The position numbers were made by a program, and so were the translations under genes. 64,000 nt of DNA. It comes from an uncultured Sediminibacterium sp. (lineage in GTDB: Bacteria > Bacteroidota > Bacteroidia > Chitinophagales > Chitinophagaceae). The stretch is taken from positions 19,938 to 83,937 of the forward strand of contig CAYUXJ010000001.1 in NCBI GenBank assembly GCA_964448845.1. Reading direction: 5' to 3'. Within the stretch, counting starts at the first letter, position 1. The number at the start of each line of letters is the position of its first letter. The notes beneath the pieces were generated by a model. The model was given only the letters and a program-made list of their open reading frames with translations. It ran no database searches and was not told the origin of the DNA. Below are positions 1 to 64,000 of this stretch, one piece after another.

Positions 1-66
1 ATTCGATTCGAAACGGAGTGGGGCAGGGGTACTACTTTTTTCATGGAGTGGCCGCGTCTTAACTAG
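1..66 (+). CDS. 3' end of a CDS cut by the window edge; the tail resembles the HATPase_c end of a sensor histidine kinase
   Basis: Frame 1 reads IRFETEWGRGTTFFMEWPRLN with TAG at 64-66. A G-x-G-T-x-F tail is typical of histidine-kinase ATPase domains. Only 21 codons are visible. Confidence 0.3.
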   Translation: MRFETEWGRGTTFFMEWPRLN

Positions 67-76
67 CCTGAATAAG

Positions 77-1753
77 TTAGGGTCGTTTTTTCTGTTGTTC
101 AGCTATGAAGTTCCGCATATCGCTGAGGGAGCGACTGCTGAGGTTACCGGAAGCGGGGAGTCCGGCTTTTTGCGCCACCAATACACCATAACGGATATCC
201 TTCAGTCCGGCAATATTGTGGGCATCGGGATTGATGGATATTAGTACACCTAATTCCTGTGCTTTTTCGATCCAGCGCCAGTCCAGATCCAATCGACGTG
301 GGTGGGCATTGAGTTCGATGACCACTTTATGTTCAGCACACGCATGCAGCAAACGTTCATGATCGACCGGATAGCCACTACGGCTCAATAGCAGTCTGCC
401 CGTGGGATGTCCAAGTATAGAAGTAAAAGGATTGGCTACGGCGGTGAGGAGTCGGTGCATGGCTTTCTCCTGCTGCATCTTTAGGTTAGAGTGGATAGAT
501 GCGATGATCAGATCGAATTGTGCGAGTACTTCTGCAGGGTAATCCAGGGCGCCATCACTCAGCACATCACTTTCAATACTTTTAAAGATGGTAAACGGTG
601 CCAGGGCGATATTCAGCTTTTCGATTTCACGGTGTTGGGCCATAACACGATCTGCTTGTAGTCCGTTCGCATAAAAGGCAGACCGCGAGTGGTCACTGAT
701 TACCAGGTATTCCAATCCCATATTGCAGGCTGCTTTCGCCATGGTTTCCAGGGTATCGGAGCCATCGCTCCACTGGCTGTGACAATGGATGATACCTCGT
801 ATGTCTTCCGTCACGATGCTACTGGGCAGTGCTTTGGCCCGGGCGCTGTGAATGATGGCAGCAGATTCCCGGCGGTATGCCGGAATTGGGTGAACACCTG
901 CTTTAGAGAAGATGGCAGTTTCGCTATCGTAGGTTTCATTTTCTTTCCAGCCTATTGTTTGATTCCATTCCTGCAGGAAGGGATCAGCGGCGCTGCGTTC
1001 AAATTGCTGGCGATAGATTTGTGTTGGCGTAGTGTGATAAAGATATAGTTGTATGCCTTCGCGGCTGGTAACCTTCAATAGATCGGCTTCTATGGTGTCA
1101 ATGGAAAATTGCCAATCGATTAATTGTGCTTGCGCTTGTATGGTATCGACAGTAGTTACATATTCCAGATGCGGAAGGGTTTCCATCTGTCGGCAGAGGG
1201 CGCCTGTTGTGAGGGTTGTTTGATCGGGGAAGGCGGTATTCCATTGTTGCAGGAAAAGGTTTGACCAGGGCTCCAGTTCGGCAAATAGAAATTGTCCTTG
1301 GTGTTGCAGATAGAATTCTATGGCTTCGCGGATATTTTGTTGAGTCTTTTCTCCGAATCCTTTATAGAGGGTGAGTCTGTTTTCATGACAGGCATAGAGG
1401 AGTTCACCCAGGGTTTCTATTTCCAGTTCCTTCCAGATGGTAGCAATTTTTTTCGGCCCCAGTCCCTTGATCGAGAGCATTTCAATAATGCCGGCAGGTG
1501 TTTTGTCGAGGTATTCCTGTAAAAGGGGTAGTATGCCTGTCTGTAGTTGTTCCTGAATTTTTTTACCTATGGCATCGCCGATTCCTTTCAATGCATTGAT
1601 AGCTGCGGGGGTAAGTGTATCGAGTTGAATATGCAGTTGATTGATCTGATAGGCGGCATTTGAATAGGAGCGGGATTTAAATGTATTGTCGCCATGAATA
1701 TCCATCAGTTTGGCGAGGAGGGTAAAGTTGTCGGCTAGTTGATCGTTGTTCAT
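77..1753 (-). CDS. polX: DNA polymerase X family protein with C-terminal PHP (histidinol-phosphatase-like) domain
   Basis: 558-aa ORF. The N-terminal half has HhH/pol-beta-like features (IKGLGPKKIATIWKELEI, GFGEKTQQNI). The C-terminal half has PHP motifs (GIIHCHSQWSDGS, ISDHS, HPTGRLL). Confidence 0.85.
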   Translation of the reverse strand: MNNDQLADNFTLLAKLMDIHGDNTFKSRSYSNAAYQINQLHIQLDTLTPAAINALKGIGDAIGKKIQEQLQTGILPLLQEYLDKTPAGIIEMLSIKGLGPKKIATIWKELEIETLGELLYACHENRLTLYKGFGEKTQQNIREAIEFYLQHQGQFLFAELEPWSNLFLQQWNTAFPDQTTLTTGALCRQMETLPHLEYVTTVDTIQAQAQLIDWQFSIDTIEADLLKVTSREGIQLYLYHTTPTQIYRQQFERSAADPFLQEWNQTIGWKENETYDSETAIFSKAGVHPIPAYRRESAAIIHSARAKALPSSIVTEDIRGIIHCHSQWSDGSDTLETMAKAACNMGLEYLVISDHSRSAFYANGLQADRVMAQHREIEKLNIALAPFTIFKSIESDVLSDGALDYPAEVLAQFDLIIASIHSNLKMQQEKAMHRLLTAVANPFTSILGHPTGRLLLSRSGYPVDHERLLHACAEHKVVIELNAHPRRLDLDWRWIEKAQELGVLISINPDAHNIAGLKDIRYGVLVAQKAGLPASGNLSSRSLSDMRNFIAEQQKKRP

Positions 1754-1770
1754 ATTGAAGGAGGGAAGTT

Positions 1771-1802
1771 AAAAAAAAAGTCCCGGCATAACCGGGACTT
1801 TT
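1771..1802 (-). terminator. Intrinsic terminator after the KA-rich mini-gene
   Basis: Stem AGTCCCGG (1779-1786) pairs with CCGGGACT (1792-1799) around a 5-nt loop. An A9 run on the + strand gives a U-run on the minus transcript. Confidence 0.6.
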
Positions 1803-1829
1803 AGACTATTTCTGCTTGTGAGCGAAGAA

Positions 1830-1988
1830 TTACTTCTTCTTAGCGGCTTTCTTAGGAGCAGCTTTCTTAGCAGCTTTTTTAGGAGCGGCTTTCTTAGCAG
1901 CTTTCTTAGGAGCAGCTTTCTTAGCGGCTTTCTTTGGAGCGGCTTTCTTAGCGGCTTTTTTAGGAGCGGCTTTTTTTGCAGTTGCCAT
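1830..1988 (-). CDS. Lysine/alanine-rich histone H1-like small basic protein (52 aa), absent from the ORF track because it is under 60 aa
   Basis: Minus-strand ATG at 1988-1986 and TAA at 1832-1830, 159 nt in frame. It translates to MATAKK(AAPKKAAKK)x5K. The terminator at 1771-1802 follows directly. Confidence 0.65.
   Translation of the reverse strand: MATAKKAAPKKAAKKAAPKKAAKKAAPKKAAKKAAPKKAAKKAAPKKAAKKK
1836..1970. repeat. Five tandem 27-nt units (coding repeat inside the KA-rich ORF)
   Basis: The unit tttcttagcRgctttYttWggagcRgc repeats head to tail with period 27 nt, equal to the 9-aa AAPKKAAKK unit. Confidence 0.8.
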
Positions 1989-2061
1989 GTTTAAGAAATT
2001 TAATGGTTAGTTAATACATTAAAAGTATAAACATATTTTCAACTAACAAAAAAAATTTTTT

Positions 2062-2328
2062 TTAAGCCGTTGCGGGTGAGCTGATTACGGATACAGTGGT
2101 CTTGTTATTTCTTCCTTTTTTGTACTCAACGAGTCCACTGGTGAGTGCAAACAAAGTGTAGTCGGTACCAACACCAACATTCTTTCCGGCATGATATACG
2201 GTACCGCGCTGACGCACGATGATATTGCCGGCGAGCGCAGGTTGACCACCATATATTTTTACACCGAGGCGTTTACTTTGCGAGTCCCTGCCGTTCTTTA
2301 CACTACCTTCTCCTTTTTTGTGTGCCAT
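2062..2328 (-). CDS. rpmA: 50S ribosomal protein L27
   Basis: [29 protein letters not shown]... is the canonical L27 N-terminus; 88 aa. Confidence 0.95.
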
Positions 2329-2388
2329 GGTAAGTTGTTTTACGGATAACTGAAATTACTTTTTTAAAACGGTTGTTTAAGCAGGCAA

Positions 2389-2694
2389 TTAAGCGATGCT
2401 TTCAATTTTTATTTGTGTGTAGTGAGTTCTGTGACCGTGTTTCTTGCGGAAACCTTTTCTTCTTTTCATTTTGAAGGCAATCACTTTATCACCCATCACC
2501 AGGTCTTTCAGGATTTCTGCCTGAACAGTTGCTTTTACTTGCTGACCGGCGGTAACCTGACCGTCTTTCTCCAGCATCAATACCTGGTTGAAGGATACTT
2601 TATCACCTGCTTTTCCCGGCAGATGCGGAACGAATAACTGCTGACCCTCTTTTACTTTGAATTGCTGGCCGGCAATGGTAACAATAGCTAACAT
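2389..2694 (-). CDS. rplU: 50S ribosomal protein L21
   Basis: MLAIVTIAGQQFKVKEGQQLFV is L21-like. The start is placed at the internal Met because a TAccTTTG box at 2716-2723 overlaps the longer ORF start at 2718. Confidence 0.9.
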   Translation of the reverse strand: MLAIVTIAGQQFKVKEGQQLFVPHLPGKAGDKVSFNQVLMLEKDGQVTAGQQVKATVQAEILKDLVMGDKVIAFKMKRRKGFRKKHGHRTHYTQIKIESIA

Positions 2695-2715
2695 AATTTC
2701 CTGAATTTGGGACGG

Positions 2716-2723
2716 CAAAGGTA
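2716..2723 (-). promoter_or_regulatory. Bacteroidota -7 promoter box TAccTTTG upstream of rplU-rpmA
   Basis: The + strand reads CAAAGGTA, which is an exact TAnnTTTG on the minus strand, 22 nt upstream of the ATG at 2694. Confidence 0.45.
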
Positions 2724-2890
2724 AGCAATTTTTTTACAGAAATCCCCCATTTTTTTAAAAATTCAGCCGTCTGGACTGCAATTATCCACTTTTTTATACA
2801 AATCTGCATAACCTAATGAGTATAAATTATTTATACACAATTTAAAATTCCGATAACGAAACAGTCCCTTTCAATCCCGTACAATCTATC

Positions 2891-2898
2891 TATTTTTG
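2891..2898 (+). promoter_or_regulatory. -7 promoter box TAttTTTG upstream of the GH3-family gene
   Basis: Exact TAnnTTTG, 17 nt upstream of the ATG at 2915. Confidence 0.4.
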
Positions 2899-2914
2899 TT
2901 CTTCAACCCCCTTT

Positions 2915-4414
2915 ATGCTGCTACAACTGACAGCGAAACTAGCCCGTCCCTATGCCAATTACGTCTATCGGTCCCTACGACGCGGCATGGTAACCGCAGT
3001 CGCCGACCAGCAGCGCATCCTCGAAGAACTGATCAAACAGGGTCGCAAAACCCAGTTCGGTAATGACCACCACTTCAAGAACATCAGCAGCGCAGCCGAA
3101 TTTGCCCAAGCAGTGCCGGTTCGGGACTATGAGCTGCTGAAAACGTATATCGAGGAGGTAAAAGCAGGTGGGGAGAACATACTCTGGAAGGGGAAACCCC
3201 TTTATTTCGCCAAAACCAGTGGCACCACCAGCGGGGTCAAATATATCCCTATCAGCAAAGATTCAATTTCTAACCATATAAATGGTGCCCGAAACGCCCT
3301 GCTATGTTATATCGCCACCACCGGACAATCGGCCTTTGCCTCCGGAAATATGATCTTCCTCAGTGGCTCACCTGAATTAGAAAGGGTTGGTGGCATCCCC
3401 ACCGGCCGACTTAGCGGTATCGTCAACCACCACGTGCCCGCCTACCTCCGTTCGAATCAATTGCCTTCTTATGAAACGAATTGCATCGACGACTGGGAAA
3501 CGAAACTTGATAAAATCGTGGAAGAGACGATAGAGAAGCCCATGACCCTGATCAGCGGTATTCCCCCCTGGATGCAAATGTATTTCGACCGGCTGCGGGA
3601 AAAGTCCGGCAAACCTGTTGGTGAACTTTTTCCCCGCTTCAACCTGATGGTGCATGGTGGCGTCAACTTCGCACCCTATCGCCAAAAACTGATGGAGAGC
3701 ATCGGCAGACCCATTGACAGCATTGAATTATATCCCGCCAGCGAGGGATTCTTTGCCTTCCAGGATAGTCAGGCAGCAGAGGGGCTGCTCCTGAATACCA
3801 ATAGCGGTATTTTTTATGAATTTATTCCGGTACAGGAAGTATTCGAAGCACATCCTACGCGACTGACCCTCGAACAAGTGCAGACGGATGTTCAATATGC
3901 CATCCTCATCAGCAGCAATGCCGGACTATGGGGGTATCTGGTAGGCGATACCGTTAAGTTCACTTCCACCCGTCCGTATCGATTGGTCGTGACAGGACGA
4001 ATCAAACATTTTATATCCGCCTTTGGCGAACATGTGATTGGCGAAGAAGTCGAAAAATCTATGCAAAGTGCCATTTCATTAGCGGGAGGCAGGATTACCG
4101 AGTTTACCGTAGCCCCCAATATCGCGCAGGGTGCCGGTAAAAGTTTCCACGAATGGTTCATTGAATTCGAGCAGGAACCGGACGATGTTGAACAATTCAT
4201 TGCCGCACTCGATGCCGCCCTGCGGGAACACAATGTATATTATGATGACCTGATTAGTGGCAATATCCTCGAGCGCCTCCGCATCTCCCGTGTTCGAAAA
4301 AACGGATTCATCGACTACATGCGGTCTGCGGGCAAACTGGGTGGTCAAAACAAAGTACCCCGCTTAAGCAATGACCGGCAACTGGCAGAAGCCCTGCAAC
4401 CCTTTCTCTTATAA
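2915..4414 (+). CDS. GH3 (auxin-responsive-promoter) family acyl-adenylate-forming protein
   Basis: 499 aa. FAKTSGTTSGVKYIPISK is the adenylation motif typical of the GH3 family, and the length matches bacterial GH3 homologues. Confidence 0.75.
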   Translation: MLLQLTAKLARPYANYVYRSLRRGMVTAVADQQRILEELIKQGRKTQFGNDHHFKNISSAAEFAQAVPVRDYELLKTYIEEVKAGGENILWKGKPLYFAKTSGTTSGVKYIPISKDSISNHINGARNALLCYIATTGQSAFASGNMIFLSGSPELERVGGIPTGRLSGIVNHHVPAYLRSNQLPSYETNCIDDWETKLDKIVEETIEKPMTLISGIPPWMQMYFDRLREKSGKPVGELFPRFNLMVHGGVNFAPYRQKLMESIGRPIDSIELYPASEGFFAFQDSQAAEGLLLNTNSGIFYEFIPVQEVFEAHPTRLTLEQVQTDVQYAILISSNAGLWGYLVGDTVKFTSTRPYRLVVTGRIKHFISAFGEHVIGEEVEKSMQSAISLAGGRITEFTVAPNIAQGAGKSFHEWFIEFEQEPDDVEQFIAALDAALREHNVYYDDLISGNILERLRISRVRKNGFIDYMRSAGKLGGQNKVPRLSNDRQLAEALQPFLL

Positions 4415-4471
4415 GAATCGTCTTTTCGGATGGCTTTTCAATCGGATTACCTAAATTAGCATTTCGTCAGC

Positions 4472-5650
4472 TTGCCCATGTCATCTATTCCTATCAAACG
4501 TATTGCCCTATTTGGTTCCACCGGTTCTATTGGTACCCAGGCATTGGATGTGATTGCAGCCAATCCGGAACTCTTTTCTGCTGAAATATTGACGGCAATG
4601 ACCAACCATACCCTGCTCATCGAGCAGGCACTGCGTTTTAATCCGGCAGTTGTAGTGATCGGAGAGGAAAGCAAGTATGCAGCTGTACGCGATGCCCTCG
4701 CCGGAAAAGACATCAAAGTATTTTGTGGTGAACAGGCACTGCAGGAAGTAGCTTCCATGCAGATATATGATATGATGCTGGCAGCTATTGTTGGCTATGC
4801 AGGACTCAAACCAACGTTATGTGCGATTGAAGCCGGCAAGCCCATTGCGCTGGCCAACAAAGAAACCCTGGTAGTGGCAGGCGATATCATCATCCGCAAA
4901 GCCCTGGAATACCGGGTGCCTATCATTCCGGTAGACAGCGAACATTCTGCCATCTTTCAATGTCTAGTAGGCGAGGGGCGCAACCGCATTGAAAAGATCA
5001 TTCTCACTGCAAGTGGCGGTCCCTTCTTCGGCAAGAAGCCCAACTTCCTCGTCAACGTAAAGCGCGAGCATGCACTGCAACATCCCAACTGGAGCATGGG
5101 TGCCAAAATCACCATCGATTCAGCCACTTTGATGAATAAAGGACTGGAAGTGATTGAAGCCCGCTGGCTTTTCAACCTCCGCCCCGATCAGATTCAGGTG
5201 GTGGTGCATCCGCAAAGCATCATTCACAGTTTGGTGCAATTTGAAGACGGCAGCTTAAAAGCACAAATGGGTCTTCCCGATATGAAATTGCCCATACAAT
5301 ATGCCTTGGCATTTCCGCAGCGCATACCCAATGATTTTCCGCGCTATAATTTCTTGCAACCTTCCACTTTACATTTTCATGAGCCGGATCTAAAAACTTT
5401 CCGCAGCCTGGCACTGGCGATGGAAGCCATGAAACAGGGGGGAAATATGCCTTGTATTTTAAATGCCGCCAACGAACTGGCCGTTTACGCCTTCCTCCAC
5501 AATCGCATCGGCTTCCTCGATATGACCGATGTGGTCGAAAAAACAATGATGCAGGTACCTTTTATTCAAAATCCTACCCTCGAAGACTATTTTGAAACTG
5601 ACGGGGAGGCGCGTACCTTTGCAGCCTCTATCATTCATTTATACGGATAG
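4472..5650 (+). CDS. dxr: 1-deoxy-D-xylulose 5-phosphate reductoisomerase
   Basis: Motifs IALFGSTGSIGTQALDV, LANKETLV, DSEHSAIFQC and HPNWSMG; 392 aa. Confidence 0.95.
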   Translation: MPMSSIPIKRIALFGSTGSIGTQALDVIAANPELFSAEILTAMTNHTLLIEQALRFNPAVVVIGEESKYAAVRDALAGKDIKVFCGEQALQEVASMQIYDMMLAAIVGYAGLKPTLCAIEAGKPIALANKETLVVAGDIIIRKALEYRVPIIPVDSEHSAIFQCLVGEGRNRIEKIILTASGGPFFGKKPNFLVNVKREHALQHPNWSMGAKITIDSATLMNKGLEVIEARWLFNLRPDQIQVVVHPQSIIHSLVQFEDGSLKAQMGLPDMKLPIQYALAFPQRIPNDFPRYNFLQPSTLHFHEPDLKTFRSLALAMEAMKQGGNMPCILNAANELAVYAFLHNRIGFLDMTDVVEKTMMQVPFIQNPTLEDYFETDGEARTFAASIIHLYG

Positions 5651-5681
5651 GGGTAATTCATTCAGCAAGCAATTTTTCAAC

Positions 5682-7031
5682 ATGACTTTATTAGCAGTAG
5701 ACTGGGCCAGTGTAGGAATCAAGGCGGCCCAATTCATTTTGTCATTCTCCATATTAGTGATCCTGCACGAACTTGGCCATTTTTTGCCTGCCCGTTGGTT
5801 TGGCTGCCGGGTAGATAAGTTCTACCTTTTCTTTGATGCCTGGTTCAGCCTTTGGAAAAAGAAGAAGGGTGATACCGAATATGGTCTCGGCTGGATTCCC
5901 TTTGGCGGCTATGTGAAGATCGCGGGGATGATCGATGAGAGCATGGATAAAGAACAAATGAAACAACCCCCTCAACCCTGGGAATTTCGTTCCAAGCCGG
6001 CCTGGCAGCGCCTTATTATTTTATTAGGTGGTATCGTTGTCAATGTAATACTGGCCATCGTTATCTTCATCGGTATCACGTGGTTCTATGGGGAGCAACA
6101 ATTGCCTGTAAAAAATATCCGCTATGGATTACGTACCGATTCGCTGGTGCGCACCATTGGTATGCAGGATGGTGATAACCTGGTGGCTATTGACAACCAG
6201 CCGCTGACCTATTTTGGTTCTTTTGATGCCGATATCATTTTTAAGCAACCGAAAACGATTCAGGTGCAGCGTGGTGACTCCCTGCTCAGTTTAACCATAC
6301 CCGAAGGTTTTGCTAAGCAGGTGATGGCACAGCGTCGTTCCGGCGCATTGTTGACATTGCGTTTTCCCATCATCATTGATTCGGTGTCGAAAGATGCTGT
6401 ATTCACTGCCAACCGGCTGATGAAGCATGATACGGTCATTGCCCTCAATGGAAAGCCAACTTTATTTTTTCATGAATTAGCGCCACTAAAAGATCAATAC
6501 AAAGATTCCATCGTGCAACTCACCGTTTGCAGGGGTTCAGATACTGTTGCCGTTCGGGCACTTGTCAGCAGTTCGGGTTCCATCGGATTCTTTCCGGTGC
6601 AGCCACTCAAACTAATGCCCACCATTACTACGCGCTACAGTTTGTTACAATCTATTCCCATTGGATTCAATCATACTTGGGAAACCCTGGGGCGTTATAT
6701 TACTGGCATCAAGCAAATGTTCACCGGTGAGGCCAACGTCAAAGATTCATTAGGTAGTGTCATCAGCATCGGAAATACTTTCCCCGGTGAATGGGATTGG
6801 GAACGATTCTGGACGTTGACCGCTATCTTTTCCATTGTGTTAGCTTTCATGAATGTGCTCCCTATACCTGCATTAGATGGTGGTCATGCATTGTTCACGC
6901 TGTATGAGATGATTACGGGTCGTAAACCCAGTGATAAATTCATGGAGTATGCCCAGATTGCAGGTTTCGTTCTGCTCATGTCACTGATGGCGTATGCACT
7001 CGGACTAGATGTGTGGAGAATATTTAAGTAG
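5682..7031 (+). CDS. rseP: RIP site-2 metalloprotease RseP
   Basis: HELGHF zinc motif in the first TM helix, a central PDZ-like region, and a C-terminal NVLPIPALDGGH motif. The start is set at ATG 5682, because the longer ORF would overlap dxr. Confidence 0.9.
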   Translation: MTLLAVDWASVGIKAAQFILSFSILVILHELGHFLPARWFGCRVDKFYLFFDAWFSLWKKKKGDTEYGLGWIPFGGYVKIAGMIDESMDKEQMKQPPQPWEFRSKPAWQRLIILLGGIVVNVILAIVIFIGITWFYGEQQLPVKNIRYGLRTDSLVRTIGMQDGDNLVAIDNQPLTYFGSFDADIIFKQPKTIQVQRGDSLLSLTIPEGFAKQVMAQRRSGALLTLRFPIIIDSVSKDAVFTANRLMKHDTVIALNGKPTLFFHELAPLKDQYKDSIVQLTVCRGSDTVAVRALVSSSGSIGFFPVQPLKLMPTITTRYSLLQSIPIGFNHTWETLGRYITGIKQMFTGEANVKDSLGSVISIGNTFPGEWDWERFWTLTAIFSIVLAFMNVLPIPALDGGHALFTLYEMITGRKPSDKFMEYAQIAGFVLLMSLMAYALGLDVWRIFK

Positions 7032-7227
7032 AAGCTTACTTATTCAATAAGTAATACCTTTTTCTGCCTTGCATCAACTGCTTTTATATTATTGGATGGG
7101 TATTTCCATAGCAAGTAAATTTTATTCCTTTTAGTCAGCTTGATTCGCATTTGAATCAGTGGGTGGATGTAATAATTTATTAATCCCATGCCCTATTTTT
7201 TGCCATAAAATGGTCATATTTTCAAGT

Positions 7228-10200
7228 ATGAAAAGAGCATACTTTTTTTTATTATTATTAACGAATGTATTTTTTGTTCACGCACAAGTGAAAATGCATT
7301 CTCACAATGATTATCAACAGGAAAATCCTTTTATTTCTGCATATCAATTGCATTTTACTTCTATTGAAGTAGATATTTTTTTGATAAAAGAGAAATTGTT
7401 GGTGGCCCATGACAGAAAAGATGTTGACAGTAACAAGACCCTGGATAAATTGTACTTGCGACCCCTTGATTCAGTGCTTCGATTTAGTCCTAATCGAAAT
7501 TTACAACTACTGATTGATATAAAAACTGAGGCAGATCCTACACTACAAGCTGTAATTAAAGAATTGAGAAAATATCCAGTTCTGCTATCCAATAAAAGTT
7601 TAACTATAACCATTAGTGGTAATCGACCCCGTATGGAAGATTATTCCCAATATCCGGAATTCATATACTTTGATGGTCGACCAAACGAATCATATACCCA
7701 GGCTCAATTGAAAAAAATTTCATTGATCAGTGATTCCTATTTCAATTATATAAAGTTAGGGAAACCTGATTTTTCATTAATACAAGATGCTGTCAAAAAT
7801 GCACATCAGTCGGGAAAGCCATTCAGATTATGGGCTCATCCTGATAATGAAGCCGGCTGGCGACAAATGATCTTATCTGGAATTGATTATATTAATACTG
7901 ACAAGATTGTAGAGCTATCCGATTTTGTAACTAAAAATAATGTTGAGATAAAAGAAGAAATCTTGCGTTATTCCACTTTACATGATTCTATCAAGATGAT
8001 GCCTTATAATCGAATTATTAACAGTGCAGGTAAAGTGGTTAGATTTGGTTCACCAAGGCAGGAAAATCATGCACTTGATATTGTTAGGATTCCTGAAACA
8101 TCTGTAGTTGTTGTTGAAGATAGATACGGCATCATTGCTATTGATACATCCGGCCAAATAATAGATAGATATAGTTTTCCCACAATAGGTGCATTTAAAT
8201 CGCTAATGAGTACCTATTCCGGTATAAAATCATTTAAGCAGGCAGATACAACCTGGATTCTATGGTCTGCTGCTGCTAAAAATGAATCTTATTTGATGTA
8301 TGCAATATGGAAAAATGACTCTTTTCAACATATAGGTGGTTATAAGATTGAAAGAAACATGCCGGCTGATAATGCCATACCCAATGAATTGATAGTTGAC
8401 GAAAAACAATCCGCGGTCTACCTCGTTTTAAATGGAAATAACCAAGTCTTGAAACTTACCTGGCCGGATAAAAAAATGGTATGGCAACAATCATCCGGTG
8501 GAATTGCTCCTTATGGGATTGCCAAGGCAAATAATAAATTATATGTTACCAATTGGGCAGGCCCGATTGCTATTGATGCTGCCAAGGAGCGGGCAGGTGT
8601 TCCCTGGGATTTAGCATATACAGATCCTTCAACGGGCGCAACTTCAATGGGTACCGTTTCTATACTCGACGAAAAAACAGGAAATATGATTGGTGAAATT
8701 AAGGTTGGGTTGCACCCCAATGTTATTAAATCTTCACCTGACAACAGATTTTTATATGTAGCGAATGGAAACAGTGATGAAATATCTGTCATTGATGCCA
8801 AAAAAGACCAGGTAATAGAAACTATTCCGATTGGATTATTTCAAAAGAGTTTTGATTTATCCGGAAGTTCTCCAGTGGGCTTGACACTAGATGGCCATAA
8901 TAAACTTTATGTTTCGAATGGAATGGACAATGCGATTGCAGTAGTATCCCTTGGTCACAAAAGCTCAAATAAAGGAAGAGCTACCTCTAAAATTGAAGGA
9001 TTTATCCCAACGGAATCGTATCCTTCAGGATCTGTATTGTTGGGTAACTTATTATTTGTTGCTAATCTTGAATCCGAAGGAGCCAATATTGTTACTCCGG
9101 AAAAAAGGGGTAGGGGAATTCATTATCAATTTGCATCAGTTTCTATCATTCCGTTGCCAACGACTGAACAATTAAAATTGTATACCAGTCTCGTATATGA
9201 AAATGCCTTACTCAATCGCTTGGAAAAGATTGGGTTGCCCCCAAGAGATACTGTTAAGCCAAGACCTATACCTGAGAGATTAGGAGAACCTTCAGTTTTT
9301 AAGCATATTGTTTATATTATAAAGGAAAATAAAACATACGATCAGGTATTGGGTGATCTTAAAGAAGGCAATGGTGACAGTTCTTTATGCGTATTCGGAG
9401 ATTTTTTTACACCTAATTTGCACAAACTGGCAAAGCAATATGGGTGGATGGATAACTATTACGCATCCGGAAAATCCAGTGCAGAAGGACACCAGTGGTC
9501 GAATGCTGCCATTGTATCAGACTACGTAGAAAAAAATGTGCGAACCTGGTTAAGGAGTTATCCTCACCGCCAAACAGACGCTTTGGTTTATAACAAGACA
9601 GGGTATATCTGGAACCAGGCAATGGATCATGGAAAACGAGTGCGCATTTTTGGAGAAGCTTGTACAACCATTTATGATAATAAATTAAATTGGTTTGATC
9701 TATATAAGCAGTATCAATCCGGTGCGAAACCTAATTGGAAAAACCAAACGACGATTGCCAGAATTGATTCAATTATTTCACCCACTTTTCCAGATAATGA
9801 TAATATGGTATTCAGCGATCAGCAGCGTGCTGATGTTTTCATACAGGAATGGGACCAACTATCAGGGGCAGGTAAACTTCCCCATTTAATGATTGTTTCA
9901 TTGCCGAATGACCATGGTGCTGGATTGTCGCCGAATTTCCCTACACCAGATGCAATGGTAGCCGATAATGACCTCGCACTTGGACGAATGGTGGAACACA
10001 TTAGTAATAGTCCTTTTTTTGACTCAACCCTGATTTTGATAACTCAAGATGATTCACAAAGCGGCTGGGATCATGTTTCTGCCTATCGAACCATTGGAAT
10101 GGCGATAAGCGCCTATAACAAAAAAGGAGTTGTATCCACTAATTACAACCAAACTTCAATGGTTAGAACGATTGAACAGGTTTTAGGAATTCCCCCCATG

Positions 10201-10455
10201 AATGTAATTGATGCTACTGCTTCCCCTCTCTTCGATCTTTTTCAAACAGATAAACATCTCATCCGCTATACGCACATACCGAGCAATATTCCACTGGATA
10301 AAATGAATAAATCGTTGTCTTCATTAAAGGGGAAGGAGAGAAAAATGGCTTTACAATCTATGAATGAATTATTCAATGAAGTAGATGGTGGAGAAGATGA
10401 GGAGATGAATGAGATCGTTTGGTACTACGTTAAAAGAATTCGAAGTAAAAAGTAG
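7228..10455 (+). CDS. Secreted three-domain phosphoesterase: PLC-like (PI-PLC-X/GDPD-like) phosphodiesterase + YVTN beta-propeller + phosphoesterase (PlcC/AcpA) family domain
   Basis: Signal peptide MKRAYFFLLLLTNVFFVHAQ. N-terminal motif HSHNDYQQEN...IEVDIF...LLVAHD (nt about 7300-7900). Propeller repeats LYVTNWAG, FLYVANGNSDEISVID, LYVSNGMDNAIAVV, LLFVANLES (about 8500-9100). C-terminal motifs IVYIIKENKTYDQVLGDL and LPNDHG (about 9300-10250). Confidence 0.7.
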   Translation: MKRAYFFLLLLTNVFFVHAQVKMHSHNDYQQENPFISAYQLHFTSIEVDIFLIKEKLLVAHDRKDVDSNKTLDKLYLRPLDSVLRFSPNRNLQLLIDIKTEADPTLQAVIKELRKYPVLLSNKSLTITISGNRPRMEDYSQYPEFIYFDGRPNESYTQAQLKKISLISDSYFNYIKLGKPDFSLIQDAVKNAHQSGKPFRLWAHPDNEAGWRQMILSGIDYINTDKIVELSDFVTKNNVEIKEEILRYSTLHDSIKMMPYNRIINSAGKVVRFGSPRQENHALDIVRIPETSVVVVEDRYGIIAIDTSGQIIDRYSFPTIGAFKSLMSTYSGIKSFKQADTTWILWSAAAKNESYLMYAIWKNDSFQHIGGYKIERNMPADNAIPNELIVDEKQSAVYLVLNGNNQVLKLTWPDKKMVWQQSSGGIAPYGIAKANNKLYVTNWAGPIAIDAAKERAGVPWDLAYTDPSTGATSMGTVSILDEKTGNMIGEIKVGLHPNVIKSSPDNRFLYVANGNSDEISVIDAKKDQVIETIPIGLFQKSFDLSGSSPVGLTLDGHNKLYVSNGMDNAIAVVSLGHKSSNKGRATSKIEGFIPTESYPSGSVLLGNLLFVANLESEGANIVTPEKRGRGIHYQFASVSIIPLPTTEQLKLYTSLVYENALLNRLEKIGLPPRDTVKPRPIPERLGEPSVFKHIVYIIKENKTYDQVLGDLKEGNGDSSLCVFGDFFTPNLHKLAKQYGWMDNYYASGKSSAEGHQWSNAAIVSDYVEKNVRTWLRSYPHRQTDALVYNKTGYIWNQAMDHGKRVRIFGEACTTIYDNKLNWFDLYKQYQSGAKPNWKNQTTIARIDSIISPTFPDNDNMVFSDQQRADVFIQEWDQLSGAGKLPHLMIVSLPNDHGAGLSPNFPTPDAMVADNDLALGRMVEHISNSPFFDSTLILITQDDSQSGWDHVSAYRTIGMAISAYNKKGVVSTNYNQTSMVRTIEQVLGIPPMNVIDATASPLFDLFQTDKHLIRYTHIPSNIPLDKMNKSLSSLKGKERKMALQSMNELFNEVDGGEDEEMNEIVWYYVKRIRSKK

Positions 10456-10644
10456 ATAATTACTTGGTGCGGTGCTTGTTAATTTTCAATTTTTTATAGT
10501 ACTCATTTTTTTGTGTGATCCTGCTGTGTTAAAAATGTTCACCTTTTATTAATCATTCGTTCATGATTTCTTGATATTGAAATCAAATCTGATCATTAGT
10601 ACATAGTTAATTTCGCTGTGTTAATTAATGAAAAATTTGATACA

Positions 10645-13600
10645 ATGAAACAAGCCTTAGGTAACAAGATTGATCATTTTATTTTTCGATTGTTTTCAAT
10701 TTTTATATTGTTTATTGGTTTAAATTCAACCGTATCGGCTGAATTTTACCAGAATTCAGGTAAAAATGAGGAAAGAATTGTCAAAGGCCGGGTAACCGAC
10801 GAAGCAACAGGAGCTGGTCTTTCCGCCGCGAATATCTCTATAAAAGGTGGTGGTAAAGGAGTAAGTACAGATGAAAATGGTAACTACTCTATTAAAGTCG
10901 ATAACAATCAAGCAGTCATAGTAGTTTCTTTCGTTGGTTACTCTTCTCAGGAGATTACCATTGGATCAAGATTGAATCTTAACATCTCTCTAGTAAAAAC
11001 TGAAAGTGAATTAGCTCAGGTAGTGGTAGTGGGATATGGTACACAAAGTAAGAAGGATGTAACGGGCGCAGTCAAATCGGTAAAGTCTGAAAGTTTTAAC
11101 CGTGGTATTATTAATGCACCTCAGCAGTTATTGCAAGGTAAAATTGCAGGTGTTAATGTTGTTTCTGCCAGCGGTGAGCCAGGAGCTAGCCAGGGAATTA
11201 CCATCCGTGGTCCGGGAGGCGTTCGAACAGGCAGTACACCCTTATTTGTAGTCGACGGGTTGCCTCTTGATAATTCTTCAACAGGTAACGGAGATCCGTT
11301 GAACTTTATTAACCCCGCTGATATTGAATCAATTGATGTACTGAAAGATGCATCAGCAACGGCAATTTATGGTGCTCGTGGAGCTAATGGTGTAGTAATC
11401 ATCAATACCAGAAAAGGCAAGGCAGGTACATCCTCTATGAGTTTAAACAGCAGTTTTGGCCTTTCTTCTATTGCAAATAAACTTCCTTTGTTCAGTGCAG
11501 ATGAGTTCAGAAGAAATGTAGTAGCTATTGGAGGTTTATTAGATGATAAAGGCGGAAATACAGACTGGCAGGATGTAATCACCCGCCAGGGATTCACACA
11601 GAATCATAACCTGACCATGAGCGGAGGAGCAGATAAAATTGTTTATTTCGCTTCCTTTGGTTTGCAAAAACAGGAGGGTATCATTAAGACGAATGATTTA
11701 GATCGTTACTCAGGCAGATTTAATGCTACTCAAAAGTTTTTTAATGATCGGTTGAAAGTAGAAGTAAATTTAAGTGCCAATTCAACCAAGCAAATAAGGC
11801 CCAATATCGGGGGTGCCATCGGCGATGCCCTAAGTAATAATCCTACTTACCCGGCTTATGATGCTCAAGGAAATATTGCCGCTTACCTGTTGATAAATAA
11901 TCCTCTGTTAACATTCCAATTAGATAGAGATAATACCATCACTAATCGGTTGATTGGAAATATCTCACCATCACTTAAGATTACAAAAGGGCTCACCTAT
12001 AAACTAAACTTTGGTATAGATAATTCCACCTCCACCAGGGATATCCAGAGTCTTCCTTATTTGCAACCGCAAAGAGATGGGCGCTTTGAGACTTTTAATT
12101 TTATCAATAGAAACTCCCTAATCGAGAATTATCTTACATATGATTTTTCTATAAAAGAACACAAATTTTCAACACTGGCCGGTCATTCCTATCAAAAAGT
12201 ATTTTTACAAGGTCGCGGTTGGAGCATCAATCGCTTTCCAATAACACCTGTAGAACCGATTTATAACCCAGGTACGGGGCAGGAACTTACGCTGGCAAAT
12301 AACAGACCGGGTGGCAATGCTACTATCAATGAAATTCAGTCCTTCTTTTCCCGAATTAATTATTCCTACCAAAACAAATACTTGGCAACTGTCAATTTCA
12401 GAATGGATGGTTCAAGTAAATTCGGTGCTAATAATAAGTATGGTTACTTTCCCTCCTTTTCTCTGGGATGGAGAATTTCTGAGGAAAAATTCATGCAAAA
12501 TGGATTATTTAGTAATCTTAAATTGAGAGCAGGTTGGGGACAAACTGGCAACCAGGAAATACCATCCAAGATCACTCAGCCACTTTTCACGGCTACAGTT
12601 TCAGCAGGTAGTAGCTATCCACTCTTTCCTACCGGTCCTTATCCGGCAGGAATTGTATACTCCCGATTGGCCAATCCTGACATACAATGGGAGGTATCAA
12701 CACAATCTAATGTGGGATTGGACTTCGGTCTTTTTGGGGGAAAACTGAATGGATCCATAGACTATTTTAATAAAGTTTCTAAAAACATTCTCTTGGAAGT
12801 TATTCCGGCAGATCCGGTTCAGCCAGCAGGAACGTTTTGGACCAATGTTGAAAACATGTCCATTACTAATAGTGGCTTGGAAATTGATCTCGAATATCGC
12901 AACAGAACCAGTTCAGGATTCCAATATTCATTTGGTGGTAATATTTCATTCTTAAAGAATATTGTGAAAAATTCTCCTTATTCAGTTATTCAGTCCGGCT
13001 CTGCATCGGGTGCAGGTCTTACATCTGCAACTATAAATGGTTATATCAATAACCAACCCATTGGTACCTTCTTCCTGCGTGAATGGACTGGGTTCAATGC
13101 TGCAGGATTGAGTACATACCGAGATGTTGATAATGATGGTGTGGTAGGTGATAAAGACCGGTTACCATTAGGTACAGCACTTCCAACTGTATTGTATGCT
13201 TTCTTTGGCAACTTCGAATTCAAGCGATTTGACCTTTCTTTAAATTTCAATGGTGTTTCAGGCAACAAAATATATGACAACACCGCCAATGCAAGTTTTT
13301 ATAAATTGCGTTTGTCTAAAAGCATTAATTCAACACCCGCTGCAATTCAGTTCAATGAAGAATCAATTACAAATTCAGCTCCGGTTAGTTCCAGATATCT
13401 TAAAGATGGTGCATACTTGAGATTAAACAATATGGCATTGGGCTATACTTTTGATACAAAAGATAAGGCAATTGGTAAATACATTTCAAATCTGAGATTT
13501 TCAATAACAGCGCAAAATTTATTCGTAATTACTCAGTACGATGGTTATGATCCGGAAGTGAATGCTGATAGATCCATCAATGGAGTTCTATCTTATGGTA

Positions 13601-13662
13601 TTGATCAATTAAGCTATCCAAAATCTCGAAATTTCATTTTGGGATTAAATGTTAACTTCTAA
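10645..13662 (+). CDS. SusC/RagA family TonB-linked outer membrane protein
   Basis: CarboxypepD_reg-like N-terminus (VKGRVTDEATGAGLSAANISIKG), a plug region (VVVVGYGTQSKKDVTGAV, IDVLKDASATAIYGARGANGVVII), about 1000 aa, and a terminal ...LGLNVNF. Confidence 0.9.
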   Translation: MKQALGNKIDHFIFRLFSIFILFIGLNSTVSAEFYQNSGKNEERIVKGRVTDEATGAGLSAANISIKGGGKGVSTDENGNYSIKVDNNQAVIVVSFVGYSSQEITIGSRLNLNISLVKTESELAQVVVVGYGTQSKKDVTGAVKSVKSESFNRGIINAPQQLLQGKIAGVNVVSASGEPGASQGITIRGPGGVRTGSTPLFVVDGLPLDNSSTGNGDPLNFINPADIESIDVLKDASATAIYGARGANGVVIINTRKGKAGTSSMSLNSSFGLSSIANKLPLFSADEFRRNVVAIGGLLDDKGGNTDWQDVITRQGFTQNHNLTMSGGADKIVYFASFGLQKQEGIIKTNDLDRYSGRFNATQKFFNDRLKVEVNLSANSTKQIRPNIGGAIGDALSNNPTYPAYDAQGNIAAYLLINNPLLTFQLDRDNTITNRLIGNISPSLKITKGLTYKLNFGIDNSTSTRDIQSLPYLQPQRDGRFETFNFINRNSLIENYLTYDFSIKEHKFSTLAGHSYQKVFLQGRGWSINRFPITPVEPIYNPGTGQELTLANNRPGGNATINEIQSFFSRINYSYQNKYLATVNFRMDGSSKFGANNKYGYFPSFSLGWRISEEKFMQNGLFSNLKLRAGWGQTGNQEIPSKITQPLFTATVSAGSSYPLFPTGPYPAGIVYSRLANPDIQWEVSTQSNVGLDFGLFGGKLNGSIDYFNKVSKNILLEVIPADPVQPAGTFWTNVENMSITNSGLEIDLEYRNRTSSGFQYSFGGNISFLKNIVKNSPYSVIQSGSASGAGLTSATINGYINNQPIGTFFLREWTGFNAAGLSTYRDVDNDGVVGDKDRLPLGTALPTVLYAFFGNFEFKRFDLSLNFNGVSGNKIYDNTANASFYKLRLSKSINSTPAAIQFNEESITNSAPVSSRYLKDGAYLRLNNMALGYTFDTKDKAIGKYISNLRFSITAQNLFVITQYDGYDPEVNADRSINGVLSYGIDQLSYPKSRNFILGLNVNF

Positions 13663-13672
13663 TTTTTAAAAT

Positions 13673-15364
13673 ATGAAAAATCTAGTATTACAATTTTCAG
13701 TCATGGTTGCTGCCGCTTCCATTATGACAGGCTGCACCAAATTGGATGAAAAAATTCTCGATGAATCATCTGTAACCGGATTGACAGAAAAGCAGATTGC
13801 TGATGGAACCATTGCTCCGGTTTATGCCAATTTGCCCAATATATACATACATACTGGTCTCTTTGCTTTGCAGGAAATTACTACCGATGAGGCTATCTTA
13901 CCTTACAGAGGAGGAACTGATTGGGGTGATAACGGAATTTATATTGATTTACACCGACATACTACCAACAGTAATACAGCCAATGTTAGAAATACCTGGA
14001 ATCCATTGACCCAGAGTTTATCCAGAGCAGTTTCAGCAATCAGTTCATTGCGAGATAGCAAAGATCCAAATGCCCAGAAATATATTGCGGAGGCAAAAGG
14101 AATGTATGGATTTTATAATTTAATGTTCTTGGATCTTTGGGGAATCATATTCGTTAAAGAAGATCCGGGAGCTGTTTCTAAAATATTACGTGGCGACGAA
14201 GCTGTTGAATATCTTAAGAATATTTTTCTCGAAATTGAACCCGTACTCGATAATACAACCGCACCCGGTAGACTTACCCGTGCCGGAGTTTGGGGGCTGC
14301 TAGCCAAATTACATTTGAACGCTGCCGTTTACAGAGATCGCTATGCACAGAATTTTACTTTTCGTCCGGAAGATATGGATAAAGTGATTGAATATACTAA
14401 TCGAATCATTTCCGCCGGTCAATTCTCCTTATCATCTGATTATTGGGCTATTTTTAATGATAACAACAACTCCAACAGGGAACTTATTTTTGCGGTTGAT
14501 CAACGGCCTGATCTGAATGGACACAATCGTTTATCTTATTTTTCTTTATCGGGTGATCAATTCCCACTGCCTGCTTTTACGGGTGCTAACGGTACTGACG
14601 GTCCAGCTATCACACCTGATTTTTATAGAACCTGGGTAGATGCCTATGCTCCTACGGATCCAGCCGATGCAGATCCCCGTTTTTACAAGAAAAATGTAGT
14701 CGTTGATCCAGTGACTGAAGAAGCTTGCTATGATTCTGCTGTTTATCGCCTTGATCGGGGTATCCTGAGAGGACAGCAATACGGACTTATCCGGGTAAAT
14801 GGCGTTTTTCAAAGATGTTCTAACGGTACCTTCAGAGTAGGCAGGTTGTTTAACATTACTCGTAATCGGCCCACCACTCCGGTAGTGCACACAGAAAGAA
14901 TTGACTTTACACCTTTGGGGAGTGACTATGCTACCGGCTTCCGTGTGCTGAAGTATGAGTTTAGCCGAACCTCTGTAAGTGGTCGAAATTTCGGAGCAGT
15001 TGATATTCCGATTATACGTTTGGGCGATGTATACCTGATGCGTGCTGAGGCAAGAATGCGCAAAGGAGATGCATCCGGAGCTTTAACAGATGTCAATACA
15101 GTTCGAACTTCTAGAACCAGTGGTGGATTTAGCGGACGGCCATTATCTTCTATGAACCTTGATATCCTTTATCGTGAAAGGGGATTTGAATTGTACTGGG
15201 AAATGCACCGTAGAACAGATATGGTTCGATTTGGGAAGTTTGAGGGAACATGGACTGAAAAATCATCAACAGATAGAAATAAACGTATATTCCCGATTCC
15301 ACAAACAGCGATTGATGGTGCATCTAATTTACCCGGATATCTGGTGCAAAACCAGGGATACTAG
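13673..15364 (+). CDS. SusD/RagB family nutrient-binding outer membrane lipoprotein
   Basis: Starts 10 nt after susC. Lipobox ...IMTGC, and SusD-like C-terminal motifs (IIRLGDVYLMRAEARMRKGD, ERGFELYWEMHRRTDMVRF). Confidence 0.85.
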   Translation: MKNLVLQFSVMVAAASIMTGCTKLDEKILDESSVTGLTEKQIADGTIAPVYANLPNIYIHTGLFALQEITTDEAILPYRGGTDWGDNGIYIDLHRHTTNSNTANVRNTWNPLTQSLSRAVSAISSLRDSKDPNAQKYIAEAKGMYGFYNLMFLDLWGIIFVKEDPGAVSKILRGDEAVEYLKNIFLEIEPVLDNTTAPGRLTRAGVWGLLAKLHLNAAVYRDRYAQNFTFRPEDMDKVIEYTNRIISAGQFSLSSDYWAIFNDNNNSNRELIFAVDQRPDLNGHNRLSYFSLSGDQFPLPAFTGANGTDGPAITPDFYRTWVDAYAPTDPADADPRFYKKNVVVDPVTEEACYDSAVYRLDRGILRGQQYGLIRVNGVFQRCSNGTFRVGRLFNITRNRPTTPVVHTERIDFTPLGSDYATGFRVLKYEFSRTSVSGRNFGAVDIPIIRLGDVYLMRAEARMRKGDASGALTDVNTVRTSRTSGGFSGRPLSSMNLDILYRERGFELYWEMHRRTDMVRFGKFEGTWTEKSSTDRNKRIFPIPQTAIDGASNLPGYLVQNQGY

Positions 15365-15431
15365 TAAATTGTAGTCGCTGCTTTCAGTAGTTGGGTCTGA
15401 CATTCTATTGCGCTATTGCGCTCATCATCTC

Positions 15432-15490
15432 GAATGACTGGTTTTCTTTTTATTTAATAATAATTGAATACCAGTCATTCGTTCTTTTTT
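15432..15490 (+). terminator. Hairpin plus T-run after susD
   Basis: GAATGACTGG (15432-15441) pairs with CCAGTCATTC (15471-15480), followed by GTTCTTTTTT. The loop is long (29 nt, AT-rich), so confidence is moderate. Confidence 0.5.
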
Positions 15491-15514
15491 CTAGGTGTAG
15501 ATCGTTTTTTATAG

Positions 15515-15785
15515 TCGAACTACAAATGGCAATACATAGTATGTCATGGCTGCTTCATTTGAGATTAAATAACCAGTTAACCGCCGCACTGGTTGGTTGC
15601 TGACTGCCTGCCGCCGAAGAATCAAAAATTTATCAAATGCGAATGTAATAGCCTGTTTTTATTCAAAGAACATTTATTTAAGTACCGTAAAGGTGACTTC
15701 ATTTCTGGTAAGGTGCTGACGAAAAATAGTGAAATAAGCAGGTAGAAGTCCAATGGTAGTTAAGATTGGTTAGGGGTTCGACTCC
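15515..15785 (+). pseudogene. Decayed internal fragment of a tmRNA (ssrA) gene: tag region through T-loop, lacking both the 5' and 3' acceptor parts
   Basis: Colinear with 17678-17951 of the intact ssrA. Shared blocks are TCGAACTACAAATGGCAATACA, CATGGCTGCTT, CCGCCGCACTGGTTGG, GTGAAATAAGCA, AATGGTAG and GGGGTTCGACTCC. In the tag frame CAG has become TAG and the TAA stop has become TCA. There is no GGGG...GGTTTCGAC 5' end and no ...CTCGACTCCACCA 3' end. Confidence 0.8.
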
Positions 15786-15802
15786 ACAGCAACACGTAAA
15801 AC

Positions 15803-15831
15803 GAAAGTAGCCCCATGCCGGGGCTTCTTTC
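15803..15831 (-). terminator. Strong GC hairpin terminating the minus-strand orphan gene (possibly bidirectional)
   Basis: GAAAGTAGCCCC / GGGGCTTCTTTC stem around a 5-nt loop, 18 nt after the stop at 15849. The minus transcript continues TTTCGTTTT. Confidence 0.6.
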
Positions 15832-15848
15832 GATAGGTACATTTACAA

Positions 15849-17345
15849 TTACGGTTTTATTACCTTAAACCCCTTTATGCTGCTGATAAAATCAAGAGAG
15901 GCATCCTTATTTTCCGAATACTCAATATAGCAGGAAAACTTAGCTGTTAGATCTGATAAACTCATGTAGGCAACCTCATCTTGCGCAACATAATACCTGA
16001 GTGCATCCTTTATATAAATGGATGCGGATGGGTAACTTGTTTCAGCATCAATTCCCTTATACTCTTTTAATTCTAATGCAGGTCTGCCAACGCGTGCATC
16101 TAAATTATAGGAAAATCTGCTGTATTGGCGATTGGTAGAGCTGAAATCTATGTTTCTGTTTGCTTCAATCGGTCTCAAATTGATTGTCTTGGAATATTTT
16201 CCGGCATTCATTTCAACCTTATACATAGTAATAATCCCCCAGGTATATTGTGCTACAAATTGGTGCATGGCTGTTCTGGAAGCATTCGAACGCATCTCAT
16301 AATTAGTACCATTGTAATTTAATGTGAAAGTTGCTTGACCCAAGTCTTCCCGATCATCATGTGTTCTTCGTGTTCGAATGGTATAGACACCTGGCTTAAT
16401 GTCGATTACTTTTTTATCTCCATACTCGTACGAAACAGTACCTCTCCGTTCATTCACTTTTTTCTCTTCAGACAGCAATTCAAAGGAGATGGCTTGATTT
16501 TTTTTTCTGGCTTCTTCCAACATTCCAGGTAAATCTCTGCTTCTACCCTTTAAACTGATGTATTCACCAGTATCTCCCATTCTAATGGCTAAAAGTTTAT
16601 CTCTTCGCTTAAGTTGACTGATTGCGGCAGGACTACCGGGAAACACTTCACCAACTTCCGGATACTTATCAGATGTATAGAGTTTAAAACCCCAATCGGT
16701 TTGAGGCTGATCAATATAATTGTAATCAATGGCCTGAAGCGTTTTATGAATATGATGGTTAAGTATATCTAAGTTTTTATTCGTCTTGAACTTTAATTCA
16801 AGCTGAATTGTCCAACCAAAAATAATACCCAGATAAGGCTCAGATGCGGTAACCTCATAATCGAGGCAATCCGGGAAAACCTTTTGGGCAAATTGTGATA
16901 AGGAATTAATAATATTGAGTTCACTCTCTTCCGCGAGTTTCTCATTGATCACTTTTGCTTTTATGCCCGAAACAAATTCACTCGCATCATAGTCAATATT
17001 CTTTCCGTTGCTTCTGATGAAGGTAGCCAGCTTTTGTTTTGACATGGTTACTTTTAAGGTCACTGAATGTCTTCCATTCACCACAATACTGCTGATTTCC
17101 TGGAAATTACTTACCGAACCGGAACTAAAAGTGAAAATTTCATCTTTCAGCAGTTGGCCATTGGTCACCACTGTACTGGTGCTAACAAAAGTGCCATAGA
17201 TTTTTTCAATAGCTGTTCTAAGTGAGCTATTTCTGGCTGCTTCGTAGGAATTACCTGAACCTTCCGATATGACTGTTATTGTTTCCTGACCATTGACAAG
17301 GGAAACGGTGACCAACAGGAAGAATGAGAAGAAAAGCTTTTTCAT
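15849..17345 (-). CDS. Orphan secreted protein of unknown function (LPP20-like N-terminal region, central PDZ-like segment)
   Basis: Signal peptide MKKLFFSFFLLVTVSLVNGQ (start set at ATG 17345). The segment EVFPGSPAAISQLKRRDKLLAIRMGD resembles a PDZ GLGF/ligand-groove region. I recognise no other family. Confidence 0.7.
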   Translation of the reverse strand: MKKLFFSFFLLVTVSLVNGQETITVISEGSGNSYEAARNSSLRTAIEKIYGTFVSTSTVVTNGQLLKDEIFTFSSGSVSNFQEISSIVVNGRHSVTLKVTMSKQKLATFIRSNGKNIDYDASEFVSGIKAKVINEKLAEESELNIINSLSQFAQKVFPDCLDYEVTASEPYLGIIFGWTIQLELKFKTNKNLDILNHHIHKTLQAIDYNYIDQPQTDWGFKLYTSDKYPEVGEVFPGSPAAISQLKRRDKLLAIRMGDTGEYISLKGRSRDLPGMLEEARKKNQAISFELLSEEKKVNERRGTVSYEYGDKKVIDIKPGVYTIRTRRTHDDREDLGQATFTLNYNGTNYEMRSNASRTAMHQFVAQYTWGIITMYKVEMNAGKYSKTINLRPIEANRNIDFSSTNRQYSRFSYNLDARVGRPALELKEYKGIDAETSYPSASIYIKDALRYYVAQDEVAYMSLSDLTAKFSCYIEYSENKDASLDFISSIKGFKVIKP

Positions 17346-17426
17346 TGCACGGATTTTTAACCACAATGCAGGAATCACCTCCCTAAAAGGATGGATCCTG
17401 ATGCGGATTGGATTTTAAATGAGTGT

Positions 17427-17434
17427 CAAATATA
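17427..17434 (-). promoter_or_regulatory. -7 box TAtaTTTG upstream of the orphan gene
   Basis: The + strand reads CAAATATA, 82 nt upstream of ATG 17345. Confidence 0.35.
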
Positions 17435-17564
17435 GGAAAGAGGCAAAATGTGCTGATTGAAGTCAGCATACTTTTTGCTTTGAATTTGTTAAAATCATCT
17501 ATAACACATGATGTTGAATATCAATATGATGGATTGCTATGGTCTGCATCTTCCTAAAAAGAAG

Positions 17565-17572
17565 TACCTTTG
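17565..17572 (+). promoter_or_regulatory. -7 box TAccTTTG upstream of ssrA
   Basis: Exact TAnnTTTG, 22 nt upstream of the mature tmRNA 5' end, consistent with a short precursor leader trimmed by RNase P. Confidence 0.35.
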
Positions 17573-17593
17573 TGTGTTCGCATTACTTTAACC

Positions 17594-17965
17594 GGGGTCG
17601 TATTGGTTTCGACAGCATAGGTTACGGTTGGTGTAAGCATGCAGTGCGTTGTATAATTAGCACTTTAATCTGAATATTCGAACTACAAATGGCAATACAC
17701 AGTATGCCATGGCTGCTTAATCAGTGATTAAGTAACCATTTGGGCCGCCGCACTGGTTGGTCGCTGACCGCGTGCCGCCGCCGACTCAAAACAATAGCGA
17801 TTGCGAATACAGAAGGCTGTGACTGTATTCTAAGACCATTCAGCTAAGTGCTTCATAGGTGGGTTCACTTCCGGTGAGGTGCCGACAAAAAATGGTGAAA
17901 TAAGCATGTAGAAAGCTAATGGTAGCGATGTTTGGACAGGGGTTCGACTCCCCTCGACTCCACCA
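17594..17965 (+). ncRNA. ssrA: tmRNA (transfer-messenger RNA), one-piece, CCA encoded
   Basis: The 5' end is GGGGTCGTATTGGTTTCGAC. The 3' end is GGACAGGGGTTCGACTCCCCTCGACTCCACCA. The acceptor stem GGGGTCG/CGACTCC includes the G3.U alanine identity pair. The tag ORF is ...GGC AAT ACA CAG TAT GCC ATG GCT GCT TAA (17691-17720), giving GNTQYAMAA. Confidence 0.95.
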
Positions 17966-18016
17966 ATACCCTCCACTTTTTTCTTCTAAGTAGGAAAAAT
18001 GGGGGGTATTTTTTTA
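17966..18016 (+). terminator. Intrinsic terminator after ssrA
   Basis: ATACCCTCCACTTTTT pairs imperfectly with AAAAATGGGGGGTAT, followed by T7. Confidence 0.6.
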
Positions 18017-18084
18017 ACCCACTTCAGTTATCTATTTTGCTTTTACCAGATTGGATTCTTCAGTCAGCGATTTAAAAAGGATGT

Positions 18085-18570
18085 TTAATGGGGCAGACGT
18101 TCTCTCAAGTAGCCATAGATCCAAGTGCCTGCAATGGCACTTGCAATTACAATGAGAATGGCAAAAAAGCCGGCACCAATGTGAGCAAATAAAGGGCCCG
18201 GACAAGCACCGGTCATTGCCCAGCCAAAACCAAAAAGAAGTCCGCCAAAGATTTGACCTTTGCTAAATTCTTTATTTACGATGGTTATTTTTTCTCCGTG
18301 TATGGTCTTGATATTAAATCGCTTGATCAGGAAAACCGATATCATGCCGACAACAACAGCTGTTCCAATAATTCCGAACATGTGAAAGCTTTGTAGGCGG
18401 AACATTTCCTGAATCCTGAACCAGGAAATAATTTCGGCTTTATAAAATACAATACCAAAAATTATTCCTACAAGGGAATATTTTAAATTATACCATCCTG
18501 GATGTACTTTTTCTGAAGTGTTGATACAGGTACTGTTGTTATCTATTTGTTGAAGCGTAGGTTCTTGCAT
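18085..18570 (-). CDS. YeeE/YedE family (DUF395) sulfur-compound transport membrane protein, second half-unit
   Basis: Polytopic membrane protein with GWAMTGACPG, the conserved Cys loop of the YeeE/YedE family. Start set at ATG 18570 to avoid overlap with the upstream partner. Confidence 0.7.
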   Translation of the reverse strand: MQEPTLQQIDNNSTCINTSEKVHPGWYNLKYSLVGIIFGIVFYKAEIISWFRIQEMFRLQSFHMFGIIGTAVVVGMISVFLIKRFNIKTIHGEKITIVNKEFSKGQIFGGLLFGFGWAMTGACPGPLFAHIGAGFFAILIVIASAIAGTWIYGYLRERLPH

Positions 18571-18580
18571 GATTAATTTT

Positions 18581-19144
18581 TTAAAGTGATAAAATCCAGG
18601 GTAAAATATAGTTGGCCATGAGAAATCCACCTATCATAAAGCAAATGGTGGCAACGAGGGAAGGCCATTGTAAATTGCTCAGTCCCATTATCGAATGTCC
18701 GGAAGTACAACCACCGGCATATCGGGTACCAAAACCAACCAAGAAGCCACCTATCACCATGATTACAAATCCTCTGGCAGTCAATAAAGCAGAAAAGCTA
18801 AAAATTTCCGGGGGTAAAAGTTTTTCCGGTTGATTGATACCATATCCTGCTAATTCCTTCTGTAATTCGGGATGTATCATCATGGGATCAGGTGAAGCCA
18901 GGAAATAACCGGCAATGAAAGCGCCCACTATGATTCCACCGATAAAATAAAAATTCCACACTTCTTTTTTCCAATCATAATTAAAAAACGGAATGTTGGC
19001 TGGAATGCATGCAGCGCATATATGTCTTAAATTAGACGAGATTCCAAATGTTTTATTGCCTAAAATCAGCAGGGCAGGAACGATCAATCCGATAATAATC
19101 CCTGCTACATACCAGGGCCAGGGTTGTTGGGTTATAGTTGTCAT
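18581..19144 (-). CDS. YeeE/YedE family (DUF395) sulfur-compound transport membrane protein, first half-unit
   Basis: GFGTRYAGGCTSGH motif typical of YeeE/YedE. It is paired with the downstream half-unit, as is usual for split versions. Confidence 0.75.
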   Translation of the reverse strand: MTTITQQPWPWYVAGIIIGLIVPALLILGNKTFGISSNLRHICAACIPANIPFFNYDWKKEVWNFYFIGGIIVGAFIAGYFLASPDPMMIHPELQKELAGYGINQPEKLLPPEIFSFSALLTARGFVIMVIGGFLVGFGTRYAGGCTSGHSIMGLSNLQWPSLVATICFMIGGFLMANYILPWILSL

Positions 19145-19156
19145 TATTGATTGTTT

Positions 19157-20131
19157 TTAATGGGAATAAAAGCGTTGAATGGGGGTAAAAGGTCCATATT
19201 TATGTTGTTTCTCCGTGAAGCTATCAGCGTAGGGTCCAAAAGCAAAATCAATGGGTTTTTTTGTCCGGTAGGGCCAGTCTTCTTTTTGGTCTTTATGGGG
19301 TCTTGGCTTACTATTGATATAAGCCGCAACATCCCAACATTCCTCATCTGTTAACACCGGATTTTGTCTGGATGCTGTCAAATAAGGCATATTTGTTTTT
19401 ACATAACCAGCGAAATTGCTCAAACGGTAAAGTCCCGCTCCGTCATTGTAGCTGCTATTTCCCCAGAGAGGAGGGTAAGTATATTCAGATTCATCCAGAC
19501 TTAGCTGTCCCTGCCCATCCGGGCCATGACAACTTTGGCAGTGTTGTACATAAACGATTTTACCTTTCTCCGGGTCCGCAGCTCTAGGGAGGTAATCAAG
19601 TTTTTCGATACCCGTTCCATGTGGTTTTTTGCCTTTTGGAACATCTTTGCCCAGCCATTGTAGATAGGCGTAAATGGCTTTAAACTCTTTGCTATTGCTA
19701 TCAATGGCAGTCCCATTGAGACTTCTCTCCATGCAATCAGCAACCCGTTTATAAATACTTTCTTTTTGTCCGCTTCTATCCCTGTATTTGGGGTAGGTAG
19801 CGTAAACTGCTCCATAATTATTACCCCAGGGTTTATTGCCTCCTTGTAAGTGGCAATTCTGACAATTCATGCCATTAGTAATTTGTGCAACACTACCCTT
19901 TGGACCCAGGTAACGGGAGGTATGAGCAATCAACTCTTCACCATAGATAATCAGGTCTCTTTCTTCACCCTGATAACGATTATCTACGTAGAGACTGGGC
20001 CCCAACCATGTACTGTCGGTTACTGGTGATAATACTGCTTGTTCATCTTGAGTTCGGATGATGTAGGAGGCAATGACCCAGATAATGGATACTGCCAAAA
20101 TAAATATACCTACAACAGTGATCTTTTTCAT
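19157..20131 (-). CDS. Dihaem c-type cytochrome, TsdA-like (thiosulfate dehydrogenase family) candidate
   Basis: N-terminal signal/anchor. Two CxxCH motifs: MNCQNCH at about 19851-19871 and HCQSCHG at about 19524-19543. The inter-haem segment YPKYRDRSGQKESIYKRVADCMERSLNG resembles the TsdA/SoxA-type family pattern as I recall it. Confidence 0.55.
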   Translation of the reverse strand: MKKITVVGIFILAVSIIWVIASYIIRTQDEQAVLSPVTDSTWLGPSLYVDNRYQGEERDLIIYGEELIAHTSRYLGPKGSVAQITNGMNCQNCHLQGGNKPWGNNYGAVYATYPKYRDRSGQKESIYKRVADCMERSLNGTAIDSNSKEFKAIYAYLQWLGKDVPKGKKPHGTGIEKLDYLPRAADPEKGKIVYVQHCQSCHGPDGQGQLSLDESEYTYPPLWGNSSYNDGAGLYRLSNFAGYVKTNMPYLTASRQNPVLTDEECWDVAAYINSKPRPHKDQKEDWPYRTKKPIDFAFGPYADSFTEKQHKYGPFTPIQRFYSH

Positions 20132-20150
20132 GTTTTAAAATGGGGATCAA

Positions 20151-21848
20151 TTATCTGAATTCGTAAGAAGTGCCTTGTAATTGTGTTAATAAGGTTGCGG
20201 GCTGATCTGTCGCTTTAGTTCTGCCTTCTAGTTGGGGTTTAACGGGAGAATGAATGGATAGATACGATTCAAGAATGTCGTGTAGCAAAAGATTAGTGGA
20301 TTGCGGGGAGGAAACGTGTTCGATGCGACAGAGGGTGTCATTGGGATCTCCTTCTCTTTCGCAGGCAATTATTTGATAGCTCTTTGTTGTATCAAGTGGC
20401 TGTCCCTGAATAGTTACAGCATTTACCCTTTTACCCTTCGGTTGTCCGATTGTACAATTGACTTCCATACCGGCAAATCGAACGAACCACCCTCCGAATC
20501 TTTTGGAAGGATCTGTAGCAAAAGCATTTTCTAGTTCTTTTTCTAACCAATCCAATAGTTGAGCACCGGTTACCCATCCTCTTTTGGCTACTGAATCGAC
20601 GGGTAGCATATTCCATAAAAATTCACGTGTAATGGGAACGGTTTTTTTGGAATCAGGAACAGCCAGGGGTTGACAGAATCTAAAGCCATTGCTGAGTGCG
20701 ATATCTGGTTTAAACTTCCACATAATTGCATCCGTGATGAGGTTATCCATCGGGGTTTCCAGCACAAAGTATCTTACCAGTGGTGCTGCTGTATAGCCGA
20801 TGATCTTATTGAGTTTTTGTTGATAGGGTGCTGCAGCTTTTTCAATCAATTCTGTCATTGTTGGATCGGGTGGATAGGTGACAGGATCAACATCCAGTAA
20901 CTGATAATGCATCGATGCCATTTTACCATCTTTCACTTCCACGTCAAGTTTACCCAAAAAGGATCCAAAGGCACCGCATTCTATCACCTTACAATAGTTA
21001 CCGATAATCGGCTCGCGGACTCTTTCATGGGTATCTGCGCCGATGATGCAATCGGCCCCCTGTACCGAAGGATCATTTGCCAGTCCGACTTGTTGAGCCA
21101 AGCCCATGTGGGTAACAATAAAAATGATACCACATCCTTCCGTCTCTTTTAGGTATTGAATGTACTTCGCTACATTTTCATTGGCATGTGTGAATCGGAT
21201 GCCTTCACTGTAAGCAGGAGATTGTCTTTTCGGAATGAGGTGATCTGTATAACCGATGAAACCAACTTTGGCTCCGGCGATGTATTTGATCCAGTAGGGG
21301 GGATAGATCAGCGTTCCATTTTCGGCATCTCCGGTTTTATGCCACATGTTGGCGCATATTTTAGCTGCTGTAGCATGCCCCATGTCATAGAGCATTTTCT
21401 TCTTTTTATATACCACTTCCCAGTTACCGGGTAAGATCAGATCATATTGAAATGCATTGATGAGTGGAATCAATGCTTCTCCTTCTGATAGGGAGGCAAC
21501 GCCATGTCCATGAAAAAAATCTCCCCCGTCATAAAGTATATTATTGGGTGAACTTTTTCTGAGCCGGTCAATCATGGTTTTCAGAACTGCAAATCCGCCT
21601 CTTTTCTTATAAACGGCTTTTCCATTTTCCCAGAAAAACTCATCATGGGTATGTATTTGAGCATGGATATCGGATGTTATTAATAATGAAAACCTATTGC
21701 TTTCACTTGATTTTTCAGTTGATGTACTTGAATCTTTTGGGGCCATCCAATGTTGATCAGTTTGATCTGTGACAACAGCTGGTAAAGCCCATCCCAACAA
21801 TGCCGCATTTTTCAGAAAATTTCTCCTGTTTGGACTTTTCTTTTTCAT
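20151..21848 (-). CDS. Tat-exported metallophosphatase/5'-nucleotidase family protein, SoxB-like candidate
   Basis: Twin-arginine signal RRNFLKNAALLG. Calcineurin-like motifs DIHAQ, GGDFFHG, GNWE, THMG. C-terminal 5'-nucleotidase-like domain. At 565 aa its size and export route match SoxB, and it sits next to the cytochrome. Confidence 0.5.
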   Translation of the reverse strand: MKKKSPNRRNFLKNAALLGWALPAVVTDQTDQHWMAPKDSSTSTEKSSESNRFSLLITSDIHAQIHTHDEFFWENGKAVYKKRGGFAVLKTMIDRLRKSSPNNILYDGGDFFHGHGVASLSEGEALIPLINAFQYDLILPGNWEVVYKKKKMLYDMGHATAAKICANMWHKTGDAENGTLIYPPYWIKYIAGAKVGFIGYTDHLIPKRQSPAYSEGIRFTHANENVAKYIQYLKETEGCGIIFIVTHMGLAQQVGLANDPSVQGADCIIGADTHERVREPIIGNYCKVIECGAFGSFLGKLDVEVKDGKMASMHYQLLDVDPVTYPPDPTMTELIEKAAAPYQQKLNKIIGYTAAPLVRYFVLETPMDNLITDAIMWKFKPDIALSNGFRFCQPLAVPDSKKTVPITREFLWNMLPVDSVAKRGWVTGAQLLDWLEKELENAFATDPSKRFGGWFVRFAGMEVNCTIGQPKGKRVNAVTIQGQPLDTTKSYQIIACEREGDPNDTLCRIEHVSSPQSTNLLLHDILESYLSIHSPVKPQLEGRTKATDQPATLLTQLQGTSYEFR

Positions 21849-21894
21849 ATGTAAGCTTGAGGCTTGTAAAATGCAATTATTTTGGAAATGGTTT

Positions 21895-21910
21895 GGTGAC
21901 TTATATCACC
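21895..21910. promoter_or_regulatory. Perfect palindrome GGTGA-N6-TCACC (candidate Crp/Fnr-type operator), site A
   Basis: GGTGACTTATATCACC lies in the 80-bp gap upstream of the SoxB-like gene. Its centre is about 54 nt from ATG 21848. Confidence 0.45.
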
Positions 21911-21928
21911 AAGAGGGTAGGAGTAGTA

Positions 21929-23353
21929 TCAAAAGTGAAAATTCAAAATAAGATTCAAATGACTCATGTTAACTTTATTGATAGTATATTTTGGGTCATG
22001 TTTAGTATTTCCTGACGCGTACTTATAAAAATAAATCAATTGAGCTTGCCAACCCCTCATGATACCTGAAAAAGTGTATCGAAAATCGGAATTAAATTGA
22101 AAGTAGGAGGGGAATCCATATTTATTAAGTGCAGGCTGACTAACGTCCGGCAAGTCAAAATACCCTGCACTATTCTGCCAGCTAAACCGATTTTTTGCAT
22201 CCGATAACTTAGATTTTAAACTAATGGCATGAACATCCCCCAGGCCTTCATTTCTTTCCCCCATCATAAATGTAAAAAATGGATCTCTTCCCCATTCCCG
22301 GGGCATCAAGTACCTGCCATGACCGGTAATTCTGGTATAATTGATCGAGTTATCCCAGGGTCCGGTAATTTTTCCTATTCTTCCCCCAAAGGCAAGGGAA
22401 AACTGATCAGTCGGAAAGTATCTTTTGTTGATATCAATATGCCCTCCCTGGTTGACGGGTAGTTGTGTGATTAATTGAATTCCATAATAAAAAGGTGAGG
22501 AACTATCCTGAAGTTGATCGAATTGAAATAGGGTACTATTAAAAATGTTATACGTAAGTTGATTCCAGATTTGCCATTGCCGGTTTTTTTTGTTCTTTAT
22601 TTCTGCGGAGATGAGCAAGATACCAGAAGACTTGAGTTGGTTTTTATAACCGGATGGCGTTCCATCGGGATTCACACCGAGAGAGTATAACCCAATTGAT
22701 GCTCCTGTAGAATACCAATTGAAAGTAGATCGGGGAGAAAATCCATTGATCCAGCTTCCCAAGAGTTTCCATTTTCCAAAAGTATACTCCGCAGAAACTC
22801 CCTGAACAATGGTTGGGCGCATACGGCCATCCTGAAGATTGATGAAGGGAGTATTCATCAGTTGTTTACCGATGGTCAGATTGAATTGTTTTTTTTGATA
22901 ACAGACAAATAATTCTTCCAGGCGGTTCATTTGGGAGGAGCCGGCGGGATTGGTAATGTCGAATAGTCCCAACTCATATCTGTTGTATGTATTGGTAATC
23001 GGGTTGGGACGAGTGAGATCACTTGAGAATACCTTATGAACAAAGTACCCACTCATCCCTACATTCAAATGATGAAAGGTTTTCGATCTAAACTGAATGC
23101 CTCCCCCTACAGCTTGTGCATATTCCGGAGTAATCCCTTCATTAAAATTGCTGCTGAAAAATGACCTGAAATTTCCATGAAGCGACCCTGCTTGAAACGA
23201 ATGCAATAGCGATGAACTATCTCCTGTTTTGAAGGACTTTCCCCACAAATTGGGCGCCTCATTCAATTCCTGGTGTTGTGCACATGCAACAGATAACAGG
23301 AATAGCCATCCTGTGACAAAGACGATGATTCTGTAGAGGATAGGTTTCACCAT
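21929..23353 (-). CDS. Outer-membrane beta-barrel porin-like protein
   Basis: Signal peptide ending ...SVACAQ, alternating beta-strand pattern, aromatic-rich sequence, and a C-terminal ...LILNFHF terminal Phe signature. Family not identified. Confidence 0.5.
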   Translation of the reverse strand: MVKPILYRIIVFVTGWLFLLSVACAQHQELNEAPNLWGKSFKTGDSSSLLHSFQAGSLHGNFRSFFSSNFNEGITPEYAQAVGGGIQFRSKTFHHLNVGMSGYFVHKVFSSDLTRPNPITNTYNRYELGLFDITNPAGSSQMNRLEELFVCYQKKQFNLTIGKQLMNTPFINLQDGRMRPTIVQGVSAEYTFGKWKLLGSWINGFSPRSTFNWYSTGASIGLYSLGVNPDGTPSGYKNQLKSSGILLISAEIKNKKNRQWQIWNQLTYNIFNSTLFQFDQLQDSSSPFYYGIQLITQLPVNQGGHIDINKRYFPTDQFSLAFGGRIGKITGPWDNSINYTRITGHGRYLMPREWGRDPFFTFMMGERNEGLGDVHAISLKSKLSDAKNRFSWQNSAGYFDLPDVSQPALNKYGFPSYFQFNSDFRYTFSGIMRGWQAQLIYFYKYASGNTKHDPKYTINKVNMSHLNLILNFHF

Positions 23354-23357
23354 ATCC

Positions 23358-24170
23358 TTAGTGTGTCCTCGTTAGAGGAAAGAATAGTTGTTGAACTATG
23401 ATATATATTCCCATAATTAGAACAAACCAGCCGAATGCTTTTTTGAGGCGTGCTCCATCGATTTTTTTACTCAATCGATCGCCTATGAAAATCCCAATGA
23501 TTGCCAAAAAAGTTATGGTTAATAATAGTTGCCAGTCCATCGTTTGATTGGCGAGATCTCCTGTGAAGCCAATCAAAGATTTTGCCGCAATGATTACCAA
23601 TGAAGTACCGACCGCTTCTTTCATTGGCAGTTTACTCAGCAACACCAATGCAGGTATGATGAGGAATCCCCCTCCTGCACCGACCAATCCAGTCAAAATA
23701 CCAACCAAAATGCCTTCCAAGAAAATCATAGGATAGTTGAAAATTTGTTTCTTTACTTCAACATTAATTTTAGTTATTTTCTCTTTTATCATTGTAAATG
23801 AAGCAATTATCATTAAAATAGAAAAAAGTACCATAAGTGAAATTGATTTCGATAATTCCCAGTTTCCCCAATGTAGTATTGTATCGGGTATGGCGGGAAC
23901 CAACCATTTTCTAGTTGCAAAAACTGCTACTATACTAGGAATGCCAAAAATAATGGCGGTTTTTAGATTCACATTACCCTGTTGGTATTTGGGCCAGGCA
24001 CCTACTAAACTACTGCTTCCCACTATGAATAGGGAATAAGCAGTAGCGGTGATGGGATCAATTTTAAAAAGATAAACCAGAACAGGTACCGTCAAGATAC
24101 TTCCACCCCCACCGATGAGACCCAATGAAATACCAATCATAACAGATGCCAAGTAACCAATAATTTCCAT
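23358..24170 (-). CDS. TauE/SafE family sulfite/organosulfonate exporter
   Basis: 270 aa, about 8 TM helices, with two internal repeats carrying GGGGSILTVP and GAGGGFLIIP motifs typical of TauE/SafE (DUF81). Confidence 0.8.
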   Translation of the reverse strand: MEIIGYLASVMIGISLGLIGGGGSILTVPVLVYLFKIDPITATAYSLFIVGSSSLVGAWPKYQQGNVNLKTAIIFGIPSIVAVFATRKWLVPAIPDTILHWGNWELSKSISLMVLFSILMIIASFTMIKEKITKINVEVKKQIFNYPMIFLEGILVGILTGLVGAGGGFLIIPALVLLSKLPMKEAVGTSLVIIAAKSLIGFTGDLANQTMDWQLLLTITFLAIIGIFIGDRLSKKIDGARLKKAFGWFVLIMGIYIIVQQLFFPLTRTH

Positions 24171-24215
24171 TACAAGTAATTTAAGGCAAAACTGATCATT
24201 TCAACTTTAAATCTT

Positions 24216-24231
24216 AGTGATATTTGTCACG
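24216..24231. promoter_or_regulatory. GTGA-N6-TCAC palindrome, site B
   Basis: AGTGATATTTGTCACG; its centre is about 54 nt upstream of the tauE ATG at 24170. Confidence 0.4.
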
Positions 24232-24318
24232 AAGGAAATACTAATCAGCTGGTTGTTTCTTTTGAAATTGCTTCAAGTTTAAGTCTTTCTGATATCATTT
24301 GTTGACAATATAACTGAA

Positions 24319-24334
24319 TGTGATAATTGTCACT
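24319..24334. promoter_or_regulatory. TGTGA-N6-TCAC palindrome, site C
   Basis: TGTGATAATTGTCACT; its centre is about 75 nt upstream of ATG 24401. It matches the classical CRP half-sites TGTGA/TCACA in 9 of 10 positions. Confidence 0.4.
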
Positions 24335-24400
24335 TTTTTTGAAATTTCCTCGTTGCATCTTTACATTGTTATTTTAATATATCACTCAAAAAATTCTTCT

Positions 24401-25792
24401 ATGTTTTTCCAGCACGTTTATGACAAATCATTGGCTCAGGCCAGCTATTTTATTGGTTGTCAAAAAGCCGGAGTAGCGGCTGTTATTGATCCCAAAAGAG
24501 ATATTGACACTTATCTTGAAATTGCTGAGCAGAACAAAATGAAGATTACGCATATTTTTGAAACACACATTCATGCAGATTTTCTGACAGGTTCCCGTGA
24601 ATTAGCAGCAATGACCGGTGCTGAAATGTATTTGTCTGATGAAGGGGGCGCAGGATGGGAATATGAATTCCCTCACCATGGATTAACGCATGGATCAGTG
24701 GTAATGGTTGGTAACCTTCAATTTAAGGTATTGCATACTCCGGGTCATACGCCTGAGAGCATAAGTTTTCTGCTGACAGACTTACCGGCGAGTTCTGAAC
24801 CGGTTATGTTATTTACTGGAGATTTTGTTTTTGTAGGAGATGTTGGTCGTCCGGATTTACTGGAAAAAGCGGCCGGATTAAAAGGCACCCAGGATGTAGG
24901 TGCAGAACAGATGTTTCAATCCATCAACCTTTTTTCCAATTTACCGGACTATGTTCAGGTTTGGCCTGGTCACGGTGCAGGATCTGCTTGCGGAAAGGCA
25001 TTGGGAGCTGTGCCCAGTACAACAATCGGTTATGAAAAAAAACGAAATTGGGCTTTTCAATACGGTTCTAATAAGGAAGGTTTTGTAAAGTTTTTATTAG
25101 CCGACCAGCCGGAACCGCCCAAATATTTTGCTAAAATGAAGGAATTAAATAAAGTAAATCGTCCCTTACTTACCGAAGTTCCCGAGTTAAAGCATTTAAC
25201 ACCTGATGAATTACAAAAAGCTATGGATCAGGGTATTAAAGTCATTGACACCAGAAATAAAATTGAATTTCAAGCCGGTTTCATTCCCGGAACCATCAAT
25301 ATTCAGGGAAATAATTCTTTTGCTACCTGGATGGGTTGGTTCATTAGTTACGATGAGCCCTTTATTCTTATCGCTGCTAAAAGCCAATTAAATGACCTTA
25401 CCAGAAAACTCATGAGAATCGGTATGGATAATTTCTATGGTTACCTGGATGCCGCTCAGCTGGATTTAGCTTTCTCTGGACAACTTGTAACTGCTCAAAT
25501 GGCTGACTTGCAAGAAGTTATTCATAACGAGACAGTTGATATGATTGATTTAAGGGGTGCTGCTGAGTATAACACTGGTCACATCTCAGGAGCCAAGCAT
25601 GTTTTTGTTGGAACACTCCTTCAAAACCTGGATGAAATTCCAAAAAATCGTCCCGTAATTATCCATTGTCAGGGTGGAGATCGGTCGGCAATTGCTTATT
25701 CATTGCTCGTAAAAAATGGATACAGCAATGTGCGTAATTTCAGTGGAGGTATAAATGAGTGGGTAAAAGAGCAGCAGCCCCTGGTTAGCTGA
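24401..25792 (+). CDS. MBL-fold persulfide dioxygenase fused to two rhodanese domains (CstB-like)
   Basis: MBL motif ETHIHADF plus HTPGHTPES. The C-terminal rhodanese has the active-site loop IIHCQGGDRS (about 25661-25687), and a middle rhodanese-like domain lacks the Cys. Start set at MFFQHVYDKSLAQASYFIG. Confidence 0.8.
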   Translation: MFFQHVYDKSLAQASYFIGCQKAGVAAVIDPKRDIDTYLEIAEQNKMKITHIFETHIHADFLTGSRELAAMTGAEMYLSDEGGAGWEYEFPHHGLTHGSVVMVGNLQFKVLHTPGHTPESISFLLTDLPASSEPVMLFTGDFVFVGDVGRPDLLEKAAGLKGTQDVGAEQMFQSINLFSNLPDYVQVWPGHGAGSACGKALGAVPSTTIGYEKKRNWAFQYGSNKEGFVKFLLADQPEPPKYFAKMKELNKVNRPLLTEVPELKHLTPDELQKAMDQGIKVIDTRNKIEFQAGFIPGTINIQGNNSFATWMGWFISYDEPFILIAAKSQLNDLTRKLMRIGMDNFYGYLDAAQLDLAFSGQLVTAQMADLQEVIHNETVDMIDLRGAAEYNTGHISGAKHVFVGTLLQNLDEIPKNRPVIIHCQGGDRSAIAYSLLVKNGYSNVRNFSGGINEWVKEQQPLVS

Positions 25793-25887
25793 TATTTTGT
25801 TTTCAATTTCCCATTGTTCAATATTTATAAGTTGCAAAAAAAAAGGCGAATTAGGAAAGCGGTTGAAATATCCCGCTTTTTTAATTT

Positions 25888-25895
25888 TATATTTG
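25888..25895 (+). promoter_or_regulatory. -7 box TAtaTTTG upstream of the DUF2147 gene
   Basis: Exact TAnnTTTG, 18 nt upstream of ATG 25913. Confidence 0.4.
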
Positions 25896-25912
25896 CTTAA
25901 AATGTATGCCTT

Positions 25913-26404
25913 ATGAAATATTTTCTTCCCACTTTCATTTTTCGATTCCGTAGACCTTTTTTCTTTTTGATTTCGGTCATTTCTTTAATCAGCGTTTTTT
26001 CATTTATCAATCATCCCGGTAACCCTGATGCCGTTGTAGGCGTTTGGAAAACAGGTGAAGGTACCGCCATGGTGCGCATTTATAAGAATGGTGATAAGTA
26101 CCAAGGTAAAATCGTTTGGCTAAAAGAACCCAATGACCCTGAAACCGGTAAAGCCAAAGTAGATAAAAACCATCCCGATGAATCTGTACGCAACCGTCCT
26201 ATTCTTGGTCTTATCAATGTTTGGGGATTCGTACACAAAGGGGAGAATGTATGGGAAGAAGGAAATATCTATGACCCTAAAAACGGAAATACCTACTCTT
26301 GTACCATAAAAATGGATAATCCCAATACCATTGAGGTGAGAGGGTATATTGGCGTATCTCTGATCGGAAGAACCGATGTATGGACGCGACAAGTATCTAA
26401 ATAA
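25913..26404 (+). CDS. DUF2147 domain-containing exported protein
   Basis: The pattern GVWKTGEG...VRIYKNGDKYQGKIVWLKEPNDP...GNIYDPKNGNTYSC matches DUF2147 as I recall it. Confidence 0.7.
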   Translation: MKYFLPTFIFRFRRPFFFLISVISLISVFSFINHPGNPDAVVGVWKTGEGTAMVRIYKNGDKYQGKIVWLKEPNDPETGKAKVDKNHPDESVRNRPILGLINVWGFVHKGENVWEEGNIYDPKNGNTYSCTIKMDNPNTIEVRGYIGVSLIGRTDVWTRQVSK

Positions 26405-26414
26405 CGAAACATAG

Positions 26415-26442
26415 AAAGCCCTGTTTTCACAGGGCTTTTTTA
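26415..26442. terminator. Bidirectional intrinsic terminator between convergent genes
   Basis: AGCCCTG (26417-26423) pairs with CAGGGCT (30-36 of the same line), flanked by AAA upstream and TTTTTT downstream. Confidence 0.6.
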
Positions 26443-26461
26443 ATACAGTTGACTGCCGATT

Positions 26462-27487
26462 TTATGGAGATACCAGGTTCAGGCTGATGCTAAAATAAAG
26501 CGGATTCCCCAGGTTGCTGGTGAAATAACGCAGGTTATCTTTCCTCGCATCGTATTGATTCATCACGTCAAATCTCCAATTGTAGCGCAATCCAGCTTGG
26601 GCATTCAGCCAAACAAATCCACTGATTTTCTTATCCCACATAATCCTGGGTTTTAACTCACTACGCTGTATGAATACTGCCCCGTTTGGACTATTCACCA
26701 GTCCCATCCAGAATTGATTACCCTCTAATTCATAACCAAGTTGAAATATGTTGGAGGTGGAAACATTGTAGCGCAAATAACCGCGCGCAGGCATGAATAA
26801 TTCCATACCCCAATGATCATTGAAGGTTTTATTCCAGAATAATACCGGCAAGTGAATTACCTGTCCGGCACGATAGGTTCTCGCTATACCCACACCGATC
26901 ATATTCTTTTCAGATTTCTTCCAGCCATAAACGGCAGCACCACTTACAGTAAAAGCTTTGCCATTTATATCACTTAAACGAGGAAACACACCATTGCCAT
27001 CCAGGCTGGCCTGGAAGATTAGAAAATTCTTTTCATTCAACGGCTTGAAAACGGTAGTGTTTATACCTGCACTCACCATCGCAGTATTATTGAGTGAGTT
27101 GGCAAAGAGATTGGTACCCGGCTTTTCAACAAAAAATCGACTGCTCCAGTAATTCGCACCCAACTGCCAAATGAGTTTTGTATTGGAAACTACCGGAACA
27201 TTAACCTGGAACCGATATGAACTCACCCGGTTGACATGGAAGTCTTGCATAGCGGGTAACATGGCCGATAACGGTACAGATGGCATGTGGAAGTCGCCCT
27301 GGTATTCATAACCCATACTTAGGATGCGCTGTGGCGTTTGATTCAACACTTTCTGTGTACAGAAACGCTTAACACCTTCCGCATCACCAAACTTACTGTA
27401 GTCAAAGACTTCCGTTGTATCTACCTGGGCCTGCATACCGGTTGCTTTTAATAGCAGCAGGCACAGAAAAAGTTTTCTCATTTTCAT
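26462..27487 (-). CDS. Exported hypothetical protein, probably an outer-membrane beta-barrel
   Basis: Signal peptide MKMRKLFLCLLLLKATGMQAQ with alternating hydrophobic beta-strand periodicity. No family recognised. Confidence 0.5.
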   Translation of the reverse strand: MKMRKLFLCLLLLKATGMQAQVDTTEVFDYSKFGDAEGVKRFCTQKVLNQTPQRILSMGYEYQGDFHMPSVPLSAMLPAMQDFHVNRVSSYRFQVNVPVVSNTKLIWQLGANYWSSRFFVEKPGTNLFANSLNNTAMVSAGINTTVFKPLNEKNFLIFQASLDGNGVFPRLSDINGKAFTVSGAAVYGWKKSEKNMIGVGIARTYRAGQVIHLPVLFWNKTFNDHWGMELFMPARGYLRYNVSTSNIFQLGYELEGNQFWMGLVNSPNGAVFIQRSELKPRIMWDKKISGFVWLNAQAGLRYNWRFDVMNQYDARKDNLRYFTSNLGNPLYFSISLNLVSP

Positions 27488-27519
27488 ATAGCTTCTTAAT
27501 TGGTTGAAAGTAGTTTATG

Positions 27520-27527
27520 CAAATATA
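27520..27527 (-). promoter_or_regulatory. -7 box TAtaTTTG upstream of 26462-27487
   Basis: The + strand reads CAAATATA, 33 nt upstream of ATG 27487. Confidence 0.4.
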
Positions 27528-27637
27528 TAACAAAAAAAATGTTGATGATTTCAGCGATATTGGCTATCACCTACCATGTTAAACTGATATGGGATGAAAC
27601 AATCAGGCAGAAAAAGCTTTGAAACCAATCACCCATT

Positions 27638-28459
27638 TTACCAACCAATTGTTTTGAAATTATTGGAAGTGAAAAAGTAAGTGACGATGCGTTCAATTAC
27701 AGCTACTGCGACCAGTGCAATCACGCCCGCAAAACTGATGCGCAGCAGTAAATCCGATTTTGGCCCCTGTGCTGCATGAATACCCCACAATGCCCAGGCA
27801 ATGGTCAATGCATATCCGGCCGTTCGAAAGCGAATGAGCATAAAAAGTGCCAATACGATGGCTGTGGTGATCATAACAGCACTCCAGATTTCCGGTTCCA
27901 AGGGACCGCCCTTCCAGTTTATTTTAACCAGATAGGCCGTGACATTGGCAATTGTGGCTACACTAATCCACCCCAGATAAACCGTGAAGGGTGCAATCAA
28001 AAAGGTTTGCAGCCACAAGGGGAAAATACGTATGCCTTTTCGGCCATTGATAAAAATCCGTATCAGGGTAAACAACATAAATAACATGACTACCAGACTC
28101 AATGCAGCCTGAAGATAATGCCAGCAAAGAATCCACATCACGTTGAGTACACAACTCCACCAATATAAACTAGTTACGCGTTTGATGTATACCCGTGCAG
28201 GGTGTTCAGCCAAAGTCGACTTTAGCAGAAAAACGGTGAGGGTAATGTTATAGGCTAATAAGAGTAAATAGATAATGCCCCAGATGGAAAAAGTAAATCC
28301 CGCCGGCACAAATCGATTGGGATAGAAAGCTGAGATCTCTCCAGTTTGGTAGCCACCAATGGGAAGAATGTTGGCAAGGGCATTGACAGTAATCATCGTT
28401 GCCCATGCCAGCCAAGTGAACAATATGGTTCTCCTGGTCTCAGCTATTTCCCGACTCAT
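27638..28459 (-). CDS. Trp-rich polytopic membrane protein, TspO/MBR-related candidate
   Basis: The N-terminal pattern NALANILPIGGYQTGEISAFYPNRFVPAGFTFSIWGIIY resembles the long TspO-like family. Its ATG overlaps the upstream peptidase stop (ATGA), so the two are co-transcribed. Confidence 0.35.
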   Translation of the reverse strand: MSREIAETRRTILFTWLAWATMITVNALANILPIGGYQTGEISAFYPNRFVPAGFTFSIWGIIYLLLLAYNITLTVFLLKSTLAEHPARVYIKRVTSLYWWSCVLNVMWILCWHYLQAALSLVVMLFMLFTLIRIFINGRKGIRIFPLWLQTFLIAPFTVYLGWISVATIANVTAYLVKINWKGGPLEPEIWSAVMITTAIVLALFMLIRFRTAGYALTIAWALWGIHAAQGPKSDLLLRISFAGVIALVAVAVIERIVTYFFTSNNFKTIGW

Positions 28460-30429
28460 GGCATATACTTTTTAAACCAATTGATGTGCGCATTGAAACG
28501 ATGTATAATATAACTCGGTACACTGATACCATGGTGTTGGTTGGGATAAATAATCAGTTGGGTGGGAATACCTTCTGACTTAAATGCCTGGTACATCTGC
28601 TCTGCACCTATCACGGGTACATTGAAATCTGCCTGGCTGGCCATGAACAGGGTAGGGGTTTTGATTTTTTTCACCTGGAAGAATGGATAAGATAGGTCGA
28701 GCCATTTTTTAGGGTTATCCCAGGGCTTGCCCAATTCATTTTCATATTGGGTGATGTATTGATCAGAACCATAGAAGGATAAAGTCAAGGAAAAGCCTGC
28801 TCCGCTCACGGCAGCTTTGAATCGTTTATCGGTTGCAATGGTATAGTTGGTCAGAATGCCTCCATAACTCCATCCTGCAATGGCCATTCTATTGGAATCT
28901 ACCAGTCCTGCCTTAATCAGCGACTCAGTAATCGCTAAAATATCTTTTACTTCTTTATTCCCCCAATCGGCAAAGATGCTCTTGGTATAAGCTGCACCAC
29001 GGCCGCTGCTGCCTCTGTAATTAACAGCCACTACTGTGTAACCGGCAGCAGCTAAAATTTGGCGGTACAGATCAAACCCAAATTCATCTTGTGCTACCGG
29101 TCCGCCATGAATGAATAATACCAACGGTTGTTTGGTTGCTGTGGAATCAGTAGTATATAAAATACCATTGACCTGGTTCTTGTCTGAACTGGTGGCAGTA
29201 ATACCCCGCACGTGCAGCTTCTTCAAAGGTGACAGGAAAGTATCCTGCAAGCGGGTGATTGGTTCAAAACGATCGTTCTTCCAAAGACATATTTCGTTGG
29301 GGCGCTGTGGGTTTGAGTATAATGCCACCCTGTCTCCCTTTTCATTCATATGCAGCGCACTGTATACGCCGTCAGCTGCTGTAATTGGTTTGGCATCATT
29401 ACCACTGAGTCCGAAACGGTAGAAAAGCTGATAGCGATCATCTTCAACCGCAGAGATCACCGCATCACCCTGGCGCGACCAGGTAACACCCTCCACACTT
29501 CTATCCAGACCGGCTGATAAAGCTGTGGTCTTCTTTGTCTCCAGATCGAGCAGCATCAGTAATTTGAGATCGTACATTTCGAATGCCATTTCGGAGGCAG
29601 CTCGTATATAAGCAATCTTTTTACTATCGGGACTAAATCTTGGCGTACGATCACCACCTTTGAAATCAGTGAGCTGTTCGGGAACGGCACCTGCACGGGC
29701 TGCAACAATAAATATATCTGTGTTGTCATTTCTATCAGGATCAGCACTGATATTACTGCTGAAGACGATACGGCTACCATCGGCACTGATATCGGCATCG
29801 CGCTCATCGAATTTGCCACGTGTCAGGGTATCCAGCTTTTTATCGTGTACATGCCAGATATACAAATGTGTTTTCCGGTTGTCAAGATATCCTTCATAGT
29901 CTTGCTTAAACTGGTACCTATCAATTTCATATGGTTTGCGGATATTTGATTTTGCTGTATCTGCATAATTGAAATCACGAATGGCAAATAAAATGCGCTT
30001 GCCATCCGGAAACCATTGATAGGAACTGATTTCGCCTTTGATATGTGTCTGCTGACGCGCTTCACCCCCACGTCGGTCGAGTAAGTAAAGCTGACTGCCC
30101 TCTTTATCATCTTTTCCGGCTGCCATAAAGGAAATGTATTTCCCATCAGGACTCCAGTTTGCGGAAGAAAAACTTTTTGTTTGCTCTGTGAGTGTAACTG
30201 TTTCAGATCCATCGGTACTGACCATGCAGAGTTTCGATTGGTTTTTGTCTTTCGCTGAATCAACCGTACCATGGGAATAAAGAATCCACTTTCCTTCCGG
30301 CGAAATTTTCGGGGCGCCTATGTTATTGACGCGGTACACATCATTCGGGCCAATCCAGCGCTGTGCTGCTACTTGTAACGATAAGGTTGTCAAAATAATG
30401 AAGACAAAACTTCGAGTCAATAATTTCAT
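28456..30429 (-). CDS. S9 family serine peptidase (TolB-like beta-propeller + prolyl oligopeptidase catalytic domain)
   Basis: Signal peptide. Propeller repeats (ISPEGKWILYS, WSPDGKYISF, WFPDGKRILF, FSPDSKKIAY). Nucleophile elbow AIAGWSYGG. C-terminal ...YPNQHHG. Confidence 0.85.
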   Translation of the reverse strand: MKLLTRSFVFIILTTLSLQVAAQRWIGPNDVYRVNNIGAPKISPEGKWILYSHGTVDSAKDKNQSKLCMVSTDGSETVTLTEQTKSFSSANWSPDGKYISFMAAGKDDKEGSQLYLLDRRGGEARQQTHIKGEISSYQWFPDGKRILFAIRDFNYADTAKSNIRKPYEIDRYQFKQDYEGYLDNRKTHLYIWHVHDKKLDTLTRGKFDERDADISADGSRIVFSSNISADPDRNDNTDIFIVAARAGAVPEQLTDFKGGDRTPRFSPDSKKIAYIRAASEMAFEMYDLKLLMLLDLETKKTTALSAGLDRSVEGVTWSRQGDAVISAVEDDRYQLFYRFGLSGNDAKPITAADGVYSALHMNEKGDRVALYSNPQRPNEICLWKNDRFEPITRLQDTFLSPLKKLHVRGITATSSDKNQVNGILYTTDSTATKQPLVLFIHGGPVAQDEFGFDLYRQILAAAGYTVVAVNYRGSSGRGAAYTKSIFADWGNKEVKDILAITESLIKAGLVDSNRMAIAGWSYGGILTNYTIATDKRFKAAVSGAGFSLTLSFYGSDQYITQYENELGKPWDNPKKWLDLSYPFFQVKKIKTPTLFMASQADFNVPVIGAEQMYQAFKSEGIPTQLIIYPNQHHGISVPSYIIHRFNAHINWFKKYMP

Positions 30430-30444
30430 AAGGTGTTTTTTACT

Positions 30445-33400
30445 TTATTCGAAACTGATATAATTCCAATTGAGTTTTCTGCAGTTTTCATTCAGCAGGC
30501 GGATATCTCCTTGCAGTAGGGCTTGCTGTTGGTTGCGGTATTTTACCCATTCATCGTGCAGGTCTTGGGTTCTTTTGATATGACCTTCTGTAATCGTGGG
30601 TATATTCCCCTCAGCCTCTCCTTTTACAAATATGATATTCGCACTAAGCTTATTGACAAAATTAATCACATCATCATTGGTCTTTGATTTGCGTTGGATA
30701 AGCTGCTCTTCCCAATTTTTGATCTTTCCAAGAATGGTTTTGGCATGTTGGTGGAGAGTATCATAAGCAGTATTGCCTTCCGTACGTCCTATCAGGTCAT
30801 TGAGTTGCTGCTGAATTTTATGCATTTGAGTAACCGCCACATGAATTTCTTCCACATCATCTGATAATTGTTTTAGCAGTTTGTCTTGTTCACGGTAGGC
30901 TTCAACTGTTACCAGGTTGGGATACTCTTTCAGGTGTCGGGGATCTGTCAGTACCCGGAAATTTTGAGTCATGGCTTTACCATTTACAGTCATTCTTACT
31001 GTATAGGTTCCGGGTATTACTCCTCTTCCCTGATCACTTCCCTCAATCAACACATTGTCAATGGTTGGCAGGTTTTTGTGGCACAAATTCCAGGTAAAAC
31101 GATTCAGTCCGTTCCTTACCTCAATTTCCGGATCATCCTGCGCAGAGTTATTTCCCTGGCGGTTAACCGGCTTCTTATCGTAAAAAGTGCGTAATACACT
31201 TCCCGTACTATCCAGTATTTCAATCGTTATACTTTTTACTGCTTCTTTCTTGGTCACGTGAAAGAAAAACTGCGCGTCTGTAGCCGGATTGGCCATAGTC
31301 GTGTTAATCGTTCTTGGTTCCTTATCTCCGGGGAACAACTGGTTGAGCGGGCTTCCCACAGATAAACGGTATACGTCTTTCACCGGCAGTAATGCAATGC
31401 TATCAGTCTGGTTAACTACATTTTTTCTCAGGGGTGTCAGGTCATCGAGTATCCAGAAGGCCCTGCCCTGGGTACTGGCCAGTAAATGATTTTGGTGCAG
31501 TTTGAGATCGGTGATAGGGGTTACCGGCAAGTTCAGTTGCAGGTTTTGCCAATTTTTGCCTCCATTATAAGAAATATAAAAACCGGTTTCCGTTCCTGCG
31601 TATAGCAAGTCCTTCACTTCATTGTCTTCCCGCACCACTCTTACATACGCGCCATAGGGGATGCCTGTTTGTATTTTACTCCAGGTTGCCCCATAATCAG
31701 TCGATTTATAAATAAAGGGGGTGAAGTCATTGAATTTATACCGGTGAACGGCTAAATAAACGGTTCCTTTCTGATGGGGCGAAACTTCGATGGCATTGAC
31801 CTGGTGTCCTCGTATGCCCTCAGGAGAGATATTGGTCCAGTCTTTCCCGCCATTGCGGGTAATATAAACCATCCCATCATCGCTACCGGTATACATAACA
31901 CCATTTTCATGGGGTGATTCGGCCACATAAGAAATAGTGCAGTAGTTTTCCCCGCCGGCACCTTCATTGGTATAAGGTCCGCCGCTTTTTCCCATTTTGG
32001 TCGTGTCATGAGTTGTCAAATCAGGTGAGATAGCCACCCATGACTTACCGAGATTCGACGTCTTGAAAAGTCGATTTCCGGCATGATAAAATACTCCTTT
32101 CTCATGCAAGGAATAAATGATAGGGGCATTCCAGTTGAAGCGGTAAGTCATATCCTTTGGATCCAGCGACTGATATTGTACCGGATATTCCATGATATTC
32201 ACTTGTTCGTTTATTTTGGTACGCAAGAGGCCGATGGTACCCTGGTAGCTTCCTCCCATTACATGATCGGGTTGATCTGGATCAAAAGCGAGGAAAGCAG
32301 ATTCCCCTCCGGCTGAGTAAGACCAGTCCCGTTCACCAATTCTGCCTCCCCAGGAGGAACCCATACTGGCCAGTTTCACCGAGGTATTATCTTGCTGACC
32401 GGCATAGAGGTTATAGGGAAATAGATTGTCAGCATTTACGCGATAGAATTGGGCGGTGGGTTGATTGTCTTGCGATGACCAGCTTTGTCCGCCATTGAAA
32501 CTTACGGATGCACCACCATCATTCGCTACGATCATATTCTTAGTGTTATCGGGATTGATCCATAGTTGGTGATAATCTCCATGGGGTGCGCGGAATGACT
32601 CCCAGGTTTTTCCTCCATCAATTGATTTGATGGCCGGGGAACTGAGTACATAAAGGGTGTTCGGATCTTTCGGATCGGTAGCTGCCTCAATATAATACCA
32701 AGCCCTTTGTACCAGCCGATGGTCTTTGCTCACCCGATTCCAATGAGCCCCCCCATCATTGGAAACGAATAAACCACCCTGTTCTTTTTCTGTGTCACTT
32801 TCCAACACCAGGTATAATTTATCCGGATTTCCTCCTGCAATATTGATACTCATCTTACCCAATTCCTTGGGCAGTCCTTCATGCATCTTTTCCCAGGTTT
32901 CTCCGCCATCCTTGCTCTTATATAAACCGGATCCCTTGCCGCCGCTGATTACCTTCCAGGGTAGACGACGGTGTTCCCACATGGCAGCATAGAGAATGCG
33001 TGGATTGCTGGGATCCATAGCCAAGTCAACACAGCCGGTATTTTCATCAACGTACAATATTCTCTTCCAGGTTTTTCCTCCATTATCAGTTTTAAATATC
33101 CCTCTGTCAGGGGAGGGGCCATGCAGTGGTCCCTGGGCAGCCACATAGGCTACATCCGGATTGGTTGGGTGAATGCGAACATTGGCAATATGACGGGTGA
33201 GTTCGAGTCCCAAGTGTTTCCAGGTTTTACCTGCATCAGTTGAACGATAAACACCATCACCATACGAGGTCATCACACCACGGGGGGCATGTTCGCCCAT
33301 ACCCACATATACCACATTCGCATCTGAGGGAGCAACAGCAACCGCACCCACAGAACCAGTTTTAAAATAACCATCGGAGATATTTTTCCAGTTATTTCCG

Positions 33401-33642
33401 GCATCCTCTGTTTTCCAAACGCCCCCTCCGGTTGTTCCCATATAATAGACGAGTGGATTACCCAATACTCCCGTAGCTGTAACAGAGCGGCCTCCCCGCA
33501 TAGGTCCGGCATTACGCCAGATCAGGGGTTGGTAATAACTGCTTCCACCTGAGGGAGCCGGGGAAACAACTCCCCCTGTTTCCTGACCAATTAATGAGTT
33601 GAAGGTTACAATACTCGCAATGAATGCTACAATTTTTTTCAT
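30445..33642 (-). CDS. BNR/Asp-box repeat (sortilin/VPS10-like) secreted protein
   Basis: At least eight SxDxGxTW Asp-boxes ([72 protein letters not shown]). Signal peptide [20 protein letters not shown]. Confidence 0.75.
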
Positions 33643-33797
33643 GGCAATAAAATGATGATGAATAAGTAATGTCACTAAGGTAATGAATTTTTATTGCCAT
33701 TGCCCGCTTGTGTACACAACCTGTAAAATGTTGATATATATGTGGGTTAAGGACTTAAAAGCCGTTCTCTCTGCCACCTTTACTGCCCGAATTGTGT

Positions 33798-33805
33798 TAA
33801 ATTTG
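33798..33805 (+). promoter_or_regulatory. -7 box TAaaTTTG upstream of the first FAD/Fe-S oxidase gene
   Basis: Exact TAnnTTTG, 26 nt upstream of ATG 33831. Confidence 0.4.
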
Positions 33806-33830
33806 TTTTTTCGATGAAAAGGCCTGTTGC

Positions 33831-36752
33831 ATGCAGAATGGATTGACCGAACTGAAAAGGAACATACAAGGCGATATTCGTACGGATGACCTGAGTAAAA
33901 TCATCTATGCTACCGATGCTTCCGCCTACCGAGAATGGCCGGAAGCAGTAGCTGTTCCCGCTTCGCGGGAAGACCTCCTCTTGCTGATTCAGCATGCCAA
34001 TGAAACTGGCACCACCCTGATTCCCCGTGCGGGAGGTACCTCCCTGGCTGGACAGGTTGTAGGGGATGGCATAGTAGTTGATATTTCCCGCCATTTTCAT
34101 CAGATACTAGAATTAAATGTGGCTGAAAAATGGGTGCGGGTTCAACCGGGAGTTATCCGCGACGACCTCAACAAATGGCTGCGCCCTTATGGCCTATTTT
34201 TTGCACCCGAAACATCTACCGCCAACCGGGCTATGATCGGGGGAATGATTGGAAACAATTCTTGTGGCTCTAATTCAATTCGCTATAAAAGTACCCGTGA
34301 ACACCTGCTGGAAGTTACTGCCTTGCTTTCTGATGGCAATGAAGTAGTTTTTGGCGATTTGACTACCGATGCTTTTCATGCCAAATGCGAATTGACCGGC
34401 AGGGAAGGTGAGATCTATCGCCATATTCGTAAATTACTCAGTTCACCTGAAGTGAGAGCGGAAATTGAAGCCGGATTTCCTCATCCCGATATTGAAAGAA
34501 GAAATACAGGCTATGCATTGGACCAACTTATGACCGCTGACCCATTCATTGCAGGTGGTCCGGCCTTTAATTTTTGTCGCTTACTTGCCGGTTCGGAAGG
34601 AACCCTTGCATTGATAACCTCCGCGAAACTATCGCTGGAACCCTTACCGCCCAGGGAGACCGGACTACTCTGTGTGCATTTTCATTCAGTGGATGAATCC
34701 CTGCGAGCCAATGTGCTGGCAGTATCATTTCAGCCTACCGCCTGTGAATTGATTGACCATTATATTTTGGAATGTACCAAAGACAATCGCGAACAGGCAT
34801 TGAATCGTTTCTTTGTGCAAGGTGATCCCGGTGCCATTCTCGTGATTGAATTTTGCCGCGATACGCGGGAAGAAATCATTGCCATCACCCAACAAGTGGA
34901 AGCCCTATTGCGTGAGCATGGATTGGGGTATCATTTCCCCGTTTTATTTGGGGATGATACTAAGAAAATATGGACATTACGCAAAGCAGGATTGGGTTTA
35001 CTGAGTAACCTGCCGGGAGATGAAAAAGCAGTACCTGTAATCGAGGATACAGCTGTTCGGGTGGAAGACTTGCCTGCCTATATCCGTTCTTTCAATGCAA
35101 TACTTACTCAACATCAGTTACATGCTGTTCATTATGCCCATGCAGGTTCAGGGGAGTTGCATTTGCGTCCGATCATTAACCTGAAAACGAAAGAAGGCCA
35201 TGCACTCTTTCGTACCATTGCCAACGAGGTGGCCGTTTTAGTGAAACAATACCGTGGTTCGCTCAGTGGCGAACATGGTGATGGACGTCTGCGCGGTGAA
35301 TTCATTGAGCTCATGGTAGGTGAGAAGAATTACCGTCGCTTCATCGAATTGAAACAGATATGGGACCCCGCCCGCATTTTCAATGCAGGAAAAATTGTGG
35401 AGACGCCACCAATGGATACCCAGCTGCGATATGAAGGTGGTCAGGAAACACCACCCTTTAAAACGTACTTCCGCTTCTACGGACAAAATATTTTACAACA
35501 TGCAGAACAATGCAATGGCTCGGGGGACTGCCGAAAAACTGAGGTCTCAGGCGGAACTATGTGTCCTTCTTATATGGCAACACGCGAAGAAAAAGATACT
35601 ACCCGTGCACGTGCCAATGTATTAAGGGAATACCTCACCCGGTCTAAAAAAATCAATCGGTTTGATCACCAGGAGATTTATGATGTCATGGATCTCTGCC
35701 TGAGCTGCAAAGCCTGTAAAACAGAATGCCCGTCCAATGTTGACATGACCAAGCTGAAAGCAGAATTCTTGCAGCAATATTATGATGTACATGGAGTGCC
35801 TTTCCGTTCAAGACTGATAGCAAACTTTACCAACCTATCGAAGCTTTCTATGTTGGTACCTTCTTTATATAACTGGCTGATCAAAAATCCAGTTACCGGA
35901 AATTGGATCAAGCAGCTGGCTGGTTTTGCAACGGCACGGTCATTACCCGAATTAGCACCACAAACGCTCAGGAGCTGGATGAGACAGCGAAAGCAATACA
36001 ATGCCGGCGGACGAAAAGTCTATTTCTTTTGTGATGAATTTACGAATTACAACGATGTAGCCATCGGACAAAAAACCATTCTATTATTGGAAAGTCTTGG
36101 TTACCGGGTCATCATCCCAAAACATGGTGAGAGTGGACGAACCTGGTTATCGAAAGGATTGGTAAAAAAGGCAAAGCAAATCATTGATAGCAACATCGAT
36201 CTGCTGGCTCCTTTGATCACAGCAGAAACACCGATGGTAGGACTCGAACCTTCGGCCATCATAACATTTCGCGATGAGTACCTTGATCTTGCCGATCAAC
36301 AAAAATTATCTGCCGCAAGGGAAATGTCGAAACATATTTTTCTGATCGATGAGTTTCTTGCAAAAGAATTCAAGCAAGGACATATTCAATCTTCGCATTT
36401 CACCCACACGCCGCAACAAATACAACTGCATGGGCATTGTCAGCAAAAGGCACTATCAAAACTGACCGATACCGTCACCATTTTATCGATCCCTGCAGGA
36501 CATCAGGTGCAGGTTATTCCATCCGGCTGTTGTGGTATGGCGGGCTCCTTCGGATATGAAAAAGAACATTATGACATTAGTATGCAAATAGGGGAGTTGG
36601 TGTTATTTCCCGCAGTACGCAATCGCCCTGAGGGGTGTATTACTGCCGCACCGGGCACCAGTTGCCGTCACCAAATAAAAGATGGTACCGGCGAAAAGGC
36701 ACTGCATCCTATTGAAATACTCTATCAGGCGCTGATAAAAAAGTCTTCATAA
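33831..36752 (+). CDS. FAD-binding (GlcD-like) + 4Fe-4S + 2xCCG-domain fusion oxidoreductase (YdiJ-like 2-hydroxyacid dehydrogenase)
   Basis: FAD_binding_4 motifs (IPRAGGTSLAGQ, GGMIGNNSCGS), ferredoxin-type CLSCKACKTECPS, and a C-terminal CCGMAGSFGYE CCG motif; 973 aa. Confidence 0.8.
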   Translation: MQNGLTELKRNIQGDIRTDDLSKIIYATDASAYREWPEAVAVPASREDLLLLIQHANETGTTLIPRAGGTSLAGQVVGDGIVVDISRHFHQILELNVAEKWVRVQPGVIRDDLNKWLRPYGLFFAPETSTANRAMIGGMIGNNSCGSNSIRYKSTREHLLEVTALLSDGNEVVFGDLTTDAFHAKCELTGREGEIYRHIRKLLSSPEVRAEIEAGFPHPDIERRNTGYALDQLMTADPFIAGGPAFNFCRLLAGSEGTLALITSAKLSLEPLPPRETGLLCVHFHSVDESLRANVLAVSFQPTACELIDHYILECTKDNREQALNRFFVQGDPGAILVIEFCRDTREEIIAITQQVEALLREHGLGYHFPVLFGDDTKKIWTLRKAGLGLLSNLPGDEKAVPVIEDTAVRVEDLPAYIRSFNAILTQHQLHAVHYAHAGSGELHLRPIINLKTKEGHALFRTIANEVAVLVKQYRGSLSGEHGDGRLRGEFIELMVGEKNYRRFIELKQIWDPARIFNAGKIVETPPMDTQLRYEGGQETPPFKTYFRFYGQNILQHAEQCNGSGDCRKTEVSGGTMCPSYMATREEKDTTRARANVLREYLTRSKKINRFDHQEIYDVMDLCLSCKACKTECPSNVDMTKLKAEFLQQYYDVHGVPFRSRLIANFTNLSKLSMLVPSLYNWLIKNPVTGNWIKQLAGFATARSLPELAPQTLRSWMRQRKQYNAGGRKVYFFCDEFTNYNDVAIGQKTILLLESLGYRVIIPKHGESGRTWLSKGLVKKAKQIIDSNIDLLAPLITAETPMVGLEPSAIITFRDEYLDLADQQKLSAAREMSKHIFLIDEFLAKEFKQGHIQSSHFTHTPQQIQLHGHCQQKALSKLTDTVTILSIPAGHQVQVIPSGCCGMAGSFGYEKEHYDISMQIGELVLFPAVRNRPEGCITAAPGTSCRHQIKDGTGEKALHPIEILYQALIKKSS

Positions 36753-36789
36753 AGAAAGGAAATGTCAGCTGATGTAAGCAGTAGATAAA

Positions 36790-39615
36790 ATGACAACACT
36801 CGCACAGGAATTAAGTAAATGGATAGCTCCCCGGTTGATTCGGGATGATCTCATAGATCGGCATGCCCATGCTGCCGATGCCGGCTTCTACTTTTTGTTG
36901 CCCCAATTGGTTGTATTTCCTGAAACAGAAGAGGATATCTGCCAATTGTTTTCTTTTTCTCATACACATAAAGTACCACTTACTTTTCGTGCTGCCGGTA
37001 CAAGTTTGAGTGGGCAATCGATTACAGATGGCATATTGGTTTGTATCGGAAGATCTTTTAAAAAAATTGAGCCGATTGAAAATGGTCGCTATGTACGTGT
37101 TGAACCCGGTGTGATTGGGGCACATGTAAATCATACCCTAAAGAAATACGGCACCAAGATTGGTCCCGATCCGGCTTCGATCGGTGCAGCCATGTTGGGG
37201 GGCATGCTTTCGAATAACAGCAGCGGCATGTGTTGTGGGGTGGCACACAATGCCTACCATACCCTGCAAAGCATGACCTTGATTCTTACGAATGGTCATC
37301 GCTACAATACTGCAGAGCAGGCAGACTATGCACGCTTTGAACTGCAAGAGCCCGCTATATTCAAGGGATTACTGGCATGCAGAAAGCGATTACTTGGAGA
37401 AACAAATTTGGTCGAGCTGATCAGAAAAAAATATCGCATTAAGAATACGGTGGGATATGGAATCAACGCCTTGTTGGATTATGAACATCCGCTCGATATT
37501 CTCAGCCGATTGATGATTGGTGCCGAGGGAACACTCGGATTTATTGCAGAAGCCGTTTTGCTGACACTACCTGATAAACCGGCGAAAAAAACCGGCTTAC
37601 TTTTCTTTGAAAATCCGGTAGCTGCAGCTACAGCGATACCAGCTCTTCAGTCCACCGGCCCAGAAGCATTAGAGTTTATGGACCGCGCGGCACTGCGATC
37701 GATTGAACACCTACCGGATTGTCCGCCAGCCATTGCCGGATTGCCCAATCAGGCCACTGCCATTTTGTGTGAATACCAGGCTACCGATACAGCTTCGCTG
37801 GAAAATCTTTTTACAGCTGCTACTGCGGTATTACAATCTTTACCCCTGTTGACGACACCGATATTTACTGAACAACCCGATGAGCAAGCTCAGTTATGGA
37901 AACTGCGGAAGGGTTTGTATCCGGCAGTGGCTGCCGTTCGCGCGAAAGGAACCACGGCACTCTTAGAAGATGTAGCAGTGCCAGTGGAGCGACTGGGTGA
38001 AGCGGTGATAGACCTGCAACAATTGTTTCAGCGTTTCGGATACCACAATGCCATCCTGTTTGGTCATGCTAAGGAAGGCAATCTGCATTTTCTCATCACC
38101 CAATCGGTGAATGATGCTGCATCGGTAGCTGTATTTGATGCTTTCAATAGAGAGCTGGCCAATATTATCGTACACAAATATGGTGGTTCACTGAAGGCCG
38201 AACATGGTACCGGCAGACAGATAGCACCTTTTGTGCGGGAAGAATGGGGAGAAGCTATCTACAGCTTTATGTGTGAAATCAAGACATTGTGTGACCCACA
38301 CGAATTATTGAATCCGGGCGTTGTAATCAATGCAGATCCAACCTGTCATCTGAAGCATTTAAAGACCAATCCGATTGTGGAAGAAGAAGTAGACAGGTGT
38401 GTTGAATGTGGCTATTGTGAAAATCGTTGCCCCTCCAAGAACTTTACCATGACCCCGCGACAACGCATACAAGTGCGGCGTGCATTGCAGCGTTTGGAAC
38501 ATTCAGGGGATCATGCAGCAGTGCGGGAGCTCAGTCATGCCTACCAGTTTTCCGGTATGGATACCTGTGCCGTCGATGGCATGTGCGCAGTCGATTGTCC
38601 GGTTACCATTAACACCGGCGACCTGATCAAGCGCTTACGCTATGAGCAGCAATCACCCATGGCGCGCCGCCTATCGTTGTGGCTCGCTAATCATTTCGGT
38701 TTGTTCGCCGGAATCGTACAATGGGTATTACGTTGTGGGCATTTGATCAATCGTGTTTTTGGCAAGCAAACCCTTTATAAAGCAACAACGCTGGTAAGAA
38801 AAGTCTTCGCTTCATTTCCCTTATATATGCGCCAGATGTCGAAACCTGTGACCATACGGTCGGTTGTTCCGGCGGAATATGATGTGGTTTATTTCCCCAC
38901 CTGCATCACCCAATGGATGGGTAGTGACACGAAGGAATCTAGCCATTCGGTGGATGTGTTGCAGCAATTGTGTGAGCGGGCAGGCATTCGTCTTTGTATT
39001 CCGGAGCAGGCGCAGGGAAATTGTTGCGGTCAATTGTTCTCCTCAAAAGGTCTGTATGATGCTTATCGCATAAAAATCAATGCCACCATCACCAAATGTT
39101 GGGAATGGAGTAAGGAGGGTAAAGTACCCATTGTGCTCGATGTAACTTCTTGCACACAATCCATTCGCCAGGCAAGACCCTATCTCGATACGGACAACCA
39201 GCGACGCTTTGACCAACTCAGGTTTATTGATTCCATTGAGCTGGCAGCTGATTGGTTATTACCCCGTTTACAGGTTACGCGCCCCAAGCAACACATTGCA
39301 TTACATCCTGTTTGCAGCGTACATAAACTCGGCCTACTGCCTCAGTTGAAAACGATTGCACAGAGTTGTTCAAAAGAATATACACTGCCATTTCATGCAT
39401 CGTGTTGTGGAATGGCCGGGGACCGAGGGTTTTATTATCCCGAACTAACTGCAGCTGCTACCAAGGCAGAACTGGCTGAATTATCAGCATCTACTTATGA
39501 TGGATGTTACTCCTCCGGTAAAACCTGTGAGATGGCACTTTCTGAGAACAGCGGATATGATTTTCGCTCCTTATTATACCTGATTCGTGATGTAACTGAA
39601 CCGCAGCCCCATTAA
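36790..39615 (+). CDS. Second FAD-binding + 4Fe-4S + CCG-domain fusion oxidoreductase (Dld-II-like D-lactate/2-hydroxyacid dehydrogenase)
   Basis: FRAAGTSLSGQ, GGMLSNNSSGM, CVECGYCENRCPS, CAVDGMCAVDCP, CCGQLF and CCGMAGDRGF; 941 aa. It has the same architecture as the upstream gene but a clearly diverged sequence. Confidence 0.8.
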   Translation: MTTLAQELSKWIAPRLIRDDLIDRHAHAADAGFYFLLPQLVVFPETEEDICQLFSFSHTHKVPLTFRAAGTSLSGQSITDGILVCIGRSFKKIEPIENGRYVRVEPGVIGAHVNHTLKKYGTKIGPDPASIGAAMLGGMLSNNSSGMCCGVAHNAYHTLQSMTLILTNGHRYNTAEQADYARFELQEPAIFKGLLACRKRLLGETNLVELIRKKYRIKNTVGYGINALLDYEHPLDILSRLMIGAEGTLGFIAEAVLLTLPDKPAKKTGLLFFENPVAAATAIPALQSTGPEALEFMDRAALRSIEHLPDCPPAIAGLPNQATAILCEYQATDTASLENLFTAATAVLQSLPLLTTPIFTEQPDEQAQLWKLRKGLYPAVAAVRAKGTTALLEDVAVPVERLGEAVIDLQQLFQRFGYHNAILFGHAKEGNLHFLITQSVNDAASVAVFDAFNRELANIIVHKYGGSLKAEHGTGRQIAPFVREEWGEAIYSFMCEIKTLCDPHELLNPGVVINADPTCHLKHLKTNPIVEEEVDRCVECGYCENRCPSKNFTMTPRQRIQVRRALQRLEHSGDHAAVRELSHAYQFSGMDTCAVDGMCAVDCPVTINTGDLIKRLRYEQQSPMARRLSLWLANHFGLFAGIVQWVLRCGHLINRVFGKQTLYKATTLVRKVFASFPLYMRQMSKPVTIRSVVPAEYDVVYFPTCITQWMGSDTKESSHSVDVLQQLCERAGIRLCIPEQAQGNCCGQLFSSKGLYDAYRIKINATITKCWEWSKEGKVPIVLDVTSCTQSIRQARPYLDTDNQRRFDQLRFIDSIELAADWLLPRLQVTRPKQHIALHPVCSVHKLGLLPQLKTIAQSCSKEYTLPFHASCCGMAGDRGFYYPELTAAATKAELAELSASTYDGCYSSGKTCEMALSENSGYDFRSLLYLIRDVTEPQPH

Positions 39616-40829
39616 TCCGGATAAATCAGATAGTTGGCCCGCTTTGCCCGATAGGCTTGCAATCCGGGTTCCCAGGTTCTCCTGATGGAATCCTCTGAAA
39701 TGCCCTGCCTTATCTGTTCTTTGAATTCGGCTACACCGGCCAGTTTATCAATGTTACCCATTTGATTACTTTGTTTGTAGTCGAAGAATTTTTCGGGCTC
39801 CGGATAGGCGCGGTACAACTCCATCATCCATTGCAGATTGATTCTTCCCGCTTGCATGATTTCCTTCGGATCGATCGTTCTTAGATCCAGTCCATAACAG
39901 GTTTGATTCATGTGCAGGGGAGTTTCTGCCATACCCTTGATGCCTGTGGGAGTAAAGGAGAAGCTATATTTCCCTTCCAGCTTCGGACTTCCCAAAATTG
40001 TAAAAGGGAAGTAAGTGCCACGACCTTGACTAATGATGGTGCCTTCAAATAAACAAAGAGAAGGATATAGAATGATCGATTGTTGTGTGTTCAGGTTGGG
40101 GGAAGGTCTTACCGGTAAAGTATACGGCATGGAATGACGGTAGTTGGCAACCGGTATCAGTTTAAAAGGACAAACAACACCGTTGGCGAGCCATCTTTCA
40201 CCATTCAGCATGGCAGCAAATTCACCAATGGTAAGACCATGGGTGATGGGAATGGGAAATTGTCCGATACCCGATTTAAACTTCATATCAAGTATGGGAC
40301 CATCAACGAAGTAGCCATTCGGATTGGGTCGGTCAAGAATCAATAATTCTTTTTTATTATCTGCACAGGCTTCCATCATCTTTGCCAGGGCATTGATATT
40401 GGTATAAAATCGACATCCTACATCCTGCAAATCATAGATCAGCACATCCACATCAGCCAGGTCTTCTTTTGATGGCTTCGATTTGCCGCCATAGAGAGAG
40501 ATCAATGGAATACCGGTGGCGGAATCAACTTCATCGGCTACTTTGGCACCGGCACTGGCATTGCCCCGAAACCCATGTTCCGGACCGAACACCTTCACTA
40601 TGTTAATGCCGCGTTTGCGTAAAGTATCAACGAGGTGAACATTTCCCACCACTGTGGTTTGGTTGGCCATCATAGCCACCCGCTTACCTTTCAGGTAGCC
40701 CAAGTACTTATTCATTTGCTCTGCTCCGGTTTGCAGTGAGCCATTGACGGTTGAAACCGGCTTTTGATTTACAGAGCAGGCAACTACTACCATGATGGAA
40801 AGGACTGCGGCAACATATTTTTGTTTCAT
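39612..40829 (-). CDS. DUF1343 family protein (NamZ-like exo-beta-N-acetylmuramidase)
   Basis: VFGPEHGFRGN and LIYDLQDVGCRFYT match DUF1343. Lipoprotein-type signal ...VVACS. Confidence 0.8.
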   Translation of the reverse strand: MKQKYVAAVLSIMVVVACSVNQKPVSTVNGSLQTGAEQMNKYLGYLKGKRVAMMANQTTVVGNVHLVDTLRKRGINIVKVFGPEHGFRGNASAGAKVADEVDSATGIPLISLYGGKSKPSKEDLADVDVLIYDLQDVGCRFYTNINALAKMMEACADNKKELLILDRPNPNGYFVDGPILDMKFKSGIGQFPIPITHGLTIGEFAAMLNGERWLANGVVCPFKLIPVANYRHSMPYTLPVRPSPNLNTQQSIILYPSLCLFEGTIISQGRGTYFPFTILGSPKLEGKYSFSFTPTGIKGMAETPLHMNQTCYGLDLRTIDPKEIMQAGRINLQWMMELYRAYPEPEKFFDYKQSNQMGNIDKLAGVAEFKEQIRQGISEDSIRRTWEPGLQAYRAKRANYLIYPD

Positions 40830-40897
40830 GCCATAAATTTATACTGCCAAGATACTTTAGTTTTTGTTTCCTTTCATAAACGAAGTATTTTACAGCT

Positions 40898-41404
40898 ATG
40901 CAAGAGGAGATTCAAGAACTGGTTAGCCAATTACAGTTGCAGCCGCATCCGGAAGGTGGTTATTATAGGGAGACCTATCGGTCACCGATTGCCATTCCCG
41001 TAACCGGAACTACTGAGGAAGAATCTGTTAGCCGTTCGCTCAGTACTGCCATTCTCTTCCTCATCACTTCAGGTAATTTTTCTGCCTTTCATCGCATCAA
41101 AAGTGATGAGTGCTGGCATTTTTATCGGGGCCGACCGCTGTGTATCCATCAGCTATCACCTGCGGGAGCATATAAACGTATTTTATTAGGTAACCTGGAG
41201 ACAAGCGAGCAGGTTTGTCAATATGTGGTTCCTGCCGGGTATTGGTTTGCTTCTGAAACCTTGGAACCGAATAGTTATGCGCTGGTTGGCTGTACGGTGG
41301 CTCCCGGATTTGATTTTACCGATTTTGAATTGGCTCATGGAGCAAAATTGTCAGAAGAATATCCAGCACAGGCGGCGCTGATCAAACGACTCACACGAAT
41401 CTAA
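40898..41404 (+). CDS. DUF985 cupin-fold protein
   Basis: LQPHPEGGYYRETYRS is the characteristic DUF985/cupin_5 N-terminal motif; 168 aa. Confidence 0.75.
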   Translation: MQEEIQELVSQLQLQPHPEGGYYRETYRSPIAIPVTGTTEEESVSRSLSTAILFLITSGNFSAFHRIKSDECWHFYRGRPLCIHQLSPAGAYKRILLGNLETSEQVCQYVVPAGYWFASETLEPNSYALVGCTVAPGFDFTDFELAHGAKLSEEYPAQAALIKRLTRI

Positions 41405-41764
41405 TTAGTGAGGAACTTTGCTGGCATGCAAAATGAAATAAGCACTTATTACCAATAACAATAGCAAGGCGACCGTCAGTATAATGGTCATCGGTTGGGT
41501 TGTTAGTTGACGCAACCTGCTTTTGCGTTTTTTGGCTGTCTTGCTGAGCACACGACTATTGATTTGTTGTTGCAGTGAACGTATCAGTTGCGGATCATGA
41601 ATATCGCGGAGTCCCTCCATGGCATCTTGCAGCATGGGAGCATCGGAAGCGAGTTCATCCCACTCGGCTCGTTCTGCTTCACTCGCATGACCCGATAGGA
41701 TGCGTTGCAACAAATCTTGTGTGGCTTCGCTGTTATTCCTTGTTGTATAGTGCGGCTCAGTCAT
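41405..41764 (-). CDS. Putative anti-sigma factor, tail-anchored with a single C-terminal TM helix
   Basis: Overlaps the upstream ECF sigma gene by 8 nt. A soluble acidic N-terminal part is followed by the basic stretch KKRKSRLRQ and one TM helix, leaving only about 8 residues outside. Confidence 0.45.
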   Translation of the reverse strand: MTEPHYTTRNNSEATQDLLQRILSGHASEAERAEWDELASDAPMLQDAMEGLRDIHDPQLIRSLQQQINSRVLSKTAKKRKSRLRQLTTQPMTIILTVALLLLLVISAYFILHASKVPH

Positions 41765-42371
41765 CGCTCAGGTTAATTTTATTTTCCATCTCAATCTTCA
41801 GGTTTCTTTTTCCATTTTGAATATAACTTTTCACCTGTAATAAAGAGTATCCGGTGGACTGTGTTATCTCAAAGTAACTTTTCTTTTGCAGGTAAAAAAG
41901 CTGGATGCAGGTCTTTTGTTCGGTATTTAGGGTAGTGATGGCTGTTTCCAGCAACTGCATCTGCAGTTCCTGATCAGATTTGTCTGTAAGTGAGGTTTCA
42001 GTAGATGAAATATTATCTGCTAATTCAGTGACAGTGATCTTCTTTTTGCGCAGGTACATGAGGCAATCGTTGCGGGTAACCTGATAGATCCAGGATTTAA
42101 AAAATTCCACCCGGTGGCGGGGAAGTTCAGTCATACATTTCATAAATACCTGTTGCACCATATCTCTTGCCAGTTCGGGATCTTTCAGATATTTCATGCT
42201 TACCCCCAATAACAACAAAGTATACCGGGGTAGTAAAATGCCCAGCCAGTAATTGTCGTATTGCTCATAGTATTTTTCGAGCAATAGCTCATCCGGGAGG
42301 TGTATATCGTCTTTACGGCTCAACAGGCAGCTTTTTCTTAAAGATAAGATGTGGTGATGGTTAAATTCCAT
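41757..42371 (-). CDS. RNA polymerase ECF-type sigma-70 family factor
   Basis: Region 2 (ARDMVQQVFMKCMTEL...FKSWIYQVTRNDCLMYLRKK) and a region 4 HTH (FYLQKKSYFEITQSTGYSLLQVKSYIQNGKRNL). Confidence 0.8.
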   Translation of the reverse strand: MEFNHHHILSLRKSCLLSRKDDIHLPDELLLEKYYEQYDNYWLGILLPRYTLLLLGVSMKYLKDPELARDMVQQVFMKCMTELPRHRVEFFKSWIYQVTRNDCLMYLRKKKITVTELADNISSTETSLTDKSDQELQMQLLETAITTLNTEQKTCIQLFYLQKKSYFEITQSTGYSLLQVKSYIQNGKRNLKIEMENKINLSDD

Positions 42372-42386
42372 AACTTTCTGCTAAAT

Positions 42387-43148
42387 ATGTTGATGGAACA
42401 ACGCATCTGTGCCGTACCTGTGGCACCTCTTCGTAGTGAACCCAACCACCGCAGTGAAATGGTATCACAGCTGCTGTTGGGTGAGGTAGTAACCTGTCAG
42501 GAAAATTCTGGTGATTTTGTTTTGATACGCAATCAATACGATGATTATACCGGCTGGTGTCAACGCAGTCAGGTGTTGGTGATAGAAGGCCTTCAGTTGG
42601 CGGGATCGGCGGAGCAGCTGGCAGCAGCATTTATTAATCCGGCTACCTGGAATGGAGTTCCGATGCAAGTGCCGCTGGGTGCGCCCGTAGGTAATCTGCT
42701 GCAATTGAATTTTCCCGGATTTACATACGAGGGAAAACTGCAGTCAGCAGGTGAGTTACCCTTTGATACAACAACTATTCTTTCAGTAATCGAACCCTAC
42801 CACCAGGTGCCTTATCTATGGGGAGGAAAATCGGTATTTGGGATTGACTGCAGTGGTTTTTGTCAGCAAGTGTATCGATTCTTTGGCAAGCGCATTCCTC
42901 GAGATGCTTCACTGCAGGCATTGGAGGGAGAAATGGTTGGTTTTTTAGAGGAAGCTCAATGTGGTGACCTAGCTTTTTTTGAAAGCGAAGAAGGAAAAAT
43001 CACCCATGTAGGTCTATTACTGAACAGTCGGGAGATCATGCACGCTTCCGGAAAAGTAAGGGTTGATGATATTGACCAATGGGGTATTATTAACCGCGAT
43101 ACCGGACACCGAACCCATACGCTCCGATTGATCAGGCGATATCAGTAA
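42387..43148 (+). CDS. NlpC/P60 (C40) peptidase with N-terminal SH3-like domain
   Basis: Catalytic Cys motif GIDCSGFCQQVYRFFG and downstream ITHVGLLL...IMHASG. The start is ambiguous among 42351, 42387 and 42393. Confidence 0.8.
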   Translation: MLMEQRICAVPVAPLRSEPNHRSEMVSQLLLGEVVTCQENSGDFVLIRNQYDDYTGWCQRSQVLVIEGLQLAGSAEQLAAAFINPATWNGVPMQVPLGAPVGNLLQLNFPGFTYEGKLQSAGELPFDTTTILSVIEPYHQVPYLWGGKSVFGIDCSGFCQQVYRFFGKRIPRDASLQALEGEMVGFLEEAQCGDLAFFESEEGKITHVGLLLNSREIMHASGKVRVDDIDQWGIINRDTGHRTHTLRLIRRYQ

Positions 43149-43164
43149 TAGGGTGTAGACCTAT

Positions 43165-43317
43165 TTAAAACAGACGGAGTCCTTTGGCAGAGTAGGTAAT
43201 CACACCTGGCAGCGCCAGCCAAAAGTACTGACGATAGAACATAAACAGTCCGATCAGAATAACAAACCAGATGGTAAAATAAACCCAGGATTTGGTTGTG
43301 CTCGCATTGCTTTCCAT
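43165..43317 (-). CDS. Small (50 aa) membrane protein
   Basis: MESNASTTKSWVYFTIWFVILIGLFMFYRQYFWLALPGVITYSAKGLRLF has two hydrophobic helices. The start was chosen because a TAtaTTTG box lies 16 nt upstream, inside the longer ORF. Confidence 0.4.
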   Translation of the reverse strand: MESNASTTKSWVYFTIWFVILIGLFMFYRQYFWLALPGVITYSAKGLRLF

Positions 43318-43332
43318 TCCGAAAAATTTTGG

Positions 43333-43340
43333 CAAATATA
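43333..43340 (-). promoter_or_regulatory. -7 box TAtaTTTG upstream of the small membrane ORF
   Basis: The + strand reads CAAATATA, 16 nt upstream of ATG 43317. Confidence 0.4.
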
Positions 43341-43549
43341 CTGTTATTTGATTAAAGCCAAAATCTATATAATTAGGTAATATTTTGATTTTTCTTCTGC
43401 CCCCGATCAATTTGGTATCCTAAAATCTGACAATTGTTTGCAAAACCAATCCCAGTATATTTCCGTCTACTATTTCATATATTTTTAACAGTTAGGATGC
43501 AGCAAATTTTGGGTGTTGCTATTCTAATGCATAGAAAAATCATTTCGTT

Positions 43550-44785
43550 ATGAGAATCAGCGCCTTTCGGATAATGGTAGTACTTTCTTTCATTGGTTCA
43601 ACCCAAATAGCCTGCCTTAAAGACAAGGTGACTGAGCGCTATACCATTTATCGACCTGTATACTCTACAAAAGCTGAAGTAAAAGGGGCTATTGGAAGTT
43701 CTCCGGCAATTCAAATCAGTAATCCCGGAAAAATCTTCGTTAAAGGGAATTATGTATTTCTGAATGAGATAGATCGTGGAATTCATGTGATAGATTTTTC
43801 CAATCCCGCAAATCCAAAGAACCTGGCATTTGTGAAAATCCCAGGTTGCGTTGATATGGCAGTTCGTGGGAATTTTTTATATGCAGACTTGTATACGGAT
43901 CTGATAACCCTCGACATAACAGATCCGCTCAATGTGAAGGTTCAGCAATACCAGGAGTCTGTTTTTCCGCATCGTATTTATTCTAATGGATTTATAGCTG
44001 ATACTGCCAAATTTATTACCAATTGGATACGTGTGGACACAGTAGTAAAAAGAGACGAACGCCCATTTGGGTTCCCCCTTTTTTTTGGTCCGATGTCTAT
44101 GAGTCGTAGTGCACCTGTTTCAAATGGGGTGGGTGGGTCGATGGCTCGTTTCGGATTACTGGAAGACAGATTGTATACGGTGAGTCATTCCGATTTGAAA
44201 GTATTCAATACATCCAATCCTGCCAATCCATCATTTATTAGAACCATTGAACTTAACAGGGGTGATATTGAAACTATTTTTCCTCATCAGCGTAATTTAT
44301 TCATTGGTGCAGCGGCTGGCATGCTCATATATAATGCTACTGATAAGGATAACCCAACTTATATGAGCACCTTCATCCATGCACGTGCATGCGATCCGGT
44401 TATCGCCGATCAGTCTTTTGCATATGTTACTCTGAGAAGTAACAATACCTGCTCTGGTTTTGCAAACCAATTAGATGTAGTAAATGTTTCTCAATTATTA
44501 TCGCCCCGACTTGTCCGAACCTATTTACTGACAGAACCTGCCGGTTTATCGAAAGATCAAAATTTGTTGTTTATCTGCGATGGAAATGATGGTCTGAAAA
44601 TATTTGATGCCACTCGCCCTGAGGAGCTCAAATTGCTCACAACCATTCCACTGAGTAAAACATACGATGTAATCACAATTAATGGCATTGCATTGACGGT
44701 TGCTGAGGATGGCATCTATTTCATAGATTATCGCAATCCTAGCCAGGCCTCTATAGCCGGAAAAATAACCATAGCGAAGATTTGA
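43550..44785 (+). CDS. LVIVD-repeat beta-propeller lipoprotein
   Basis: Lipobox ...STQIAC. Repeats of the type GNYVFLNEIDRGIHVIDFSNPANPKNL, GNFLYADLYTDLITLDITDPLNV, LKVFNTSNPANPSF, GLKIFDATRPEEL. Confidence 0.65.
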   Translation: MRISAFRIMVVLSFIGSTQIACLKDKVTERYTIYRPVYSTKAEVKGAIGSSPAIQISNPGKIFVKGNYVFLNEIDRGIHVIDFSNPANPKNLAFVKIPGCVDMAVRGNFLYADLYTDLITLDITDPLNVKVQQYQESVFPHRIYSNGFIADTAKFITNWIRVDTVVKRDERPFGFPLFFGPMSMSRSAPVSNGVGGSMARFGLLEDRLYTVSHSDLKVFNTSNPANPSFIRTIELNRGDIETIFPHQRNLFIGAAAGMLIYNATDKDNPTYMSTFIHARACDPVIADQSFAYVTLRSNNTCSGFANQLDVVNVSQLLSPRLVRTYLLTEPAGLSKDQNLLFICDGNDGLKIFDATRPEELKLLTTIPLSKTYDVITINGIALTVAEDGIYFIDYRNPSQASIAGKITIAKI

Positions 44786-44786
44786 T

Positions 44787-45380
44787 ATGTTCAGGAGATT
44801 TTTCATTACTTGTTGCTTATATCTGTTATTGTTGAGTGCAGAAGGTCAGAATAGTTTTCAGTGGAAGAAACTAAAATATGAATTCAGCACAACTTTTGCT
44901 GTTTCACAAATTCGCGCAGGGTTACGGTTTTCCGGCGCAGCCGGACATTGGTTGAATGATCGCCAAGCTTTGTATGTGGGAGCAGGTATCGATTTGTATA
45001 CTGCCCGGTCAATTCCATTGTATGTAGAATACAGGCAAAAGATTAACCAGCGACCCGGGTATTTTTTTTTATACGCCGGGGGAGGAGTAAATTTTACCAC
45101 ACCGAGCAGCTTCAATAGACAAAATGCAACCAGCATCAATGATGTTGAACCGGTACAATTCCATACTGGTTGGTATGCGCATTATGGGATAGGAAAATTT
45201 TTTATCAGAAGGCGCCGGAAAGACACGTTCGTACTGCTGGGAAACAGTATGAAGACCTATGGTACTTCAGTTTTGCAGCGAGTCCCTATAGGATCGGTCA
45301 TGACGAATGAAGTAAAATCAAGTAGATTCTTCTCAGGCAGATTGGATTTGACTATTATTACTCCGCTTTTTAACTATTGA
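44787..45380 (+). CDS. Exported hypothetical protein (small beta-barrel-like), translationally coupled to the LVIVD gene
   Basis: Starts 1 nt after the upstream stop. Signal peptide ...LLLSAEGQ. No family recognised. Confidence 0.5.
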   Translation: MFRRFFITCCLYLLLLSAEGQNSFQWKKLKYEFSTTFAVSQIRAGLRFSGAAGHWLNDRQALYVGAGIDLYTARSIPLYVEYRQKINQRPGYFFLYAGGGVNFTTPSSFNRQNATSINDVEPVQFHTGWYAHYGIGKFFIRRRRKDTFVLLGNSMKTYGTSVLQRVPIGSVMTNEVKSSRFFSGRLDLTIITPLFNY

Positions 45381-45391
45381 AACCAGCGTAG

Positions 45392-45949
45392 CTATTCTTC
45401 GGTAATGAATGTCTCTTGATAAAATGTAAGTGCTGTAGATATAATTTCTAATGCCTTGGCCTTATCTCCAAAATCTTCTACCAGCACCGATTTATTCTCT
45501 AACTTTTTGTATTCCTCAAAAAAATGGCGCAGCTCATCAAAAAAATGCTGGGGCAATTCTTCGATGTTGTTATAATGATTTACTCCCGGATCGTTCGCTG
45601 CCACCGCAATAATCTTGTCATCGGGCTCACCGCTATCAACCATCTGCATTACCCCAATTACTTTTGCTTCCATTAAGGTCAACGGTTGGACAGGTAAGGT
45701 GGTAATTACCAAAATATCCAATGGGTCTTTGTCTCCACCATAACTCTGGGGAATAAAACCATAATTAATGGGGTAGTAGAAAGAGGAATAAATCACGCGA
45801 TCAAGCTTGAGCAAACCTGATGCCTTATCTATCTCATATTTACAACGTGACCCCTGCGGGATTTCAATAATGGCATTCACCACACGCGGAGCGTGCGTTC
45901 CACTAGGAACGCCGTGCCAGGGATGAACTACATGGGATATCTTTTTCAT
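45392..45949 (-). CDS. ppa: Inorganic pyrophosphatase (family I)
   Basis: [26 protein letters not shown] and [11 protein letters not shown] motifs; 185 aa. Confidence 0.93.
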
Positions 45950-45954
45950 ACATA

Positions 45955-46314
45955 CTATTTTGCAATATTATAACCAAGGGCTGCCATCAGTAGACCACCC
46001 AATACGGTGATCAAAGCGTAACCAGCGAAAATACCATATTTGCCTTCCTGTATTAATTGCAGGCTTTCCCAGGAAAGTGCCGACAGCGTGGTAAATCCAC
46101 CACAGAAACCTGCAACAAGAAAAATCCGCCAGTCTTCACCCATGAGCTGTCGTCCATATTTTGCCATGAGAAACCCGATCAGTAGCGATCCGGATAGGTT
46201 GACAACCAAAGTGCCATAAGGCAGTGCTGCTGACCGAAGCCACTGCCCAACGAGGTAGCGAAGCATGGAACCCAGCATACCTCCTAAGCCAACCAGTAAT
46301 ATAGGGGGAAGCAT
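45955..46314 (-). CDS. crcB: Fluoride ion channel CrcB/FEX
   Basis: 119 aa, 4 TM helices, with GxLGSxLRY and GFCGGFTT motifs. Confidence 0.9.
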
Positions 46315-46322
46315 AAAAAAGG

Positions 46323-46703
46323 TTATTGAGGTGAAATGATGAACCAGCGCTTATCTATTTGTTGCATATACAAAGTGTCTTTTTTTTCCGGTTCATAGGA
46401 AAGACTATAGACCAGACGGGCTGTTTGGTTATTGTTTTCTTCTAAGGCATGCACCTGAATAGAAGCAGAACGATGCAATTGTCTGCCCTCTCTGTCGAGC
46501 AGCCGAAAGGCCGTTTCATCCTCCCGCAATGAGCGTTGAAGCACACTATCCTGAGCGCAATACCTGGCAGCAGCCACAAAATCACCTTCTAAACTGGCTT
46601 GCAGGTAATTCCTTCCGGCATCAAGTGCAGTATCCGCACCGGGTGCTCCCGCAGGTTGCGATTGACAGGCAACAAGCAGTAGACTTAGCAAGAGATATTT
46701 CAT
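46323..46703 (-). CDS. Hypothetical lipoprotein
   Basis: Lipobox MKYLLLSLLLVAC; 126 aa. It is the first gene of an apparent lipoprotein-crcB-ppa operon with gaps of 8 and 5 nt. Confidence 0.55.
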   Translation of the reverse strand: MKYLLLSLLLVACQSQPAGAPGADTALDAGRNYLQASLEGDFVAAARYCAQDSVLQRSLREDETAFRLLDREGRQLHRSASIQVHALEENNNQTARLVYSLSYEPEKKDTLYMQQIDKRWFIISPQ

Positions 46704-46854
46704 GGCTTAAAGGTACATCTTTCCCCGCAGGCCTGCGGGAACATACCTGAACTCTGAACAGGTTGTTGAAAAGACCCCAAACAGTAGAATCAAAACACCG
46801 CTACTGAAAGCATCATTTGCATAAACTTTATTACTTTCATTCAAAATTTACCTG

Positions 46855-48216
46855 ATGTTGAAACATTCCAAAATCTGGGTGGCAACACTGCTGTTACTGA
46901 TCATTGCCTGCCAGCAACCGTCCAAAGATAATTCCGATACTGCCACGATCGATGGTCATGCAGCCTGGATGATGCAGGGAAATGTCTACGAGGTAAATGT
47001 GCGCCAATATACCCCGGAAGGGACTTTTCGTGCTTTTGAAGCGCACCTGGATCGCCTGCACGATATGGGTGTACATACCCTCTGGTTCATGCCCATTCAA
47101 CCCATCAGCAAAAAAGACAGGAAGGGAACGCTGGGCAGCTATTACGCAGTGGCTGATTACACCGGGATCAATCCGGAATATGGTACCCTGGAAGACTGGA
47201 AACATCTGGTGGAAGCAGCACATGCCAAGGGTTTCAAGGTGCTGATGGACTGGGTGCCCAATCATTCAGGTGCCGATCATTACTGGTTAACCAAACACCC
47301 TGATTTTTATGTGCGTGATAGTACGGGGAATGCGATTTCTCAATTCGACTGGACAGACACCCGCAAACTCAATCACAATAATCCGGAATTGAGGGATACC
47401 ATGATTGAGCAAATGAAATTCTGGATAAGAGAAAGTAATATTGATGGGTTTCGCTGTGATATGGCTCACTTAGTACCTGCCGAATTCTGGAATCCCTGCA
47501 TCCAGGCGTTGAAGAAAATGAAAAATATCTTCATGTTGGCGGAAGCAGATGCTCCCTGGTTGCATACGGCCGGATTTGATGCGACTTATGGTTGGCCAGA
47601 ATTCCACCTGATGAACGACATAGCTGCCGGAAAAAAGAAGCCCACCGACCTGGTTGCCTTCTTACAGCAACTGGACAGTACATTTCCTGCGAATACCATT
47701 CGCTTGCGCTTTACCAGCAACCACGATGAAAATAGTTGGAACAAAGCTGACTATGGCACCATGCCGGGACCAATTCACGCACCTTTTGCCGTGCTGACTC
47801 ATACACTCGGTCGTTCTTTGCCACTCATTTATAGCGGACAGGAGGAGCCCATCCTACGAGCTATACCTTTCTTTGAAAAAGATACAATGGTTTTCAAACA
47901 ACTGGCACGTGCACCCCTGTATAAAACACTTACCACACTTCGGAAAAACAATAGAGCCCTGCGTCCGGATGCTGCAGCGAGAATATTACCTACCCAACTG
48001 CCCGATCAGGTATTGGCATTCATACGTAGTTTTGAGAATCAACATATTCTGGTACTGGTCAACTTATCGGCCACTGCCGTAAACTTTGACGTGAAGGATA
48101 AGCTGATAAGTGGTATGGCAAGGAATGTATTCACTGCAACGGAAGAAAACCTTCCCGCCAACGGACAATTTTCACTTGATGCCTGGGGATATCGCGTATA
48201 CGAATTGAATCACTGA
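46855..48216 (+). CDS. GH13 alpha-amylase family glycoside hydrolase (lipoprotein)
   Basis: Lipobox LLIIAC. GH13 conserved regions DWVPNH, GFRCDMAH, FMLAEA and FTSNHDE. Confidence 0.85.
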   Translation: MLKHSKIWVATLLLLIIACQQPSKDNSDTATIDGHAAWMMQGNVYEVNVRQYTPEGTFRAFEAHLDRLHDMGVHTLWFMPIQPISKKDRKGTLGSYYAVADYTGINPEYGTLEDWKHLVEAAHAKGFKVLMDWVPNHSGADHYWLTKHPDFYVRDSTGNAISQFDWTDTRKLNHNNPELRDTMIEQMKFWIRESNIDGFRCDMAHLVPAEFWNPCIQALKKMKNIFMLAEADAPWLHTAGFDATYGWPEFHLMNDIAAGKKKPTDLVAFLQQLDSTFPANTIRLRFTSNHDENSWNKADYGTMPGPIHAPFAVLTHTLGRSLPLIYSGQEEPILRAIPFFEKDTMVFKQLARAPLYKTLTTLRKNNRALRPDAAARILPTQLPDQVLAFIRSFENQHILVLVNLSATAVNFDVKDKLISGMARNVFTATEENLPANGQFSLDAWGYRVYELNH

Positions 48217-48229
48217 TAGCAAACCATAC

Positions 48230-49063
48230 ATGAACAGAACTGAACTCATTGCACTCATCAAGGAAAAGCAATCTTACCTCTGTGTAGGACTCGATACAGA
48301 TGTAGAAAAAATTCCCGCACACCTGCGCGGCTATCCCGATGCTGTTTATCGTTTCAACAAAGCCATTGTCGAAGCTACTGCAGCCCACTGCGTGGCATAT
48401 AAACTGAACACTGCTTTTTATGAGTCGCAGGGCAAGGCCGGTTGGGAAGCGATGGAACAAACAGTATCCATTATTCCCGACACCCATTTTACCATTGCTG
48501 ATGCGAAGCGAGGCGATATTGGAAATACCTCCGCACAGTATGCAAAAACATTTTTTGAAGTGCTGCCTTTCGATGCGGTGACAGTGGCACCTTATATGGG
48601 TGAAGATAGTCTTCGACCCTTCCTGGATTATGCAGATAAATGGACCATCGTACTTGGACTGACATCCAATCAGGGCAGCCATGATTTTCAACAACTCGAG
48701 TTATCAGCTGCTTCCGGCGGCGGAAAGCTTTACCAGCAGGTAATGCAAAAAGTGGCACGCTGGGGAAATCCCGGCAACCTGATGTTTGTGGTGGGAGCAA
48801 CGTCTCCTGAAGGACTGCGAGGTATACGGGAACAATATCCCGATCATTTTTTCCTGGTGCCCGGTGTTGGTGCCCAGGGGGGAAGTCTGGAAGCTGTTTC
48901 AGCAGCAGGGTTGAATAAAGAAGTAGGATTGCTGGTAAATGTTAGTCGTGCGATACAATTTGCTTCTTCCGGCGAAGATTTTGCAGAACGCGCCCGGGAA
49001 GCTGCCACAGCATACCATCAGGAGATGCAATCGTTATTGCAATCACACTTCAGCAGTAGCTAA
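48230..49063 (+). CDS. pyrF: Orotidine 5'-phosphate decarboxylase (type 2)
   Basis: LCVGLDTD and IADAKRGDIGNTS motifs; 277 aa. Confidence 0.9.
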   Translation: MNRTELIALIKEKQSYLCVGLDTDVEKIPAHLRGYPDAVYRFNKAIVEATAAHCVAYKLNTAFYESQGKAGWEAMEQTVSIIPDTHFTIADAKRGDIGNTSAQYAKTFFEVLPFDAVTVAPYMGEDSLRPFLDYADKWTIVLGLTSNQGSHDFQQLELSAASGGGKLYQQVMQKVARWGNPGNLMFVVGATSPEGLRGIREQYPDHFFLVPGVGAQGGSLEAVSAAGLNKEVGLLVNVSRAIQFASSGEDFAERAREAATAYHQEMQSLLQSHFSSS

Positions 49064-49660
49064 GATGCCAGCTTCTAAAAGGCTGGCCCAGTATCCATGC
49101 GTTTTTCCTGAATAGTGTAACCCATCGGGGCAAAGTCCGTCCGGTTCCGAAGCCACTTTTTGGCTATGTTCAGTAATGTCAATGTGGTGTATGCCCATGC
49201 TTGTAGCTGTATTCCTAACTACTTCATTGAAATCTGCCAGGGCAAATCGGTCACGTTGCTCCGCTTGCGCAATGGCGAATGGTGTTACCGTCCAGTCCGG
49301 TATAGATAAAAGCCAAACGCCTTTCGCTTGTTGTCGACAATGCTGTATGCATTTATGAACAAGAAAGCTGAGATCATTACTGAATTCCGCAACGGATAGT
49401 CCGCGATACTGATTGTTCACACCTATGAGCAAAGTCACCCAGTCGTATTGCTCCTCCACCTGTGTGTGGATGAGGTGTTCTCCCAATTCTGTGGTTGTCC
49501 AGCCGGTCTTGGCAATGATTTCCGGTGCATGCATGTGTTGCCCACTTTTACGTAGCAACTGTAATAATTGGTAAGGATAACTTTCATGAAGGGGTACGCC
49601 TTCGCCGATGGTATAAGAATCTCCGAGTGCTAAATAGGTAGCGGGATGATGCACGATCAT
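49043..49660 (-). CDS. SGNH/GDSL hydrolase family protein
   Basis: Block I LALGDSYTIGEG, block III GVNNQ, block V DGLHYS. Its 3' end overlaps the pyrF 3' end convergently by 21 nt. Confidence 0.8.
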   Translation of the reverse strand: MIVHHPATYLALGDSYTIGEGVPLHESYPYQLLQLLRKSGQHMHAPEIIAKTGWTTTELGEHLIHTQVEEQYDWVTLLIGVNNQYRGLSVAEFSNDLSFLVHKCIQHCRQQAKGVWLLSIPDWTVTPFAIAQAEQRDRFALADFNEVVRNTATSMGIHHIDITEHSQKVASEPDGLCPDGLHYSGKTHGYWASLLEAGILATAEV

Positions 49661-49664
49661 GGTA

Positions 49665-50924
49665 TCAGCTGTTTTTTACGATGGAATAAAAGGTATGAAC
49701 ATCTTCAAAACTGCAATAGAGCGGTGCGGGTGCTATTCGTATCACACCCGGTTCGCGATAATCGACCACCACATTCCGAGCGGTGAGCTGCTCGAAGGTA
49801 GTAGGACCGTTCTCCCTGAAATAAAGTGATAATTGGGCGCCTCGTTGTTCCGGGTCATCGGGCGTGATTTGTATGCCATCCCAGGTGCCGGGTTGTTGCA
49901 ATAGGTAGGATAGATAGCCGGTCAATTGCTGGCTTTTCTTGCGAATGGCATCCATCCCTACCTCATCAAAAATTTCAATTGAGCTCTTTAACGCACACAT
50001 ATTCAATACTTGAGCAGTACTTATATTCCATCCACCGGCGGTCGGTTTAGGAATAAATCCCTTTTCCATACGAAAACGTGTCTTCTCATCATTGCCCCAC
50101 CAGCCGCCCAAACGGGGGTGATTGGTATCGCGGGCATAACGATCATGAACGTATAAACCACCAACAGCACCTGGTCCGCCATTCAGGTATTTATAGGTGC
50201 ACCAAGCAGCAAAATCGACATTCCAGTCATGAAGTGATAAGGGAACATTTCCAACAGCATGTGCCAGATCAAAACCTGCTATGGCGCCAACTGCATGAGC
50301 TGCGGCCGTGATGGAAGCGATGGGAAAGAACTGTCCGGTATAATATTGTATACCACCAATCATTACCATGGCCAGGCGGTCACCCAGTTCATGAATCTTT
50401 TCAAGTAGGGCATCTGGCTGGATGCAAAATTCGCCTTCAGCAGGTCCCACCTCAACAATTACTGCATCCGGCGAAAGACCGAAATGACGCACCAATGTTT
50501 CTACTGCATATTGGTCGGAGGGGAAAGCCCCTTTTTCCATCAAGATCAGGTTACGGGTTGCCGTGGGGCGATAAAAACTCAGCAGTAAAAGGTGGAGATT
50601 CACTGTGAGGGTATTCATGATGGTTACCTCATGCGGCTCTGCACCAACAATGCGAGCCATAGCCGGTGTAAGGTATTCCTGATAGTAAAGCCAGGGATGC
50701 GGTCCACGACGAAAGCCATCAATGGCCAGTTCGCGCCAGCTATCCAATTCCGTTTGTACGGCTGCCTGAACAGCTTTTCCTTGGAGTCCCAAAGAATTTC
50801 CGCAGAAATAGATGACCGGTTTTTCATCTTTCAGTGGAAAATGAAATCGGTCGCGATAAGTTGCCAGTGGATCCTGTTGATCACAAGACTTGGCGAAGGA
50901 TAAATCGGTAGAAAAGGGTTGCAT
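49665..50924 (-). CDS. kynU: Kynureninase
   Basis: 419 aa PLP-enzyme pattern with FCGNSLGLQ, WCTYKYLNGGPG (the Lys is the PLP site) and RIAPAPLY at the C-terminus. Confidence 0.88.
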   Translation of the reverse strand: MQPFSTDLSFAKSCDQQDPLATYRDRFHFPLKDEKPVIYFCGNSLGLQGKAVQAAVQTELDSWRELAIDGFRRGPHPWLYYQEYLTPAMARIVGAEPHEVTIMNTLTVNLHLLLLSFYRPTATRNLILMEKGAFPSDQYAVETLVRHFGLSPDAVIVEVGPAEGEFCIQPDALLEKIHELGDRLAMVMIGGIQYYTGQFFPIASITAAAHAVGAIAGFDLAHAVGNVPLSLHDWNVDFAAWCTYKYLNGGPGAVGGLYVHDRYARDTNHPRLGGWWGNDEKTRFRMEKGFIPKPTAGGWNISTAQVLNMCALKSSIEIFDEVGMDAIRKKSQQLTGYLSYLLQQPGTWDGIQITPDDPEQRGAQLSLYFRENGPTTFEQLTARNVVVDYREPGVIRIAPAPLYCSFEDVHTFYSIVKNS

Positions 50925-50928
50925 GGGC

Positions 50929-50936
50929 CAAAATTA
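50929..50936 (-). promoter_or_regulatory. -7 box TAatTTTG abutting the kynU start codon (predicts a leaderless mRNA)
   Basis: The + strand reads CAAAATTA at 50929-50936. The ATG first base is at 50924, only 4 nt from the box. Confidence 0.35.
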
Positions 50937-51054
50937 CTCTTTTCTAATATGTTGCAGAAAGGTAATCATCCGCCACTGTTTAACAGCTATCGGATTTTTT
51001 CCCCATACACCTTCCATTTCACCGATAAATGCACGTAGGTCATAGATCTCCACT

Positions 51055-51062
51055 TATATTTG
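51055..51062 (+). promoter_or_regulatory. -7 box TAtaTTTG upstream of the DPP-IV-like peptidase gene
   Basis: Exact TAnnTTTG, 18 nt upstream of ATG 51080. It lies inside the longer ORF start at 51029, which supports the shorter start. Confidence 0.4.
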
Positions 51063-51079
51063 GAAAAACATATGCGCAC

Positions 51080-53632
51080 ATGAAGCAACTTATATGGATT
51101 TTACTTTTCGCAGTTTTATCTGCTCCACAAATCAGTTCAGCACAAAATAATCAGATAACCCGCGCCAATTATGCACTGGCGGCCCGTTTCTCTCCAAAGA
51201 AACTGGAAAAACTTATTTTCAGTACGGCTGTCGATGCCCACTGGTTGAAAAAGAGCAATCGATTTTGGTATATGTATGAAACCACAGCCGGCAAAAAATG
51301 GTTCATTGTTGATCCGGTAAAGGGCGAGAAAAAGCCTTTGTTCGACAATGCAGATCTCGCTGCCAAAATAACTGCCATCGTGAAAGATCCGTTCGATGCG
51401 CAACACCTCGGACTCGACAGTATGCGATTCATTAAAGATGAAAATACCATTCGATTTGAAGTTAAGAGTACAAAAGAAGTGGAGAAAAAAGACAGTACCC
51501 AGCGCAGAGGCAATGGCCCGGCGATAGCACCTGAAAAGAAAGTATTTTATTTCGAATATAACCTGCTGACATCGGAACTGACAGAGTTGACCGATTTCAA
51601 AAAGACTAAACGTAAACCTATTTGGGCTTCTATCTCTCCCGACAGCAGTACCATTGTTTTTGGTAAGGGGTTCAATCTGTATTATATGGATAGGTCCAAT
51701 TATCTGAAGGCATTGCAGAATGAAGAAGATTCCAGCATTGTTGAATACCGCCTGACCACCGATGGGGTAGAATATTATTCCTATCACGGTGAGAGCGCAC
51801 TCGGCGGTGGTGGAGAGAACAATATCGATAAGGAGAAGAATAAGAATAAAAGAAAACCGACACAAATTTACTGGTCACCCGATTCGAAATATTTCGTGAT
51901 GACTCGTTCCGATAACCGAAAAGTTAAAGACCTCTGGGTGATCAATAGCATCGCAGAGCCACGACCTACGATTGAGACATATAAATACCTTATGCCCGGG
52001 GAAAAAGATCATCCGGTAGATGAATTAACCCTGTTCGACCTGAGTAAAAAGTCACATCAGGTGTTATCGACCGGTGCCTACAAAGACCAGACCCTATCTA
52101 TCTGGAGTGCACCCTCTGTAGCCTCTAATCGTGATGACGATTACCGGGTGAATTACTGGTTAGGTACATCCCGAAGTTTTTATTTTACCCGCACCAGCCG
52201 TGACCTGAAACGCATTGATGTTTGCATGGCAGATCCTGCAACCGGCATGGTCAAACCGCTGATCAAAGAATCGCTGAATACGTATGTGGAAGTACGTCGC
52301 CTGGGATTGGTAAATGAGGGGAAAGAATTAATAGAATGGAGTGAACGAGATGGCTGGGCACATTTTTATCTCTATGATGAAAACGGCCAATTAAAAAACC
52401 GCATCACACAAGGTGCTTTCCATTGTGAAGATATTGTCGGTATTGATGATAAAAAGCGGGTATTGTACTTCACTGCCAATGGGCGTGAAGAAAATGAAGA
52501 TCCCTATTATCTGCATCTATATCGGGTGAACTTCGATGGCAGCGGACTCCGGCTATTAAATCCCGGTGACTTTGATCACAACAGTTCCCTCAACGACAAC
52601 CAACAATTTTTTATAGATAATTTTTCCCGCGTCAATACCATTCCACAATCTGTGTTGTATAATACAGAGGGCAAAAAGATCATGGACCTGGAGACAGCCG
52701 ATTTCAGTTCCTTGCAGAAAACGCCTTATCGTTTCCCGCAGCCTTTCAAGGTAAAGGCCGATGATGGAATCACCGACTTATATGGTGTTATGTACAAGCC
52801 ATTTGACTTTGATTCCACCAAAAAGTATCCCCTGATTGAGTATGTTTATCCCGGTCCACAAACAGAAGCCGTCAACAAAGCTTTTGGCCGTAACATGGAT
52901 AAAACGGAAAGACTGGCACAGCTTGGTTTTGTAGTAATCACCGTTGGCAATCGTGGTGGTCACCCTTCTCGCAGTAAGTGGTACCACAATTTTGGCTATG
53001 GCAACTTGCGCGACTATGGTCTTGCAGATAAAAAAGCAACAGCCGAGCAATTGGCCGATCAATATCCTTTTATAGATATTAACCGGGTTGGTATCAATGG
53101 TCACAGCGGCGGTGGCTTTATGAGTACAGCAGCTATGCTCGTATATCCCGATTTCTTTAAAGTAGCTGTTTCTGAGAGCGGGAATCATGACAATGCCATC
53201 TATAACCGCTGGTGGAGTGAGAAACACCATGGCGTAAAAGAGCTGATCTCCGAAAAAGGCGATACCAGCTTTGCTTATTCCATTGAGAAAAATCCTGAAC
53301 TGGCTAAAAACCTGAAGGGGCGACTGATGCTTACAACTGGTGATATTGATAACAATGTTCATCCTGCCAATACCATCCGCGTAGCCCATGCACTGATTCG
53401 TGCTAATAAAAGATTTGATTTTCAAATACTGCCGGGCCAACGACATGGTTTTGGCGATATGACTGAATATTTCTTCTGGACGATGGCAGATTATTTCACC
53501 CGTTACCTGATGGGTGACCCCACAGAACGGCCTGTCAATATCGATGAGATGAACCGGGAGCAGGAACAATCCGGTGCCAAGGGGGCTGCACAATCCGGCA
53601 GCAGGAGAGGACCGGAAGAGGAGAACCGCTAA
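51080..53632 (+). CDS. S9 family peptidase, dipeptidyl-peptidase IV-like (DPPIV N-terminal propeller + alpha/beta hydrolase)
   Basis: Signal peptide MKQLIWILLFAVLSAPQISSAQ, WSPDSKYFVM propeller motif, nucleophile GINGHSGGGFMS, and a late GDIDNNVHP...QRHGF Asp/His. Confidence 0.85.
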   Translation: MKQLIWILLFAVLSAPQISSAQNNQITRANYALAARFSPKKLEKLIFSTAVDAHWLKKSNRFWYMYETTAGKKWFIVDPVKGEKKPLFDNADLAAKITAIVKDPFDAQHLGLDSMRFIKDENTIRFEVKSTKEVEKKDSTQRRGNGPAIAPEKKVFYFEYNLLTSELTELTDFKKTKRKPIWASISPDSSTIVFGKGFNLYYMDRSNYLKALQNEEDSSIVEYRLTTDGVEYYSYHGESALGGGGENNIDKEKNKNKRKPTQIYWSPDSKYFVMTRSDNRKVKDLWVINSIAEPRPTIETYKYLMPGEKDHPVDELTLFDLSKKSHQVLSTGAYKDQTLSIWSAPSVASNRDDDYRVNYWLGTSRSFYFTRTSRDLKRIDVCMADPATGMVKPLIKESLNTYVEVRRLGLVNEGKELIEWSERDGWAHFYLYDENGQLKNRITQGAFHCEDIVGIDDKKRVLYFTANGREENEDPYYLHLYRVNFDGSGLRLLNPGDFDHNSSLNDNQQFFIDNFSRVNTIPQSVLYNTEGKKIMDLETADFSSLQKTPYRFPQPFKVKADDGITDLYGVMYKPFDFDSTKKYPLIEYVYPGPQTEAVNKAFGRNMDKTERLAQLGFVVITVGNRGGHPSRSKWYHNFGYGNLRDYGLADKKATAEQLADQYPFIDINRVGINGHSGGGFMSTAAMLVYPDFFKVAVSESGNHDNAIYNRWWSEKHHGVKELISEKGDTSFAYSIEKNPELAKNLKGRLMLTTGDIDNNVHPANTIRVAHALIRANKRFDFQILPGQRHGFGDMTEYFFWTMADYFTRYLMGDPTERPVNIDEMNREQEQSGAKGAAQSGSRRGPEEENR

Positions 53633-53648
53633 TTGGGAACTTTTATTC

Positions 53649-53688
53649 AAAAGCCGCAGGAAGAACCTATTTTTCTGCGGCTTTTTTA
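53649..53688 (+). terminator. Intrinsic terminator after the DPP-IV-like gene
   Basis: AAGCCGCAG (53651-53659) pairs with CTGCGGCTT (53675-53683), followed by a T-run. Confidence 0.65.
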
Positions 53689-53725
53689 TGTCTTAAACAC
53701 TCGGCCACTTTCTCCCGTTTCTTAC

Positions 53726-53733
53726 TAACTTTG
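53726..53733 (+). promoter_or_regulatory. -7 box TAacTTTG upstream of the acyl-CoA dehydrogenase gene
   Basis: Exact TAnnTTTG, 39 nt upstream of ATG 53772. Confidence 0.4.
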
Positions 53734-53771
53734 CCTGTCCATTCCAGCATTAATCATTTCAATTTCATCAT

Positions 53772-54956
53772 ATGGCTACCCGCACCGATTTATTCCAGTC
53801 CCCCGATTATTATAACATAGATGGATTGCTGACGGAAGAGCAATTGCTGATTCGTGAGACTGTTCGCAACTATGTGAAAAAGCATATTTCACCCATCATT
53901 GAAACGTATGCCCAACAAGCTGAGTTTCCCGTGCAGATCGTAAAAGAACTGGGCGATCTCGGCTGTTTTGGTCCTACCATACCTGTAGAGTACGGTGGCG
54001 GTTCATTGGATTATATCAGTTATGGTCTGATGATGCAGGAATTGGAGCGGGGTGACAGTGGTGTAAGAAGCACTGCGAGTGTGCAGGGCAGTCTTGTTAT
54101 GTTTCCCATTTATGCGTATGGCAACGAAGAACAAAGAAAAAAATACCTGCCCAAGCTGGCTTCCGGGGAATGGCTTGGTTGTTTTGGGTTGACAGAACCC
54201 GATCATGGCAGTAATCCTTCGGGCATGACCACCCGCTATACCGACCACGGCGATCATGTCATATTAAATGGCGCAAAACTCTGGATCAGCAATGCCCCCT
54301 TCGCACAAGTGGCTGTGGTTTGGGCAAAAAATGAGCAGGATGAAATTCATGGATTGATTGTTGAGCGCGGCATGGAAGGTTTTACTACCCCTACGACCCA
54401 TGGAAAATGGAGTTTGCGAGCCAGTGCTACCGGTGAGCTTGTCTTCGATAATGTGAGGGTGCCGAAGGAAAACATCTTACCGAATGTTAAGGGCTTAAAA
54501 GGTCCGCTTGGTTGCCTTTCAAAAGCTCGTTATGGTATTGCCTGGGGAGCCCTCGGTGCTGCCATGGATTGTTATGACACAGCCCTGCGGTACAGCAAGG
54601 AAAGAATACAATTTGATAGACCCATTGGTGGTTTTCAGCTGCAGCAAAAAAAGTTGGCAGAAATGATCACTGAGATCACCAAAGCCCAACTGCTTGTTTG
54701 GCGCTTGGGAACACTGATGAATGAACATAAAGCCACACCGCAGCAAATCAGTATGGCTAAAAGAAACAGCTGTGAAATAGCTACTCAGATTTGCCGGGAT
54801 GCCCGACAGATGCTCGGTGGCATGGGAATTACCGGTGAATACAGCATCATGCGTCACATGATGAATCTTGAAAGTGTTATAACGTATGAGGGTACCCATG
54901 ATGTCCATCTCTTAATAACTGGCCTCGATATTACAGGTTTCAATGCTTTCAAGTAA
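53772..54956 (+). CDS. gcdH: Acyl-CoA dehydrogenase, glutaryl-CoA dehydrogenase-like
   Basis: 394 aa. GCFGLTEPDHGSNPSGM, a C-terminal YEGTHDVH, and an N-terminal ...YYNIDGLLTEEQ, typical of the glutaryl-CoA DH subgroup. Subfamily assignment is by recollection only. Confidence 0.7.
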   Translation: MATRTDLFQSPDYYNIDGLLTEEQLLIRETVRNYVKKHISPIIETYAQQAEFPVQIVKELGDLGCFGPTIPVEYGGGSLDYISYGLMMQELERGDSGVRSTASVQGSLVMFPIYAYGNEEQRKKYLPKLASGEWLGCFGLTEPDHGSNPSGMTTRYTDHGDHVILNGAKLWISNAPFAQVAVVWAKNEQDEIHGLIVERGMEGFTTPTTHGKWSLRASATGELVFDNVRVPKENILPNVKGLKGPLGCLSKARYGIAWGALGAAMDCYDTALRYSKERIQFDRPIGGFQLQQKKLAEMITEITKAQLLVWRLGTLMNEHKATPQQISMAKRNSCEIATQICRDARQMLGGMGITGEYSIMRHMMNLESVITYEGTHDVHLLITGLDITGFNAFK

Positions 54957-55468
54957 TGGGTAAGAAGATCTTTCTGATCGGTATGATGGGCGCTGGTAAG
55001 AGTTTCTGGAAAAACCACCTGTGCAATCAATACCAACTGAAAGGATATGATCTCGATTTTATGATTGAATCATTCGCTGAAAAAACCATCTCGGAAATTT
55101 TTCAGGAAAAAGGAGAAGTAGTCTTCCGTCAAAAAGAAGCTGCCCTGCTGCGGTGGTTCCAGCAAAGTAGTTCTTTTGTGCTGGCGACCGGCGGAGGTAC
55201 CCCCTGTTTTCATGGGAATATGGACTGGATGAATCAACAGGGTATCACTATATGGATTGATGATACCTCAGAAGTACTGGCTGAGCGGTTACGCACGGAA
55301 AAAGAACATAGACCTTTGATCAGTCAACTCTCCGATAATGAATTGATTGCTTTCCTTGAAAATATGCGCCTGGAAAGATCTCCCTTTTATTTTAAAGCAG
55401 CGCATCATTTGCAGGGTAAAGAAATCTCAGATGCTTCATTTCAAAAAATTCTCGGAATCGATGAATAA
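54956..55468 (+). CDS. aroK: Shikimate kinase
   Basis: Walker A IFLIGMMGAGKS, LATGGG, 170 aa. Its ATG overlaps the upstream stop (TAATG). Confidence 0.85.
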   Translation: MGKKIFLIGMMGAGKSFWKNHLCNQYQLKGYDLDFMIESFAEKTISEIFQEKGEVVFRQKEAALLRWFQQSSSFVLATGGGTPCFHGNMDWMNQQGITIWIDDTSEVLAERLRTEKEHRPLISQLSDNELIAFLENMRLERSPFYFKAAHHLQGKEISDASFQKILGIDE

Positions 55469-55868
55469 ATACCTGCTACCTATCTGTGCCTTGGCTGCAG
55501 GCCTCACCGTTGTGATGGGTGCCATGGGAGCCCATGCACTAAAGTCTATCTTGCTGCCTGCACAACTCGACAATTATGAAACGGCCCTGCGATACCAATT
55601 CTTTCATTTACTGGCCATATTGCTGACTGCCTTGTTGCAATTCCACTTTCAGCAAATTTCTTTTCGTTGGGTTGTTCGTCTTTTTACAGCTGGTATCTTA
55701 TTTTTTTGTGGATCTATCTATCTGATCATCGTATTTCAGCACAACCAGCTCGTATTACCCCGTGGGTTATTTTTGCTCACCCCCCTGGGTGGGTTCTGTC
55801 TTACAGCCGGCTGGATCGTTATGGCACGGTTACTTTTTAAGGCAATGGCACAAAAAGTGGAAAACTGA
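55461..55868 (+). CDS. DUF423 family membrane protein
   Basis: GAMGAHAL motif, 4 TM helices, about 135 aa. Its start overlaps the aroK stop (ATGAATAA). Confidence 0.7.
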   Translation: MNKYLLPICALAAGLTVVMGAMGAHALKSILLPAQLDNYETALRYQFFHLLAILLTALLQFHFQQISFRWVVRLFTAGILFFCGSIYLIIVFQHNQLVLPRGLFLLTPLGGFCLTAGWIVMARLLFKAMAQKVEN

Positions 55869-55929
55869 GTAAACTCTTTTCAGTTTTGCACATTGGCACT
55901 TAATTAAGACTTACCGTAACACCATGGCT

Positions 55930-55937
55930 TATATTTG
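55930..55937 (+). promoter_or_regulatory. -7 box TAtaTTTG 5 nt upstream of the ftsK ATG (predicts a leaderless mRNA)
   Basis: Exact TAnnTTTG ending at 55937; the ATG is at 55943. Confidence 0.35.
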
Positions 55938-55942
55938 TTACA

Positions 55943-58423
55943 ATGGCTAATTCCGCAAAAAAGAAAAAAGCGCCTCCGGCGGCTGATCCTGCTGAATTTA
56001 CACCCGATGCTGAGCAAAAAGTTTCGGTACAGGAAGTCATGCAGGATGAAAGAACCATCAAAATAACCGGCGTAGTTTTTCTATTGGTAGCTGCCTTTCT
56101 ACTGGTAGCATTTACTTCTTATTTATTTACCTGGCAACAAGATCAGGATAAACTGTTTCAGTTTGGCATCCGGGTATTTACCATGAGTAAACTGCGCATG
56201 GATAATCAGCTGGGAGTGCTGGGTGCTTTCATTTCGCATCAGATCATTTATAATGGATTTGGTCTGGCTGCTTACTTTTTATGTACTACTTTTTTCGTGC
56301 TGGGTGTTAACCTGCTTTTCGACCGAAAAGTGTTTAGTCTGGCGACTAATTTAAAATATGTGGTTACCGGACTCATCGTATTTAGTCTTGCCTTCAGCTT
56401 CTTTTTACCTGCGAATGGTTTTCCGTGGGGTGGTGCTGCCGGCGATTGGATGAATCAATGGGTAACCGGCTGGTTGGGAAACCTGGGAACCGGTATATTA
56501 CTTGCGGCCGTTTGTTTTGTCTCCGTCATTTGGTGGTTCAACCCATCTTTTCGTTGGTCGGCGAAAAAAACCATTACACCCGCAGTAGCTGATGAGCCGG
56601 CATTGCAGGAAGAGTGGAAGGCCCCGGAAGATGATGAGCAACCCATTTATCGTCAATGGGATGCTGATACAAATCCCCTTGAAGGAGCTCGTCTAACCAT
56701 TCATGATGATGTGAAGCAGCCTGTTCAGCCTATGTTAGTAACAACAGCTGATACGATGGAGATCGAATCATCGGAAGAACTAGCCCCCGAGCCTTATCTC
56801 ATGGAAAAGCCGCTGGCTGCAGCTGCCAAAACAGATGAGGGTGCTGATTTATCGCTGGAAATAAAAGAAACGCCCGCCGAAACTGCAACGAATAAAACAG
56901 GTTCAGCCAGTAAGAGCTTGGCTGCTTATGATGTTACCCTTGACCTGAAGAATTATAAATATCCTTCACTGTCACTCCTTGAGCAACATGGCAGTGAAAA
57001 AATCGTACACGATCCGCAGGAACTGGAGAGCAACAAAAATCAAATCATCGCCACGCTGAAGAACTATGATATTTCCATTCAGCGCATCGCTGCAACTGTG
57101 GGGCCCACCGTAACGCTGTATGAGATTGTTCCCGCTCCGGGTGTTCGCATCAGCCGCATCAAGAACCTGGAAGATGATATCGCACTAAGTCTGGCGGCAC
57201 TCGGAATTCGCATCATAGCGCCTATTCCCGGAAAAGGAACCATTGGTATAGAAGTTCCCAATGTGCGAAAATCGGTCGTAAGCATGAAAACCTTGCTGGC
57301 ATCCGATAAGTTCCAGTCCAACGCCCATTCCCTGCCCATTGCCATTGGCAAAAAGATCGATAATGAAAATTTCATTTTAGACCTGGCCAATATGCCACAC
57401 CTGCTGATGGCCGGTGCGACAGGGCAAGGTAAATCGGTTGGTATCAATGCCTTACTGGTATCGCTCTTATTTAAGAAGCATCCATCACAGCTCAAACTAG
57501 TATTGGTAGATCCTAAAAAGGTAGAACTAAGTTTATACCGGGTTATCGAAAAACATTTTCTTGCCAAATTACCCGGAGAGGAAGAAGCCATCATTACAGA
57601 TATCAAGAAGGTCGTTCATACACTCAATGCCCTTTGTATTGAAATGGACAACCGCTATGATCTGCTGAAAGAAGCGGGTTGTCGCAATATTCGTGAGTAC
57701 AATGAAAAGTTTACTGAAAGAAAACTCAATCCGTTAAAAGGTCACCAATATCTTCCCTTCATCGTATTGGTGATTGATGAGTTTGCCGATCTGATTATGA
57801 CAGCAGGAAAGGAGATCGAGCTGCCTATTGCTCGATTAGCTCAACTTGCCCGTGCTATTGGAATTCATTTGATCATCGCAACCCAGCGACCCTCTGTTAA
57901 CATTATCACCGGTACCATCAAAGCCAATTTCCCTGCGCGTATTGCCTTTAAGGTTTCCAGCAAAATCGATAGCCGAACAATTCTTGATATCGGGGGTGCT
58001 GAGCAACTGATCGGAAAAGGTGATATGCTGATCAGTTATGGTGGTGAGCTTACCCGCTTGCAATGTGCTTTTGTCGATACACCCGAGGTGGAAAAGATTT
58101 GCGACTTCATTCAGCGGCAGCCCGGATATCCCGAAGCCTTCCGCTTACCTGAATACGTAGATGAAAAAGAGCTGGAAGGAAAGGATTTCGATGTTAATAA
58201 CCGTGACCCATTGTTTGAAGAAGCTGCCCGTCTCATCGTGACCAGTCAAATGGGATCAACATCGCTGATTCAAAGAAGGATGAAGCTCGGGTATAACCGG
58301 GCGGGACGCCTGATGGATCAATTAGAGGCAGCCGGCATAGTGGGTGCCAACCAGGGTAGCAAGGCAAGGGAAGTCTTGTTTAAGACCGAGGCAGAATTGC
58401 TGCAGTTTCTACAACAATTCTGA
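55943..58423 (+). CDS. ftsK: DNA translocase FtsK
   Basis: N-terminal TM helices and an acidic/Pro-rich linker. Motor domain with Walker A GATGQGKS and Walker B VLVIDEFADL. C-terminal winged-helix gamma domain (SLIQRRMKLGYNRAGRLMDQLE). Confidence 0.93.
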   Translation: MANSAKKKKAPPAADPAEFTPDAEQKVSVQEVMQDERTIKITGVVFLLVAAFLLVAFTSYLFTWQQDQDKLFQFGIRVFTMSKLRMDNQLGVLGAFISHQIIYNGFGLAAYFLCTTFFVLGVNLLFDRKVFSLATNLKYVVTGLIVFSLAFSFFLPANGFPWGGAAGDWMNQWVTGWLGNLGTGILLAAVCFVSVIWWFNPSFRWSAKKTITPAVADEPALQEEWKAPEDDEQPIYRQWDADTNPLEGARLTIHDDVKQPVQPMLVTTADTMEIESSEELAPEPYLMEKPLAAAAKTDEGADLSLEIKETPAETATNKTGSASKSLAAYDVTLDLKNYKYPSLSLLEQHGSEKIVHDPQELESNKNQIIATLKNYDISIQRIAATVGPTVTLYEIVPAPGVRISRIKNLEDDIALSLAALGIRIIAPIPGKGTIGIEVPNVRKSVVSMKTLLASDKFQSNAHSLPIAIGKKIDNENFILDLANMPHLLMAGATGQGKSVGINALLVSLLFKKHPSQLKLVLVDPKKVELSLYRVIEKHFLAKLPGEEEAIITDIKKVVHTLNALCIEMDNRYDLLKEAGCRNIREYNEKFTERKLNPLKGHQYLPFIVLVIDEFADLIMTAGKEIELPIARLAQLARAIGIHLIIATQRPSVNIITGTIKANFPARIAFKVSSKIDSRTILDIGGAEQLIGKGDMLISYGGELTRLQCAFVDTPEVEKICDFIQRQPGYPEAFRLPEYVDEKELEGKDFDVNNRDPLFEEAARLIVTSQMGSTSLIQRRMKLGYNRAGRLMDQLEAAGIVGANQGSKAREVLFKTEAELLQFLQQF

Positions 58424-58483
58424 TTTTCGATGGACTCAAAACCATATTTTACCGAATTCTTTCATTCGGGAAAGCAGATAGCT

Positions 58484-58491
58484 TATCTTTG
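58484..58491 (+). promoter_or_regulatory. -7 box TAtcTTTG upstream of lolA-like gene
   Basis: Exact TAnnTTTG, 23 nt upstream of ATG 58514. Confidence 0.4.
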
Positions 58492-58513
58492 TGCACTTTA
58501 AAAATCAACCTGC

Positions 58514-59140
58514 ATGAATGCCCGATTGCTGCTGCTGATTATTAGCTTTTACTCGCTGTCTGTATCCGCACAAAATGACCCGGCTGCCAAAAAAGTATTG
58601 GATGGGGTAGGTGCCAAGGTAAAAGCAGCTAAAGGAATCGTTGCCAATTGTCAACTCATTTCTATCACCAGCAAGGGAAAGCAAACGGGAACGAAATCGA
58701 TCTCTGTTTCGATGAAGGGTGAAAAATACGTGGTGAAACAAGGAAAACTTGAAGTTATCTGTGATGGTCAGAATGTGTATAGTTTTGATGGTGAAAAGAC
58801 CATCACCAAGACATCGGTAGCGGAGAGTAATAATTCCCTCAACCCGCAAAAACTGTTGTCGGGTGCTTATGACAAAGACTTCACATATAAGTTACTGCCT
58901 ACGCCCGGTAATTTCCATGAAATAGAAATGAAACCGCTCGATGCCCGTAAAAGCTTTGCCAAGGTGAATCTTTTCATCGATAAAGCCAAGAGCAGCATTG
59001 CCAGGGCACGTATCCTTGATAAGAGCAACAATGTGACAGAACTAAAGATTCTAAACATGAATTTCAATGCTCCATTGACTGAGAGCAGCTTTGTTTTCAA
59101 CAAGGCAAAATATCCCAAAGACGTAGAAATTCTCGATTAA
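58514..59140 (+). CDS. lolA: Outer-membrane lipoprotein carrier protein LolA-like
   Basis: Signal peptide, 208 aa, immediately after ftsK (a conserved ftsK-lolA neighbourhood). Sequence similarity was judged only loosely. Confidence 0.6.
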   Translation: MNARLLLLIISFYSLSVSAQNDPAAKKVLDGVGAKVKAAKGIVANCQLISITSKGKQTGTKSISVSMKGEKYVVKQGKLEVICDGQNVYSFDGEKTITKTSVAESNNSLNPQKLLSGAYDKDFTYKLLPTPGNFHEIEMKPLDARKSFAKVNLFIDKAKSSIARARILDKSNNVTELKILNMNFNAPLTESSFVFNKAKYPKDVEILD

Positions 59141-59146
59141 TCTCTT

Positions 59147-60052
59147 TTATCGTATCAGGAAAGTAACTCCCTCTAGCGCCAGTTCGGTGGAGGGGAATAT
59201 GGCGCATGCTTCCTGCAGCAGCGGTTCAATTTGTTCATACTTACTGCTGAAATGTCCAATCAATAAGCGTTCTACACCAGCAGCTGCTGCCAGCATGCCT
59301 GCCTGTTGTGCTGTACTGTGAAATCGTATGTATGCTTTATCAGCCACATCATGCAGATAAGTAGCTTCATGGTATAGTAAACGAACGCCCTGTACCATTG
59401 TAGCCAGTTCTGGCAGATAGCGGGTATCAGCACAATAGGCATAAGAGGCTGGCACTCCTGCTGAGGTGGTAACCAATTCATTGTTCACTATGTTCCCAGA
59501 GGGTAATGTATAATCTTCGCCACGCTGTAACTGGGGGAAGAAGGCGGCTGGTATCGAATGTGCCACAGCCTGCGCCTTGTGTACCCGCCGGGGTAACTTG
59601 TGCTCATCAATACGACAGCCCCAGCAAGCTATGCGGTGTTCAACCGGGAAACAACGGAGGCTAAAATGACGGCTTTCCAGCAAAATACCCGGTTGCTCCA
59701 TGATAACATAGGTGATGGGATACGGGAGTTGTATGTCTGCCGCATCTAACTGAATTTGTATGATCTCTGGTAATCCTGCGGGACAAAATATCGTTATTTC
59801 CTGTTTTCTACTGAGGAGTCCCATGCTGGTCAATAAGCCAATTAACCCAAAATAGTGATCACCATGCAGGTGCGAAATGAATATATAGTTTATTTTGCTT
59901 ATACGGACTTTATACCTTGATAGCTGCATTTGCGTACCTTCACCACAGTCGATCAGGAGTAGTTGATCATTGAGTGTCAACACCTGAGCGGTAGGGTGAC
60001 GACCGTAAACCGGAAGGGCAGAATTATTTCCTAAGATAGTGACGGCGAACAT
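59147..60052 (-). CDS. rnz: Ribonuclease Z
   Basis: MBL motif ISHLHGDH, GEGTQ, C-terminal ...LLIGHFS; 301 aa. Confidence 0.9.
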   Translation of the reverse strand: MFAVTILGNNSALPVYGRHPTAQVLTLNDQLLLIDCGEGTQMQLSRYKVRISKINYIFISHLHGDHYFGLIGLLTSMGLLSRKQEITIFCPAGLPEIIQIQLDAADIQLPYPITYVIMEQPGILLESRHFSLRCFPVEHRIACWGCRIDEHKLPRRVHKAQAVAHSIPAAFFPQLQRGEDYTLPSGNIVNNELVTTSAGVPASYAYCADTRYLPELATMVQGVRLLYHEATYLHDVADKAYIRFHSTAQQAGMLAAAAGVERLLIGHFSSKYEQIEPLLQEACAIFPSTELALEGVTFLIR

Positions 60053-60204
60053 ACGGAGAACAATAGGTGCGGCAATTGGTTTTTCTTATGACAACCGGAA
60101 AAGGATTTAGCTGCTTGTCTGGGGGGTAGAAAAGCAGTTTTTGGCTTGATTTTCACTAAAATACATGAAAAAAAAAGGATTGAGATATTTTCAGGATAAA
60201 TCTG

Positions 60205-60212
60205 TAACTTTG
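60205..60212 (+). promoter_or_regulatory. -7 box TAacTTTG upstream of rpsO
   Basis: Exact TAnnTTTG, 50 nt upstream of ATG 60262, with TTG at 60180-60182 as a possible -33 element. Confidence 0.45.
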
Positions 60213-60261
60213 CACCCGAATAAAAACAGAAAAATTTACCGGAGTCTTTAAATTTTTACAG

Positions 60262-60534
60262 ATGTCTCAATTAACCATTGAAAAAAAGCAAGCCAATTTC
60301 ACCCAATACGGCGGAAGTGCAACCAATACAGGTTCCGTAGAGGCGCAAGTGGCCAACATTACTGACAGAATCTCGCAGATTTCTAGTCATCTGCAAGCCA
60401 ACAAACACGACCATTCAACTCAGCGTGGACTGATGCGTTTGGTTGGTCAGCGTAAACGACTGCTTACTTACCTGCAAAAGCACAACCTGCAGGGTTACCG
60501 CGCATTGATCGAGAAGCTGGGATTAAGAAAATAA
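60262..60534 (+). CDS. rpsO: 30S ribosomal protein S15
   Basis: 90 aa; TGSVEAQVANITDRISQISSHLQANKHDHSTQRGLMRLVGQRKRLLTYL is S15-like. Confidence 0.95.
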   Translation: MSQLTIEKKQANFTQYGGSATNTGSVEAQVANITDRISQISSHLQANKHDHSTQRGLMRLVGQRKRLLTYLQKHNLQGYRALIEKLGLRK

Positions 60535-60560
60535 TTCTGTCCCCGACAGCATTTGTTTTT

Positions 60561-60600
60561 CCCAACTGAGGATCTGTTCCGGTTGGGTTCTTTTGCTTTC
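60561..60600 (+). terminator. Hairpin plus T-rich tract between rpsO and pnp (terminator/attenuator, likely pnp leader processing site)
   Basis: CCCAAC (60561-60566) pairs with GTTGGG (60582-60587), followed by TTCTTTTGCTTTC. Confidence 0.5.
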
Positions 60601-60680
60601 ATACACTCAGTTTACCCCTATTTACGCTGTGACAGCACTTGGTAAGTGCCGTACCTTATTTATCTTTTTAAAATTGAATT

Positions 60681-62852
60681 ATGTTATCACAAAAAATAAA
60701 CGTTGACTTTCAGCACGAAGGTCTACCAACGATCACACTCGGCACAGGAAAACTGGCTCGCCAGGCGGATGGAGCCGTAACGGTTAGCCAGGGGAATTGC
60801 ATCCTCTTGGCAACTGTAGTAGCCAATAAAGACCCCAAGGAGGGACAGGAATTCTTTCCACTGAGTGTCGACTACCAGGAGAAATTTGCTTCTGCCGGAA
60901 GAATTCCCGGTTCATTTTTCAAACGTGAAGCGCGTTTGAACGACTATGAGATTCTCACCAGCCGTTTAATTGACCGTGCCCTACGCCCTTTATTCCCTGA
61001 AGATTATTTCTGCGATGTACAGGTATTGATCAGCCTCGTTTCCAGTGATCCTGAGATCATGCCTGATAGCTTGGCTTGTCTGGCTGCATCTGCTGCACTG
61101 GCAGTCTCTGATATTCCTATTAAGGAGATCATCAGCGAAGTGCGCATCGCCCGTATCAATGGAAACTTTGTGATCAATCCTACCCGTAGCCAGTTAGCAA
61201 CGGCTGACATGGACTTTATGATTGCTGCTACAGACAAGAACCTGATGATGGTGGAAGGTGAAGCCAAAGAGTGTTCCGAAGCTGATTTAGTGAAAGCACT
61301 TGGGATGGCTCATGATGCGATTCGCATACAGATTAAAGCGCAGGAAGACCTTCGTCGTCAGGCAGGTGTTACCGGCAAAAGAGATTATAAAAAACCGGAA
61401 TCAGATGCTGAAATACATCAGCAGGTAGTTGATTTCTGCCGCCAGCGTATTTATGATATCGCCCGCAAAGGTTCTTCCAAGTATGAGCGCAGCGAGGCTT
61501 TCAGCCTGCTGAAAGATGAGTTGATCGTTCACCTGGGTGATGCCATCACCGATCTGCAAAAGAAACTTGCTAAGAAGTATTTCGAAGACCTGAAATGGGA
61601 AGTTGTGCGTAATATGATGCTCGATGACCGGATTCGTCTCGATGGCAGAAACCTCGATGAAGTACGTGCTCTTGCTATGGAAACTGAACCACTGCCTTCT
61701 CCGCATGGTTCTGCGCTCTTTACCCGTGGTGAAACACAATCGCTGACCACTGTAACCTTTGGTACCAAACTCGATGAGTTGTTGGTTGAAAGTGCAGCTA
61801 AATCTGAATACACCCCTTTCCTGCTCCACTATAATTTCCCTCCTTTCTCGACAGGTGAGGTAAAAATGATGCGCGGTCCCGGCCGTCGTGAAGTAGGCCA
61901 TGGTAACCTGGCTCTCAGAAGTCTGAGGCAGATGATGCCCGGCGATGAGTATGCTTACACGGTTCGTGTTGTAAGTGATATCCTCGAAAGTAATGGATCA
62001 TCATCCATGGCGACCGTTTGTGCCGGATCACTGGCATTGATGGATGCAGGGGTACCCTTCAAAAAGCACGTTAGTGGCGTCGCTATGGGTCTGATCACAC
62101 GTGAAGATGGCAAATATGCTATCCTGACCGATATCCTCGGTGATGAAGATCACCTGGGTGATATGGATTTCAAAGTAACCGGTACCCGCGATGGTATTTG
62201 CGGTGTTCAAATGGATATAAAAGTAGATGGTCTCAGCATGGCTGTTATGATGGAAGCATTGGAGCAAGCCAGAAAAGGTCGTCTGCACATCCTCGATGCC
62301 ATGTATGTCTGCATACCGGAACACCGTCCGGATGTGAAGCCACACGCGCCTCGCATGATCAAATTGATCATAGATAAAGAATTCATCGGTGCCGTTATCG
62401 GACCCGGTGGAAAAGTAATCCAGGAAATTCAGCGCGAAACCGGAACTACCATCAACATTGAAGAAGTGGGCAATACCGGTGAAGTTAGCATCTTCTCTGC
62501 CAATCAGGAAAACCTCGACAAAGCCGTACGTTGGGTAAAGAGCATCACCGCTGTTCCCAATGTGGGTGATGTGTATGAAGGTCCTATAAAAGGCATCAAA
62601 GAATTCGGGGCATTCGTTGAATTTATGCCCGGTAAGCAAGGACTCCTTCACATCAGTGAAATCAGCTGGAAGCGTCTTGAGAATATGGATGGCATCTTCA
62701 AGGAGGGTGATATGGTAAAGGTTAAGCTCGTAGGTCTCGATCCTAAAACCGGTAAGTTTAAGCTCAGCCGCAAGGCCCTCATGCCCAAACCAGAATTCAA
62801 TAAGCCGCAAGGCAGACCGGAAGATGGAACTGGGGCAGGAGAGGAAGCTTAA
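60681..62852 (+). CDS. pnp: Polyribonucleotide nucleotidyltransferase (PNPase)
   Basis: Two RNase PH domains (NGSSSMATVCAGSLALMDAGVP, DHLGDMDFKVTGT), a KH domain (GPGGKVIQEIQ) and an S1 domain (FGAFVEF...GLLHISE). Confidence 0.97.
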   Translation: MLSQKINVDFQHEGLPTITLGTGKLARQADGAVTVSQGNCILLATVVANKDPKEGQEFFPLSVDYQEKFASAGRIPGSFFKREARLNDYEILTSRLIDRALRPLFPEDYFCDVQVLISLVSSDPEIMPDSLACLAASAALAVSDIPIKEIISEVRIARINGNFVINPTRSQLATADMDFMIAATDKNLMMVEGEAKECSEADLVKALGMAHDAIRIQIKAQEDLRRQAGVTGKRDYKKPESDAEIHQQVVDFCRQRIYDIARKGSSKYERSEAFSLLKDELIVHLGDAITDLQKKLAKKYFEDLKWEVVRNMMLDDRIRLDGRNLDEVRALAMETEPLPSPHGSALFTRGETQSLTTVTFGTKLDELLVESAAKSEYTPFLLHYNFPPFSTGEVKMMRGPGRREVGHGNLALRSLRQMMPGDEYAYTVRVVSDILESNGSSSMATVCAGSLALMDAGVPFKKHVSGVAMGLITREDGKYAILTDILGDEDHLGDMDFKVTGTRDGICGVQMDIKVDGLSMAVMMEALEQARKGRLHILDAMYVCIPEHRPDVKPHAPRMIKLIIDKEFIGAVIGPGGKVIQEIQRETGTTINIEEVGNTGEVSIFSANQENLDKAVRWVKSITAVPNVGDVYEGPIKGIKEFGAFVEFMPGKQGLLHISEISWKRLENMDGIFKEGDMVKVKLVGLDPKTGKFKLSRKALMPKPEFNKPQGRPEDGTGAGEEA

Positions 62853-62884
62853 TTTTCTATCCCAGCTTCGCCAATCATTTACAC

Positions 62885-63703
62885 ATGGAGCAGCCCGTGC
62901 AATCCGTTCGCATCAACTTGTCACCCGAACGACAGGAGGTGCTGATAGCTTTATTATGTGAACTTGGTTATGATGGATTTGAACAAGCAGACGACCACCT
63001 CATTGCCTATATTCCTACGACTGATTTTGATTCGTACGAACTCAATCAATTATTGAATTTACATCAGCTAACTGCTTCATTATCAGTTATCGAAAAGACT
63101 AACTGGAATGCTGTTTGGGAGCAGAATTTTCAACCGATACAGTTGGGAAATCAAATCGGAGTACGGGCACATTTTCATCCCCCCATGCCCGGTGTTACAC
63201 ATGAATTGATCATTACACCCCAAATGAGTTTTGGCACAGGTCATCATGCCACTACCAGTCTACTATTGGAAGCCCTGCTCGAACTGCCTCTAAAAGATGC
63301 TGCGGTGTTAGATTTCGGTTCCGGCACAGGCATATTAGCCATACTGACACGGAAACTCGGTGCAGCCGAAGTACTGGCAATTGACAACGATCCATGGTGT
63401 ATTGAAAATGCAACGGACAATTGCCGCTTGAACAATGTACACATGGAAATACAATTATCTGAAGTACCTCCGGTAGGTAGACAATTCGATCTTGTCTTGG
63501 CTAATATCAATCTACACATCATTCAGGCGCATCTGAGCGCCTTGGTCAAGTGCCTCTATGCACATAGTACCCTGATGTTGAGTGGATTACTTGTATCTGA
63601 TGCTGCAATCGTTGATGCAGCCTGCAGCCAACTGGGTCTTGAAAAAATCAGCAGCCGGGAAAGAAACGGTTGGCTCGCCCTTTCCTATCGTCCCATGCTT
63701 TGA
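62885..63703 (+). CDS. prmA: Ribosomal protein L11 methyltransferase
   Basis: FGTGHHATT and the SAM motif VLDFGSGTGILA, then DNDPWC; 272 aa. Confidence 0.85.
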   Translation: MEQPVQSVRINLSPERQEVLIALLCELGYDGFEQADDHLIAYIPTTDFDSYELNQLLNLHQLTASLSVIEKTNWNAVWEQNFQPIQLGNQIGVRAHFHPPMPGVTHELIITPQMSFGTGHHATTSLLLEALLELPLKDAAVLDFGSGTGILAILTRKLGAAEVLAIDNDPWCIENATDNCRLNNVHMEIQLSEVPPVGRQFDLVLANINLHIIQAHLSALVKCLYAHSTLMLSGLLVSDAAIVDAACSQLGLEKISSRERNGWLALSYRPML

Positions 63704-63756
63704 TTTGGTAATAATTTCGTAACTTTACAAACACCCCCCATAATAATATATTCATT

Positions 63757-64000
63757 ATGAATGAGTTATTGTTAATATGTCTGTCCTACCTCATTGGTTC
63801 TATTCCAACCGCCGTATGGATTAGTCGTTCTATTCACGGCATCGATATTCGGGATTATGGCAGCGGTAATGCTGGGGCGACCAATACCTTTCGTGTTCTT
63901 GGTCCACGGTTAGGTTCTATCGTAATGCTCGTTGATGTGATCAAAGGTTTCGTTGGAACATCACTCTATATCTTGCTCCCTTTTTACATGACCAGCGAAT
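63757..64000 (+). CDS. plsY: Glycerol-3-phosphate acyltransferase PlsY (5' part, runs off the window)
   Basis: MNELLLICLSYLIGSIPTAVWISRSIHGIDIRDYGSGNAGATNTFRVLG contains the canonical GSGNxGATN motif. Confidence 0.85.
   Translation, partial: MNELLLICLSYLIGSIPTAVWISRSIHGIDIRDYGSGNAGATNTFRVLGPRLGSIVMLVDVIKGFVGTSLYILLPFYMTSE

Follow-up and report, generated by a model that had tools for sequence, protein, structure and literature searches.

How did a partial, eroded copy of the tmRNA gene (ssrA) come to stand 2.1 kb upstream of an intact one in the DNA of a Sediminibacterium (Chitinophagaceae), and which of the two sequences occupies the original site? The window, that is, the whole stretch of 64,000 nucleotides that was analysed, was compared with the corresponding loci of relatives, all of them metagenomic contigs or MAGs. 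We conclude, with a probability of roughly 0.88 for the explanation as a whole, that positions 15511-15787 are a pseudogene of the original ssrA, still at its ancestral position.

The window holds a single intact tmRNA gene, at 17594-17965 on the plus strand, which is called by both Rfam and ARAGORN and for which ARAGORN gives the tag GNTQYAMAA*. The gene (GGGGTCG.../...CGACTCCACCA) has a G3:U acceptor pair, a resume codon, a tag ending in YAMAA followed by a stop and a conserved promoter, as expected of a functional tmRNA gene, and it is 98.4% identical to the ssrA of L004/L015. The promoter region (17547-17593, plus strand) is homologous to the region 5' of ssrA in L004/L015 and would have been copied along with the gene; its -7 box, TACCTTTG, was located at 17565-17572 by a motif scan and is kept in relatives. 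A bidirectional terminator hairpin with a T-run (17966-18016) lies 3' of the gene; it shows no homology to the ancestral ssrA terminator and appears to be new.

The second sequence had been noticed in a sequence-only reading of this DNA as a colinear repeat of the tmRNA gene, with an identity judged by eye at three quarters to four fifths. The alignment showed that 15511-15785 is colinear with 17674-17951 (nt 81-358 of the intact gene) over 278 columns, with 217 identities (78%) and 3 gap columns; the Smith-Waterman score of 248 lies about 100 SD above that of shuffled sequences (20.5 +/- 2.2, maximum 30), and the 22-mer that the reading had found identical in both copies, TCGAACTACAAATGGCAATACA, is so. 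The whole relic (15511-15787, plus strand) covers the gene from nt ~81 to 372. As the reading had also stated, it has no tRNA-like 5' half; the missing 5' 80 nt, which also include PK1, were found neither at the relic nor at any other place in the window, so that the relic has no acceptor 5' strand at all. It also lacks a promoter. The motif scan found no TAnnTTTG -7 box 5' of it, and it adjoins the 3' side of the SusD terminator, which would agree indirectly with its giving no stable RNA. The Rfam comparison of the two intervals that the same reading had proposed gave RF00023 scores of 127.4 bits for the intact gene, at full length (model positions 1-374), and of 6.6 bits over 11 nt for the relic, which thus stays uncalled at the 47-bit threshold, as it does by ARAGORN.

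At the 3' end, the sequence-only reading had taken the last 14 nt to be missing and the homology to end 2 nt past the T-loop. Neither holds. The intact gene ends in GGGGT[TCGACTCC]CC[TCGACTCC]AC and the relic in GGGGT[TCGACTCC]AC; 10 nt (CCTCGACTCC) in the T-arm/acceptor region are deleted between the two TCGACTCC direct repeats, most probably by slippage. Past this deletion the relic runs on colinearly through the gene end and the spacer into a terminator hairpin (15803-15831), which is homologous to the hairpins that follow ssrA in L013, L004/L015 and L024. The apparent breakpoint at the T-loop is false, being a product of the slippage deletion, and the crossover by a tyrosine recombinase that had been read from it rests on a misread boundary. 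The terminator scan called this hairpin on the minus strand (15825-15809), and the ancestral ssrA terminator is now predicted to serve the convergent gene, here called geneX.

The tag frame of the relic reads GNT*YVMAAS..., confirming the lesions reported from the sequence alone: CAG has become TAG, so that tag codon 4 is now a stop, and the original stop is lost (TAA>TCA). The relic is altered at 38 of the 178 columns (21%) that are invariant in 12 intact genes of two genera, about the same rate as at the genus-invariant columns (52 of 265, 20%). Its substitutions run 30 GC>AT against 7 AT>GC, and the GC content has fallen from 49% to 39%. A count over 46 helix pairs gave 8 broken, 2 compensated and 7 with a change on one side, whereas the control, Flavisolibacter ssrA at equal divergence, has 0-3 broken and 9-11 compensated pairs; the compensatory changes seen by eye, being so far below those of functional controls, were rejected as a sign of function. 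The relic decays neutrally. It combines colinear homology, a missing end with disabling lesions, and evolution without functional-RNA constraint, as tmRNA pseudogenes do, and to judge from these lesions it is in all probability a non-functional ssrA pseudogene that does nothing today. Two further ideas were dropped. Gene conversion refreshing the relic does not agree with its lack of 4 of the 5 substitutions specific to the intact copy, and a two-piece (permuted) tmRNA is contradicted by the existing one-piece gene and by the missing acceptor strand.

The order of genes in relatives shows which copy moved. Downstream of an M50 gene, ssrA is found in 16 relatives of three genera, directly so in 13. 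A single contig of L022 reads M50-ssrA-(169-aa gene)-geneX-sulfur transporter, while L024 reads ssrA-terminator-geneX-sulfur transporter and is colinear base for base with the relic, terminator and geneX of the window. The ancestral order is thus M50 protease, ssrA, terminator, geneX (minus strand) and sulfur-transport gene; given this order in relatives, it is the relic that stands where ssrA originally lay, and the intact gene is the derived, relocated copy. Both outer neighbours are present in the window: the M50/RseP-family protease gene, ancestrally upstream of ssrA, at 5592-7031 (plus strand; Pfam Peptidase_M50 on orthologues), and the sulfur-transport-family gene (DUF6691/Sulf_transp), ancestrally downstream of geneX, at 18085-18630 (minus strand; Pfam, and synteny with L004, L022 and L024). 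The same layout occurs in five independent assemblies of the window species, and the relic is kept in all five. Among the relatives compared, no genome with two intact ssrA copies was found.

As the sequence-only reading had it, one gene lies between the copies and no integrase is present. GeneX (15849-17378, minus strand; probable start MKKLFF..., ~499 aa) encodes a secreted protein whose function was not assigned by domain search; it has no Pfam, NCBIfam or PDB sequence match and 12 homologues in the whole database, and its AlphaFold2 model is unusable (pLDDT 46.6). Nine neighbouring ORFs were scanned, and no integrase was found among them; they comprise SusC/D, phosphoesterase and sulfur-transport genes, a SoxA-like cytochrome c, a 5'-nucleotidase/metallophosphoesterase and a weak OprD-like porin. 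In the synteny comparison suggested in the earlier reading, L004, L022 and L024 have geneX in the interval from ssrA to the sulfur-transport gene, and these three and L013 have it alongside a single ssrA; geneX is an ancestral neighbour of ssrA and not island cargo. Its -7 box, TATATTTG, lies at 17427-17434 (minus strand; motif scan), and homology to the ancestral intergenic region stops 2 nt past this box.

The relocated copy replaced ~290 nt of the spacer between geneX and the transporter. This ancestral intergenic DNA, which matched no Rfam family, is kept in L004, L022 and L024 and is missing in the window. At the new copy, similarity to the ancestral locus is confined to about -47 to +5. 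To the left, the flank of the relocated cassette (17437-17546, plus strand) has no counterpart in the ancestral layout, and its comparison with the M50 3' end, with the spacer and with the ancestral intergenic region gave no significant similarity; this flank includes the motif TGAATATCAATATGATG and a hairpin (17449-17470) that is not conserved in L037. For the two outer flanks (17437-17546 and 17971-18105), no source was found in any locus compared or in the window. A tandem duplication reaching into M50 was rejected: 17437-17500 should then be ~78% identical to the M50 3' end, and the z value is about 0.

Meanwhile, the ancestral upstream neighbour is parted from the old ssrA by an inserted nutrient-uptake block, or PUL (7037-15510, plus strand; Pfam). 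The block contains, all on the plus strand, a beta-propeller/phosphoesterase (7159-10455), SusC (10618-13662) and SusD (13673-15364), and ends with the SusD terminator hairpin (15430-15482). The earlier description of the neighbouring block as AT-rich was not borne out, as its composition is not distinct except for one intergenic dip at ~10.2-10.8 kb. The block is absent from the M50-ssrA site in eight relatives (L004, L015, L013, L012, L010, L020, L022 and L025). L037, however, shares the M50|PUL junction and the new-copy flank with the window and has an ssrA relic of its own, and over the stretch from the geneX start to ssrA (window 17340-17684) the window and L037 are 81% identical; their derived layouts therefore share an origin. 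The relic of L037 is more eroded than that of the window (K 0.50 vs 0.23) but complete at its 5' end, and it carries different large deletions, so that no common core is kept between the two relics. Since the L037 relic has a complete 5' end downstream of the same insertion, truncation of the old ssrA by the PUL insertion was rejected, and the loss of nt 1-80 in the window relic was a later deletion.

Taken together, these observations suggest the following course of events. In an ancestor shared with L037, the SusC/SusD block would have been inserted between M50 and ssrA, and a second ssrA with its own promoter (from about -47, perhaps -80, to +5) would have been placed in the geneX-transporter spacer. 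The old ssrA, once redundant, would have lost its function and then drifted neutrally; in the window lineage, deletion would further have removed its promoter and nt 1-80, and slippage 10 nt. The second copy presumably predated the inactivation of the old one and presumably arose by local duplication rather than import. The sequence-only reading had proposed an insertion that destroyed an older ssrA and delivered a replacement, which holds only loosely: SusC/SusD did insert beside the old gene, but the insertion left that gene complete in L037, and geneX, as an ancestral neighbour, was not its cargo. Its second proposal, duplication followed by decay, comes closest of its three, with the polarity reversed, as it is the relic that stands at the ancestral site.

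It should be noted that the distribution of the layouts is incongruent with relatedness, which counts against this explanation. The closest backbone relative, L015/L004 (4-fold p from the window 0.35-0.50), has the ancestral layout, and L037 (0.57-0.60) the derived one; at least one transfer of the region between lineages by recombination is therefore assumed. The window relic is, moreover, half as decayed as that of L037, which requires that inactivation came later here, that rates differed or that import took place.

A different Sediminibacterium lineage may have supplied the entire rearranged segment (PUL, old ssrA, geneX and new ssrA) through homologous recombination, a possibility that we regard as real but doubtful. 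The relic would then have arrived already redundant or partly decayed and would still be a Sediminibacterium ssrA pseudogene, its history alone being different. Import would account for a derived layout common to L037, whose backbone is as distant from the window as that of any other Sediminibacterium, and for the ancestral layout of L015/L004, where reversion by deletion is impossible because the ancestral 290-nt intergenic region is retained. However, the identity of the M50 gene between the window and L015 is normal (0.86-0.88) right up to the stop codon, leaving no donor tract visible on the left; L037 is no nearer in the PUL genes (p4 0.49-0.62) than in the backbone genes; the geneX protein of the window is closest to that of L004 (88% aa); and there is no donor among the sampled genomes.

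A rather improbable elaboration combines a long period with two functional ssrA genes and the passing of an 11-kb module (uptake locus, old ssrA, geneX and new ssrA cassette) among Sediminibacterium species by recombination. If true, the long two-gene period would explain why the window relic is only half as decayed as that of L037, and the conserved ssrA could be a homologous anchor that captures the SusC/SusD locus, which would explain why two genera have this locus type between M50 and ssrA.

The third proposal of the sequence-only reading, taken here as the arrival of a foreign piece of ssrA together with the SusC/SusD block of another genus, was rejected as very improbable. The same PUL type does lie between M50 and ssrA in the genus of L026/L033/L034, and the SusC/D proteins of this genus are far more similar to those of the window (82-85% aa) than its M50 is (49%), which implies lateral exchange of the PUL. 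The ssrA of this genus, however, encodes the tag GESTYAMAA and diverges by 47% from the relic, which carries Sediminibacterium-specific states. In the phylogenetic placement that had been suggested, the relic clusters with the ssrA of Sediminibacterium (200/200 bootstraps) and has a long terminal branch; it is colinear with L024 together with its terminator, and the 5' part of the L037 relic is also of the Sediminibacterium type.

Just as hard to credit is the idea that selection maintains the relic, be it as a functional paralogue or as a small RNA exapted, for example, for regulation or as a 3'-UTR element. Retention of the relic in all five assemblies, persistence of a homologous relic in L037 and the lesser decay in the window would fit such a role; universally invariant positions altered as often as others, helices broken rather than compensated, the missing promoter motif and the lack of a core common to both relics do not, and strains vary at 1-3 sites per 287 nt in the relic vs 0 per 370 in the intact gene (100% conserved). 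A scar of tyrosine-recombinase island integration with crossover at the T-loop and geneX as the island remnant has next to nothing left in its favour: islands classically target ssrA (Hudson et al. 2014, PMC4131195) and by eye the homology appears to end just past the T-loop, but this end is an internal deletion, the relic lies upstream of the intact gene and spans nt 81-372 instead of a short 3' piece, there is no integrase, att-like geometry or empty-site relative, geneX accompanies single ssrA genes, and a genus-specific ssrA word is unmatched in 2.9 million viral contigs.

As the pseudogene of the original ssrA, the relic falls in a known class, that of tmRNA pseudogenes missing one end, and it reveals no new mechanism or system. 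Like the known members, it is a second, truncated ssrA-derived sequence beside one intact ssrA, missing one end, uncalled by tmRNA finders and bearing signs of inactivation. Unlike them, its history can be reconstructed, the original gene being the pseudogene and the derived copy the functional one, and a second lineage (L037) bears an independently eroded version.

Fragments of the ssrA 3' end are reportedly left by island and prophage integration (so Williams in 2003, in 'Traffic at the tmRNA gene'). Such fragments, which are att duplications (PMC4131195), resemble the relic as partial ssrA sequences near an intact one in the same orientation. They consist, however, of a short 3' stretch on the downstream side of the gene, at the distal boundary of an island that bears an integrase and that empty-site relatives lack; the relic is 277 nt long and upstream, with no integrase and an ancestral intervening gene. 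Partial tRNA/tmRNA sequences are used to delimit genomic islands, and the window case mimics an att scar, in that the fragment seems to stop at the T-loop and brackets an orphan gene, yet is a plain pseudogene. In Carsonella, ssrA is pseudogenised in situ, its conserved regions gaining substitutions until it is unrecognisable (PMC4131195). There too the sequence stays in place while eroding, but Carsonella loses trans-translation wholly during genome reduction, whereas in the window, from a free-living bacterium, a second copy at a distance of 2 kb maintains the function.

A single-copy gene can move by duplication and reciprocal loss, in which the original is lost. To our knowledge, reports of such relocation are rare for ssrA, a gene that is almost always present in one copy. 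The window offers a clean, datable natural example of a ribosome-rescue RNA gene changing its chromosomal position, along a path in which a promoter-bearing copy would be installed nearby and the original would erode in place, independently in two lineages. As in the general mechanism, the gene is duplicated and the original then lost; unlike it, the relocation here is coupled to the insertion of a nutrient-uptake locus beside the old copy.

The window holds a single tmRNA gene, called by ARAGORN and Rfam at 17594-17965 (+) with the tag GNTQYAMAA*. The local alignment of 15511-15785 with 17674-17951 (nt 81-358 of this ssrA) contained 217 identities in 278 columns (78%) with 3 gap columns, and its score of 248, compared with 20.5 ± 2.2 for shuffled sequence, confirmed that the repeat proposed in the sequence-only reading is real, including the 22-mer that is the same in both copies. 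The Rfam tmRNA model, proposed there for both intervals, covered the intact gene completely (127.4 bits) but recognised only 11 nt of the T-loop in the fragment (6.6 bits in a permissive scan). As that reading also stated, the fragment (15511-15787) lacks the 5' tRNA-like half: nt 1-80 have no counterpart in it, and none was found elsewhere within the window. Its tag frame is indeed GNT*YVMAAS, with CAG changed to TAG and TAA to TCA.

The end of ssrA holds TCGACTCC twice as a direct repeat (GGGGT[TCGACTCC]CC[TCGACTCC]AC), and the fragment ends in GGGGT[TCGACTCC]AC, which matches the outcome of a 10-nt deletion between the repeats. Past this deletion the fragment stays colinear: the spacer and the hairpin at 15803-15831 align with the post-ssrA terminators of the relatives L013, L004/L015, and L024; the window's own intact ssrA is followed by another terminator, to which neither aligns. 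Since homology resumes and runs on into the terminator, the breakpoint seen earlier at the T-loop was a misreading, which removes the case for a crossover by a tyrosine recombinase.

A 21-nt ssrA word search of species-representative genomes returned 13 loci, all from Chitinophagaceae (Sediminibacterium and Flavisolibacter). Further contigs were found via homologues of geneX (15849-17378 (-), between the two copies) and a metagenome scan; the comparators throughout are metagenomic contigs or MAGs. The M50/RseP-family protease gene (M50; 5592-7031 (+) in the window) lies directly upstream of ssrA in 11/13 loci. The other two are L016, a MAG contig of the window species with 99.8% identity to 15951-23950, and L021, which matched the window at ssrA only. 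L004 carries M50, ssrA, a 695-aa gene, a 169-aa gene, geneX(-), and the sulfur-transport gene; L022 has M50, ssrA, the 169-aa gene, geneX(-), and the sulfur-transport gene on one contig; and L024 has an intact ssrA, the terminator, geneX(-), and the sulfur-transport gene. In the window, M50 is followed by an inserted phosphoesterase-SusC-SusD block (PUL; 7037-15510), the fragment, the terminator, geneX(-), the intact ssrA, and the sulfur-transport gene (18085-18630 (-)). The window fragment, terminator, and geneX are base-for-base colinear with L024, which, together with the gene order of the relatives, places the fragment at the ancestral ssrA position. By gene order, it is the intact gene that has been displaced. 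The supposed orphan cargo, geneX, is thus an ancestral neighbour, found in L004, L022, and L024 by the suggested synteny check; SusD, which precedes the fragment in the window, does not precede ssrA in the M50-ssrA loci.

Pfam, NCBIfam, and PDB sequence searches found no domain or match for geneX, and its AlphaFold2 model has a pLDDT of 46.6. Relatives differ in what lies between geneX and the ssrA terminator (L004:2043-4950; L022; L013:1087-1641): the 695-aa and Cys-rich 169-aa genes, only the 169-aa gene, an ORF of 184 aa, or nothing. None of these intervals showed an integrase. It should be noted that the MAG JBIIRN01, which matches the window species, supplies both L010 and L016; its second contig, in which M50 (80% identity) precedes ssrA (95%), most probably reflects contamination of the bin with another Sediminibacterium rather than a second locus.

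Homology between the intact ssrA and the ancestral locus comprises the gene, ~47 nt upstream containing the promoter, and ~5 nt downstream. The motif TGAATATCAATATGATG at 17514-17530 (-80..-64 from the relocated ssrA) is similar to TGATTATCAATTTG / TTGATAATCAAATTGAAT, which occupy the corresponding place in the ancestral M50-ssrA spacers, and its position is matched in L004, L013, L015, L020, and L037. This hints that most of the spacer may have been copied as well; the motif could act as a regulatory element for the ssrA promoter. The ~290-nt region between geneX and the transporter is conserved in relatives. Window homology to it ends 2 nt past the geneX -7 box and picks up again close to the stop codon of the transporter gene, and the ~660 nt in between contain an ~110-nt flank, the spacer and promoter, ssrA, and a new terminator. 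The outer flanks had no match in any sequence retrieved, the M50 3' end included; this last result speaks against a simple tandem duplication that extended into M50.

The ancestral counterpart of 17437-18105 (L004:115-477, L022:1462-1874, L024:2788-3142) is replaced in both the window and L037. It includes the block GGTAACCAAGGGTTAATAAAATCTAAATAAA, near-invariant among relatives despite saturated synonymous divergence, and gave no Rfam match. The relocated copy encodes the terminal CCA (17960-17965; ...CTCCACCA); the ancestral-locus genes of L004, L013, and L024 end without it (...CTCCACTA or ...CTCCACAG), as does the relic (...CTCCACAG).

The derived layout is also found in a second lineage, L037, a 46-kb metagenomic contig reached through the phosphoesterase gene. 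It is colinear with 159-15384 (79% identity), a stretch that takes in the shared M50|PUL junction, and with 15850-17684 (72%); the second alignment stops 91 nt inside an ssrA of intact type that lies downstream of geneX. The left flank of the relocated copy, including the junction after the geneX -7 box, is common to both, and the region that runs from the start of geneX into ssrA (17340-17684) is 81% identical as a whole, compared with only 46-56% for other spacers. The shared junction and flank indicate that the insertion of the PUL and the new ssrA copy each arose a single time, before the two lineages diverged. L037 carries its own relic between SusD and geneX, which still includes remains of the promoter and the 5' end of ssrA (GGGGTAACATTGATTTCTACAGCATTGG...) and has a 13-nt tag deletion, an ~110-nt internal deletion, and 36% substitution (K about 0.50). 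As this 5' end is retained behind the same insertion, the old gene was not cut short when the PUL entered; the deletion that removed nt 1-80 and the promoter in the window came later and is specific to its lineage. The relics have 7 derived bases in common, against ~3 expected (permutation P = 0.055), an excess too slight to place inactivation before or after the split. The L037 geneX (18605-20100; called as 433 aa), only 71.5% identical to that of the window, has a premature stop (TAC>TAA near codon 34) and is probably decaying too.

Divergence at 4-fold sites of the backbone genes GH3, Dxr, and M50 was p 0.35-0.50 (JC-corrected K 0.47-0.81) between the window and L015/L004 and p 0.57-0.60 (K about 1) between the window and L037, the latter equal to that to other Sediminibacterium species. 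The closest sampled relative, L015/L004, thus has the ancestral layout, and the derived one is common to the more distant L037. The ancestral intergenic region is still present in L015/L004, so reversion by deletion is ruled out there; a layout at odds with relatedness implies that recombination moved the region between lineages at least once. No donor tract was seen in M50 up to its stop codon, and the PUL genes were no closer to L037 than the backbone genes at 4-fold sites. The milder decay of the window relic (K about 0.23) can be explained either by a longer phase in which both copies worked or by import at a later time.

For the analysis of decay, 12 intact ssrA genes from two genera were aligned and a consensus structure was derived. 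The fragment is altered at 38/178 columns invariant in all 12 (21%) and, at the same rate, at 52/265 genus-invariant columns (20%). Its substitutions are biased (30 GC>AT vs 7 AT>GC), and its GC content, once 49%, is down to 39%, the local genomic level. Among its 46 helix pairs, 8 are broken, 7 changed on one side, and 2 compensated, compared with 0-3 broken and 9-11 compensated in Flavisolibacter ssrA controls equally diverged from the window gene (77% identity). The suggested phylogenetic placement put the fragment with Sediminibacterium ssrA in 200/200 neighbour-joining bootstraps, on a terminal branch of ~0.21; intact genes differ mutually by <=0.03. A motif scan found no Bacteroidota -7 box (TAnnTTTG) upstream of the fragment, and the intact gene retains the conserved TACCTTTG. 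Across five assemblies of the species, the fragment has 1-3 differing sites per 287 nt and the intact gene none. These signatures are those expected of a resident-type gene decaying neutrally and free of constraint. A functional paralogue is very unlikely, given the invariant columns hit at background rate and the 8 broken vs 2 compensated pairs.

The first PUL gene (7159-10455) encodes a 1098-aa fusion of a YVTN-type beta-propeller and a phosphoesterase / acid-phosphatase-like domain, and genes for metallophosphatase and alkaline phosphatase occur in related loci; the role of the SusC/SusD locus may therefore be to scavenge organic phosphate, not to use glycans. Another Chitinophagaceae genus (ssrA tag GESTYAMAA) has the same SusC/SusD type between M50 and an intact ssrA (L026:5676-11778; L033:3501-9533; L034), with SusC/D 82-85%, M50 49%, and Dxr 70% identical to the window. 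This suggests that the uptake locus was laterally exchanged and ended beside ssrA in two genera. ARAGORN missed the tmRNA gene at L026:11409-11778 (Rfam 125 bits, full model). The nearest SusD homologues (88%) are in L027:1-8809 and also in L028 and L029, with the gene order partial tRNA, tyrosine-integrase-like gene (Arm-DNA-bind_5 / Phage_int_SAM_5), SusC, SusD, metallophosphatase, and alkaline phosphatase; this looks like a tRNA-integrated element carrying the locus.

The fragment differs from the ssrA fragments left by island integration in all three testable features, which makes that origin very unlikely: its position and extent are wrong, no integrase lies among the genes scanned, and the relatives compared show no empty site. 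It has the features of the known tmRNA pseudogene class, in which an ssrA copy is missing one end. To this class it adds a new case whose history is unusually well resolved; that ssrA moved by being duplicated and then losing the original copy is a minor curiosity.
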